Source of the DNA: Lingula anatina
Lineage: Eukaryota; Animalia; Brachiopoda
NCBI GenBank assembly: GCA_051362555.1
Contig: CM120645.1
Location: 12,524,001 to 12,588,000 of the forward strand
Direction of reading: 5' to 3'
Length of the DNA stretch: 64,000 bases
Shown: piece after piece, positions 1 to 64,000 of the stretch
How the letters are laid out: each line of letters opens with the position of its first letter
Numbering within the stretch: the first letter of the stretch is position 1
The notes under the pieces: model-generated
What the model was told of the DNA's origin: nothing
Database searches by the model: none
Seen by the model: the letters and a program-made list of their open reading frames with translations, nothing else
Translations under genes and position numbers: made by a program

Positions 1-338
1 AGGCACAGTTACAAATGTATATCCTAGCCTTGGTCAATCCACAATGAAAGTGATTATTTTTAAATAAAACTTAAAAGTCATGACAGTGCACAACCCACAC
101 ATCTTGTGTAATATTTGCATAATTTTGGCTCGAGTCATAATATTTTGCTTTTTTGTATGATGACTCTCTCCAACATGGAAAGAAATTGGCAGTCATTCAA
201 AAGTGATAAAACACAGTTCTATAAATATTACACAAAATGCTTGTTTCACTGACCTGACTCAAATGACCACTTTCTTGTGGAATGACCCACCTTTTAATTG
301 TAAACAATGACTACCAAAAATGAATGTCTTTTCACATT

Positions 339-545
339 TCTGTGATGTGTATACTGTCTAGTACATTTTGATAAAGACATTCACAAATACTATTTAAAAT
401 TGGAGATAAAGTTGTAAACACTGACCACTTAAAAAAATAACATCTTCCCATGATTCTCTGATGTGTATATTGTCTAGCCCATTCCTGATAAAGACATTTA
501 CATATAGCATTTAAATAATTGGAGATATGGTTGCTTTTACAAAAA
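339..545. repeat. Local ~115-bp direct duplication downstream of the SSUH2 stop
   Basis: tgatgtgtata(c/t)tgtctag...gataaagacatt...aattggagata occurs at ~343-408 and ~459-526. Confidence 0.7.
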
Positions 546-714
546 AAAAAAATGAACTGAATGAGAAACCCCATCCTAATACTTCCCCTTCTCCAGTTGT
601 AAGTATGGATTCAGTTTTGACAATTGCAAGGACTCTGGATTTGAAACAAATTTACCCCATTTCATCATTGACCCCCTTCTCCCAACACATGCAATCAAAA
701 CGCCAAGAAACATT

Positions 715-900
715 GTCCTTATGTGATGGTGCACCCACACCAAGAAAACTTGTCTCCCAGATAATGGGCCACCCACATAAAAAACCCAGTCTCTTTTGTG
801 GTGGTGCACCCACATCAAGAAACCCAGTCTTCTATATGATGGTGCACCCATGTCAAAAAAAAAAAAAAGGAACAGTTTTCTATAGGATGGTGCACCCGCA
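715..900 (-). repeat. Degenerate ~38-bp tandem repeat (about 5 units) derived from the SSUH2 stop-codon region
   Basis: gatggtgcaccca-like core recurs near 725, 764, 800, 838 and 887; the last copy is the real GCTIL* coding end. Confidence 0.75.
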
Positions 901-2077
901 GCAGCAGGACTGTGGATAGTTGGACGTCCACACCTTGTTCTCAAAGCCATATACAAAGAAGTTGTAGTCTTTTCCCTTCCAGGTGTACAGGCTTTCTGTC
1001 ACTGGGATGATACGCACTTGGTGACGCTGGAATCAAGTACATAAGAATAAATGCTCTCAGGAAGTAATGGATTCCAACAATGCAATAGATGGCTTCAAAA
1101 ACACATTCATGAAAAGATTTCACAGCCGAATCTAAAATCCTGCTTTGTTTTCAACTTAATATAGTTCAGCAGCTTGGTACATAAGTAACATACAATTGAG
1201 AACCTGTATACACATAAACCAAAATACAATTCTGCTGAGATGGCTTTGTCAGCTAGAGCTTAAGGGAAACACAAGGGGATTTTTTTTGCTTTTATTTCTT
1301 TTTTCTTTTCTTTTATTATTTTTATTTTTTGTTCTATTTATTTATTTTTTTGCATAATGATCAAGAAAAGCACAATCGCCATAAATAAGAGCTGTGCTCA
1401 CACCAAAGACAATTCACTTTGAGTTACTCCCTACCTGCAACAAAATCCTCTCCATCTGGAACTGTGTGTTGTGTCTCTCTACCAGTTGTTGGGATGCCTG
1501 GTTGATGGTTGCATCTGGGAAGTGGTTGATGGGCCAGACACGAGGAAGTTCCTCCTCGAAGGCCACCTGCCCAGTCACTGACCGGATCAGTTCATCGGGC
1601 AGGGATGTACGCTCTACGATGTGGTCATTCATGTTGTTGGTCCTGAAAAGGGCATGTCACTTTAATTTTTCTGAATTTTTAAAAAAATTATTGTTTGAAT
1701 ATAATCAAATACAAATAGAAAAGTTTTTATAAGTGGTGAAAAATGTAATACATAACTTGTTTAATATCTCAAAATAAACTACACACAAAATTTAGCAGAT
1801 ATTCCATGAACTCGAAACCCATCTGTGGCTGAAATAATTTTTTAGCATTTTGTAGTCAGGAGGAAGTAAATTAGATCTTTAATAATGAATTCTTTTAATC
1901 ATCAGCTGTGTTAATTGTTAAAGTAAATAAAAGTTGATTCTGGTGCTGTATTCATCCTGTTTCCACACACATGCCTACTTACCATGTGATGGTCAAGCGT
2001 ATGAAGCACTTTAAGTTCCCCTTGGCATCACAGGTACGGCAGGGGACTTGACCATGGCCATGACACACGTGACATCT

Positions 2078-2108
<31 letters not shown>

Positions 2109-3243
2109 TTTAAATGTCATTATACATGAAATGTTTACCCTGTGATAGGTACACAGGTGATTTGAGGCATATCACCCACCTGATGCACACACAAACATGT
2201 CCCACTCATAATACGAGTCATATGCAACCACGTGCATGCACACACACACTCACTTTAAGCATAATGCAAGGACAACTACAGGTTACACATTTTCAGTATA
2301 CTAAATTGTCTAACAAAAGCTACAACTGTATGAGAGATTCTCTGATCACAGGCACTGAAAATGTTCATGTTTTCTTAATATGAGCCCTTTGCACAAAATG
2401 TTCTCTTTCAAGTAGTGCCAAAAAACTCAAGGAAGAAAAACCAATGCTACAGACGCTTAGGTCTATCCATGACATAAAATTTTGGCATTAGGCCTACCTG
2501 GCATTCCACACATAACATAAAACTTTGATATTACCTGGCATTCCCAGAGCCATGACAGACATGACAAGTGTGGTGATGGTGGTGTCCATCCTCGTAACGC
2601 TCCACGGTCCCATGTCCGTGACAGTGGTGGCAGTGACTCTGGGGGAAAAATGTGAAGCTTGCATGAAAACTACTGCTCAATAAACATTTATAAAGTACTT
2701 TTTTAATGAAATGTATAATAGCATTATCTAGTACAATAATAAAATGTTTTACTTGTGATACTTTGCTACATAAAAATTTTAGAAGAAAATTGTGAATAAA
2801 AATTATCATTTTCTTATTATAAGGTAATTTATGAGAATCTTGAGAAAGAATCACAATCTTTTTTCATTAGCTTGAGCAACTAGTAAATAAAAGTTCAACC
2901 ATAATGTCATAAATAATCCATTTCGATAGAATGTAGAGTTTGCAGCATGCTAATACAGACAAGTTTTTCTTTACTTACATGTCCACAGCCATGGCAATGG
3001 TGGCATCTCACACGACCGTTCCCAATACAGTCATGGCATGGCTGAAATGTTAATTAATGTCATTATGTCCTTATGTCTAAGTTGGTCTTCCACAACAACT
3101 TTTTCAAATGTTTTAGATGTTAAGCCACAGTCTTTGCCTTTGAAATCAATGCTGATTAACAGTTGTGCTTCTGATATTCTAGTACATATGTACTATATGT
3201 ATGTACATACAAGTATATATATTTTACCCGTAATACAGTAAAT

Positions 3244-3297
<54 letters not shown>

Positions 3298-6200
3298 CCT
3301 TGACAGAGGCAGTGTGTGGGACCTCCACATGAGAGTGTTGGGTCTTGAACTTTGTGGGTGGTTGCACCTGTATGTCCCAGGGGCCTGGGGCAGGGCCGTT
3401 ATGTGGGCCGTCAATTGGCTGTCCTGTTATAATGAAAAATTAGGCAATTACTATGAATGATAGCAATTACAATTAGCAAAAATGAATTTAACTGAATTTT
3501 AAATAATCTTCTAGTGCATAGGTTTTTTATAATGTCTCTTAATTGTACATTGACGATGACTATAGAAGTACATTTGTCAAAATTGCTAAATACGACATCC
3601 TGCACAAATGTACAAAGTGAGATAAAAAATGGAAATATCCCTTTTAAAATTTTGAATTTTCATACACCTTCAGTTGTTACTGTTAAACTGAATATACAAA
3701 CCTATGTAAGGCTCATATGCCCAAGATGTCTGTCGTTTCTCGGTGAAGGTCTCCAATGTGTACTGGAAAATTCAAACATGATAATTAGAGTAAAAAGTAA
3801 ATCAGTCATTCTTTGCTAGTGGTGCACTGCAGGGGGGCCATAACAAGAATGTTATTTAAATTTAGATAGCCAACCAAATTCTCATGACATCGTTGTGTAT
3901 GTTTCAATAACAAATCAAAGAAGCTGCATGAGCAAGGAGGATGTTGTTATAAAAGCAAAAAAATAGAAAAAGCAGAAAATATATCGAAATAACCCTCAAA
4001 ATGGCGTCCTTTTTTGTGGAATTTTGACCCTACCTCTATTTAAGAACAGTTTGTTTAGGGTTTGAATGGATTATTGAAGCAGGAAATACATCTACTGCAA
4101 GAAGATATAATAAACAGAATGTGCAAATTGTTATTTAAATAACAATTTATTTGAAGTCACTGAAAAATGATCACAAAATTAGCTTAACTTACGATACATG
4201 CGGTGTCCCACCCCGATGAAAATTTCATCTAATCCTATCTTTCCGTATTAAAACTGTTCAATCGTCCAAAGTAGTATGTCGGTTAGTTTGTGTCACGAAG
4301 TCCATGATAATATCAGTTTTCTTAAGAATTTCACATTTATTGCTCAGCAAGGTCGATTTTTCTTCACCGCGTCCCAATATAACGTTCGCAACGCTGAAAC
4401 TTGAGAGATCGATTTTTATCAGACGACTTTAAAATGCCGCGTGAAAATTATACATCGATAGCGATCTTCTTCCATACTCACTAACTGATGACGTCTTACA
4501 CACGAATGGCTTCTTTTGCACACTAAAAAAAACAGCTCAAACTGGCGGGTGGCCCATTCTGATAACATATCACGCAATGACGCTGTCGAGATAGGATGCA
4601 GGGCACAGGTGTAATTCCCTCGATTTAACCGTCACAGGATTGTTTATTGGGATCTTCTTTGTATGAAGGTGAGAAATAATGAGTTTCGTTTCATTTTTCT
4701 TCAATTGTTTCAACATATTTGTGTACCGATTGATTTTTACCATTCTATAAGTAGGGTGACTTCGTCTGAACTTTCGTTTTGCATCTGTTTCACATGGGGG
4801 ACTAAAGGTCATATTGAACATGGTGACGCGGTGATACCGTATTCATGTTCTCTTGTTCTCGAAAACTCAATCATCGAAATTGAATTACTTTTTTTAGTTT
4901 TGTCTTAAATTAAGCTGCTACACTGTATTCCGTGCGTTTAAAATTTAACCGTCTGTAAAAACAGCAATAATGGATTACTAGCAACACTTACGTTACGCAA
5001 TGAAGCACCGAAAATGGGTGAAGAAAATGTGTCTCAGTAATGCGTGTTTGCCACTCATAATGCACTGTACTTTGTTTGAATAAGCAATAAACTATTTGTG
5101 ATCTTAGGTTATCCATTTAAAGTATTCACTGTGTCTACTTACTGAATTGGTGAGTGATCGCTGTCTATTGTTATGCTCTTTGATAGAATTGTAGATGGAT
5201 CGTCAATCTAGACACGTCCGGTACGGAGTGCAGAATATTAGACAATGATCTGTGACAGTTGTGATGTCACAATAGTGACGATCTCCTGCAGGGGGCGTGC
5301 TGTCCCCACCTGGCCTAGCTCACTCACCTGAGGTGGCCTATCTTGGCACATGAAGAGCAGACCAGGTGGAGGAAGGAAAAAACTCCGATCACAACATTCC
5401 CCCCACTTTTATTAAAAAGAGCCGAAAAAAGGTAAAGTTTTTTCCCAGTAATAGCAATACATGTTTAAACATGTAAAAATATTTTTCAATAACAATGGCT
5501 TCCAGCCTCGATCAGACTGACGTTAATGCTAACGACATCACCTAAGTGATAGTCTGACGAGAAAAAATATAGGATTAAACTGTGACAACTGTTGATTCAG
5601 CAGTTAGTCACATCACTGATACAGTGATAGTCTATCCACAAAAATAAATACTGGAAAGCCGAAAAATGAAATCAAAAATTTGGGGACATTCCTAGGATTT
5701 GGCGGAAGATCAGAATACTAAATAAATAATAAAATGGAAATAAATAAACACTTGTGCTGGTGCACTGTACCTAGTACAGAGTAATAAACTGTGCTGCGGT
5801 GCTGTATTGCGTCCTGCAATATAGTGCTTCTGAAATACACATATTTGTGTACATAACTTGACAAGTGATATATATATATATAAGTGCTACAGGTGCCATT
5901 GTGCTCTTGTGCATCTTTGTATCTGTAAATGATATATAAATAAATAATGAATGATAATCAAATAAAGAAATGAATAAGGTGAAAATGGGCCCACTGATGG
6001 TAACTTTCATAGCTCCGATGATCTCCCGGATCAGGAAGAGGAGAGGGGCTTCAGTGAAATTTGAATTTAGTAAGTACTAAGAAGAAATAGTTTTCATAAT
6101 TTTCTAGAAATTTTTTAATTGTCCAAAAAAGAAGTAATTTTGTCATATTTTCAATTTTTGTTTTCCAAATTCCTGGTTACTCCCTTTTATACAAGGAAGT

Positions 6201-9200
6201 ACCATTTTGTGTAGTAATTTTTAAAATATGAGAGACATCCACCCCTCTGTGCCCCGCCAATATCTCTGCCGTTTCATAGAGAATAAAGGGTGTTGAATGG
6301 CCCCCCTTTTTGCGAGCGAAATAGGGGGCATCTGACTCCAAAAGAAGTTTGGAGTCAGGCACCGCCCTAAGTGCTGCTAGTTGATTTTTGTTAAAGGTGG
6401 CAGCAACCCGGGTGAAACCGAAAAAGGTATTTGGTTGCTGCCTTCCCCAAATTTCCAGAAGGGGCTTTGTGCCTGTAAAGCAGTGAAAATGGATCCTCTG
6501 GGACTGCGGAACGCCACACAGTTTCAGATGAAACAAAAGAGATCTTATGGCGAACTCACAGTCTCCAGAGTCTCCCCTCACTCCCCTACAGTGCACAACC
6601 AGGACATGCCTGGCCTCTAGAAAAGGCAGAAGTCTGTGGAGCAACTCAACCTGATCCTGCCATTTAGACATGGCTTCAGTGTGGTCGAAACCTACCTCGC
6701 CAAAAGCTGTTACTAGCGGCATCTTAACCAACTCTGAGAAAGCCTTAATTGCCTGGTCCAGATTGCCCTGAGAAAGCTTGCCGGCTAGCCTCGGGTGAAA
6801 ACCAATAGCTACATACTCGATCCCAGACAGAGTGGAAAGATACCCCTTAGTAGGATATGTCTTGGGATCGCAGTAAATAGCTACAGTTCCCACCAACTCT
6901 ACCTCTTTCCCAGAGCAAACAGGAAGCAAACCCTTAAGACCCTCTAACTTGCCAGAGTATGGAAGACCAAAGGCAGCCAGGGTTCTATCTAGATGATAGT
7001 GACTATCGAAAGCTTGCCTCCCTGACTTACTTTGTTCCCCCGCCTCCAGACAAGTTTCTGGCCTGGTGAACCCTTGAATCCACAACGACCTCTGCTGCTC
7101 CGTTATAGAAGCAGACAGCTGTGTCAGGACTCTCCAATCCACCAGGACCCCGACAGAGTTAGCTGGGTATAAGGTGAAACGCACTGGGACCGGTTTATTG
7201 AGAAATTTACAGAAATTTTCCATGGCAGTAATTTGGATTGAAGAAAAAGTGCCATGGGCTAAATTTAATTTATCTGGAAGAGCCGAAATGAACTGGTATA
7301 AAGTGTCTAGTTCTTTTTTAAAACCAAAAATGAAGAAAGTAAGCATCTCCAGTGCTTTAACCATTACACCCAAGATGTTGGGCTCAGGATTGGCGCGCTC
7401 ATCAAAGATAGACGGGACATGCAGCCCCAGCGAATGCTGCCTGAGCATCTGCTCATTAAGTTTCACCCCACACCCAGGGACCACACATTGCATCTCAGAG
7501 TGATCTTTCCTGGCCCTTTTGGGGTCAGGTCCAACCACTCCGGATGGTGTCTGGCTAGACCTTTTCGGTTCCCTGGTTGTAGGATGAGACAGCTCCACTG
7601 ACTCAACATGCCCATCCACCCCAGACTTTGCAGCAACCAACCCCTTGCCAGGTTTCTTGCCACGCCTCCACCAAGGAGCTCTCTTCTTCCCCTTACGCTT
7701 ACTGCCCCCCATGGGCTCAGATGGTACAGGCCCAGGAACAGGAACTTGGATCCCTGTTGGAGCAGCAGCTTCAGGGAGGTGTGAACCTGAAGAAGAGGAG
7801 ATAGAAAAGTTGAAAGGGATGGCGGTATTTTGCAGCAGTGATGCGCCTGGCATAGGAGTTTCCGGAGCAGCTGGAGGTTTCACGCTGGATTTGGCCTCCC
7901 TTGGGACTCCAAGAAGTCTGTCCTCCTCAATGGAGTCCAGACTGGAGTTGGGGTCGATGTTACTTGACCCCACACCAAGTTCAGCCTCATCCAATTGCGA
8001 TTCCACCTCCATAGGCTGGACCGTGCCACTCCCATCGACCACCTGGGTTATGAGTGTAATGTTTGGGTCCTTCCCAAGCCTGAAATCACGAGTTTTTTGT
8101 CCATCGTACTCCACGGAGGGAGCAGATTTCAAAACTCGTGCAGGAGGGGTGAAATTTTTTGGGAAGGCGCCAAACATTCTTCTCAATCCAGTTTTTAGAC
8201 GCAAGCCCACTAGATTGTAGTTGGTAGGCCACTTGCTGCAACCATGCCAGAGACATGGCATACCTACCGGGAGCACGAAGCTCCTTTTTATAAATGGTAG
8301 CCATCCCAGCCACCAGTGTTTTGAAGTAGCTGCTGTGATCTTCCCCAGGCAGAGCCTGGGCCAAATCCTGGACAAACTGGGTTCCAGGGACATCTATAGG
8401 TGAACAATGCTGTAATCTGAGTGAAGTCTCCTTCACAACAGGTGCTACTTCCGTGATAGTATTGGCCATATCTGTAATAACAATGAAAAATAATTATTAG
8501 ATTTGACATTTTACACACTTGTATTTATCAATGTTTATCGCTTCGGTAGAAGTGACATTGACGCAGGATCCATGATACCATTCATGACAGTAATCACATT
8601 GAATCATGAATCTGCCCTGATAAGGCTCCCTGCAAATACAGTATGGTGTCAAATCTTCTTCCTCACTGTTACTCGAGTGCTGAAATTGTTCATCAGAAGT
8701 TAAATATTCTGTAATCCATGAGGGTACATTTCTGTCCCTACAGGGCATGAGCCTGTCATGGTTAATTACAAAGATTGCATTTTTTAGCTTCACTCGATAC
8801 AGATAGCCAGATAATTTCTTTACAATGATGGCGGGTCCTTTCCATGGTGAACACAATTTTCGTGATTTGCCTTTAGTTGTTGCTGTATCCAAAACATAAA
8901 CCAAATCCTTTTCAGCATAAGGTCCAAGCAGGATTTTAAGGTCATAGTCACGTTTCATGCGTTTTGAAGTTGTTTTTAAATTGGCTCTTGCTGTAATATG
9001 AGCTAATTTCATTTTTTGTACTAACTTTGAAATGTATTCACCATAGTCAGTTTCTTTTGATTTCAGATTTGGGAACATAATTTGGGCTGGAGTACTGACC
9101 TCCCTCCCAAGCATGAGCATATTAGGGGTATACCCCGTACTTCTGTTTACAGAAGCACGCAACGCGCCTGCAATTTGCTGGACATATTTATCCCATTCAC

Positions 9201-12200
9201 CCTGATTTTTACCCAAAAAACACCGTACGGCATCCATCAGGGTACGATTGAACCTTTCAACCTGTCCATTTGCAGACGGTCGGTACGGAGTAGTGCGTGA
9301 TTTGTGTATATGTAAAGCCCTACACAAATCCCCGAACAATTGACTTTCAAAATTCCGTCCCTGATCAGAAAAAAGTTGATAGGGATAACCGAACCTAGAA
9401 AAGAAACAGTCAATTGCTGCTTTCGCGGTCACTTCGGCCGTTTGAGAAGGCAACGGTACGCACTCTACCCACTTTGTGAATTGATCAACCATGACCAAAC
9501 AATGCTCATTACCTTTTGCTGTTTTAGGTAGCGGTCCCAAGAAATCAATATGAACCCGTTCCATCGGAGCACCTGCAACATATTCAGTCAGGGGGACTCT
9601 TCCGTAACACCCTTTTTTCTTATTTTTATTACAGATGTCACAACTCATGACATAATTGGCTATTTCTTTGCTCATATGGGGCCAGTAAAATTTTTCTTTG
9701 ATTTTTGTTTTTGTTCTAGCCACTCCTTGGTGACCAGCTGAAGGGATATCATGATGTAACTTGAAAACAGAATTTTTTAATGATTCTGGGATGACTAATT
9801 TTAGATCTTTGCTTTCCTCTTCAGTTTTGAAAATGACTCCATGATGTAATTTGAATAATTCTTTATTCAGCCAGTAAGTTTTGGAGATTGGGCTTGATCG
9901 GAAGAGTACACCCTGTTCTGGGGTATTCCCATTGTATAACCACTCTCGTAAAATGTTAAGCTCAGGGTCTTTTGCTTGTTCAGTTTTTAATTTTTCCATA
10001 GAAAAACCCCAACACTGAGGAATATCCGGGTTTGGATTTGACCTCGCCTCCGGACCACACGCATTTATTTCTACATGAGATTCCTCAGGTTGCAGAGCGA
10101 CATCGGTAGAGAGGGCTACAATTTTTTCTAGAAGACTATAGAAAAGATGTTCCGGACCCGTTTCTCGTCCCAGATTGACTGTATTTAATGAGGATGTCAG
10201 ATCGCGTTGACTTTTTGTAGATTTACCAGTAAATTTGGATGACAATTTTTTCTTTTCTGTTAAATTGACCGCTTCATCGACGTCACCGAAAAAACTCCCC
10301 CAGTTTTCATGGGCTCTGACGCAATAACTACATCCTCCGCAAGGTAAATTTTCCGGCTTTATTCCCGCAATATACTCGTTACACGGTGCCAAATTGTCGG
10401 GTATTCGAGACAACGAATCAGCATTGCTATGCTTAGCTCCGGCACGATGTTGTACGATCATATTGAATTGCGAAAGCTCTTCTATCCACCTCGCGAGTTG
10501 ACCTTGAGGCTCCTTAAACCTCAGTAACCATGTCAGACTTGAATGATCGGTGCGAACGGTAAATATTCGGCCCAAAAGATAATACCTGAATTGTCTGGTA
10601 AATCTCACGATAGCCAAAAGCTCTTTTCGCGTGGTGCAATAATTCTTTTGTTCGGGAGTTAACGCGTAGCTGCCGTACGCAATTACTTTCTCCTCGCCGT
10701 TTTGCACTTGTATTAACTCTGCACCAATCGAGTGATTTGAAGCGTCGGTATCTAAAATAAACGGATCGTTTGCGTTTGGTAACGATAAGACTGGTGGTGT
10801 AGTCAATGCCGTTTTGAGCGCTTCGAAAGATTGAGCTTGATCTGGTCCCCATTCAAAGGCATGTTTACCTTTAATTTTGTTCAGAGGGTGGGATATTTCC
10901 GCAAAATTTTTTATAAAAGTTCGGTGATAATTTGCCAATCCTAAGAACCTTTCAACGTCCTTAGAACAAGTGGGTTGTGGCCAAGAAGTTACAACTTCAA
11001 TATCCTTAGGGCTCATTTTCATGGTGTTATTAGAAACAATCCGCCCCAGGAATTCAACTTCTTTTTGAAACAAAACGCACTTTTTTGGCTTTAATTTGAT
11101 ACCGAACTGGCGAAATCTTCCCAAAGCCTCTTTCAAATTTTCTAAATGATTTTCAAAGGACTTCCCCATTACCAAAATGTCGTCCAAAAATGCCAAAACT
11201 GTTTTCCATGTCAACCCCTTCATAAGTAAATTGACTACTCGGGAGAAAGTCGCAGGAGCATTGGTCAAGCCGAAACCCATACGGACATGTTCGAATAATC
11301 CGTATTTCGTGATAAAAGCTGTTTTATGCCTATCTTCGGGTTTAATTTTGACTTGCCAATACGCAGAATTGGCATCTAACTTCGAAAACCAGATGTTTCC
11401 CGACAGAGTATCTTTGCAATCTTCCATTAATGGTAATGGATACGTGTCTTTGACCGTGACATTGTTCAAGGCGCGATAATCGATGCACCATCGGACGGAA
11501 CCGTCACGTTTTCTAATTAAAACTGGTGCTGATGCCCACTCTGACGTAGACTCTTGGATGACCCCGGCTTTTAACATTTTTGTTAATAATGCCTCCTCTT
11601 CTTGAATAAAACACGCGGGAGTTCGCCGCATACGCGTTTTAAGAGGTTTGGCATTCCCGGTATCGATACCATGCTCGATGGCACTAAACCGACCAAGGTC
11701 ATACTCGTCTCTAGCAAAAACATCCTGAAATTCAGATAGAACATTCTTTAATTTTTTACTCTGAATTTTGTTTAAATTCCTCGTTGATGTTTCATAAACC
11801 ACATTAACATGGTCAGGAATTTCTGATGATTTGCTAGCGACGCGTCCAGAAGAATCTTGTCCGGCGTGAACGTCACCAGCGATTTGTTTAAAATTCCGCA
11901 CCTGAGGTGACCCCTTTACAGGTGACTTGAAAATTTCGGTGTTAATTTTTTCTTCAACGAACCCCTTTCCGGCAGATGGGGCACTTAAAGGGCCCTGAGT
12001 ACTTCCACCCACCTTCAGAAGTTGTTTACTTTTTATGTCATTTTTAAATCGGGCACTTGTTTTAGGGATGTTCTCAAAATTAGGGGAATTAACACCAGAA
12101 ACCCCAGTAGAATTTAATCCCACAAGCTTTGTCTTATTTGGGTACACACCTGTTCTAGGGATTTTACTAGTTCTAGGAGTGTAAATTGAATGCTCCACTG

Positions 12201-15200
12201 GTAAATTGAATCCCACAAGTGTGTTTGTAGAATCCCTACCGGTTCTAGGGACGGCTGATTTTACACGAGTAATTTCAGGTAATCCCACCAGTAGATCGGT
12301 AGTCATTGTCTCATCAGTGGTACTGACAACACGAGCGCTGGATTGGTCAATTTTAGTAGACCCCCCTCCCACTCGATGTAAACCGAAGTGCGAAACAGGG
12401 TTTTCTAAAATTTCCGAAACTTCGCAAGCCGTAGCGACCACATGACCCCTTTTTAATTTTTTAAATTGATCTGATGGATTTAAGAGGCACACGACTGGTT
12501 TTGATTTTTCGGACAAGACAGTTCTCGGTATTAGTAGTCCCTCTTCTTCTTTACCCTCGACGACGTATTTTTCTAACTTTTCGTCGATCTCGCACGTTAT
12601 CCTTAGTGCTGAATTTGGGGGTACTACTACATTTCGTGAAACGCTAACCCGAGCTATTTTAATGTCTTGTGCACGCGACTCCGTTTGCTGCATAGGTATG
12701 TCGCGCCCTTCTATTTGGATGTAACCCAAATTACAATGCACGCTCGCATTAAACTGGGCAATTAGATCGTGGCCTAACAAAAAATCGTCATGTATCGGCG
12801 CTACTAGAACAGATTCCTTGATTTTGAAACGATCTAGTTCGATGGAAATTGGCTCGCAAACACGAGTTTCGATTTGTGTATTCCCTGCCGCAAGAGTAAG
12901 ACTGTAATATTTCTTGAGCGACGGTTTATTTTTTATTTGCTCGAATATTTTTTCAGCCATGACAGAAACTTGCGCACCGGTGTCAACTTTGGCCATTACA
13001 TGTACACCCGCCACTACCAAAGGAACGAATGAAGATCGAAAAACCCCAAGTTCATCAATTACAGGATTTTGACCACATTCTAACTCGGAATGATGAGGAC
13101 GATGCAATGTTTCCATTACGGGGATAGTATTGTCAACGGTTCGTGTTTGAGACAATGAAGTCACGATGGTTTCACCCGTTTTGTGACCGGTTTCAGTCGG
13201 GTTTCCAAGGTTACGGTCATTTCCCTTGGACCCTTCTAGTTTAAATGAGTTGGATTCGTTATATCAGCCCGTGCTTGTTGTTTTTCAGCATTTTTTCTTT
13301 GTAAGAATTTTTTATATTTTAGGCAATTTCGTTTAAAATGGCCCTTTCCTTTACAGAAAAAACACACAGGTGTTGTTTTAGGTGTGAATTTCCGGACCAA
13401 GCGTTCAACCATAGATTCCAACTCTGCCATTGAATTAAACTGAATTGTATTCAATTTAGGTGACTGGCTAACGCGTTTTTCCACGATGAATTCAACAAGT
13501 TGTTCTACATTTTCAGTTGGAAATTGCCGATTTTCATCAGCTGTTAAATTTAGAGAACTAATTTGTAATTCATCACGATTTTTTCGTGTTGGTTTTTGAA
13601 TATGTGATGATTTGTAGACTTGCTGATAATCCACCATGTAGGTCATTGCCTCGCTGATGCTTGCTGGGTGTTTTAAACGAGTATAACGCCCGGCATCCTG
13701 ATCAATACAGCCCTGACAAAATTTGGATATTGTTTCTTTTGTTCTAAAGGATTCTGATTCATCAGGATAAGCGTCTTTGGCCAATAACAAAACACGGCAC
13801 AGCCATTTATTCAAGGTTTCGTTGGGAGATTGAACTGCTGTATGAAATGCCAAACGAGCTGAATCGGGATGTTTTTTAATTCCGAATACTGAATCCATTT
13901 CACTCATTAAGGCTGAATACGTCATGTTTTTATTTGCTCTGAGATTGGTGTTATACAAAGCCAAAGCCTCGCCTTCCAGACTCCATAAAAGGTAATCTAG
14001 ACACTCATTTTCCGACCACTCTTTCACTTGGCGATAACTGTCAAATCTGTTTTTAAAAGACTCCCAGTTTTCACAATTTCCGTCAAAAGACAATTTTTTG
14101 GGTAAATCACTGGGGTCCCCTCTGTCCTTTTTATTTTTAGGACGTACTGTTTTTGGTACTCTAAAATATTCATTTTCACTTTCATCGCTTTCGGGAAGAA
14201 GTGGTTCGTCGCGGAAAACGGGAGACGAAATTCTATGGCGTGTATGATGTTTCTCTATTGAACTCGGCCGGTAATCATGTTTACGTTCGACTGTATCAGC
14301 AACATTATGCTCAACGTTAAGTTGCCGCCGTCCGGGCGTAGGAACATGAATCTGTGGCAGATCATAATTCGAAACAACCCGATGGACAGACGGAGCTGGT
14401 CGCCGACTACTTTCCCTACCAGTCGGTAAAGAAGTAACAGTCTCGGAATTTATGACACGGCCTGGAGGCTTTACATGCGCGGAAGAAGTTGTATGATCTT
14501 TGTTATCGACACGCAGCCTCTCAATAGGCAGAGCAAAAAGATCGTATTCAGGGTCTAAAGTGGCTGGCTGTGAAGTGAAAGTTCTGGGGTCCAAAGCTGA
14601 GTGAGAACGTAATTTTGTTTTTGGTTTGATAAATTGCTGCTCAGTTGTTGATTTTGAACGAGCTTTTAATTTTAAATATGTTGGTGGAGAATAAGTTGCA
14701 GCTTTTTGAATGTTTTTACTGCGTGCAATTTTTTCTTGTTGATTAATTTCCTCACCCACTTTGAGAATTCTTTCAAATTCTGCCCTATAGCTTTCAGCAG
14801 CCGCTCTTCCTTCATTATGAATGTAGGAAGTCACTTTAGAAGTTTTCATTTTGGGTTTTTGACTTTTTTCGGTGGATAATATACTAGAATCGAGGTCACC
14901 CACGTCGACTTCAGATTCGAATTCACTTCTGTGAGTACTGCCAAAAGAGAGATTTTCAATTACATTTGATCCAAGATTGGATCCACAAATCTCCAAAATG
15001 TTGGATCTGGTCACGGGGATCCCATGTTCTCTAGCATATATTATCCTTTCTGCACGTTTAGGACCTATACCTGGCAGCGTAACGAGCTCATCGTAAGTAG
15101 CACGATTGACTGGCAACCTTGATGCACTCGCCATTGTACATTTGAAAGCAAAAAATAAATTGATTCAAAATAATTTCACTTATCAAAGCACAATACACTA

Positions 15201-18200
15201 CCAAGCTTATAGTGAAATTCGCTATAAATAGATTCCCAAAACGTACAATGAGTTCAAATTTGGAAAACAAAGACTTTGGTACACAACGCAATAAATTGAA
15301 ATCAGACAGAAATTCTGTTCAGAATTCCGCCTAAAATACAAAAGAATAAATAACAACAACACAGAAGTCAGTATTTTATTCTTTAAATAAACTAAATAAA
15401 CAAAGAAACCAAAGTATTACGTGTGCACCTTAGTCTTGGAAAATTTCGGTAGAGATCGTAACAATGCACAGGATAATGAGACCAACGTCTCCTTTATATC
15501 ACCGACCTTTTCACGTAAGTACTGAAAAATAACGTAGATGTGCAGGAAAATCAGTGTCTCCTGATGCGGTGACCTTTACGATCCAAAATTGAAACAACAA
15601 TTTTGACCGCCGCTCCACCCAATTATTCAAATGGATGTTAGACAAAGGAATTTCCCGCGCAAACTACTTTCAGCTAGATCGCAGCGAAAACTAAGCTTTA
15701 GGCCCGCAAATATACAAGTTACGAATGCCTTGTCGCCAATAAAGTATTCACTGTGTCTACTTACTGAATTGGTGAGTGATCGCTGTCTATTGTTATGCTC
15801 TTTGATAGAATTGTAGATGGATCGTCAATCTAGACACGTCCGGTACGGAGTGCAGAATATTAGACAATGATCTGTGACAGTTGTGATGTCACAATAGTGA
15901 CGATCTCCTGCAGGGGGCGTGCTGTCCCCACCTGGCCTAGCTCACTCACCTGAGGTGGCCTATCTTGGCACATGAAGAGCAGACCAGGTGGAGGAAGGAA
16001 AAAACTCCGATCACAACACATTGTTCGTTATCAGAGTTAACAGATTCTTTGTGTGAATTTTTTTCAGAATCCCAAGAGTGGATGCCTTAGTGAGCACAGA
16101 ACAGATATCACCATTGGTCTACATATGTCAGGAAGAATGTTATAATTATGAACTTTGTGTTACACTGAACTTCATTTTGTTAAATTTTGTATTTAACTGA
16201 ACTTTTTTGTGTTAAAATAATAATAAAAAAATAATAGTTCTGATAAAAAACTACAATCTGGAACATTCTTTAGATCAACTTTGTTCAGTGTGTGTCCCAT
16301 ATGACAGAGTTACAGTAAATAAAATATGTGCATTATTCCTCTGTGTTTGTCAATTCCATTTTAAAAGCATGTGAAAGTGGTGTGCCCCTCATGAATGAAG
16401 TGTGTATGGATAATAGCAAAAATATTGTTATTATTTACATGATTATAAAAAGTTTTTGTACCCGCGTCAATAACGTTACCGTGACCCACATATTCACCAT
16501 TTTTATTAATTATGAAATGTGGATTAAATTCTTCAAAACCAGTTTTGAAGCATTGAGACAACACCCCCTTATGATTTAAACTAAAACTGAAAACATTCCA
16601 TTAGACTTTCATTAGTTTGTGCAAAATATATTACCCAGGGTAACGCGTCTTGGATTTGGTGGGTATAGCTGTTCAACTGTCCTGTGTGCCCTAAAAAGGG
16701 CAGCTGCTGTTTCCCTTTTTATGAAATGATAAACTGTGATGGTGTAGCTATCACATCGCAAAATTACAGCTTCCCAGAGAAAGTTTGAAATTTTCGGTCA
16801 AATTCAACATTTTGTAACCACTAGCAAAGAATGACAGAAATAGACTTGGTAGTCTAAATGTTGTGTGGTGTTGGCGTAAGACACGAAAGCTGAAAGTTTG
16901 AGCTTGTGCTTAGCATTTTTTTAAATTTGTTATACGCTATTTCTTGATGAAAATGTTGTTTGATAAAAAATGATAATCAACACCATGTGTTCAGGATGGA
17001 GTTACCTATTAGACTGACATATACTACTGTGAGTGGTACTAGTACTACTCACAGAACAATAATACAACAGATGAGAGTATTAGTAAATGGAGGAGGTTAG
17101 AGGAGATTATTCCACCATCATTTTTAGGTTCTAACATATTTCAATGAGATTTTTCCCCAGCATGAATTCTTAAAACAACATCAACATGACAAAGAGCTCA
17201 CGTGGAATGCACTGCTAGACTGTAGGTCTCTAAACACCATCTCCTTAGCAGTGCCGCTACCGTAGCAACAGTGCTCGGCCACATACTGCAACATGGCTTC
17301 ACGGGCCTGTTCCTCTGTTATCACAGGTACGCTGAAGTAAGAAAGAAAATACTGTACATACTGTGTTTGCTATCGGGGGTAGTGCTGGCAATTTTTTTTT
17401 TTTTTTTTGCTAACCCAAGTAACTACTATTTTGTCATTTTTTTTCCTCCAAATGGTCAATCCCATTTTTTAGCTGATTGAAGTTATCTTTAGCATTTGGC
17501 TAAATTGGCAAGTACCAGGTTCTGGTAATATGCAGTATCAATCTTTGAAGATTTTTTTCTATATTACGCATAGAAAAATAATATAAATTGTTGTGGTCCT
17601 GCCCAGACAAAGAGATAATACACTAAAAATAAATAATTAAATATATTTTTTTTTACAAATGACAGTAAATGCCTATATTCATTAACTGTATCACAAATGA
17701 CTACAAATACATGGATAAATAAAATTCCAAACGAAGCAGTTCTTAATTTTTATTTTTCTTAGAAATAATGATTGATGAAGAATTAATTTCACAGGAATTG
17801 CCCTCCACTTACTTCTGTATATCTCTCCTCTCAGGGGGTGGACCCTGTGCCACAGCATCTGCATATGCTGGCGGGGGAGCAGCAGCTGAGGAAAATCATC
17901 AAGACAAACTATATGGACAGCGTATACCAGTGCGAGTAGGCAGAAATAAACTCCAAAGCAGCACCATTTATGTTATTTGTCACTTAAAATAAAACAAGCT
18001 TATCATTTACTGAACTATAATGTTTCTTGCAAAAATTCCTTATAATATTATTAAAAATTGGCAATTATGAACATGTCGCAATCATAGCAGCCTCAAATGT
18101 AACATATCTTTCAGTTATTTAATATTTTATACCAAATGCCATGACAGGTACTGGTATGAGAGAAAAGTTTTTCAAGTACCTCCAGATTTTTAAAATCATT

Positions 18201-18825
18201 CCTTGGGATAATGCATGTCTACTGTATATTTACATTTTTTCATAATTACATAAATTTACAATAAGGTACTTATTTATCAAACAAATAAAGAATCACAACA
18301 GTTTTACAGTACTGGGTCACAAAGTCCTCAAAGCCAATCCTGTTTGAATACACGTCATTTCATATATATATATATATATATGGACCTTCCCATTCAGTTG
18401 AAATGACCTTGACCAGTTCAACATTGATCCAAGGGGGTGTGAACTAAGCAAATACCAGGACAATACTGATAATATACATATTATCTCAAGCCCATACACT
18501 GCCACCACCACTGAGCCCTTATCTTAAGATGCACTTGGGTATATCCACTTTGAAATACATGAACCCATTCAGATACTGTAACTTGAGAAGGGTCACAGTA
18601 ATCAATAGGTCACACACATACCAATAATATACATGTTAGAATGGTGAAAATATCAATCAACATTCCATTCAGTTATAAGGGCTAGTTTTACAAAAGGAAT
18701 GTAACCGTACCAGTACGTTTTGGGCCAAGTGTTCGTAAAACAAGCTAAGACCAATATGACAAAACCGATCTTACTAATTAAATGGGATGGCTATCTCATT
18801 CTGGTATTCAAAGTCTCAGTCTCAA

Positions 18826-18860
<35 letters not shown>

Positions 18861-20902
18861 AATTAAAAAAAAAACACTTTTTGTGAAACAGAACCCACCA
18901 AACACGTTTTAAACATTGTAATCTGGTCAAAAAATGTTCCAGTGTGTGTTCACACACCTGTAATCATTATGTAAGGACACCTGTCAACCTACCCGCATTA
19001 AATCCCACATTTTCATAGCCAGCAACATGGTCCATCTTCTCTAAGGGAGGAGCTGTAGCTGCTGCTGCTGTAGACAGATAATGAATTTTTATAGATTTAT
19101 TTTTTCAATAAAATATGGGAGCCAGACAATGCTTTATCATTAACAATTTATTCTTGGTTCTTTGTTTACTGTTAAAGCGCCACCCAAAACTAAACTTGGG
19201 TAAAAACAGTGAGAAATTTAACTGTTTTTGAACATATATCATTAATTGGATAAAAATCTTATTAATTCAAACAGCTAAACCACAAGAGTGAAGCATCACA
19301 AATATACAATGTTCCTGTATTGTTTTTCTAGTGCTTCAATGTAAGCAAGAATAATTTCATCTGCTATAACAATACATGTAAATGTACATCATTCAAAATT
19401 CAATATGGTGTTATTTACTTACAATCTATTAAAATTACTAATTAAAATAATAATTTAAGCAGGCAAGATATACTATATCAAGTGCTTTCTGTATTAGAGG
19501 ATATAGCATTACATAAAGCAAGTTTCCGTGATTACCCTGATCTGGTCCCTGCTGTCCTGGGGGTGCACCCCCTGGGGCTGCCAAAGAACCCTGGGGGTAT
19601 GGGGGTTGTGGCTGACCTGGACCATAGCCTTGGTGTCTGGAAAGAAAAGACAACATATTGTCATTTAAATTTACTGAGAAAACAAGCCTTTACTTTTTGA
19701 TCACATCTTATATATGTAAGGGTTCTCATGAAAGGAATTTAGTTCATTGGTCTTTGAACTAACAGCCCGAATTTTAATTAAGGGGTGGGATGGGGGGGGG
19801 ATAGAGGACGGGAAGTAAATTGAAAACATTCACCTATCACACCTAAAAAAAAAAAAAAAAGAAAAAAAAAACAATTGATTTTCTATGATGAAGATAAGTA
19901 ATTTTCTCATATGGAAAGCAAGAAATCATAGAGTAACTGCATCAATATTAATTCACCTATTCGTTTCATATATTCTGGCTTCTCAGCATGCCACATATAC
20001 AAACCCGGATGTAACATTCCCGCTAACTGCAGCACAGATATTTAAAGAATGTGAAGTTAGCTGGCAATCTAACACGATAAAAACTCTATGGTAAAAAAAA
20101 AAATGCCCACCCTGTATTTGAGTAACCTCCTGACGCAAGTGGGTTCAGCAGAGGCTGTCTTTCGCCAGACATCTCCTAATTTATGCTAAACTGTTTTGAA
20201 CGCCAAAAATGAATTTAAGAAAATCTGTTTCTGCTTCCTCTTTCCTCGCTGGTCTTGGTGCTCAGAAGGGAAAAATACCCGATACAGGTGCTTGCAGTAC
20301 ATGACGCAAGGTGGCACCCAAATAGCTAAGTTAATCATTAATCCAATATTTGAAAGAGGGTAGATTATCAATCGACTTTATATCGTCTACAGGTATCTGT
20401 CGCACGTGATCATGGCTTTTGACTATCTTTACTAGTAGAGTAATATAACACGTACGGTACATGTACTAGTGCATTGTCCTTCTGCAGTGGGCCAGTAGGT
20501 CAACCTGACCAAGACATATTAAAGAATATACATGTATACCTAACTATAGAGCTACATGTACATGTATACACAACCTACTGATATTATAAAAAAGTCAACC
20601 AATGGACAACCACTAAAATTGGCTAGATGTTATTTTAACAACCCAAAACCGAAACAGGAAGATCTGAGAAAATGGCAACTGCAGATATATAGCCTTATAG
20701 GCCTATATAAAAAATTGACTGTAGGATAAACTGAATTGCACAACATTTACCACCGACATTCTGCAGATATGACATACCGCACAAGAACCAAGCGTCAATT
20801 TAGCTGTTGCAGATATAAATACAAAATGACAGCACACATATACACACAAACACACGTCTCATATTAACTGTACACTTACTGCTGCTGCGCCATCATTGAC
20901 AT
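880..20902 (-). CDS. SSUH2: SSUH2 homolog (DnaJ-type CxxCxGxG zinc-finger repeats, C-terminal CaaX), 11 coding exons
   Basis: Phase-consistent GT-AG exons: 20902-20880, 19636-19536, 19067-18993, 17885-17813, 17331-17202, 3762-3702, 3423-3299, 3041-2979, 2638-2535, 2075-1983, 1642-1435, then terminal exon 1026-880 (12 segments if the short first exon is counted). Translation includes ITEEQAREAMLQYVAEHCCYGS, YTLETFTEKR, GPAPGPWDI, EVPHTASVKPCHDC, several CxxCHGxG, RHQVRIIPVTE and FFVYGFENKVWTSNYPQSCCCGCTIL*, typical of SSUH2. The first exon and start codon are the least certain part. Confidence 0.9.
3247..3295. repeat. (GA)n microsatellite; others at 2078-2105 (GA), 18825-18861 (TAAA), 25461-25502 (GT/GA), 59094-59130 (ATTT), 60868-60918 (CA)
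   Basis: Seen directly. Confidence 0.95.
5118..5396 (-). repeat. 3' LTR (279 bp)
   Basis: Direct repeat of 15740-16018; preceded on the minus strand by a polypurine tract. Confidence 0.95.
5397..5410 (-). promoter_or_regulatory. Polypurine tract (AAAAGTGGGGGGAA)
   Basis: Purine run directly abutting the 3' LTR on the minus strand. Confidence 0.9.
6177..8393 (-). CDS. Retrotransposon ORF3: low-complexity region, basic NLS-like patch, C2H2-like motif and C-terminal TatD-family nuclease domain
   Basis: TatD motifs in order: FDSHYHLD, AIGFHPR, FGEVGFD, VVHCRG, HFHCFTG, LLLESDAPYF. Also SKRKGKKRAPWWRRGKK and CVVPGC-x10-H-x4-H. The true N-terminus probably lies in the overlapping 8469 frame. Confidence 0.9.
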   Translation of the reverse strand: MSLEPSLSRIWPRLCLGKITAATSKHWWLGWLPFIKRSFVLPVGMPCLWHGCSKWPTNYNLVGLRLKTGLRRMFGAFPKNFTPPARVLKSAPSVEYDGQKTRDFRLGKDPNITLITQVVDGSGTVQPMEVESQLDEAELGVGSSNIDPNSSLDSIEEDRLLGVPREAKSSVKPPAAPETPMPGASLLQNTAIPFNFSISSSSGSHLPEAAAPTGIQVPVPGPVPSEPMGGSKRKGKKRAPWWRRGKKPGKGLVAAKSGVDGHVESVELSHPTTREPKRSSQTPSGVVGPDPKRARKDHSEMQCVVPGCGVKLNEQMLRQHSLGLHVPSIFDERANPEPNILGVMVKALEMLTFFIFGFKKELDTLYQFISALPDKLNLAHGTFSSIQITAMENFCKFLNKPVPVRFTLYPANSVGVLVDWRVLTQLSASITEQQRSLWIQGFTRPETCLEAGEQSKSGRQAFDSHYHLDRTLAAFGLPYSGKLEGLKGLLPVCSGKEVELVGTVAIYCDPKTYPTKGYLSTLSGIEYVAIGFHPRLAGKLSQGNLDQAIKAFSELVKMPLVTAFGEVGFDHTEAMSKWQDQVELLHRLLPFLEARHVLVVHCRGVRGDSGDCEFAIRSLLFHLKLCGVPQSQRIHFHCFTGTKPLLEIWGRQQPNTFFGFTRVAATFNKNQLAALRAVPDSKLLLESDAPYFARKKGGHSTPFILYETAEILAGHRGVDVSHILKITTQNGTSLYKRE
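8086..8469 (-). CDS. Probable real N-terminal segment of ORF3 (127-aa frame, 1 nt out of frame with the TatD ORF)
   Basis: ATG lies 2 nt after a consensus splice acceptor. Removing one A from the A6 run at 8155-8160 fuses it to the TatD frame (WRLPKNFTPPARV). Confidence 0.6.
   Translation of the reverse strand: MANTITEVAPVVKETSLRLQHCSPIDVPGTQFVQDLAQALPGEDHSSYFKTLVAGMATIYKKELRAPGRYAMSLAWLQQVAYQLQSSGLASKNWIEKNVWRLPKKFHPSCTSFEICSLRGVRWTKNS
8472..8500 (-). promoter_or_regulatory. Splice acceptor with branch-like CTAAT for a subgenomic ORF3 mRNA
   Basis: Minus strand ctaataattatttttcattgttattacag|atATG, immediately after the pol stop codon. Confidence 0.65.
8497..13245 (-). CDS. pol: Pol polyprotein (aspartic protease, RT, RNase H, integrase, C-terminal PHD finger), entered by predicted -1 frameshift
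   Basis: KVDTGA protease; RWCIDYRALN, MGFGLTNAPATF, AFLDD (RT); LDTDAS, TDHSSL (RNase H); H-x6-H...CDIC zinc finger, HIDF, SDQGRNF, NGQVERFN (integrase); YCIC...MIQCDYCHEWYHGSC...YKCVKC (PHD). The frame stays open from 13164 up to the slippery site at 13245. Confidence 0.95.
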   Translation of the reverse strand, partial: FKLEGSKGNDRNLGNPTETGHKTGETIVTSLSQTRTVDNTIPVMETLHRPHHSELECGQNPVIDELGVFRSSFVPLVVAGVHVMAKVDTGAQVSVMAEKIFEQIKNKPSLKKYYSLTLAAGNTQIETRVCEPISIELDRFKIKESVLVAPIHDDFLLGHDLIAQFNASVHCNLGYIQIEGRDIPMQQTESRAQDIKIARVSVSRNVVVPPNSALRITCEIDEKLEKYVVEGKEEEGLLIPRTVLSEKSKPVVCLLNPSDQFKKLKRGHVVATACEVSEILENPVSHFGLHRVGGGSTKIDQSSARVVSTTDETMTTDLLVGLPEITRVKSAVPRTGRDSTNTLVGFNLPVEHSIYTPRTSKIPRTGVYPNKTKLVGLNSTGVSGVNSPNFENIPKTSARFKNDIKSKQLLKVGGSTQGPLSAPSAGKGFVEEKINTEIFKSPVKGSPQVRNFKQIAGDVHAGQDSSGRVASKSSEIPDHVNVVYETSTRNLNKIQSKKLKNVLSEFQDVFARDEYDLGRFSAIEHGIDTGNAKPLKTRMRRTPACFIQEEEALLTKMLKAGVIQESTSEWASAPVLIRKRDGSVRWCIDYRALNNVTVKDTYPLPLMEDCKDTLSGNIWFSKLDANSAYWQVKIKPEDRHKTAFITKYGLFEHVRMGFGLTNAPATFSRVVNLLMKGLTWKTVLAFLDDILVMGKSFENHLENLKEALGRFRQFGIKLKPKKCVLFQKEVEFLGRIVSNNTMKMSPKDIEVVTSWPQPTCSKDVERFLGLANYHRTFIKNFAEISHPLNKIKGKHAFEWGPDQAQSFEALKTALTTPPVLSLPNANDPFILDTDASNHSIGAELIQVQNGEEKVIAYGSYALTPEQKNYCTTRKELLAIVRFTRQFRYYLLGRIFTVRTDHSSLTWLLRFKEPQGQLARWIEELSQFNMIVQHRAGAKHSNADSLSRIPDNLAPCNEYIAGIKPENLPCGGCSYCVRAHENWGSFFGDVDEAVNLTEKKKLSSKFTGKSTKSQRDLTSSLNTVNLGRETGPEHLFYSLLEKIVALSTDVALQPEESHVEINACGPEARSNPNPDIPQCWGFSMEKLKTEQAKDPELNILREWLYNGNTPEQGVLFRSSPISKTYWLNKELFKLHHGVIFKTEEESKDLKLVIPESLKNSVFKLHHDIPSAGHQGVARTKTKIKEKFYWPHMSKEIANYVMSCDICNKNKKKGCYGRVPLTEYVAGAPMERVHIDFLGPLPKTAKGNEHCLVMVDQFTKWVECVPLPSQTAEVTAKAAIDCFFSRFGYPYQLFSDQGRNFESQLFGDLCRALHIHKSRTTPYRPSANGQVERFNRTLMDAVRCFLGKNQGEWDKYVQQIAGALRASVNRSTGYTPNMLMLGREVSTPAQIMFPNLKSKETDYGEYISKLVQKMKLAHITARANLKTTSKRMKRDYDLKILLGPYAEKDLVYVLDTATTKGKSRKLCSPWKGPAIIVKKLSGYLYRVKLKNAIFVINHDRLMPCRDRNVPSWITEYLTSDEQFQHSSNSEEEDLTPYCICREPYQGRFMIQCDYCHEWYHGSCVNVTSTEAINIDKYKCVKCQI
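13183..13245 (-). promoter_or_regulatory. -1 ribosomal frameshift signal: U UUA AAC plus H-type pseudoknot
   Basis: Minus strand reads CAT TTA AAC TAG AAGGG TCCAAGG GAAA TGACCG TAA CCTTGGA AACCCGACTGAAAC CGGTCA. Stem 1 is TCCAAGG/CCTTGGA and stem 2 is TGACCG/CGGTCA. Pol is in the -1 frame relative to gag. Confidence 0.85.
13236..15134 (-). CDS. gag: Gag (632 aa) with N-terminal helix-hairpin-helix motif, capsid-like region and CCHC zinc knuckle
   Basis: N-terminus VNRATYDELVTLPGIGPKRAERII (ComEA-type HhH); FDGNCENWESF...WSENECLDYLLWSLEGEA capsid-like segment; CFFCKGKGHFKRNC knuckle. Confidence 0.92.
   Translation of the reverse strand: MASASRLPVNRATYDELVTLPGIGPKRAERIIYAREHGIPVTRSNILEICGSNLGSNVIENLSFGSTHRSEFESEVDVGDLDSSILSTEKSQKPKMKTSKVTSYIHNEGRAAAESYRAEFERILKVGEEINQQEKIARSKNIQKAATYSPPTYLKLKARSKSTTEQQFIKPKTKLRSHSALDPRTFTSQPATLDPEYDLFALPIERLRVDNKDHTTSSAHVKPPGRVINSETVTSLPTGRESSRRPAPSVHRVVSNYDLPQIHVPTPGRRQLNVEHNVADTVERKHDYRPSSIEKHHTRHRISSPVFRDEPLLPESDESENEYFRVPKTVRPKNKKDRGDPSDLPKKLSFDGNCENWESFKNRFDSYRQVKEWSENECLDYLLWSLEGEALALYNTNLRANKNMTYSALMSEMDSVFGIKKHPDSARLAFHTAVQSPNETLNKWLCRVLLLAKDAYPDESESFRTKETISKFCQGCIDQDAGRYTRLKHPASISEAMTYMVDYQQVYKSSHIQKPTRKNRDELQISSLNLTADENRQFPTENVEQLVEFIVEKRVSQSPKLNTIQFNSMAELESMVERLVRKFTPKTTPVCFFCKGKGHFKRNCLKYKKFLQRKNAEKQQARADITNPTHLN
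15721..15738 (-). promoter_or_regulatory. Primer-binding site TGGCGACAAGG..., likely for tRNA-Ser(GCU)
   Basis: Starts with TGG 1 nt after the 5' LTR. Its complement CCTTGTCGCCA resembles the 3' end CCTCGTCGCCA of metazoan tRNA-Ser(GCU) as I recall it, with one mismatch. Confidence 0.7.
15740..16018 (-). repeat. 5' LTR (279 bp; TGTTG...CTTTA)
   Basis: Direct repeat of 5118-5396 with no difference seen by eye; followed on the minus strand by the PBS. Confidence 0.95.
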
Positions 20903-34292: not shown

Positions 34293-35811
34293 TACATTTT
34301 ACAACCATGTGGAGGGCGGACTTTGTATTATGCGCACGCTCAGTTTTGTGACAACGACAGCTTGATTAAAGACATGGATAAGATATCGTTTCTCTTTCGA
34401 TTGTTACGTCAAGTTATAACGCCGTGATGCAACGTCTATGTCGTATGTTTTTTTATCACAAACAGTAAACATCTTAGTGATTCTGTTGACTGTGCAGTGT
34501 AAACAGAAACGACAGAGCCTGAGAAATATGTAAATAGCAATTTCCAATTTCACTTATCACAACTAATTTAAGAGAGCTAAACTTTTTCTGCGTTGAAAGA
34601 CATTTCTTTTTGCTTTAACCTTGGACATAAAAGCTTTAACTGTTGTAGTAAACTATGGTGTGGATTCATTTGATGGGCTGATAGCAAACAACTGAATAAC
34701 GAAGAATACAAATACATGCTAACAACGAACATTTGACCAAAACTGTTTGCATTGTACTGTACATCTGTTATCTTACAATGTGTCGGACGTTGTTTATCGC
34801 TCAGGGAAATATCATTTTTCTTTTCTCAGGCACAATATAAACTAATCAAATAAATATATCATGGTAATATACAGTATGGGTTTATTAAGTGTTTTGCAAT
34901 GGTTTTATCCGACGTTATTGAAGGGAAAATAGAATATTAAAAAAATTAAGGGCGTCAAGTCTCAGCAGTGTGGTTAGTTTGAATTGTTTGACAGAATACT
35001 GCACCAACTTTCAATTTTTCACAAAGGATTGATTTTACAGAAGGGTCCACTTTCTTGTAACTGAAAATTGTAGTAAAGCACTCGGAGAACACCATACCAC
35101 ATTCTGTTTTTAAGTTGGCACAAAAATTGACTCCTTTGTCTTGGGTTGTTAGAGAAGTCTGATCTCTAGGGCAACTAAACAGACTATCACTTGTGAGTTA
35201 TTGAATCTCATGGTCAAGTAAAATGAATTTGCTATGTCCTGCGAAACCTATTTTGAAATAAATTTAAGAGACATTAAAAGGTACATACGAACCGAGCATC
35301 GGTGGAGCGTGGATTCCCAATAACACATGTAAACCACTTCTACTAGTTTTTATACGACTCAAATAAATTCGACATGCCAAGGGATAAACTGAATAGATCA
35401 CTCGAACAGCCATAAAAGAGCTTTAGACTGCTCCTTTCTTTAAATAATTGGTTGGAAATTTAACCTACTTTCGTGACCTACTTTTCTGCCCCATTGACAC
35501 ACAGCATAGAATGCTAGCAGAAAAATTCGTTCAAACGTCATTTTCGGGTAAAATTAAACAATGCCTTTTGGTAATTCTCTTAGTTATACTACTTGAAACT
35601 ATATGCTGGCATTTGGTCGCTTTTTGTGACAAAAAATTGACTTTGTATGCATCTTTAAAGAAGACTGTAAATTCGCCTTAAATACACCTTATCTGTAACT
35701 TGATTGCTCACATGATACAAGGAACTGTTAATTGTTCACGTGCGTGACTGTGTAAAATTTATGTTCATCATTTATTTCACAATTCTGAAGCAAAGATGCT
35801 TGATTATGAGC

Positions 35812-35883
35812 GGCTCGTTGGTCTAGGGGTATGATTCTCGCTTTGGGTGCGAGAGGTCCCGGGTTCAAATCCCGGACGAGCCC
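35812..35883 (+). tRNA. tRNA-Pro(TGG)
   Basis: Canonical 72-nt copy followed by TTTT. Confidence 0.97.
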
Positions 35884-35945
35884 TACATTTTACAACAATG
35901 TGGAGGGCGGACTTTTTATTACGCGCACACTCAGTTTCGTTACAC

Positions 35946-36143
35946 CAAGGAGTTTTAACAATTTCTGTTTGTGTCCTCTCGAAACGATAGACGAAGGCAC
36001 CTATTCTGACAAACGAGATTTAACGAGAGCGTAACAGAGATAGGCACCCATTGTTCTCTGGGTTCTATTCATTCCGACCAATGAGAGACCGTAAAACGGG
36101 CTCCGCCCCCACGCGTGTAATCTCCTTCTGTTATAACTCCTTG
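35946..36143. mobile_element. ~200-bp MITE with P-element-like termini
   Basis: TIR caaggagttttaaca / tgttataactccttg flanked by a GTTACAC direct repeat; absent from the other array units. Confidence 0.75.
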
Positions 36144-36767
36144 GTTACACCGTGATGCAATGTCTACCGGTATGAGGTATGTTGTTTCGTCACAAACAGT
36201 AATAAACATCATAGTGATGAAGTTGACTACAGTGTAAACAGAAACGACAGAGGAAAAATATGTAAATAGTAATTTCCAACTTCACTTATCACAACTAATT
36301 GAAGACAGCCAAGGTTTAAAGGTTTGCGTTTAAAGGTAAGACATTTCTTTTTGCTCTAACTGTTGTAGTAAACTATGGTGTGGATATATTCCATGGGCTG
36401 GTCGCATACAACTGAATAACGAAGAATACAAATATCATTCCAAACATGCTAACAATGGACATTTGGCCAAAACTACACATACAGGTATTTGCATTGTGCA
36501 TCTGCTATCTTATAATATGTTAGATGTTGTTTATGGCCCAGGGAAATATCATTTCCTTTTCTCAGGCAAAATAAGAATTGTTAAAATGAATACACCATGT
36601 TAATATACAGTTTGGGTTCATTAATTGTTCACGTGCATGACTGTCCCCATGTCTGTATAAAATTAACTTTCATCACTTATTCTACAATTATGAAGCAAAG
36701 TTGACTGGATATAAGCGGCTCATTGGTCTAGGGGTATGGTTCTCGCCTTTGGTGCGAGAGATCCCGG

Positions 36768-38250
36768 TGTCACGTGTACGGTCCGTTCTGCGTAAACCAT
36801 CCGTCCTGATCGATTGTACACGCAGCAGACACGTGTATGAGCCGTTACGTGAATGATCTGTTGTTATACACCTGAAGGCCTACTCCCAGCAGGCAAAGTC
36901 GCGTTGGATCAACGTTGAAAACAGGTTGATACGTTGAATTGCCGTTGGTCTACCTAAATTCCACGTAAAATCAACATTGATCCAGCCACGTCAAAACACC
37001 GTCATAATGTGACGTTGACTCAACGTTGTATTTTGGTCATTAACACAACCTTGCAGTTATGGATTGTAATTTAAAATATTAATTATTGAAAACGTGATAC
37101 TTTGTTCATCAATACTGTAACTAAATTTATCAAAATAATAACAAAAGGGTTTTAAAGTAAAAGTGACAGTTGTTTTGTGTCTTTAGTGAACTAGTGAATT
37201 TTCTTATCTTGTTATTCAACAAACTGAATTCCTTGCAAGGTAAGCTAACACTAGGATGAATAAGTTGCTGTAAATGTGATGGAGTGATGGTAATAAAGTT
37301 GACAGTTCATGGTAATATATATAAGAAAACAACTATATATATTAATCTAAGCCTTGGAAAATTTAACTTAAAGGCCATACATTTATACCCTACATATATT
37401 TAGCCATCAAACATGTCCTACTGCTAAACACATCCAGGCTAAAAGGGTGTACCATGCTTAGGTGCAAAACATGCTTAGGAGCTAAATGCGTTGAAAAAAT
37501 CAGACAAAGCAGGCACTTGGATGTTTTTACAGTGTACGTTATAATTGTGTACCTGTGTTTTGTACCAAAAATAAAACATTTCGGGTCATTTTAATGTCTT
37601 TTTATGCAAGAATGTTGTCCAACAACTGGGGTTGATACATATTATCTGACGTTGATCTAATTTTCAAATCCAATGTTAATCCAAACAACATAATTTCCCG
37701 CTGGGTGGGGTTGATATAACATTGTTTTCTGACGTTGATACAACGTTGTTATCTGAGGTTGACACAACTTTCAAATCCAACGTTTATCCAATGTCTTCTC
37801 AACGTTATGGACAACGTTGCTTCAACGTTTAAACAACATAATTGGCCCGCTGGGCTGTTATATTCGGCTTGTTCATTTCCTACATTGTTATACATTTACT
37901 TTGATGGGGATATTTCTAGGTAAAATTCATGTGTTAATTGATAATTTTGATAGAGAATCAGCGTCAAATTACAGTTCGACGTATGGATGAACCTACCGTA
38001 GACAGGCTGTGTTGATATGGCCACCTGAGGGAGATCGCAGTGGAGGTGGACATCTATAAGATATGAATACTTCTAAAGATTATGTTTGAATTTGCAGTAT
38101 GTTCTCAACAGTGCATGTTTATTAAAGGCTAAGAATGTATTCATGACTTGATAGAGACGGACTGTACACGCCGGAAGTCTCTCAGATTTGCCTGTGCTTT
38201 GTGCGCATGAGCAGAACGGATGGTTTACACTCCGAGCGGTACACGCCACA
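36768..38250. mobile_element. Non-autonomous Ginger-like element (TGT...ACA, imperfect ~45-bp TIR, CCGG/CCGA 4-bp TSD)
   Basis: tgtcacgtgtacgg...gtaaaccatccgtcctg versus cagaacggatggtttacac...tacacgccaca; inserted at CCGG in the tRNA T-stem. Confidence 0.65.
36885..37854. mobile_element. Non-autonomous CMC/EnSpm-like element nested in the Ginger-like element
   Basis: Termini CCCAGCAGGC / GCCCGCTGGG, 2-bp CT flanks and many subterminal CAACGTTG-type repeats. Confidence 0.7.
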
Positions 38251-38278
38251 CCGAGTTTAAATCCCGGACTAGCCTTAT

Positions 38279-38582
38279 TGTGACGATGCATTGTGTTAGT
38301 TGAGATTGTTTAATATTGCTACCTGGTAGATGTCTCTATTAGTAAAGTATAGTCTGGTGTGCAAGTTTGAATCTCTCCTGTGATTGGTAACTTAAATGTA
38401 AAACTGTTCATTGTATAAATGGTTCTGACTGGTATACGTGCACTAGCTGAACATGTGTATAAGGTCTGACTTGAATTAAATCGGCCTCTTTGGTCTTCTT
38501 TGACTCTTGAATTATTGACTTACACCAGTGAGTATTGTGTTCTTTGTACCTTCGTAAAGCACTCGGCCACGAAGGAGTAACA
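38279..38582. mobile_element. Probable solo LTR (304 bp) at the 3' end of the disrupted tRNA
   Basis: TGTGAC...GTAACA termini, TTAT/CTAT flanks, internal TATAAA and ATTAAA; the array consensus resumes directly after it. Confidence 0.65.
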
Positions 38583-39582
38583 CTATATTTCATAACTAAA
38601 TAGAGGGCAGACATTCTGTTCCACGGACTCTCAGTTTAGTTACACCGGCAGCTTGAATAAACACATGGATAAGATATCATTGTTTTCTGTGGATTGTTAG
38701 GTCATGTTATAACGTCGTGATGCAACGTCTATGTCGTATGTTGTTTCGTCATAAACAGTAAACATCATAGAGATGATGTTGACAACACTGTAAACAGAAA
38801 CGACAGAGAAATATGTAAATAGCATTTTCCAATTTTATTCATCACAATTAGTTAGGGAGAGCTAAACCTTTCTGCGTTAAAAGGTAAGACGTTTCTTTTA
38901 TGCTTCAGTTGTATTAGACTATGGTGTGGATTTATTTCATGGGCCGATCGCAAAAAACTGAATAAAGAAGAATATAAGTATTATTCCAAACATGCTAACA
39001 ACGGACATTTGACCAAAACTATGTGCATTGTACATCTGTTATCTTACAATTTGTTGGACGTTGTTTATAGTTCAGGGAAATATCATTTCCTTTTCTCATG
39101 CAAAATAAGAACTATTCAAATGAATGCATCATGGTAATATACAGTTTGGGTTTATTAAGTATTTCCAAATGGTTTTATTTGACGCTATTGAGGGAAAAAT
39201 GATTTTGTTTTTTAAATTTAGGGCGTAAGGTCTCAGCAGTGTGCTTAGCTTGAATTTGTTTAGTTGGTGCACCGACTTTCAATTCCTCAAAAATGGTTGA
39301 TTTTAGTGATGGGTCCACCTTAAATAGACTATCACAGTTACTAAATCTCCTAGTCAAGTCAAATGAATTTGCTAGGTCCTGCTAAAACTGGTTGGTAATA
39401 AATTTAAAAGACGTTTAAACTAGACTGTAAATTCGGCTTAAATGCGCCTTGTCTGTATCTTGATTGTTCATATGTGACAGGGAACTGTTAATTATTCACG
39501 TGCGTGACTGTCCCCGTGCATGTATTAAATTAATGATCGTCATTATTTTAGAAATCTGAAGCAAGGTCCATTGGACATGAGC

Positions 39583-39654
39583 GGCTCGTTGGTCTAGGGG
39601 TATGATTCTCGCTTTGGGTGCGAGAGGTCCCGGGTTCAAATCCCGGACGAGCCC
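39583..39654 (+). tRNA. tRNA-Pro(TGG)
   Basis: Canonical copy. Confidence 0.97.
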
Positions 39655-40568
39655 TATATTTTATAACTAATAGAGGTGCGACATTGTGTTCCACGGACAC
39701 TCAGTTTCGTTACACCGGCAGCTTGAATAAACACATGGATAAGATATCATTGTTGTCTGTGGATTGTTACGTCAAATTATAACGTCGTGATTCAACGTCT
39801 ATGTTGTATGATGTTTCGTCATAAACAGTAAACACCATAGTGATGATGTTGACTACTCTGTAAACAGAAACGACAGCCCAAAATTTTGTTGGACGTTGTT
39901 TATCGTTCAGGGAAATATCATTTCCTTTTCTCATACAAAATAAGAACTATTCAAATGAATGCATCATGGTAATATACAGTGTGGGTTTATTAAGTATTTC
40001 CAAATGGTTTTATTTGACGCTATTGAGGGGAAAATGAATTTTTTTTTTTTTTTTTTTTAAAAATTTAGGGCGAAAAATCTCAGCAGTGTGCTTAGCTTGA
40101 ATTTGTTTAGTTGGTGCACCGACTTTCAATTCCTCAAAAATGGTTGATTTTAGTGATGGGTCCACCTTAAATATTCGATTGTTTTTCGCAAATGTAATAT
40201 GTAATAGAGCAGTCGGAAAACACCATACCATATGCCGATTTCAGGTTGGCACAAAAATGGCCCCTTTGTCCCGGTTTGTTAAAGGTGTCTGATCGCCAGA
40301 GCAAGCTAAACAGACTATCACAGTTACTAAATCTCCTAGTCAAGTCAAATGAATTTGCTAGGTCCTGCTAAAACTAGTTAGTAATAATTTTAAAAGACAT
40401 TTAAACTAGACTGTAAATTCGCCTTAAATGCACCTTGTCTGTATCTTGATTGTTAATATGTGACAAGGAACTATTAATTATTCACTTGCGTGACTGTCCC
40501 CGTGCCTATATTAAATTAATGATCGTCATTATTTTACAATTCTGAAGCAAGATTCATTGGATATGAGC

Positions 40569-40640
40569 GGCTCGTTGGTCTAGGGGTATGATTCTCGCTT
40601 TGGGTGCGAGAGGTCCCGGGTTCAAATCCCGGACGAGCCC
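40569..40640 (+). tRNA. tRNA-Pro(TGG)
   Basis: Canonical copy. Confidence 0.97.
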
Positions 40641-41558
40641 TATATTTTATAACTAAATAGAGGTGCGACATTGTGTTCCACGGACACTCAGTTTCGTTAC
40701 ACCGGCAGCTTGAATAAACACATGGATAAGATATCATTGTTGTCTGTGGATTGTTACGTCAAATTATAACGTCGTGATTCAACGTCTATGTTGTATGATG
40801 TTTCGTCATAAACAGTAAACACCATAGTGATGATGTTGACTACTCTGTAAACAGAAACGACAGCCCAAAATTTTGTTGGACGTTGTTTATCGTTCAGGGA
40901 AATATCATTTCCTTTTCTCATGCAAAATAAGAACTATTCAAATGAATGCATCATGGTAATATACAGTGTGGGTTTATTAAGTATTTCCAAATGGTTTTAT
41001 TTGACGCTATTGAGGGGAAAATGAATTTTTTTTTTTTTTTTTAATTTAGGGCGAAAAATCTCAGCAGTGTGCTTAGCTTGAATTTGTTTAGTTGGTGCAC
41101 CGACTTTCAATTCCTCAAAAATGGTTGATTTTAGTGATGGGTCCACCTTAAATATTCGATTGTTTTTCGCAAATGTAATATGTAATAGAGCAGTCGGAAA
41201 ACACCATACCATATGCCGATTTCAGGTTGGCACAAAAATGGCCCCTTTGTCCTGGTTTGTTAAAGGTGTCTGATCGCCAGGGCAAGCTAAACAGACTATC
41301 ACATTATAGTAACTTAATCTCATAGTCGAGTAAAATGAATTTGCTAGGTCCTGCTAAAACTAGTTAGTAATAATTTTAAAAGACATTTAAACTAGACTGT
41401 AAATTCGCCTTAAATGCACCTTGTCTGTATCTTGATTGTTAATATGTGACAAGGAACTATTAATTATTCACTTGCGTGACTGTCCCCGTGCCTATATTAA
41501 ATTAATGATCGTCATTATTTTACAATTCTGAAGCAAGATTCATTGGATATATATGATC

Positions 41559-41630
41559 GGCTCGTTGGTCTAGGGGTATGATTCTCGCTTTGGGTGCGAG
41601 AGGTCCCGGGTTCAAATCCCGGACGAGCCC
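41559..41630 (+). tRNA. tRNA-Pro(TGG)
   Basis: Canonical copy. Confidence 0.97.
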
Positions 41631-41751
41631 TATATTTTGTAACTAAATAGAGGTGCGACATTGTGTTCGTTACACCGGCAGCTTGAATAAACACGTGGAT
41701 AAGATATCATTGTTGTCTGTGAATTGTTACGTCAAGTTAAAAATGAAATGT

Positions 41752-41783
<32 letters not shown>

Positions 41784-42300
41784 TTTTTAATTTAGGGCGT
41801 AAGGTCTCAGCAGTGTGGTTAGCTTGAATTGGTTTAATTGGTGCACCGACTTATAATTCCTCACAAATGATTGATTTTAGTGAAGGGTCCACCTCAAATA
41901 TTCGATTGTTTTTCGCAAATGTAATATGTAATAGAGCAGTCGGAAAACACCATACCACATGCCGATTTCAGGTTGGCACAAAAATGGCCCCTTTGTCCTG
42001 GTTTGTTAAAGGTGTCTGATCACCAGGGCAAGCTAAACAGACTATCACATTATAGTAACTTAATCTCATAGTCGAGTAAAATGAATTTGCTAGGTCCAGC
42101 TTAAACTAGTTAGTAATAATTTTAAAAGACATTTAAACTAGACTGTAAATTCGCCTTAAATGCACCTTGTCTGTATCTTGATTGTTAATATGTGACAGGG
42201 AACTGTTAATTATTCACGTGCGTGACTGTCCCCGTGCATGTATTAAATTAATGATCGTCATTATTTTAGAAATCTGAAGCAAGGTCCATTGGATATGTGC

Positions 42301-42372
42301 GGCTCGTTGGTCTAGGGGTATGATTTTCGCTTTGGGTGCGAGAGGTCCCGGGTTCAAATCCCGGACGAGCCC
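42301..42372 (+). tRNA. tRNA-Pro(TGG), anticodon-stem C>T variant
   Basis: GATTTTCGC instead of GATTCTCGC, giving a U-G pair. Confidence 0.9.
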
Positions 42373-43266
42373 TATATTTTATAACTAAATAGAGGTGCGA
42401 CATTGTGTTCCACGGACACTCAGTTTCGTTACACCGGCAGCTTGAATAAACACATGGATAAGATATCATTGTTGTCTGTGGATTGTTACGTCAAATTATA
42501 ACGTCGTGATTCAACGTCTATGTTGTATGATGTTTCGTCATAAACAGTAAACACCATAGTGATGATGTTGACTACTCTGTAAACAGAAACGACAGCCCAA
42601 AATTTTGTTGGACGTTGTTTATCGTTCAGGGAAATATCATTTCCTTTTCTCATACAAAATAAGAACTATTCAAATGAATGCATCATGGTAATATACAGTG
42701 TGGGTTTATTAAGTATTTCCAAATGGTTTTATTTGACGCTATTGAGGGGAAAATGAATTTTTTTTTTTTAATTTAGGGCGAAAGATCTCAGCAGTGTGCT
42801 TAGCTTGAATTTGTTTAGTTGGTGCACCGACTTTCAATTCCTCAAAAATGGTTGATTTTAGTGATGGGTCCACCTTTAATATTCGATTGTTTTTCGCAAA
42901 TGTAATATGTAATAGAGCAGTCGGAAAACACCATACCATATGCCGATTTCAGGTTGGCACAAAAATGGCCCCTTTGTCCCGGTTTGTTAAAGGTGTCTGA
43001 TCGCCAGAGCAAGCTAAACAGACTATCACAGTTACTAAATCTCCTAGTCAAGTCAAATGAATTTGCTAGGTCCTGCTAAAACTAGTTGGTAATAAATTTA
43101 AAAGACGTTTAAACTAGACTGTAAATTCGGCTTAAATGCGCCTTGTCTGTATCTTGATTGTTAAGGAACTATTAATTATTCACTTGCGTGACTGTCCCCG
43201 TGCCTATATTAAATTAATGATCGTCATTATTTTAGAAATCTGAAGCAAGGTCCATTGGACATGATC

Positions 43267-43338
43267 GGCTCGTTGGTCTAGGGGTATGATTCTCGCTTTG
43301 GGTGCGAGAGGTCCCGGGTTCAAATCCCGGACGAGCCC
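43267..43338 (+). tRNA. tRNA-Pro(TGG)
   Basis: Canonical copy. Confidence 0.97.
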
Positions 43339-44076
43339 TATATTTTGTAACTAAATAGAGGTGCGACATTGTGTTCGTTACACCGGCAGCTTGAATAAAC
43401 ACGTGGATAAGATATCATTGTTGTCTGTGGATTGTTACGTCAAGTTATAACGTCATGATGCAACGTCTATGTTGTATGATGTTTCGTCATAAACAGTAAA
43501 CACCATAGTGATGCTATTGAGGGAAAAATGAAATGTTTTTTGTTTTGTTTTGTTTTGTTTTTTTAATTTAGGGCGTAAGGTCTCAGCAGTGTGGTTAGCT
43601 TGAATTGGTTTAATTGGTGCACCGACTTATAATTCCTCACAAATGATTGATTTTAGTCAAGGGTCCACCTCAAATATTCGATTGTTTTTCGCAAATGTAA
43701 TATGTAATAGAGCAGTCGGAAAACACCATACCACATGCCGATTTCAGGTTGGCACAAAAATGGCCCCTTTGTCCTGGTTTGTTAAAGGTGTCTGATCACC
43801 AGGGCAAGCTAAACAGACTATCGCATTATAGTAACTTAATCTCATAGTCGAGTAAAATGAATTTGCTAGGTCCAGCTTAAACTAGTTAGTAATAATTTTA
43901 AAAGACATTTAAACTAGACTGTAAATTCGCCTTAAATGCACCTTGTCTGTATCTTGATTGTTAATATGTGACAAGGAACTATTAATTATTCACTTGCGTG
44001 ACTGTCCCCGTGCCTATATTAAATTAATGATCGTCATTATTTTACAATTCTGAAGCAAGATTCATTGGATATGAGC

Positions 44077-44148
44077 GGCTCGTTGGTCTAGGGGTATGAT
44101 TCTCGCTTTGGGTGCGAGAGGTCCCGGGTTCAAATCCCGGACGAGCCC
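44077..44148 (+). tRNA. tRNA-Pro(TGG)
   Basis: Canonical copy. Confidence 0.97.
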
Positions 44149-45047
44149 TATATTTTATAACTAAATAGAGGTGCGACATTGTGTTCCACGGACACTCAGT
44201 TTCGTTACACCGGCAGCTTGAATAAACACATGGATAAGATATCATTGTTGTCTGTGGATTGTTACGTCAAATTATAACGTCGTGATGCAACGTCTATGTT
44301 GTATGATGTTTCGTCATAAACAGTAAACACCATAGTGATGATGTTGACTACTCTGTAAACAGAAACGACAGCCCAAAATTTTGTTGGACGTTGTTTATCG
44401 TTCAGGTAAATATCATTTCCTTTTCTCATGCAAAATAAGAACTATTCAAATGAATGCATCATGGTAATATACAGTGTGGGTTTATTAAGTATTTCCAAAT
44501 GGTTTTATTTGACGCTATTGAGGGAAAAATGATTTTTTTAAACTTAGGGCGTAAGATCTCAGCAGTGTGCTTAGCTTGAATTTGTTTAGTTGGTGCACCG
44601 ACTTTCAATTCCTCAAAAATGGTTGATTTTAGTGATGGGTCCACCTTAAATATTCGATTGTTTTTCGCAAATGTAATATGTAATAGAGCAGTCGGAAAAC
44701 ACCATACCACATGCCGATTTCAGGTTGGCACAAAAATGGCCCCTTTGTCCCGGTTTGTTAAAGGTGTCTGATCGCCAGAGCAAGCTAAACAGACTATCAC
44801 AGTTACTAAATCTCCTAGTCAAGTCAAATGAATTTGCTAGGTCCTGCTAAAACTAGTTGGTAATAAATTTAAAAGACATTTAAACTAGACTGTAAATTCG
44901 GCTTAAATGCGCCTTGTCTGTATCTTGATTGTTCATATGTGACAGGGAACTGTTAATTATTCACGTTCGTGACTGTCACCGTGCCTGTATTAAATTAATG
45001 ATCGTCATTATTTTAGAAATCTGAAGCAAGGTCCATTGGACATGAGC

Positions 45048-45119
45048 GCCTCGTTGGTCTAGGGGTATGATTCTCGCTTTGGGTGCGAGAGGTCCCGGGT
45101 TCAAATCCCGGACGAGCCC
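45048..45119 (+). tRNA. tRNA-Pro(TGG), G2>C acceptor-stem mismatch variant
   Basis: Begins GCCTCG instead of GGCTCG. Confidence 0.82.
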
Positions 45120-45856
45120 TATATTTTGTAACTAATTAGAGGTGCGACATTGTGTTCGTTACACCGGCAGCTTGAATAAACACGTGGATAAGATATCATT
45201 GTTGTCTGTGGATTGTTACATCAAGTTATAACGTCATGATGCAACGTCTATGTTGTATGATGTTTCGTCATAAACAGTAAACACCATAGTGATGCTATTG
45301 AGGGAAAAACGAAATGCTTTTTGTTTTTTTTTTTGTTTTGTTTTTTTTAATTTAGGGCGTAAGGTCTCAGCAGTGTGGTTAGCTTGAGTTGGTTTAATTG
45401 GTGCACCGACTTATAATTCCTCACAAATGATTGATTTTAGTGAAGGGTCCACCTCAAATATTCGATTGTTTTTCGCAAATGTAATATGTAATACAGCAGT
45501 CGGAAAACACCATACCATATGCCGATTTCAGGTTGGCACAAAAATGGCCCCTTTTGTCCCGGTTTGTTAAAGGTGTCTGATCGCCAGGGCAAGCTAAACA
45601 GACTATCACAGTTACTAAATCTCCTAGTCAAGTCAAATGAATTTGCTAGGTCCTGCTAAAACTAGTTAGTAATAAATTTAAAAGACATTTAAACTAGACT
45701 GTAAATTCGGCTTAAATGCGCCTTGTCTGTATCTTGATTGTTCACATGTGACAGGGAACTGTTAATTATTCACGTGCGTGACTGTCCCCGTGCATGTATT
45801 AAATTAATGATCGTCATTATTTTAGAAATCTGAAGCAAGGTCCATTGGATATGTGC

Positions 45857-45928
45857 GGCTCGTTGGTCTAGGGGTATGATTTTCGCTTTGGGTGCGAGAG
45901 GTTCCGGGTTCAAATCCCGGACGAGCCC
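45857..45928 (+). tRNA. tRNA-Pro(TGG) variant with two C>T changes
   Basis: GATTTTCGC and GAGGTTCCGGG. Confidence 0.85.
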
Positions 45929-47139
45929 TATATTTTGTAACTAAATAGAGGTGCGACATTGTGTTCGTTACACCGGCAGCTTGAATAAACACATGGATAA
46001 GATATCATTGTTGTCTGTGGATTGTTACGTCAAGTTATAACGTCGTGATGCAACGTCTATGTTGTATGATGTTTCGTCATAAACAGTAAACACCATAGTG
46101 ATGATGCTGAGTACTCTGTAAACAGAAACGACAGCCCAAAATTTTGTTGGACGTTGTTTATCGTTCAGGTAAATATCATTTCCTTTTCTCATGCAAAATA
46201 AGAACTATTCAAATGAAAGCATCATGGTAATATACAGTTTGGGTTTATTAAGTATTTCCAAATGGTTTTATTTGACGCTATTGAGGGAAAAATGAAATTT
46301 TTTTCTTTAAATTTAGGGCGTAAGGTCTCAGCATTGCTTATAGATTTGTAAGAAAGAAGAATCTAGCATTATGTCAAATTTATTACCAATTAGACACCAG
46401 ACAAGGTTATAGGTGGGATATTACCCATTTTAATGCCTGTTCCTTGGGTTTGTACTCGACAGTATTATTAATTTGTAGTTATTAGTGCTTAATTTCCATC
46501 GCAAAAAAAAAATAATAAAATATACGGCGTGAGTTGATAGAAGGCACACTTACTGATGATAATTCATGATCCCTGATTATGTAATGTTACACATACTGTA
46601 TTTGGGCCTGCGTTTGATTTATTTGGCCAAAACGAAAAGTAGATGTTGCAAAAATGTTGCTGACCCCAGAGTTTACATTTTCTTTGTATCCTGGAACAAC
46701 AAAAGAGGTTGGCTAGCGTAGTCTAATATGTATAATTTCTTGCAAAATCCATTTAACAATTTTAACTTTCGGATCTTCATTGAAATCATCGTCATACGTT
46801 ATATGTCATAGTTTGTATAATGCATGACCAAGCTAGTGCTTGACCAGTTAAGCAAAAAATGAACGTGAGAAAGATAATTTCATTGGCACAAATTTATCTT
46901 TTTTTATTATGACCGAGTTGGACAAGTTTAAAATAAATCATTTTTATCACGATAGATAACAATCAACAGTTAAGTTATTTATTTCGACAGATATAAATCA
47001 ATAGAAAATTTAACGAGATACATAGCCTTCCTCAGGCGAGCAGCAGCACGTGAAGATTAGGAAGCATTCGACATATTTCAGTTAAACAGAACTGCCTTCT
47101 CACCTGTATAAAAACCGTCTTTAGGGGAGTGGAGACGGG

Positions 47140-47310
47140 ATCGATCCATTTTGATTGGGCCGATGGTAACTGGTAGATATTCTTTGTACACAATACAGTA
47201 TATTGCCATTGAGCGATGTTTATCCTTCTTGCCTCTTGATATACAGTTTCTCCGCCCTGGTGAGTGTTAAGTCTGTGGAGTTCCTCCTCTGGACGTGAAC
47301 AGCGCATGGA
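47140..47310 (-). pseudogene. Animal heme-peroxidase exon relic
   Basis: EELHRLNTHQGGETVYQEARRINIAQWQY, then a frameshift to IVYKEYLPVTIGP. This matches the peroxidasin/chorion-peroxidase pattern LNPHWxxExxYQEARxIxxAxxQxIxYxEYLP. No other exons seen. Confidence 0.75.
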
Positions 47311-47974
47311 AAGCAGTCAACCCAATGTGTCAATTAAGTCGTTTATGATCTGTGCAAGAAAAGATAAAAACTATTTGAAGTTTAAGTTATTTAGAGGTAA
47401 ACAATGAATAGGTTGTAGATAAAAGGTAAAAAAAAACGTAGATTTTGTTTTAAAATCGTTTTGACGCAAATTGTATGAAGTCGAACACCTTTAAGTTTAT
47501 CGACTTAAATCAAATACATATAAACACGAGTGATGTATAATTTTAAAGTAAATTCAATTCACTAAGTGTACGTATTACCCGCCATAAAATATTTGATGAC
47601 GTCATCCGCATCTCGGCAAGCCTTGAATGTGTCCTTTAGCAGCAATGGCTTCATTCCGCGAGCAAGTGAACGCTCTTTCATTTTTCCTCTCGCTCTAAGC
47701 AAATAATATGTAATTTCTTTTACTGATTGATATCAAAATCCAGCTACAATTACGGGTGAGTTTTTTTGCATGCTATAACAAACAATACGTTAAAATACAC
47801 TAAAAATGCACTAAAACTGAAACATTCTTAAACAAAGTATTTTTCAATCATGTGCATCAAATTCATAGTTGTCTCTGGGAACAGCGGAATTGCGGACAAA
47901 CTTGATGCATGGCTTATTGTCCACAATATCTGAGTCATTACTGTGGACGAACGAGGGGGAGCATGAATCCAGTT

Positions 47975-50900
47975 TATTTGCGTCTTTGCCACACCCTTCG
48001 GTGTCGCATTTAAAGCTACGTGTCTACACCTGGTCCATCCACCGCGCCAGTAACCTTACTTAAATATGAGGTTCTCGTGCAGTTGCCCGTCAATGTCTTT
48101 TTTTTTTTTTGCTGATGTCAAAAATGATGTATATAAATACTTCAGTTAAAAAATCTAATATTTGTCATTTTAAGAATTTGCAACAGGTGCTTTATATTTT
48201 CAGCTCTGTTATATGCCCATAAGCACAAATAAATTATGCGGTCGTGACCTGTGACCAAATAACCTGTTGAAAAAAGGGATTTCATAAGCGTCAATAGTTC
48301 AACACTCTATTTACATTCCAATATCAATTTCTATCAACAACCTTAATAAGTTATTGTGGTTTTAGTGATTGTTCCTCAACACAGCATGCTTAATATAAAA
48401 TTCATCCACGCTCTTAAAATTATTCGTGCTAGTGCAAAAATTGTAAGTGATCTCCACAATACGTTATGCAACGACTACATGAATAAAATCAATATCTTTG
48501 GTAAAACAAAGCACAAATAAATCATCCTTGAAACTACGGGTTCTTAGCTTAAATAGCATCCTTCAGCACACAGCATACACTGGTAGGGGTAATGACGCAC
48601 TGATCACTTTCACCTGATGTGACGTGCTTTTAAGCTATAATAAAATGCTGTAGAGCGTGTGTGAAATAATACTTTATGTATAAGCTTATTGTTACTGTAC
48701 AGAGAACTATTGCTTAGTAAATAAACATTTTGTATAAAAAAGAAACATAAGGAAGGATGGGTCAACACAGTACTTTATCGAACTCCCAAATCATGTTAGT
48801 AGGTCCCTTTATTAATCTTCCAAAACAGGAGAAGTACGTATGCTCTCTAGTTATCGGTATTTATGTCCTCTCATACTTTGTCAAACTAGTGAAATGTTTG
48901 TTTACTAGTCAGATACACATGACGTAACGAGTAAACAAGTTTATAATTCTCAAGTTTGCATTTTTCGAGTGGTATGCACCACATAAATGCATTTCTTCAG
49001 TATCAAAACAAAGTGAATAATTGATTATCAGCATGCAACTTAAGAATGGCAGCAGGTTACACTCCATGTAACGCATACAAATTACTACTACTGTTTTCTT
49101 CACATAAGTCATGAGTCATGTACTAAATAACCCAAATTAATCACTCTGTCAGCAAAAAAAAAAAAAAAATAATAATAATAATAATAAATAAATAATAATA
49201 ATAAATAAATAAAATAAAAATAAAAAGTCTGCTAGTAATCTTGGCCTACTGTCCGTCCCTCAAGTTCACGTTGCAATGGAAAATGAAGGAGATAATGAAA
49301 CGAAACCCTGTGGTATTTTTAAAGTTTTAATATTTGAAACTGTATGGCTTCATTTGGTCGGGATTAGTAAATTAATCATTCTGTCAGAAAAAAAAAAAAA
49401 AAAAAAACTGCGCCTCCTTCATATGTCTGCTCGTATTCTTGGCCTACTGTAATTTAAGTTCACATTGCAACGAAAAATGGTGGAAAAATGTAACGAAACC
49501 CTGTGGTGTTTTTTTTTCAGCTTTAATTTTTGAAACTATATGGTTGCATTTGGTCGGATTTAGTACTTTTATACTTTGACATGTCTATTCCCTTAATTTG
49601 TAACTTTTAAGTGTCATGTCGTCTAAATACATCCAAATACATAACCTGCACAAAAAATGGGAAAAAAATTAAAATGGCAATGAATTTCATAAGGATTAAA
49701 AGAAATATAAAGACTTTGGGTACAGTGTTTTTAATGATTAGAAAAGGACATTGGCGAATGAATATAAAATATCAGATGGAATCCGAATCCTGTGAAATCC
49801 ATTTTGATAAAGTACATATTTTTGTATCTCGTGTTGCTATCCCCTAAGCTTATTTAACTTATTTTAAAAAAGACAAGGACAATAAACTCTGGGAATATTT
49901 TTTATATTTTTTTAACTGATAAAGCAACATTTTATGTGAATTAAAATAGGAAAAGTTTCTTCTATGTTCCGTTATGGTAATCATATACTTTCACACTTTA
50001 TGTGCATTCTAAGTCAATTCCCTCAGCCTTGCCGTCGGAAATGGACTTGTAAGTTACGTATCCAACTCTGGTCCATCCATTGTGTCCAGTGACCTTGTTT
50101 AAACGTGAGGTTCTCGTGCAGCTGCCGGTCGATGCCCTTTTGCTGACGTCATAAATCGTGTATATTAATATTTCAGTGTCTAAAAGTCGAATATTTGTCA
50201 TTTAAAGATTTTGCACCAGATGACTTGTATTTTCAGTTCTGTTACAGGCCCGTAAGCATTGAAATTATAACCTCTTTACTTTTAGCTGAAGTAAACAAAT
50301 AAACTATGCGGTCGTGCGAAAAATAAAACAAATTCACACATTATAAAGAACCCTGCACTTTTTTCTTGTTACAGATGTCATTCAACTTGAAATTTTAGTG
50401 TTTTAAATCACTTCTGTTTGGCACATGATGAGAAAAATTAAGTGAACAAATGGAGTTCTGTAATGCGTGTAAGAAGTCATTACGTATCAAAATTAAGTTG
50501 TCCTCATATATTTTTCTGTCAAAAGCCAAATACATTTCAAAAGAATGGAACAGTTTTTAGCCCATGCGTCAATAATTCACATGGTATCTTGTGTTTAAGT
50601 ACCGTACTATTAAAGGGCTATGCAAAACGTTGTTTGCACGAATTCTGCATGTACATGAACAGACAAATTTAATGTCAAGTTTGAATTGGCTCAGTTTAAA
50701 AAATAAATCAGATAAAGTTTTCGCGACACTTTTCAATGTGCATGTTGTGAACATTGAACTGTTCTCTGTGTTCATTGAGCATGTATGAACGTAACTTGAA
50801 TTCTGCTAAAATATAAAAATCTAGTTTTTTTTCACGACTGTGCTAATTTCTGTCTGATTAACTTCCACGTACCGGGTACGACAGGTATCCTCTGAAATAG

Positions 50901-52076
50901 TCGACATTTCTGAAATTTCGCAAACTTCACATACAACAGTGAGTCAAGAACAGTGTGTGTGTGTTTGTTTCCCTTTCGCCTCCCCAAATGTTATCTACCT
51001 GTGACCGAATAATCTGTTTCACAAGAAATTTGAAAAAAAAAAAGTGTTTTCACAAGTTTCATGATTACAAATTTCAAAAAGAATCCACTTACCATATAGC
51101 AAAGCGTGGTAAGAACCAATACGCCTGTAGAACCTGAAAAGAGAAGAGTCCTTGTCAGACAAACCTTTTGCCAGATAATTGTAAAACATGAGCTTTAACC
51201 ATCTGACTATTAACACTCTACAATAAAACATCATCATGATCAAAGAACTGATATAATAGCGGAATCTTAATATGTCTTGTAACATCGTGTACATATTTCT
51301 AATCGTGACTTAATTTTAATGATTGTACCTTAACACAACATGTTGTATATAATTTATTCGTGCTAATGCAAAAATTATGATTGATCTCCACAATGCAACG
51401 ACTACTTGAATAAAATCAATATCTTTGGTAAAACGAAGCATAAAAACTACTGGTTGTTTGCTTTAATACTATCCATCAGCGTACAGCATATGGAGGTAAT
51501 GACGATCTGATCACTTTATTTCACGTGATGTGAGGTGGTTTAGAGCTATGATAGTTTGATGGAGAGAGTGTGTGATACAATACTTTATGTGAAAATTTAT
51601 TGTAAATGTACAGAGAATTATTGTTTGGCAAATACACATTTGTATAAAAAATAAGAAAAAAATCAAAAGGAAAGGTGGGTTAACTCCGCACTTCATCAAA
51701 TGGGAATTCCGATATCATGTTATTAGGTCCTTTTAATCTTCCAAAACAAGATAAGTACGTATGCTATCATGTTATCGGTATTCATGTCCTCTCATACTTT
51801 GTTAAACTGGTGAAAAGTTTGTTTTCGAGTCAGATACACGTGAGGTAACGAATAAACAAGGTTTAATTTACCAGGTTTGCTTTTCACGACTGGTATGCAT
51901 TATATAAAAGCATTTTCAAAACAAAGCGAATAATTGATTATTGCTGTGTAACTTGAAAATGCAAACATGTAACAAGCGAAATCGCAGCGTTTTAGAGTCA
52001 ATGTAACGCATACAAATTACCACTATCTGTCTCTTACATAACTCATGTAAAAAATAACCCAAATTAATTACTCTGT

Positions 52077-52085
<9 letters not shown>
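47975..52085. repeat. Diverged local duplication: ~47975-49170 versus ~50020-50320 plus ~50995-52085
   Basis: Colinear shared blocks: gaggttctcgtgcag, gatctccacaat, gaataaaatcaatatctttggtaaaac, atgtcctctcatactttg, aataacccaaattaat. Confidence 0.8.
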
Positions 52086-52125
<40 letters not shown>

Positions 52126-52509
52126 TTGAAACTGCACTGTCTTATATGCCTTATTATATACATCGTTACAGTTGTCCTGCGAAGTCCGTACTGTCCTGGC
52201 ACACTGCCCTTATGTCCCCTGTGCGGCGTCTGTGTGGCGGGCGGCGTCGTAAGGATTCGCGACCTCCGTGGCTTCTAATACTTCTATTTGTCAATCTTTA
52301 ATTTCTGAATTTTTTTTTAAATCGTAACTCCGCATATAATAGCAATATCATAGATTTCAAAAATATTGGCATCGTTCGGTGGAATTCAGGTGATATTTCA
52401 GAGACGCAAAAAAGTGTAAAGGAGATAGGGTATTTGTGGGACATTTGCACGGGCATCGCTTCCGCAGAATCTTTGCAGCAAAAAAAGAAAAAAAAAGTAA
52501 AAAAAAAAT

Positions 52510-52960
52510 TCCTGATATCAATCTCCTTTACCATTTTTGTACAAGCGTTCTTTGGTGTGACTCAACGGGAAATTGATTTGTTTTTGGACAACTACGCTTT
52601 TGTTGGAGAGTTATCTGTACTTTTTCTGCCTGTTTCAGTAGAATCTTTATAGCTGACAAAAACAAAGGTAAATCAAATTTATCATGATATCAATCTCTCA
52701 TACCACTTTTACATAAGCATGCTTCGGCGTGACCCAACGGTAAATTAATTTGTTTTTGGATAACTACGCTTTTGTTGGGGAGTTATCTGTCTTTTTGTGC
52801 CTTTTTTAGTAGAATCTTTGCACGTGCAAAAAGAGTACAAAGGTAAAAACATCTATCCGGACATCAATCACTTTAACCACTTTTACATAAGCACGCTACG
52901 GCGTGACCCAACGGTTGATTGGATTGGATTTTGAGAACTAGGCTTTTGTTGGGTATTTCC
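52510..52960. repeat. Three degenerate ~170-bp tandem units
   Basis: atcaatc...tacca(c/t)tttt...gtgac(c/t)caacgg...gcttttgttgg recurs near 52515, 52690 and 52862. Confidence 0.75.
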
Positions 52961-54254
52961 CGGAAGTAAACTTTATGTTAGCCCTCACGCAAAACCCAGA
53001 CACGCAAGCTTTCGTAACTTCACCGTAAATTAGGTTATCTTTATTGTCATCTATATTGTACTTTGAGGTGTCCTTAAAGGATGCATTACAAATTCAATAG
53101 CATTCTCAAAAAGTAACTTAAAAAAAGAAAATACGTGCATGGAAACAATATACGCCTTTTTTTGGGGGGGGGGGGGGGGCGGCAAGAGAATGCTGGTAAA
53201 ATCGAGTCTTCAGTTGGAAAACGATTATCAAAGAACAAACATACCTATACTAGCAGGCAGACAAAAAAGTGACATGGGTTTATGTGCTCACTTTGGCGCC
53301 CTTTCAAACAACACTATAATAGCATAGAATGGCGTACGATTTAAATATAATTTGTCCTCCATATAACTGAAAAATGATATGATGAGACATTTATATTATT
53401 TGTCAGTAATGCTTTGAAAAACGAGTTTAGTGCATGCATAAATGCATCTTTTTTCATTGATCACCATGATCATCATTTTCTTTTCAATTTCACGCATAGT
53501 GCGCATTACCTTTTTTTCTTCACATTTCAGTTCATGCTGTGGGCTGGAATAAAAACTGCAATATATTTCCTTTATTTTTCGAAATAGTTCGGTTATGCCA
53601 GAAATCAGTTGACGTTAGCTGCTAGTTGTAAAAAGTCTTTATATATATTGAATTTGAGGACAGGAGTCTCCATGTAGCCTCCCCTGCTTCATGCATTTAA
53701 AACTGACGTGGTTGATAAATGTACTTTGACATTTGCATGAAGATGGATGTAACAGGTCTATGAGAATTGGAGATACAATGCTTATTAAAAAAAAACAAAA
53801 CAAACAAACAAAAAAAAAAAACAGAAGCCAATAGAAAAAGCTTCCTGAACTATAGATATAACCATCCGAATGGTGTAAAATTAGTATCTTATAATTCAAA
53901 TGAGTGACTAGCTAAGTTTTAAATTTCCTTTTAAATCAATGTATTTTTTCTTTTGCTCGTTTAAACCTAGTTTCTGTATCTTACATTAACAACTAGAAGG
54001 GCCTCCGGTAGCCAGTAGGCATACTTGAAACACAAAATGACCTTTTGTAAACCATATATACCCTAAATCACGCGATCAATATAACAAAGACACGAATCAG
54101 AACAATTACCTTACTTTTAAAAAAAATACACACAAAAAAAATGAATGAAATCCAAAATAAGCAAGTTACACGCACAAAATTCACTATAAAAAGAGCGGAC
54201 CGAACGTCTTCTCATCGTGTCGATATTTGATCGTCTCACTAGCAAGTCAGGACC

Positions 54255-54482
54255 ATGATGCTGAAGGCTGTCTGTCTCCTCGCTATCTTAGCCGTGGCGT
54301 GTGCCGTCCCCGGTACATACTTCTACCCAGGACCAGATGGTCGCATCACATACTACCCCCAGGGTTACCAGCTGGATGCTGCAGCCCAAGCCCGTGGCTC
54401 GGCCAACTATGCCGGTATTGTGAACAGATATCTGAGGCGCGGTTACTATGGAAAACGCGGCTACCGCCGGTACTACTATTAG
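54255..54482 (+). CDS. Small secreted Tyr/Gly/Arg-rich protein (75 aa)
   Basis: TATAAAA at ~54185, ACCATG start, hydrophobic signal peptide MMLKAVCLLAILAVACA, GC-rich codons against an AT-rich background, putative 3' UTR intron 54508-54813 and AATAAA at ~55052. Confidence 0.85.
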   Translation: MMLKAVCLLAILAVACAVPGTYFYPGPDGRITYYPQGYQLDAAAQARGSANYAGIVNRYLRRGYYGKRGYRRYYY

Positions 54483-56399
54483 GCGCAGTGCCAGGATGGC
54501 TTATTGGGTGAGTAATTGGCACTTAAAACTATATTTTTATGTAAAATTCTAACTAGTTATTTTTTTCTTAAATTTCAAAAAGTGCTCTAGTGCTTATCGT
54601 TCTAAGATGCGAAACCTAAAGAATTAAGAAAATGAAGGGTTTTATCAGCCGTACTGTGCTTAACACACCGTCAAATTCAAATGAAAGATTTTAAAGTTAT
54701 GCGGTATCGGTACCGAAGTTTTGCGATCAGGCGTGTCCATATCAAAACGTGACTTTTTTTATAACTACAGTGTATTTTTAAGTTGTGGAACTCATGTATT
54801 TTTTTCTTTCCAGCAATTACAGACTTGAACAATTTGGGACAGAAAAAAATATCCGAAGATTAAAACAACCCCAGTGCGTCGCCATAAACAAGAAAACAGT
54901 TCTACAGCATTCAGAACCCGTCTTCTGGTCCAGGTACCTGTGAGACGATACTTGCGCAGCCTGGCTTCGTGAGAACGACGTCCCCGAAACAACTATGTAC
55001 TAGTATTTTACACAGTCAAATCTTGTGAGATGTCCCTATAAACTGTTTAACAATAAAACATTTTAATTGCCAATCATTGTCCGTTTTTATTCGTTATATG
55101 CTCAGTCAGAGACCGTGAAACTGACACAAATGAATAAAAAGGCTAGGTTATAAAAATTTAAAAATCAAAATGTTTAATAATAATAATAAGTTGGAGGAAA
55201 TAGAACGGCCCGGATCATATTTTCCTTCCATTGTGCTACACACTTCGTAGTACGCTCGTAGTGTGCTCTGCTTGTATTAGAGTTCATAAGTAGAATAAAT
55301 GCAGATAAATAATATTCATTGACAATTGTAATAATGAATCCTCAGAACTAAGACAGTAGCATTCAAACCCGACGTATGGGAAATAAAAAAAGACAGAATG
55401 TCATCCATGTAACACGGGTCCTTTCCGAGTTGACGGAAATAAACGTTTAAAGTCAAACTCGGCTGTACATGTCAACTTGTTTGGAAAACAAACGATTGTC
55501 GTAAAATCGCTATATGTTAAAAAAAAAACTGGGTGCATAAACTTAATATCTCCATAAAACGACCATAAACTGCCCTACTTATACTGTGATACTAGTTTAC
55601 CATTATAAAAAAACGATCAAAAGCGATTAAAGTATTCAAAACTAATGTCGCATTATCCCAAAAAAGGAGCCATACCACTGGACCGGTACTTTTTGATTGC
55701 CCCTGGCTGCGTCAGTTTGTCCACATAACAGAATATTGTGTCCAAGCACTGTTAAACTCAAGTAGGCTACCTCCTCTTTGACATCGCGTAACAAGTGACA
55801 GTGCATGATCACGCTGAGATGTAAATTCCCCGTGCCATCCTTTTCCGTGAGCCAGTTATGCGACCTCTGAGCGTAAGACACGTCCGGTTCGACAGGTGTT
55901 CCAAAACCTAGTTATTAGACGACACGGGTCGTACCGTTTTCGGCTTGACTGTGTGTATTCCATACGGATGATATACTGTAAACGAACGACGGGACCTGAA
56001 AGATTGGAGATAGGCGTGCCAAGTTTGAGGCCGAACCGATGCCTGGCACAAAATTTATTTCGATTATTATCGTTCGTGATCGGTAATTTTGTTTCACAAG
56101 CTAACAATATTTATTGTCTCTTTGGGGTTATTTTGCGACATTCGTTTTATATCAGCAGTTTTTGGCAACAGTTTAACCCATAATGCAATTGTCGAGCATA
56201 CGTGTAACGGTTTTCTAGGTTTCTGCAAAGTGAAGAAAGAAACCTAACTGGGAAAGTTGCCCTTAATGATATCCCTTCGATGGATTCTTCATTATACATG
56301 TCCACAAAATGAACTGGCACACCAATTTTGATGTAAAAAGAGTAGATAAGAGAAAGTGAGAGCTCCGGCAGTATGATGAAAAATTATACTAGGCTACCT

Positions 56400-57362
56400 G
56401 GGTATCATAATTGTTTGCTGTTGATTTTTACGTCAGGTTATAACGTTATGACGCAGCGTGTATGTTGTACATTGTTTCGTCACAAATATTAGGCGCCATT
56501 TCCTGGTGATATTTTGACTACAGCGTTAACACAAACATCAGAGAAGAAATATGGAAATATCGATTTACAATTTTACTTATCACTATTAATTCAGGAGATC
56601 TTAACTTTTTCGCATTATAAGTTAAGACTTCATATGCTTCAACTTTGACAATAGGCTTTGATATGGATTTATTTCATGGACTGACCACATCTTGCAATAG
56701 ATAACGAAGAAAGTTACTTAGATTATATTAATATTGCTCAAAACGTACATTTGACTAAAACGCGTATTTGCGTTGGTCATCGGTTTTGTTACAATTAATT
56801 GTACGTTGTTTATTAGCGCTGTTGGAAATATTCTTCCTGTTTTTATGCAAGGTAAATACGCTTTTATTAAATTCATTATGGTTAGGCCTATATAAAGTAT
56901 GAGTTTAATGAAATGTATTCAAATCGTTTCCAAATAGTTTGACGTTTATGAAAGAATAATGAAAATGATTCATTTTGCTTCAGGGACCACCTCTAATATT
57001 CAGTGGTGGAACACTACTCCAACTCCCATCTAAAGTCCAAAAAAGAATAACGTAGCAATTGCAAAATGCCTCTTATGTCCCGACATGTTGAAAAAGTCCG
57101 GGCAAAGTGAACAGACTGTTTACTGTTAATGACAAGTAAAATAATTTTAACATAGCCCCTTATGTCATGATTTGATTTTAGATTAATCTTTATAAGATGT
57201 ATCTAGACTGTAAACTTGCCTTGGATGGATCTTATGAATAATTTTATTGTTCCTTTTGTGGCAAGGATCTCCTGCGCGACTGTCCACAAACCTGTGTTAA
57301 TGCTCGTTATATTTTCTAAAACTTTGTAGCTGTATCCCGGACGAGCTCAGAATTTTTATAAC
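56400..57362 (+). pseudogene. Decayed copy of the tRNA-Pro array unit; only the tRNA 3' end remains
   Basis: Spacer homology (tacgtcaggttataacg, tgtttcgtcacaaa, ctagactgtaaact) and atcccggacgagct at ~57334. Confidence 0.7.
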
Positions 57363-57859
57363 TCTGACAATCACCTACTTTGAGATAAAAGTAAGCATTT
57401 GTCTCAAAAACGTATTTTAATACAATTCTAAACTTCTTCAAAAAAAGCTCCATTTTTTGTTTTAATTCTATCAAATCCTATGCAGAGCTTGGAACTATAT
57501 GATATATCTTGCAGATATACTGAAAGAAAACTGAAATGGGAAACACTAAATCAAGATCTTTGACCAAAGATACCAGTTTTTTTTCTAGACCATATGTCTG
57601 AATTTTCCAACTCAGATAATTTAGGGCAGTGTTGTTGCTTTCTCTCTTCCTTATGCTAACTTCACCGAGAGCCCGTATACCATGTGATTGTTACGTCATA
57701 GCAGAAATGAAACGTCTACATTGTACATTTATGCTTGGCCATTGTAAAACGTCACTTCCTGGTGATGTGTTGACGACATTGTAAATGAAAATGACATAGA
57801 TGCAGCTGATAAGTAGCACTGAGTTTCACAAAGGATTTTGTCGTTTTCGAAGACAGGAG

Positions 57860-58015
57860 GACACTCGTGTAATGGGGTATGCCTCCATGTTGGGCACGTC
57901 CAAATATATAGTTTCCAATTTCCACCTCAAGCAGGTCTAGATCTGTTTCCTGGATTAAACAGTCAAAGGGGCTGCAAAGGAAGACTGGCACTTATAGGCC
58001 TATTTGTTCTAGAAT
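57860..58015 (-). pseudogene. Relic of the last exon of the ODC-like gene
   Basis: gtatgcctccatgttgggcacgt matches ~28537-28559; translation MPVF...PFDCLIQE...LEVEIGNYIF parallels MPVF...PHDCITQE...ELDIGDWLY. Confidence 0.75.
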
Positions 58016-58758
58016 TTAAGAAAATGCCATAAGGAAAGAGAACACCGTAAATGAAAAGTATTCAATAATGTGAAGTGCCCTGTTCAGCAGCCATTTTATG
58101 TTTTAGCTACCCAGTGTTTTACGTGTCCACTGAATGTAGTAAAAAGGTCAGAATGTTTGTGTTTATAAATTCGGCCATTATGCTCGTACACAATGTACTC
58201 TCTGCAAATATATAGGCCTACTCGTATTTTTCACTTTTACCTCCGGCAAGAAATTTCTTTTTTAACCTTTTTATTTGTCTTTTTGATCGTCCCCAGTCAA
58301 ACTCCAAAAAGTTGTGGATGGATTTTGATGACATTTTCAGGAAAGGTGAAACATTACTTACAACTTTAAATAAAGTGATCAGATTTTGAAAGATCTGGGA
58401 TGTTTGAAAGGACTTTTCGCCATTGCGAGGTAGGGCCGATGACGGTCACAATGTGCAATGGTTGTTCTCTCAACTACCACAATCTATTGGTGCATGGTGC
58501 TTGGCGGAGATCTGGACTCCCTGAAAACTTTTCTTGTTTCTCATTAAAACACATGATATACTTACTTAAAAAACATAAGGATCTGTAGTATATTTTTAAA
58601 GCAAAAATGCAATACAATTCTTCCGCACCCTTATGCAATCAAAATATATGGCCTGATATGACATGTGGCTCTATCCCGACGTGGCGTAATCCGCCATATT
58701 GTGCCCCATCTTGGCATCTCCCCATGCTAACACCTGCAACTTCTCAAAATTAGGTCGG

Positions 58759-59092
58759 ATGGCGGGTGATGGGTCGACGTTGCAGTACGAGCAAGCATGG
58801 CGATTTGCACTGGCTGGTACGTCCAACATGTGTGCTGCTGCAGGTACTTATACTGATATACTTTTTTTTCCTTTTCATCACTCTCTCCCGCGCGCTAGCG
58901 TGATTAATAATTTAACATATTGCATGGAAGTGCATGGAAAGAAGACCCCATCTCATAGCACCCAGACCCCACCCGGGTATACTAGATCTGTAACCAGATT
59001 TGATTTTCGATTTATTATCAATTATTTTATTTCATTTTATAATTTATAATTTGTAGAACTATGGTTATGGGTTTTGACCAAGTTTCCATTTC

Positions 59093-59128
<36 letters not shown>

Positions 59129-60875
59129 TTTTTGAAAAAAAAAAAAAACTGAAAATCTCCAGATTTCACTACCTCAAGAGTTGGCCATAAAAATTGCAGG
59201 TATAAAATATTACTTAATATAATAAAATTACATTATTCATTTCAGTCACCAACCCCATTGATGTGATTAAGATCCGAATGCAACTGGACAATGAGCTCAC
59301 TAAAGGAGGGGGAAGTGTGTTCAAAGACCGTTACTACCAGGGCTTTCTAAAGGGAGGGGTTCGAATAGTCCACGATGAAGGTGTGCGAGGACTCTACAAA
59401 GGGTTAGTCTTAATTATTAACCTCTGACACTCATATCAGTGACCATAAAAAGGAGTGCTGAGGCTTGAATCTGTCGCTATAATACATTATTATGGCATAG
59501 CAGTTTTCTGTAATGAATTGGAAAACAGGCAAAATTTGTTAGAACATTTCTTAGGGATATGTTTGAATAGCAGAGACATTTATCAAAGTCACCACATATC
59601 TTAAATTTGATTAACATTAAATATTAAATAGTTATTATAGGGTAGGGAGAAATACTGCAAAAGTACTGGTTTCTCTCTCCAGTTTACCAGCCAGCCTCAT
59701 GCGTGAAGGCAGCTATAGCACCATACGGCTTGGAGCCTACGAGCCGATGAAGAAACTATTTGGTGCCACAGATCCAGCTCATACACCGCTCTGGAAGAAG
59801 ATCTGTGCTGGCGCAGTCTCTGGTGAGGATGGCATTGGGAATGGTCTCTTAGACTTTAGGACATTAGTCTTACCCTTTAACTATTTAACCCACTCTTTAA
59901 ATAGTCTTCTAAAACCGCTAGGTCTTCATCAAATACAAAATATACTTGTCAGAAGATGCAATCTTCAGATGATGCAGAATTAATGGAAAACAATACTGGT
60001 ACTGCTAAAGATATCACATTGATTTGATTACTAACTTTTAGAAATTCTTCTTTTTTAATCCAACACCAAATCCATTAGGTGCGTATACCAATATCCATAC
60101 TTACCACAGACCTTGACAATCCTCTTTGAACGTGAAAGGTGTTTCTGTCTGACTGCTGCTTGCATGCCTGTGGTGTAGGTTAGCACATACTTACTTTTCC
60201 CACCAAATGCTTATAATGAAGCAATTTACTTGGAAAATTTCTGACAGAAGTTAGTTTATTTTTATTTTTTCACTTTTTGCAGTGAAAATATAATCAGTTG
60301 TTCTCTCAGAATTTGACACTTACCTTTACAGTGATTCTCACAAAAATGTAGACTTAAGTTGAAAATATCCATTTTTATTCAATACCTGGACCAATCAGAC
60401 ATAATATATTTTTTACTGCAATCCTCAGGTTCGATTGGCAGTGCTATAGCAACGCCCACTGACCTAGTCAAGGTCAGAATGCAGGCCGAGGGCAAGCTGA
60501 AGACTGGTCAGTCAGCTCGATACAGCAGTACCCTCTCCGCCTTCTCTGACATAGCAGCAGTGGAAGGCGTAAGGGGTTTGTGGACAGGGGTGGGACCCAC
60601 AGTGCAGAGGGCAGCCATTCTTACTGCAACACAGGTGAAGAGTTAAACTGGTCAATTTTGCATAATTTTTGTTTCCACTTTTTCAACTCTGTTTGCCTTG
60701 TTATAGCAGATTCATGAAATTTGGTGATATAATTTATTTTATTTAGCTTAAAAAGGAATATTGTAAACCTTTATCAGAAATTGTAATGTGGATGTGAGAC
60801 TAGACCAAGATGAATTAAACTCTTTGATTTCAAAAATGACATGCACACAGTTATGCATATGTTCATGCACACACA

Positions 60876-60921
<46 letters not shown>

Positions 60922-61840
60922 GTATAAGGCAACAATTTTGATGGCAAACCAGTTTAATTGACAGTGCCAGGCTATCAAATATTATACTTCTTCATATTCC
61001 TTTTCAAGTGAGTCTCATATTAAAAAAACCTGTAGCTTGGTATCTAGATTGATGCATAGTACCACAGCATACATTTGTGATGCTAACTGCTATGTATGTT
61101 ATGTGATGCACTTCATAAGATTAAAGGCATTAACACATACATGTAGACATTTTAACCTTCCTTTAACACATTTTTTATGAAAATTTCAATATAGATTCCA
61201 ACCTATGACCATACCAAGCACACGCTGTTGAACTCTGGTCTGATGACTGAGGGGATTCCCCTGCACATCACCAGCTCCATGGTGGCAGGCTTCATGACTG
61301 CGGTCACTACGTCACCAGTGGATGTGGTCAAGACAAGAGTAATGAACCAGAAAAAGATGGAAGGTACACCTGTTTGTTTTTACAAACGTGCATGCAACTT
61401 CTGGTCGTTGAATTCCTTAGTTGAAGACGTACAAAATAATTTCTGTTCTTTATGTAGATTATATGTCTGATTCATTTTCTACGTACTGTGCTATTAATGG
61501 TATGATTCTGTTATGAAGTGAATTGAGGCCATTTATTTTAATATTTATTTACTTATTTTATTATTATTATTATTTTGTAAAATATTATTCAAAGTAGCAT
61601 ATTTTATTTATTAAAAGATACTTATTGTTGCTTGAATGCTTGAATTATATCCTTTCAGGAAAACATGGCCATCTTTACAAGAGCTCATGGGACTGTGTGG
61701 TAAAGACGGTGAGATCAGAGGGAATTCTGGGATTGTACAAGGGTTTTTTCCCCAACTGGATGAGGATTGGGCCACACACGATTGTAACTTTCTTCATCTT
61801 TGAACAGCTAAGAAAGGCTGTTGGGATGGCCCCAGTGTGA
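58759..61840 (+). CDS. Mitochondrial carrier (SLC25), UCP-like / ucpB-like, 312 aa, 6 exons
   Basis: Exons 58759-58843, 59246-59402, 59683-59822, 60429-60634, 61195-61363 and 61659-61840 total 939 nt. Three carrier signatures [30 protein letters not shown]; UCP-type [10 protein letters not shown] and [13 protein letters not shown]. Confidence 0.93.
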
Positions 61841-61877
61841 AAAAAAAATTCTTTCATACGAAGAATTCTTCTTTTTT

Positions 61878-62445
61878 TTTTTATGTACAGACACAGATGT
61901 GTCTGTACATATTGCCATCACCTGCGTCTGTCGTCGCCGTCGCCGATCATGTCGCCGTCGCCGTCGCCGTGCACTTTCAGCGTTAACACCATAAGTGGAA
62001 GACAGTTTTACTTTTTGGCTTTATATTTACAGAGCTGATGAATATTCATAAAACACAGGTCAAGTTCGAAAATCAGCATGATCGGGCCATTATTGTAGAA
62101 TTTATGCTGTTTTTTCACTTTTCAGCATATATGCAACACTGTTAACACATTTCAAGGAAAACTGATAGGCCTGTTGTCATGAAACTCACAGGAGTAATCA
62201 ATCTTACTAAAACGCAGATCAAGTTAGAAAATCGGCATGATCGGGCCACTATATTAGTAGTTATGCTGTTTTTCACTTTTCAGCACATATGCAACACTGT
62301 TAACACATTTCAAGGAAAACCCATAGGCCTGTTGTCATGAAACTCACAGGAGTAATCAATCTTCCTAATACGCAGGTCAAGTTTGAAAATCGGCATAATC
62401 AGACCATTATTTTATAAGTTATGCTGTTTTTTCACATTTCCTCAG
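61878..62445 (+). mobile_element. Helentron/HINE-like non-autonomous element with internal ~155-bp tandem repeats
   Basis: T-run, palindrome atgtacagacac...gtgtctgtacat, (GTCGCC)n microsatellite, then about three units containing caagtt.gaaaatc.gcat.atc. Confidence 0.6.
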
Positions 62446-63359
62446 ATTCAATTCTTAGGCATGTTAACAGTCTCATTATTTAATTAATAAGATACGTAAA
62501 AGTGTTTGTTTGACATTTCCTGCATCTTTACAACATTGTTAGTTGATTACTTAAAAATAATGGTTAATTTGTTATCGTGTATTGTGTAATAAAGTTTCAA
62601 AAATGGAAATAAACTTATATCACTGCAGTTTGTAAGATTCAATCATTCACTATGTTCAGAAACTCAGAATGGAGGAAATTGGACATTTAACACTGCTCTA
62701 TTGATATTTTTCCCCATCTCATCAATTTTCTTAGTTGATCATATAAAAATGGCAGTAAACTGTTAATTTTGTTTTATGTTAAAAAATGTTAACAAGGCAG
62801 CAAAGCTGTCAAATGTACAGACAAAAAACAGAAAATAAAGATGCAAAAAAGGTCATTTTGTCAATTTTGATGCAATAATAAATAATGCTTATAATAGCAC
62901 TGTCAGTCAACACTGAATTTTAATCTTGCACAACAGGTAACATGGTCAATAACAGGAGCGGACCCAGAGATATTTTCTGACAGTATTACAAAGTATCTAT
63001 GTTGATCCATCCTCCATTTTGATGGTCTTCCAACAGAAAAAAATAGATACCAGTCAATATAAACTTAATAACCTGACTGTCTTCCGGAAGACCCAGAAGA
63101 TGGTCTCAATCCACCCCTTCAATAAGATTACAGTTTCAGGACCATGAGAGTTCAAATTCACATTATGAAAGTCTCAATATTTGAAAAATGATGACAGTGC
63201 ATAAAATAATATTACATAATGTTTAAAGACATAAAAAACAATACAACTGCTTATGTAGAAATACAGAAAATGTGCAGAGCCCCAGGCAGATGAGAGCCTG
63301 CCTGGGGCTAAAAGTCACAAATGCAAGTGTTTGAGAAAAAATTATAAAGGAAAACAACA

Positions 63360-63600
63360 AAACTAGAAAAGCACTTTGAGAGTGCAGACCTCTGCCAAGG
63401 CAGCAATTGTTGATTATTATTGATAATTGATTGATTATTGATCCGGACCACCACCAAAAATTAATCATTGTCCTCCTTGGCCCACTTCCGACAGTTCCTG
63501 AAAATTTCTGCAAAATCAGTCCACAACTTTTTGTGTTATGTGGATGACAGACAAACAGGGGTGAAAATATAACCTCCTTGGCAAAGCTTGAGGTAAATAT
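63360..63600 (-). mobile_element. Short HINE/MITE-like interspersed repeat; related piece at ~58235-58520
   Basis: aactagaaaagcact...ataacctccttggc...gaggtaa layout with internal gatccggaccaccaccaaaa; family recognised by pattern only. Confidence 0.4.
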
Positions 63601-64000
63601 AATTCCAATGAAGCTGCTATTCAAACTTTTAATCTTCCAGTTTGAATTTAAAACTTATTTGCAATATTAAACAAAATTTACCTGCATAATTATCACTGCT
63701 TCCTTATTATTAATCTAGCAAAGAGCTTTACCTTTGGGAGTTTACAGGGAAATATCAACAAGTGTGCTTTACGTAATCTCATTTAATGGCCTATTAAAGC
63801 AAATGACTTTATAACTCTGAAATTAATCTAGTGATACCCAAGGGTAATTTACAGACTGACCCACTCAAAGGTCTTCAGGCCCATAAGTCACACCTTAAGA
63901 AAAGCACAAAACCATAATGCCCAAAATAGGAGACTACCAATCCTGATGCAATAATACATTATGTTTAACTGCACAGTCAACATCAACTTATGCACAACAG

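What the first reader, a model, noticed from the sequence alone, without database searches (positions are those of the whole stretch)
6177..8469. Gypsy retrotransposon carrying an apparently intact TatD nuclease gene in the env position
Seen: between pol and the 3' LTR, on the element's sense strand, is a long ORF whose last ~280 aa hold every TatD motif in order (DSHYH, GFHP, GEVGFD, HCR, HFHCFTG, ESDAPY). It is fused to an acidic/Pro-rich region, a basic NLS-like patch and a C2H2-like motif. It has no introns and no signal peptide or transmembrane segment, so it is not an env. Established: TatD/TATDN proteins are TIM-barrel metal-dependent 3'-5' exonucleases / AP endonucleases; third ORFs of Gypsy elements are usually env-like or of unknown function. 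Inference: a retroelement lineage has domesticated a DNA-processing nuclease. Possible uses are trimming or repairing cDNA and integration intermediates, or clearing excess cDNA before innate DNA sensors detect it. I know of no description of this combination but could not search for one.
Basis: partly seen in the sequence, partly recalled or inferred. Interest (0 to 1): 0.93.

Follow-up and report, generated by a model that had tools for sequence, protein, structure and literature searches.

The report
Gypsy retrotransposon clade carrying TatD nuclease
A very young jumping gene carries, where a viral coat gene would normally sit, a third gene ending in a TatD nuclease with all its metal-binding residues, and distant relatives show the same layout, so this is an old accessory gene that likely trims RNA (or DNA) during the element's own life cycle, although this copy's third gene has a frame break near its start.

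Summary
The finding is real and is not a one-off. The window holds a complete minus-strand Ty3/Gypsy element (5118-16018) with identical LTRs and a 4-bp target duplication: gag (HhH), pol (ending in PHD), then ORF3. ORF3 ends in a full HxH-class TatD domain (Pfam E 5e-27; model pLDDT 94).

Correction: the ATG at 8469 and the TatD domain lie in different frames here. The break (about 8160-8090) cuts off a conserved N-terminal domain.

Relatives occur in bivalves, gastropods and a brachiopod; 146 of 160 keep all seven active-site residues at about 35% identity. Outside the window, TatD sits beside Gypsy pol in one complete element, two fused gene models and, indirectly, one cluster. ORF3 also holds a conserved zinc-finger-like helical domain with no solved match. 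Motifs point to TATDN2, an R-loop RNase, as the likely donor. Activity, expression and role are untested.

The closest precedent in print is the DEDDy-exonuclease ORF3 of rotifer Juno/Vesta. No TatD case turned up in the papers searched; Repbase, GyDB and Dfam were not searchable. This scan noted the same layout earlier in another genome (e1-7881919).

The parts
15740..16018 (-). 5' LTR, 279 bp, begins TG and ends TA; holds donor-like GT sites at 15949 and 15764 (the second is 25 nt before the LTR end)
   Evidence: 100% identical to the 3' LTR; ends; donor-like sites
15722..15739 (-). Primer-binding-site-like sequence (TGG.. one base after the LTR); primer tRNA not identified
   Evidence: the same TGGCG start follows the LTR of L001
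13236..15134 (-). gag: N-terminal helix-hairpin-helix, PNMA-type capsid region, CCHC knuckle
13239..13245 (-). TTTAAAC heptamer just before the gag stop; predicted -1 gag-pol frameshift site
   Evidence: the same heptamer is at the L001 gag-pol junction
8497..13263 (-). pol: protease, RT, RNase H, integrase, C-terminal PHD finger; open for 1588 codons
8471..8497 (-). Splice-acceptor-like tract (T-rich, ending CAG) two bases before the ORF3 ATG; use is predicted, not shown
   Evidence: L001 has CAG one base before its ORF3 ATG
8086..8469 (-). ORF3 5' part (127-aa frame); its first ~103 codons are the family's conserved N-terminal domain, out of frame with the rest in this copy
8090..8160 (-). 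Interval in which the ORF3 reading frame is broken in this assembly
   Evidence: homology ends in one frame and resumes in the other; codon-usage score switches frame nearby
7510..8090 (-). Poorly conserved acidic/Pro/Ser-rich linker with a basic NLS-like patch (about residues 232-249 of the 738-aa frame)
   Evidence: sequence; no alignment to the relative
7029..7508 (-). Conserved middle domain: C-x4-C...H-x4-H-x-P zinc-finger-like motif plus a helical part ending P-x-N-S..L-x-(H/D)-W-R; no Pfam family, no solved fold matched
   Evidence: in 114 of 116 relatives with >200 aa upstream of TatD; model pLDDT 91.7
6177..7010 (-). TatD TIM-barrel domain, HxH class, with H465, H467, E566, H601, H637, E686, D688 (numbering of the 738-aa frame)
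5397..5410 (-). Polypurine tract
   Evidence: near-identical tract in L001
5118..5396 (-). 3' LTR, 279 bp
5114..5117 (.). 4-bp target-site duplication, left copy (right copy 16019-16022)
   Evidence: empty-site joint 5113 to 16019 with 4 shared letters in 2 of 4 DNA runs

Best explanation
This is a very recent insertion of an old Ty3/Gypsy clade whose third gene encodes a conserved, likely active TatD nuclease, likely derived from host TATDN2, predicted to be made from a spliced env-style message, and most likely used to degrade RNA in the R-loop or hybrid structures that the element itself produces. Shown: the element's anatomy, the same gag-pol-ORF3 layout in distant relatives, the fold model, and the conserved active site (about 0.85-0.9 that ORF3 is a selected, catalytically competent accessory gene of the clade). 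Inferred: splicing from a donor at the end of the 5' LTR to the acceptor before the ATG, nuclear import by the basic patch, substrate binding by the zinc-finger-like middle domain, and TATDN2 ancestry (about 0.7). Least certain: the substrate. By analogy with TATDN2, the enzyme would clear RNA from R-loops at transcribed element copies or from strand-displaced intermediates of reverse transcription and integration, keeping the element expressed and its germ-line host cell alive. This copy can make the full protein only if its frame break is an assembly error or is read through; sister copies could supply it in trans.
For: Layout shared by L001, a whole element with TatD 36% and RT-RNase H 64% identical to the window's, with the same HhH-gag, TTTAAAC site, PHD, PPT and PBS start. 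Also P0184 (integrase-PHD-TatD in one gene call), Dreissena XP_052257948.1 (TatD-gag-RT-RNase H-TatD piece) and, indirectly, pol pieces in the 90% cluster of P0217. These cases fall in both main branches of the family tree. Multi-copy pattern: 13 Mya arenaria members on 11 different chromosome-scale sequences, 7 of them 824 aa. Seven active-site residues kept together in 146 of 160 relatives, against a maximum of 17 for 2000 random 7-column sets. TIM-barrel model pLDDT 94, top 15 listed Foldseek ranks all TatD-type. TATDN2 link: HxH class (PMC10085689); a C-D-P motif that only human TATDN2 shows among the 8 proteins aligned in that paper's supplement and that is matched by 123 of 161 family rows; a long N-terminal extension with a basic patch, as described for TATDN2. 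TATDN2 degrades R-loop RNA and needs its N-terminal region to bind (PMC10711561) and is expressed in germ cells (PMC12709183 abstract). A donor-like site 25-27 nt before the LTR end and CAG 1-2 nt before the ATG occur in both the window and L001.
Against: No activity, expression or splicing was shown. No named TATDN2 sequence was in hand, so ancestry rests on motifs and on two unnamed TATDN2-like rows being the nearest outgroup. My motif pattern missed those two rows, and it also scored family member L002 as negative. TATDN2 has minimal activity on plain RNA:DNA duplexes and the element has its own RNase H, so a role in routine reverse transcription is not obvious. TATDN3, also HxH class, is a DNA exonuclease and AP endonuclease. 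DNA context was seen directly for only one relative. The divergent rows (e.g. P0255, P0257, P0260-P0263) have no context and may not sit in Gypsy elements. Raw TatD identities do not fully follow the integrase identities (window-P0184 41% against window-P0217 38%, reversed for integrase). ORF3 is frame-broken in this very young copy. The donor-site match was noticed after the fact (background 1.3-2.1 such sites per kb).
Confidence: 0.5

Rival explanations
1. ORF3 is a DNA-directed 3'-5' exonuclease or AP endonuclease that trims or repairs the element's cDNA or integration gaps.
For: TATDN1, TATDN3 and the E. coli paralogues have these activities (PMC10085689). The window keeps the TATDN3-type ligand set. 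The clade also carries DNA- or chromatin-binding add-ons, HhH on gag and PHD on integrase, which suggests a nuclear, DNA-facing kit.
Against: The motifs are closer to TATDN2, which has little activity on DNA oligomers and only very weak AP activity. A single-strand DNA exonuclease inside the particle would endanger the cDNA (inference). Most Gypsy elements integrate without one (general knowledge).
Confidence: 0.25
2. ORF3 is a counter-defence effector aimed at the host: it degrades small-RNA guides or precursors, or nucleic-acid ligands of innate sensors, instead of processing replication intermediates.
For: It is a separate gene with a predicted spliced message, a large variable linker and a dedicated binding-like domain. 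Other 3'-5' exonucleases were captured into the same slot in rotifer elements, and a silencing-related role was raised there (PMC5408684).
Against: There is no direct evidence. The catalytic and middle domains are conserved across phyla, not visibly fast-evolving, though I ran no test for positive selection.
Confidence: 0.17
3. ORF3 is neutral cargo, a recent capture of a host TATDN cDNA, or a set of ordinary host genes next to elements by chance.
For: This copy's ORF3 has a frame break, as does L002. Public annotations name the relatives as uncharacterized host proteins, and some single copies may be domesticated.
Against: 146 of 160 relatives keep all seven ligands at a median 35% identity. 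The same position after a PHD-ending pol recurs in elements with 64-75% RT identity. Many same-length copies are dispersed within a species.
Confidence: 0.04

Closest known systems
Juno and Vesta LTR retrotransposons of bdelloid rotifers with a DEDDy 3'-5' exonuclease or GDSL esterase as ORF3 (PMC5408684; part 1 of 5 and passages read)
   Same: An enzyme with intact catalytic residues in the env slot, no membrane domains, family-specific, function untested; 3'-end processing was proposed.
   Different: Unrelated nuclease fold (TatD TIM barrel, not DEDD). ORF3 here has extra conserved N-terminal and zinc-finger-like domains. Pol has a PHD finger and no dUTPase hit. The range spans molluscs and a brachiopod, not one rotifer class. 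That paper does not mention TatD.
Human and vertebrate TATDN2 (PMC10711561 abstract and two results sections; PMC12709183 abstract; PMC10085689 passages and 2 of 3 supplement parts)
   Same: HxH class; C-terminal TatD domain behind a long N-terminal region with a basic patch; C-D-P motif; acidic residues matching E593, E705 and D707 (E566, E686, D688 here).
   Different: TATDN2 is a single-copy host gene; this one is multi-copy and lies inside LTR elements, with conserved N-terminal and middle domains of its own. No direct sequence comparison with TATDN2 was possible.
TATDN3, E. coli YcfH and S. aureus TatD (class II TatD structures 2Y1H, 1YIX, 2GZX)
   Same: TIM-barrel fold and two-metal ligand set (Foldseek E 1e-14 range, TM about 0.7).
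   Different: Only 16-22% identity; stand-alone cellular enzymes of about 260 aa; the family forms its own side of a 99-supported split from all 29 cellular-type rows.
Errantivirus-type Ty3/Gypsy elements with env as ORF3 (PMC13524379; passages only)
   Same: Third ORF between pol and the 3' LTR, preceded by an acceptor-like site, as for a spliced subgenomic message (env splicing is recalled knowledge).
   Different: No signal peptide, fusion protein or membrane anchor; the product is an enzyme. That paper's main text has no 'TatD', 'DNase', 'nuclease' or 'PHD'.

Membership tests
Ty3/Gypsy LTR retrotransposons (Metaviridae) | Two direct LTRs with target-site duplication | tested here: met
   279-bp identical LTRs; 4-bp TSD. 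The LTR ends TA, not the usual CA.
Ty3/Gypsy LTR retrotransposons (Metaviridae) | pol order protease-RT-RNase H-integrase | tested here: met
Ty3/Gypsy LTR retrotransposons (Metaviridae) | gag with capsid and CCHC; PBS and PPT | tested here: met
   PNMA-type region and a weak CCHC hit; PBS-like and PPT sequences; primer tRNA not identified
A named Gypsy clade (C-clade, MolGy1-16, CsRn1 and others) | RT-tree placement with reference elements | not testable with these tools
   No GyDB or Repbase references were on hand. PMC6238403 defines clades on RT/RNase H and does not mention TatD or PHD.
TatD nucleases, class II | TIM-barrel TatD fold | tested here: met
   PF01026 full length; model and Foldseek
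TatD nucleases, class II | N-terminal HxH motif and metal ligands | tested here: met
   H465, H467, E566, H601, H637, E686, D688
TatD nucleases, class II | Metal-dependent nuclease activity | not testable with these tools
   needs an assay
TATDN2 clade | HxH plus long N-terminal extension with NLS-like patch; C-D-P motif seen in human TATDN2 | tested here: met
   The motif is my reading of one published alignment of 8 proteins, not a curated signature.
TATDN2 clade | Phylogenetic placement with named TATDN2 sequences | tested here: inconclusive
   No named TATDN2 was in the tree; two unnamed TATDN2-like rows (L003, L047) are the nearest outgroup
env-carrying Gypsy (errantivirus-like) | ORF3 with signal peptide, fusion domain and transmembrane anchor | tested here: not met
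   Only TatD in Pfam; hydropathy scan
Bdelloid Juno/Vesta with enzymatic ORF3 | DEDDy or GDSL ORF3; dUTPase in pol | tested here: not met
   No such Pfam hits in ORF3 or pol

The most novel reading that the evidence does not exclude
A cross-phylum clade of Gypsy elements captured the germ-line R-loop RNase TATDN2, bolted on a new zinc-binding recognition domain, and uses it together with an HhH-gag and a PHD-integrase to strip RNA from R-loops at its own loci. That would be a retrotransposon-encoded R-loop resolvase that blunts nascent-RNA-guided silencing and replication damage, and hundreds of 'uncharacterized' mollusc genes would be its copies.
Probability: 0.22. Interest if true: 0.88.

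Novelty: new variant of a known kind. Interest (0 to 1): 0.68.

Why it matters
Third ORFs of Gypsy elements are assumed to be env-like or are left unexplained. This is an old, widespread and still mobile clade whose third gene is an enzyme with known relatives, named catalytic residues and ready assays. That makes the question of what non-env ORF3s do directly testable. With the rotifer DEDDy case, it suggests that LTR elements have repeatedly recruited unrelated 3'-5' nucleases into the same slot, which points to an unrecognised need in their life cycle. It adds a well-folding domain with no solved match. It also flags many 'uncharacterized' or 'TatD' gene models in bivalve, gastropod and brachiopod genomes as likely transposon genes, which would distort TatD family-expansion claims.

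Tried and rejected
No whole genome is held for this window, so copy number and dN/dS among copies were not measured.

A word-based search with the whole 738-aa frame found nothing; the TatD domain alone found the family.

The metagenome scan stopped at 2 of 64 parts; 2 of its 80 loci are family members. The viral-contig scan gave 4 loci with weak (23-29%) TatD matches, none of the family.

No RNA holder was listed among indexed runs, which is no evidence on expression. No RNA reads were laid, so expression and splicing stay open.

The indel table of the DNA lay showed 12 of 94 rows, none in 8090-8160; it cannot decide whether the break is shared.

A short intron at the break was rejected by eye (no room for one). 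A general programmed frameshift was rejected because relatives from intron-blind-looking short contigs have one continuous ORF; read-through in this copy is not excluded.

PPR hits are repeat artefacts. The NCBIfam QatD, YcfH and TatD models all score far below their cut-offs.

Middle domain: no Pfam hit, no Foldseek match at E<=0.001, best VIA Z 3.6, Atlas hits under 0.8; this does not prove a new fold.

The Atlas row from Archaea and the 'Sedimenticola MAG' label on P0071 were not taken as signs of transfer.

Paper searches with TatD plus retrotransposon/Gypsy, LTR retrotransposon, transposable element/Repbase, retroelement, or Gypsy/open reading frame returned only unrelated papers, judged from listings (one checked by passage). 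The search for Ty3+PHD+integrase+helix-hairpin-helix+retrotransposon+gag gave 0. One review was not held.
Full report
THE ELEMENT. The window holds a complete minus-strand LTR element at 5118-16018. Its LTRs (15740-16018 and 5118-5396) are 279 bp and 100% identical. A 4-bp target duplication, a PBS-like sequence and a polypurine tract are in place. Contigs from 2 of 4 public DNA runs join 5113 to 16019 with 4 shared letters, the empty site; the flanks are themselves a high-depth repeat, so this fixes the ends but does not prove polymorphism at this locus. gag (15134-13236) has an N-terminal helix-hairpin-helix, a PNMA-type region and a CCHC knuckle. pol (13263-8497, open for 1588 codons) has protease, RT, RNase H, integrase and a C-terminal PHD finger. 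A TTTAAAC heptamer precedes the gag stop, read as a -1 frameshift site from general knowledge. This is a very young Ty3/Gypsy insertion.

ORF3 AND A CORRECTION. But the ATG at 8469 opens a different, 127-aa frame, and a codon-usage score switches frame at about 8230-8170. The first 103 codons of the 8469 frame match the N-terminus of the Lingula relative (33%, E 2e-11). An iterated profile seeded on it finds the domain in 65 of 98 relatives of 600 aa or more, and not in the first 100 residues of the 738-aa frame. Similarity in the other frame resumes weakly near 8090. So the natural protein is about 800 aa: N-terminal domain, variable linker with a basic patch, middle domain, TatD. In this assembly it is broken between about 8160 and 8090. 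The interval has two A6 runs, so an assembly error is possible. The DNA lay printed 12 of 94 indel rows and cannot decide.

THE NUCLEASE LOOKS FUNCTIONAL. AlphaFold2 on a 35-row alignment gives a TIM barrel, pLDDT 94, pTM 0.92; the best Foldseek matches are TatD structures (E 6e-15 to 4e-10, 15-22% identity). Of 263 stored proteins plus the window and L001 products, 260 had a TatD hit and 210 a full domain; 161 remained after removing pairs of 80% identity or more. In the 160 rows other than the window, H465, H467, E566, H601, H637, E686 and D688 are each kept in 154-159, at a median 35% identity to the window. All seven are kept together in 146 of 160, against at most 17 for 2000 random column sets. 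These rows were picked by likeness to the domain, which favours conservation but not specifically of the ligands. By hand, 5 of the 7 listed variants in 7278-8148 fall on third codon positions of the long frame, which is weak support.

A FAMILY, NOT A ONE-OFF. The domain finds 128 clusters (50% identity) at E<=1e-30. Named hosts are Lingula; the bivalves Mya, Dreissena, Magallana/Crassostrea, Saccostrea, Pinctada, Pecten, Argopecten and Mercenaria; and the gastropods Elysia and Batillaria. The top Atlas cluster is mostly Mollusca. Copies behave like transposon genes: 13 Mya members lie on 11 chromosome-scale sequences, 7 of them 824 aa; 9 of the 15 listed members of a 26-member cluster are 862 aa.

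LINKAGE TO GYPSY POL ELSEWHERE. (1) L001, a 9,035-base metagenome contig whose ends overlap by 99 bases, is a whole element: HhH-gag, TTTAAAC, pol ending in PHD, TatD ORF3, PPT, one 190-bp LTR and the same PBS start. Its RT-RNase H is 64% and its TatD 36% identical to the window's. (2) P0184 is one gene call holding integrase, PHD and the whole ORF3. (3) Dreissena XP_052257948.1 runs ORF3-gag-RT-RNase H-TatD fragment, as tandem or nested copies would. (4) The 182-member cluster of P0217 contains RT-integrase-PHD pieces, which is indirect. Only L001 gave DNA context; L002, the other family locus among 80, is too short and is itself frame-broken. In the window's own species, contigs from four studies cover both pol and ORF3, and some bridge the pol end and the ORF3 start. 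In a tree of 80 rows (50 family proteins, 32 chosen and 18 drawn at random, plus the 30 top-scoring loci; SH-aLRT only), all 51 family rows are split from 29 cellular-type rows with support 99. The five linked cases fall in both main family branches. The window, Dreissena and P0217 group together in the TatD tree (98) and are also closer to each other than to L001 in RT (67-75% against 64-66%). Raw TatD identities do not follow integrase identities for P0184. Nine divergent rows outside the 42-row core have no context.

A SECOND CONSERVED DOMAIN. 114 of 116 rows with more than 200 residues before TatD share a domain of about 150 aa: C303, C308, H320 and H325 are kept in 107-109 of 112, and a P-x-N-S..L-x-H-W-R motif follows. 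It folds confidently (pLDDT 91.7, pTM 0.86). Fold and family searches gave no clear match. A zinc-binding, substrate-holding role is inferred.

ORIGIN. Dorival and Eichman (PMC10085689; passages and 2 of 3 supplement parts read) divide TatD into (G/A)xN and HxH classes and note that TATDN2 often has a long N-terminus with an NLS. The element's enzyme is HxH. In their alignment of 8 proteins only human TATDN2 has C-D-P after the second strand. A [YFH]C[DNE]P pattern matches 123 of 161 family rows and 0 of 80 locus-derived rows. Those 80 include family member L002 and two rows with C-D-P or C-S-P (L003, L047) that the pattern missed; those two are the nearest outgroup in the tree. TATDN2 ancestry is therefore likely but untested against named sequences. 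Human TATDN2 degrades the RNA of R-loops, needs E593 and E705 (matching E566 and E686 here by motif), needs its N-terminal region to bind, and has little activity on DNA oligomers or plain hybrids (PMC10711561; abstract and two results sections). It is expressed in germ cells and protects them in medaka (PMC12709183; abstract).

EXPRESSION, PREDICTED. ORF3 starts 28 bases after the pol stop, behind a T-rich tract ending CAG. L001 has CAG one base before its ATG. Both have a donor-like GT(A/G)AG 25-27 bases before the end of the LTR, against 1.3-2.1 such sites per kb. A splice there would remove the PBS, gag and pol, as for env. No RNA evidence was obtained.

MECHANISM. Most likely (0.5): a nuclear, TATDN2-like RNase that clears RNA from R-loop-like structures made by the element's transcription or replication. 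Rivals: DNA end-trimming or repair (0.25), host-directed counter-defence (0.17), neutral cargo (0.04).

WHAT IS KNOWN. Rodriguez, Kenefick and Arkhipova (PMC5408684; part 1 of 5 and passages) describe rotifer LTR elements with DEDDy exonuclease or GDSL ORF3s of untested function; the idea of a 3'-5' nuclease in the env slot is therefore in print. TatD in a retrotransposon was not found in five TatD searches, nor in the main text of the mollusc, annelid and env surveys (term look-ups only), nor in five supplementary files of the mollusc survey (one more was an unreadable image). Repbase, GyDB, Dfam, subscription journals and bioRxiv supplements could not be seen and may already record it. This scan noted the same layout in a sea-urchin genome (e1-7881919); I did not test that genome.

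VERDICT. A real, old, still active Gypsy clade with a conserved TatD accessory gene and an unassigned partner domain: a new variant of a known kind. Interest 0.68.

Noticed in passing
window 33352-45928: Tandem array of 11 tRNA-Pro(TGG) genes in units of roughly 0.75-1 kb in its main part.
   Followed up: partly
window 4600-5117 and 16019-16500: The element sits in a high-copy repeat; contig depth on the flanks is mostly far above that inside the element in 3 of 4 runs.
   Followed up: no
window about 11850-12330 (pol residues ~312-472): About 160 low-complexity residues between protease and RT that L001's pol lacks.
   Followed up: no
window joints 6988-11725, 6792/6801-14007/14018, 5351-12341: Internally deleted derivatives in public DNA contigs; the 6988-11725 joint, in 3 of 4 runs, keeps almost exactly the TatD domain.
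   Followed up: no
window 15134-15000 and 8640-8500; L001 8564-8720 and 5450-5590: An HhH at the gag N-terminus and a PHD at the integrase C-terminus recur in the clade; the six-term paper search for the combination gave 0.
   Followed up: partly
window 5118-5121 and 15740-15743: The LTR ends in TA, not CA, on the sense strand; L001's LTR ends in CA.
   Followed up: no
P0045, P0160: Some ORF3 relatives carry CCHC zinc knuckles in the linker, consistent with RNA binding.
   Followed up: no
P0241; P0120: Gene models that fuse the TatD part to a YqaJ/alkaline-exonuclease piece or to a sulfatase; probably annotation chimeras.
   Followed up: no
P0015, P0255, P0257, P0260-P0263: Divergent relatives (24-29% identity) with a longer Cys/His-rich middle domain; their genomic context is unknown and they may belong to other mobile elements.
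   Followed up: partly
L003:5736-6533: A TATDN2-like TatD with C-D-P in a bacterial gene neighbourhood, sister to a eukaryote-looking one in L047.
   Followed up: partly

What the first reader, a model, noticed from the sequence alone, without database searches (positions are those of the whole stretch)
5118..16018. One element combines three non-standard DNA/chromatin modules: HhH-Gag, PHD-integrase and TatD
Seen: each of the three ORFs has an accessory domain acting on DNA or chromatin, and gag and pol are uninterrupted. Inference: they may form one system in which the PHD selects chromatin, the HhH binds DNA non-specifically and TatD processes ends or lesions. If such elements are abundant, many stand-alone TatD-like gene models in invertebrate annotations could be retrotransposon cargo.
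Basis: inference. Interest (0 to 1): 0.82.

Follow-up and report, generated by a model that had tools for sequence, protein, structure and literature searches.

The report
Gypsy retrotransposons carrying three captured modules
This is a young, transcribed jumping gene from an old invertebrate lineage whose members keep three captured parts: a DNA-binding motif on Gag, a histone-mark reader on the integrase that likely steers insertion toward active chromatin, and a separate nuclease gene likely taken from the host that public annotations list as an ordinary host gene.

Summary
Confirmed. A 10.9-kb Ty3/Gypsy element with identical 279-nt LTRs and a 4-bp target duplication carries an HhH motif on Gag, a PHD finger ending Pol, and a TatD third gene. 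Corrections: pol overlaps gag in the -1 frame, and ORF3 is broken by a frameshift in this copy only.

The three modules are not scattered. On an 82-element RT/RNase H/integrase tree, PHD marks one 24-member clade; 23 carry TatD and 15 of 16 scorable carry HhH. A sister lineage has HhH and TatD without PHD, so capture looks stepwise.

The TatD keeps its catalytic residues, is under purifying selection, tracks the integrase tree, is most like host TATDN2 (in humans an R-loop RNase) and follows a conserved splice acceptor. The PHD keeps the H3K4me3-binding cage of PHF2/PHF8. At least seven brachiopod and bivalve gene models belong to this ORF3 family.

Joint action as one system is not shown: there is one phylogenetic contrast, and ORF3 is a separate protein. 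I found no paper on it in 10 searches; Repbase was not searchable. The scan earlier noted the TatD layout in a sea urchin.

The parts
16019..16022 (.). Target-site duplication, 5' copy (4 bp)
   Evidence: RNA reads joining 5113 to 16019 skip the element plus one 4-bp copy
15740..16018 (-). 5' LTR, 279 nt, TG...TA termini
15732..15738 (-). Primer-binding-site-like TGGCGAC, 1 nt after the LTR (tRNA not identified)
   Evidence: same motif upstream of gag in L001, L002, L193
13236..15134 (-). gag ORF, open
15003..15110 (-). N-terminal helix-hairpin-helix motif of Gag (ComEA/EEPD1-like)
   Evidence: Pfam; best PDB sequence hits are ComEA proteins, E 5.7e-6
13788..14051 (-). PNMA-like capsid region of Gag
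13323..13364 (-). CCHC zinc knuckle of Gag
   Evidence: (below Pfam cut-off)
13239..13245 (-). TTTAAAC slippery heptamer in the gag/pol overlap; -1 frameshift inferred
   Evidence: -1 overlap in 12 of 17 relatives listed
8497..13263 (-). pol ORF, 1588 codons, open: protease, RT, RNase H, integrase, PHD
8506..8640 (-). C-terminal PHD finger with all four positions of the PHF2 H3K4me3 cage (Y, Y, M, W)
8472..8493 (-). Pyrimidine tract and AG just before the ORF3 start codon; predicted splice acceptor
   Evidence: 14 of 17 relatives vs 16 of 357 control Met codons
8086..8469 (-). N-terminal piece of ORF3 (conserved region of no Pfam family), out of frame with the rest in this copy
8155..8163 (-). 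Place of the frameshift that breaks ORF3 in this copy
6177..8393 (-). Main ORF3 frame: low-complexity linker with basic clusters, zinc finger, helical domain, TatD
7050..7487 (-). C2H2-type zinc finger (C-x4-C-x11-H-x4-H) plus helical domain; confident model, no fold match
6180..7016 (-). TatD domain of TATDN2 type; HxH, E, H, H, E-x-D metal residues intact
5397..5413 (-). Polypurine tract
5118..5396 (-). 3' LTR, identical to the 5' LTR
5114..5117 (.). Target-site duplication, 3' copy (4 bp)

Best explanation
This is a young, transcribed member of an old clade of invertebrate Ty3/Gypsy retrotransposons that keeps three added modules, an HhH motif on Gag, a PHD finger on the integrase and a separate TatD nuclease gene, which were likely gained stepwise and likely fit the element to active chromatin, each acting on its own step. 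Shown: the anatomy, the clade-wide presence, intact PHD cage and TatD metal residues, purifying selection on TatD, and its co-descent with the integrase. Inferred, about 0.65: the PHD binds H3K4-methylated nucleosomes and biases integration toward promoters and active chromatin, the mirror image of the chromodomain of chromoviruses. Inferred, about 0.8: ORF3 is made from a spliced subgenomic RNA in the slot env uses; its basic clusters suggest it is nuclear. Inferred, about 0.45: like host TATDN2 it trims RNA from R-loops or structured RNA, which would keep the element's own transcribed copies, or R-loop-rich target sites, clear and tolerated in germ cells. Inferred, about 0.5: the Gag HhH binds DNA without sequence preference and holds cDNA or tethers the particle to chromatin.
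For: Clade. The PHD clade has 24 of 82 rows, SH-aLRT 99, one change on the tree; 23 of 24 have TatD and the 24th contig ends 488 nt after pol. In 70 loci picked by integrase and not by TatD: PHD and TatD both 11, neither 19, TatD only 1, PHD only 0, of 31 scorable. 105 of the 120 closest Pol proteins end in a PHD.

PHD. The best PDB matches are PHF2, PHF8, KDM7A, CFP1, BPTF and DIDO (E 4e-15 to 1e-12). PHF2's cage is Y7, Y14, M20, W29 (PMC9898751 passages); the window keeps all four. M and W are kept in 103 of 103 Pol PHDs that the pattern matched, and the first Y/F in 100.

TatD. The seven metal-site residues are kept in 97-104 of 105 aligned rows. dN/dS is 0.14-0.19 in four unsaturated pairs. 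TatD distances track integrase distances (rho 0.67, 0 of 5000 permutations, 24 elements). The element profile scores TATDN2 at a median 195 bits (120 proteins), E. coli YcfH 138, TATDN3 68 and TATDN1 62. The [FY]C[DNE]P motif is in 21 of 22 element proteins, 95 of 118 TATDN2 and 0 of 75 bacterial proteins.

Expression. An acceptor precedes the ORF3 start in 14 of 17 relatives against 16 of 357 controls. RNA run X17 covers all 30 bins of the element. TATDN2 biochemistry is from PMC10711561 and its germ-cell role from the abstract of PMC12709183.
Against: No activity or binding was measured. Co-occurrence is a single event, so it cannot show coupling. The one insertion site seen lies in a high-copy repeat (DNA depth about 3000 in the flanks, 80-390 inside), about 13 kb from the only gene identified in the window; no promoter is evident there. 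No spliced junction was seen in 7 RNA runs at low depth. Nesting inside TATDN2 is not proven: the AU test does not reject a place between bacteria and eukaryotic TATDN2 (p 0.22), and the nearest rows are unnamed metagenome proteins. ORF3 does not share TATDN2's N-terminal region (no mid-domain hit), and human TATDN2 needs its own N-terminus for R-loop binding, so the substrate may differ. The second cage tyrosine is aspartate in 50 of 103 relatives. One pair, L191/L010, gives TatD dN/dS 0.44. L028 has an element-clade TatD with 3.5 kb upstream and no integrase or PHD detected.
Confidence: 0.55

Rival explanations
1. The three modules form one integration machine: PHD picks the nucleosome, HhH holds DNA, and TatD acts on DNA as a 3' exonuclease or AP endonuclease that trims cDNA ends or cleans the integration gap.
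For: No loss of TatD among 23 scorable PHD-clade elements. Other TatD paralogs have 3' exonuclease and AP-endonuclease activity (PMC10085689 abstract and passages). Human TATDN2 nicks catenated DNA, more so without its N-terminus. ORF3 has a conserved C2H2-type finger.
Against: TatD is not fused to Pol in any of the 120 closest Pol proteins. The L205 lineage has TatD without PHD. The closest host family works mainly on RNA. Integrase, RT and RNase H motifs are intact, so no core activity needs replacing.
Confidence: 0.17
2. ORF3 is a counter-defence protein: it degrades the nascent or structured RNAs that small-RNA silencing uses, or removes dead-end RNA/cDNA that would alert the host, and has nothing to do with target choice.
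For: It is a separate env-slot ORF behind a splice acceptor. TatD changes several times faster than the integrase core between the same pairs (dN 0.26-0.44 vs 0.04-0.14), as accessory proteins in conflict often do (general knowledge). A similar idea was discussed for bdelloid DEDDy ORF3s (PMC5408684 passages).
Against: No sign of positive selection in the pairs measured (all TatD dN/dS below 1). No direct data.
Confidence: 0.2
3. The modules are passengers or host genes: TatD is neutral cargo, or a host TATDN2 paralog that happens to lie beside retrotransposons.
For: ORF3 is broken in this copy and looks broken in several related contigs. Public databases name the proteins as host or symbiont genes.
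Against: TatD lies between pol and a polypurine tract/LTR start in the window and in many relatives. It has no introns in these loci. Its tree mirrors the integrase tree. Catalytic residues are near invariant across proteins only 25-50% identical. Host TATDN2 of Lingula and bivalves forms a separate group.
Confidence: 0.04

Closest known systems
Chromoviruses (Ty3/Gypsy with a chromodomain at the integrase C-terminus; e.g. PMC2864245, search listing only; targeting role recalled)
   Same: A histone-reader domain fused to the integrase C-terminus of a Gypsy element.
   Different: No chromodomain was found.
Bdelloid rotifer Juno/Vesta LTR elements with DEDDy exonuclease ORF3 (PMC5408684, passages)
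   Same: A non-env third ORF encoding a 3'-5' nuclease with intact catalytic residues, in the env slot.
   Different: Different fold (TatD TIM barrel vs DEDDy). There ORF3s were gained more than once and shared with Penelope-like elements; here one clade-wide module that co-descends with pol.
Host TATDN2 (PMC10711561 abstract, section 23, passages; PMC12709183 abstract; PMC10085689 passages)
   Same: HxH-class TatD domain behind a long low-complexity N-terminus; shared CDP motif; the same catalytic E, E, D.
   Different: Intronless and element-borne, about 25-30% identical, on a long branch. It has its own zinc finger and helical domain that host TATDN2 lacks.
Ginger1 DNA transposons with a C-terminal PHD (PMC2836005, passages)
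   Same: A Gypsy-type integrase/transposase followed by a PHD finger, in an invertebrate (1 of 16 families tabulated).
   Different: A DNA transposon with TIRs and no RT; its PHD accompanies a Ulp1 domain and is not a clade-wide feature.
Retrotransposons with captured epigenetic modules: Copia MBD (PMC6673714), DNMT-bearing elements (PMC5890265), orchid Gypsy m6A demethylase (PMC9289625); search listings only
   Same: A host chromatin or nucleic-acid domain fixed in a retrotransposon lineage.
   Different: One module each. Here three, one on each ORF, and none of these domains.

Membership tests
Ty3/Gypsy LTR retrotransposon | Two LTRs, target duplication, primer site, polypurine tract | tested here: met
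   termini are TG...TA, not TG...CA
Ty3/Gypsy LTR retrotransposon | Pol order protease-RT-RNase H-integrase with catalytic motifs and a GPY/F-type motif | tested here: met
Ty3/Gypsy LTR retrotransposon | Placement in a named clade (MolGy1-16, Mag A/B/C, CsRN1, Cigr-1) | not testable with these tools
   no reference clade sequences were available; PMC6238403 names the clades but its main text never mentions PHD or TatD; its supplements were not read
Chromovirus | Chromodomain at the integrase C-terminus | tested here: not met
   Pfam finds a PHD and no chromodomain
Env-bearing Gypsy (errantivirus-like) | ORF3 encodes a membrane fusion glycoprotein | tested here: not met
   ORF3 is TatD; Baculo_F env was found only in unrelated control elements L259 and L265
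TatD family, HxH class | TIM barrel with HxH, E, H, H, E-x-D metal residues | tested here: met
   model pLDDT 93.6 matches TatD structures, E 3.5e-13
TATDN2 subfamily | Groups with eukaryotic TATDN2 rather than TATDN1, TATDN3 or bacterial TatD/YcfH | tested here: inconclusive
   profile scores, motif and best trees favour TATDN2; the AU test does not reject a sister position outside it (p 0.22); TATDN1 and TATDN3 were scored by profile only, not placed in trees
[quoted passage not shown]
   needs an assay
H3K4me3-reading PHD fingers (PHF2/PHF8/KDM7A type) | Cage residues Y, Y, M, W | tested here: met
   all four in the window; M and W invariant and the second Y variable in relatives
H3K4me3-reading PHD fingers (PHF2/PHF8/KDM7A type) | Measured binding to H3K4me3 | not testable with these tools
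   needs a peptide-binding assay

The most novel reading that the evidence does not exclude
An undescribed, widespread invertebrate Gypsy clade is the euchromatin counterpart of chromoviruses: its integrase reads H3K4me3 directly through its own PHD finger, and it carries a captured TATDN2-type R-loop nuclease to clear or tolerate the R-loops of the active promoters it targets in the germ line.
Probability: 0.3. Interest if true: 0.85.

Novelty: new variant of a known kind. Interest (0 to 1): 0.66.

Why it matters
How retroelements choose insertion sites is a long-standing question. An integrase with its own H3K4me3 reader makes a sharp prediction that existing mollusc genomes and ChIP data can test, and it would be a natural example of reader-guided integration. 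A TATDN2-like nuclease kept across a whole retrotransposon clade points to R-loop or RNA handling as a need of retrotransposition that RT and RNase H do not cover. In practice, some TatD/YcfH-like gene models in brachiopod and bivalve annotations, and TatD and integrase genes in symbiont genome bins, are probably retrotransposon genes, which can fake nuclease-family expansions or gene transfers.

Tried and rejected
No whole genome is held for the window, so genome-wide mining, copy number and insertion-site statistics could not be done.

Viral contig scans with ORF3 and with integrase-PHD found no relative. No RNA holder was listed in the run index; raw-read runs were laid instead. No splice joint was listed in 7 RNA runs, at depths mostly under 10.

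Reads spanning the empty site (4 in X12, 6 in X15) fix the boundaries. I do not take them as proof of insertion polymorphism, because the flanks are a high-copy repeat whose other copies would give the same reads.

The zinc-finger/helical domain gave no fold match (Foldseek none at E <= 0.001; best VIA Z 3.6) and no usable Atlas hit; this does not show a new fold. PPR hits are repeat-summed noise. A careful TatD tree did not finish, so quick trees were used. The second-tyrosine column was mis-set and was redone.

Paper searches, 10 in all. Six aimed at the finding gave nothing that describes this clade: TatD+retrotransposon+LTR (8 papers), gypsy+PHD+integrase+additional domain (25 of 133 listed), TatD+transposable element+gypsy, LTR retrotransposon+PHD finger+integrase+H3K4me3 (5 of 6 listed), retrotransposon+R-loop+ORF3, helix-hairpin-helix+gag+gypsy (it concerns a structural hairpin of Cer1 CERV). 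These were judged from listings. Four were background. Term look-ups in three mollusc and annelid LTR surveys found no PHD or TatD in their main texts; their supplements were not read and may hold members of this clade under a MolGy name. No complex prediction was run, since no binding between the proteins is claimed.
Full report
Observation. The element spans 5118-16018 on the minus strand. Its two 279-nt LTRs are identical, and it has a 4-bp target duplication, a TGGCGAC primer-site-like motif and a polypurine tract. The LTRs end TG...TA. Gag (ATG 15134) has an N-terminal HhH over Pfam's cut-off, a PNMA-like capsid and a zinc knuckle. Pol (1588 codons) has protease, RT, RNase H, integrase and a terminal PHD. 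ORF3 ends in TatD. gag and pol overlap in the -1 frame with TTTAAAC before the gag stop; 12 of 17 relatives listed also overlap in -1.

ORF3 in this copy. Homologs are mostly 750-900 aa and begin with a region that matches the short frame at 8086-8469 (E 2e-11). A frameshift near 8155-8163 therefore breaks ORF3 here. Other copies lack the break, both in DNA run X1 and in 9 of 9 RNA reads of X17. X17 laid 725 reads over all 30 bins, mostly in one orientation; the library's strandedness is not on record. The family is thus multi-copy and transcribed. The host was not determined; the nearest named relatives are from Lingula (Pol 72%, ORF3 48%).

Is the combination general? Starting from TatD: the ORF3 alignment fetched 80 metagenome loci and 80 genome loci. 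Of the first 82, 46 were counted as element-type because they had the mid-domain or an upstream PHD or integrase. Of those, 18 had at least 2.6 kb upstream: 17 with a PHD and 1 with integrase only. L028, an element-clade TatD with neither hit, fell outside that filter. No bacterial TatD locus (L085-L160) had any retroelement hit.

Starting from integrase: bin G001, a symbiont bin that evidently contains host repeats (inference), gave 122 integrase matches. I fetched 100 contigs from G001, G182 and G064, a best-first subset and not all matches; the last 20 included 12 picked by TatD or PHD hits, none of which entered the tree. The tree of 82 elements left out loci with no RT unless they were of the PHD group, and L081 as a duplicate of L191. 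On it PHD marks one clade of 24 (SH-aLRT 99), which includes the window. TatD is in 23 of the 24; the last contig ends 488 nt after pol. HhH is in 15 of 16 scorable; L026 shows only a degenerate motif. Among the 70 integrase-picked rows: PHD with TatD 11, neither 19, TatD only 1 (31 scorable); HhH with TatD 9, neither 14 (23 scorable); HhH with PHD 8, HhH only 2, neither 28 (38 scorable). Two of these rows (L250, L251) were found with a query that included the PHD. Independently, 105 of the 120 best Pol homologs end in a PHD, again with a query that included it. Pfam confirmed HhH-family hits (E <= 0.01) in 7 of the 8 separate HhH-bearing Gags sent and none in 3 control Gags; two fused Gag-Pol lists were cut to their best five families.

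Order of capture. Just outside the PHD clade, L205 has HhH and TatD without PHD, and L201 has HhH with too little downstream DNA to score TatD. In the TatD tree the L205 group is sister to the PHD-clade TatDs and all element TatDs form one clade (41 rows, SH-aLRT 99; 12 rows, 98 under the mixture model). Sub-groups mirror the integrase tree, and distances correlate (rho 0.67, 0 of 5000 permutations). The simplest history is HhH and TatD first, PHD later, each once, then vertical descent.

What the TatD is. The seven metal-site residues are kept in 97-104 of 105 rows. The glutamates and aspartate in these motifs correspond to those tested in human TATDN2 and E. coli TatD (PMC10711561 passages; correspondence by alignment with TATDN2 orthologs). 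dN/dS is 0.14, 0.16, 0.17 and 0.19 in four unsaturated pairs and 0.44 in one; seven pairs are saturated at synonymous sites and one could not be scored. The family is large: 158 clusters at 50% identity with E <= 1e-30, and 86 of the 88 listed proteins of 450 aa or more carry the element-specific mid-domain. Profile scores, a shared CDP motif and the best trees point to eukaryotic TATDN2 as donor, but a position just outside TATDN2 is not rejected (AU p 0.22). Human TATDN2 degrades the RNA of R-loops and has little DNase and very weak AP-endonuclease activity (section 23). Fish tatdn2 protects primordial germ cells (abstract). Ahead of TatD lie a conserved C2H2-type finger and a helical domain, confidently modelled (pLDDT 93.5) and without a fold match. 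A pyrimidine tract plus AG precedes the ORF3 start in the window and in 14 of 17 relatives, against 16 of 357 internal Met codons. This predicts a spliced message; no junction was seen at the low depth available.

What the PHD and HhH are. The PHD's nearest solved relatives are PHF2, PHF8, KDM7A, CFP1, BPTF and DIDO. The window keeps all four cage positions named for PHF2; relatives keep M and W without exception (103 of 103) and vary at the second tyrosine. Within pairs the PHD is more conserved than TatD or HhH. H3K4me binding is therefore likely, and its place on the integrase suggests targeting, by analogy with chromoviruses (recalled). The single site seen here does not support promoter targeting: it lies in a high-copy repeat, about 13 kb from an ornithine-decarboxylase-like gene. 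The HhH resembles ComEA and EEPD1, motifs known for sequence-independent DNA binding (recalled); its job is a guess.

Annotation claim. Named members of the ORF3 family that carry the element-specific mid-domain include Lingula LOC106164908, LOC106158303 and LOC106170426, a Mercenaria 'YcfH-like hydrolase', Pecten LOC117320398, Argopecten XP_069103070, Ostrea LOC130052597 and a 'Thiodiazotropha TatD hydrolase'. True TATDN2 of Lingula and bivalves lacks that domain. Their genomic flanks could not be checked, so 'retrotransposon cargo' is inferred from family membership.

Known systems and novelty. Captured ORF3 nucleases (bdelloid DEDDy), reader-bearing integrases (chromoviruses) and a PHD on a Ginger transposase are known. 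A Gypsy clade with a PHD-integrase, HhH-Gag or TatD ORF3 did not appear in six targeted searches or in three mollusc and annelid LTR surveys. Repbase and subscription journals were out of reach. Earlier scan notes report the TatD layout in a sea urchin and a J-domain/TatD variant in a flatworm; look-ups for the PHD/HhH combination found nothing.

Verdict. A real, undescribed variant of a known kind: a clade-wide triple capture with one sharp, testable prediction (H3K4me3-guided integration) and an unresolved nuclease role. Interest 0.66.

Noticed in passing
protein P0197: A Pol of this clade has a Tpt1/KptA RNA 2'-phosphotransferase domain (PF01885, E 4e-43) inserted between integrase and the PHD: a fourth captured enzyme.
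   Followed up: no
L209:247-1386, L211:5761-6513, L214, L219, L229, L236: Neighbouring Gypsy lineages without TatD carry other non-env ORF3s that start with C2H2-type zinc fingers; the env slot of this wider group may share a zinc-finger scaffold.
   Followed up: partly
L244:7326-9089; L202:3-590; L259:6439-8865; L265:1342-3837: Other cargo behind pol in the same host bin: a BTB domain (E 7e-13), a weak SRI (Set2-Rpb1-interacting) hit, and two baculovirus-F-type env genes.
   Followed up: no
handles G001, G182, G064, G244: Bacterial genome bins of an animal-symbiont family hold many animal retrotransposons (122 integrase matches and 44 PHD matches in G001), a source of false bacterial TatD, PHD and integrase annotations.
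   Followed up: partly
window 3802-5117 and 16019-16838: The element sits inside a high-copy repeat (DNA depth about 3000). A 22-nt inverted repeat at 3802-3823 and 16817-16838 may be the ends of a small DNA transposon.
   Followed up: partly
window 15740 and 5118: The LTRs end in TA rather than the usual CA; L001 shows the same end before its primer site, while L002's terminal repeat ends in CA.
   Followed up: partly
window 28894-30253 (-): Two long frames of an ornithine-decarboxylase-like gene (PF02784, E 3.5e-48).
   Followed up: no
protein P0248, Nucella lapillus: A gene model that runs from Pol-PHD on into what looks by eye like the ORF3 N-terminus, linking both in a named gastropod.
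   Followed up: no
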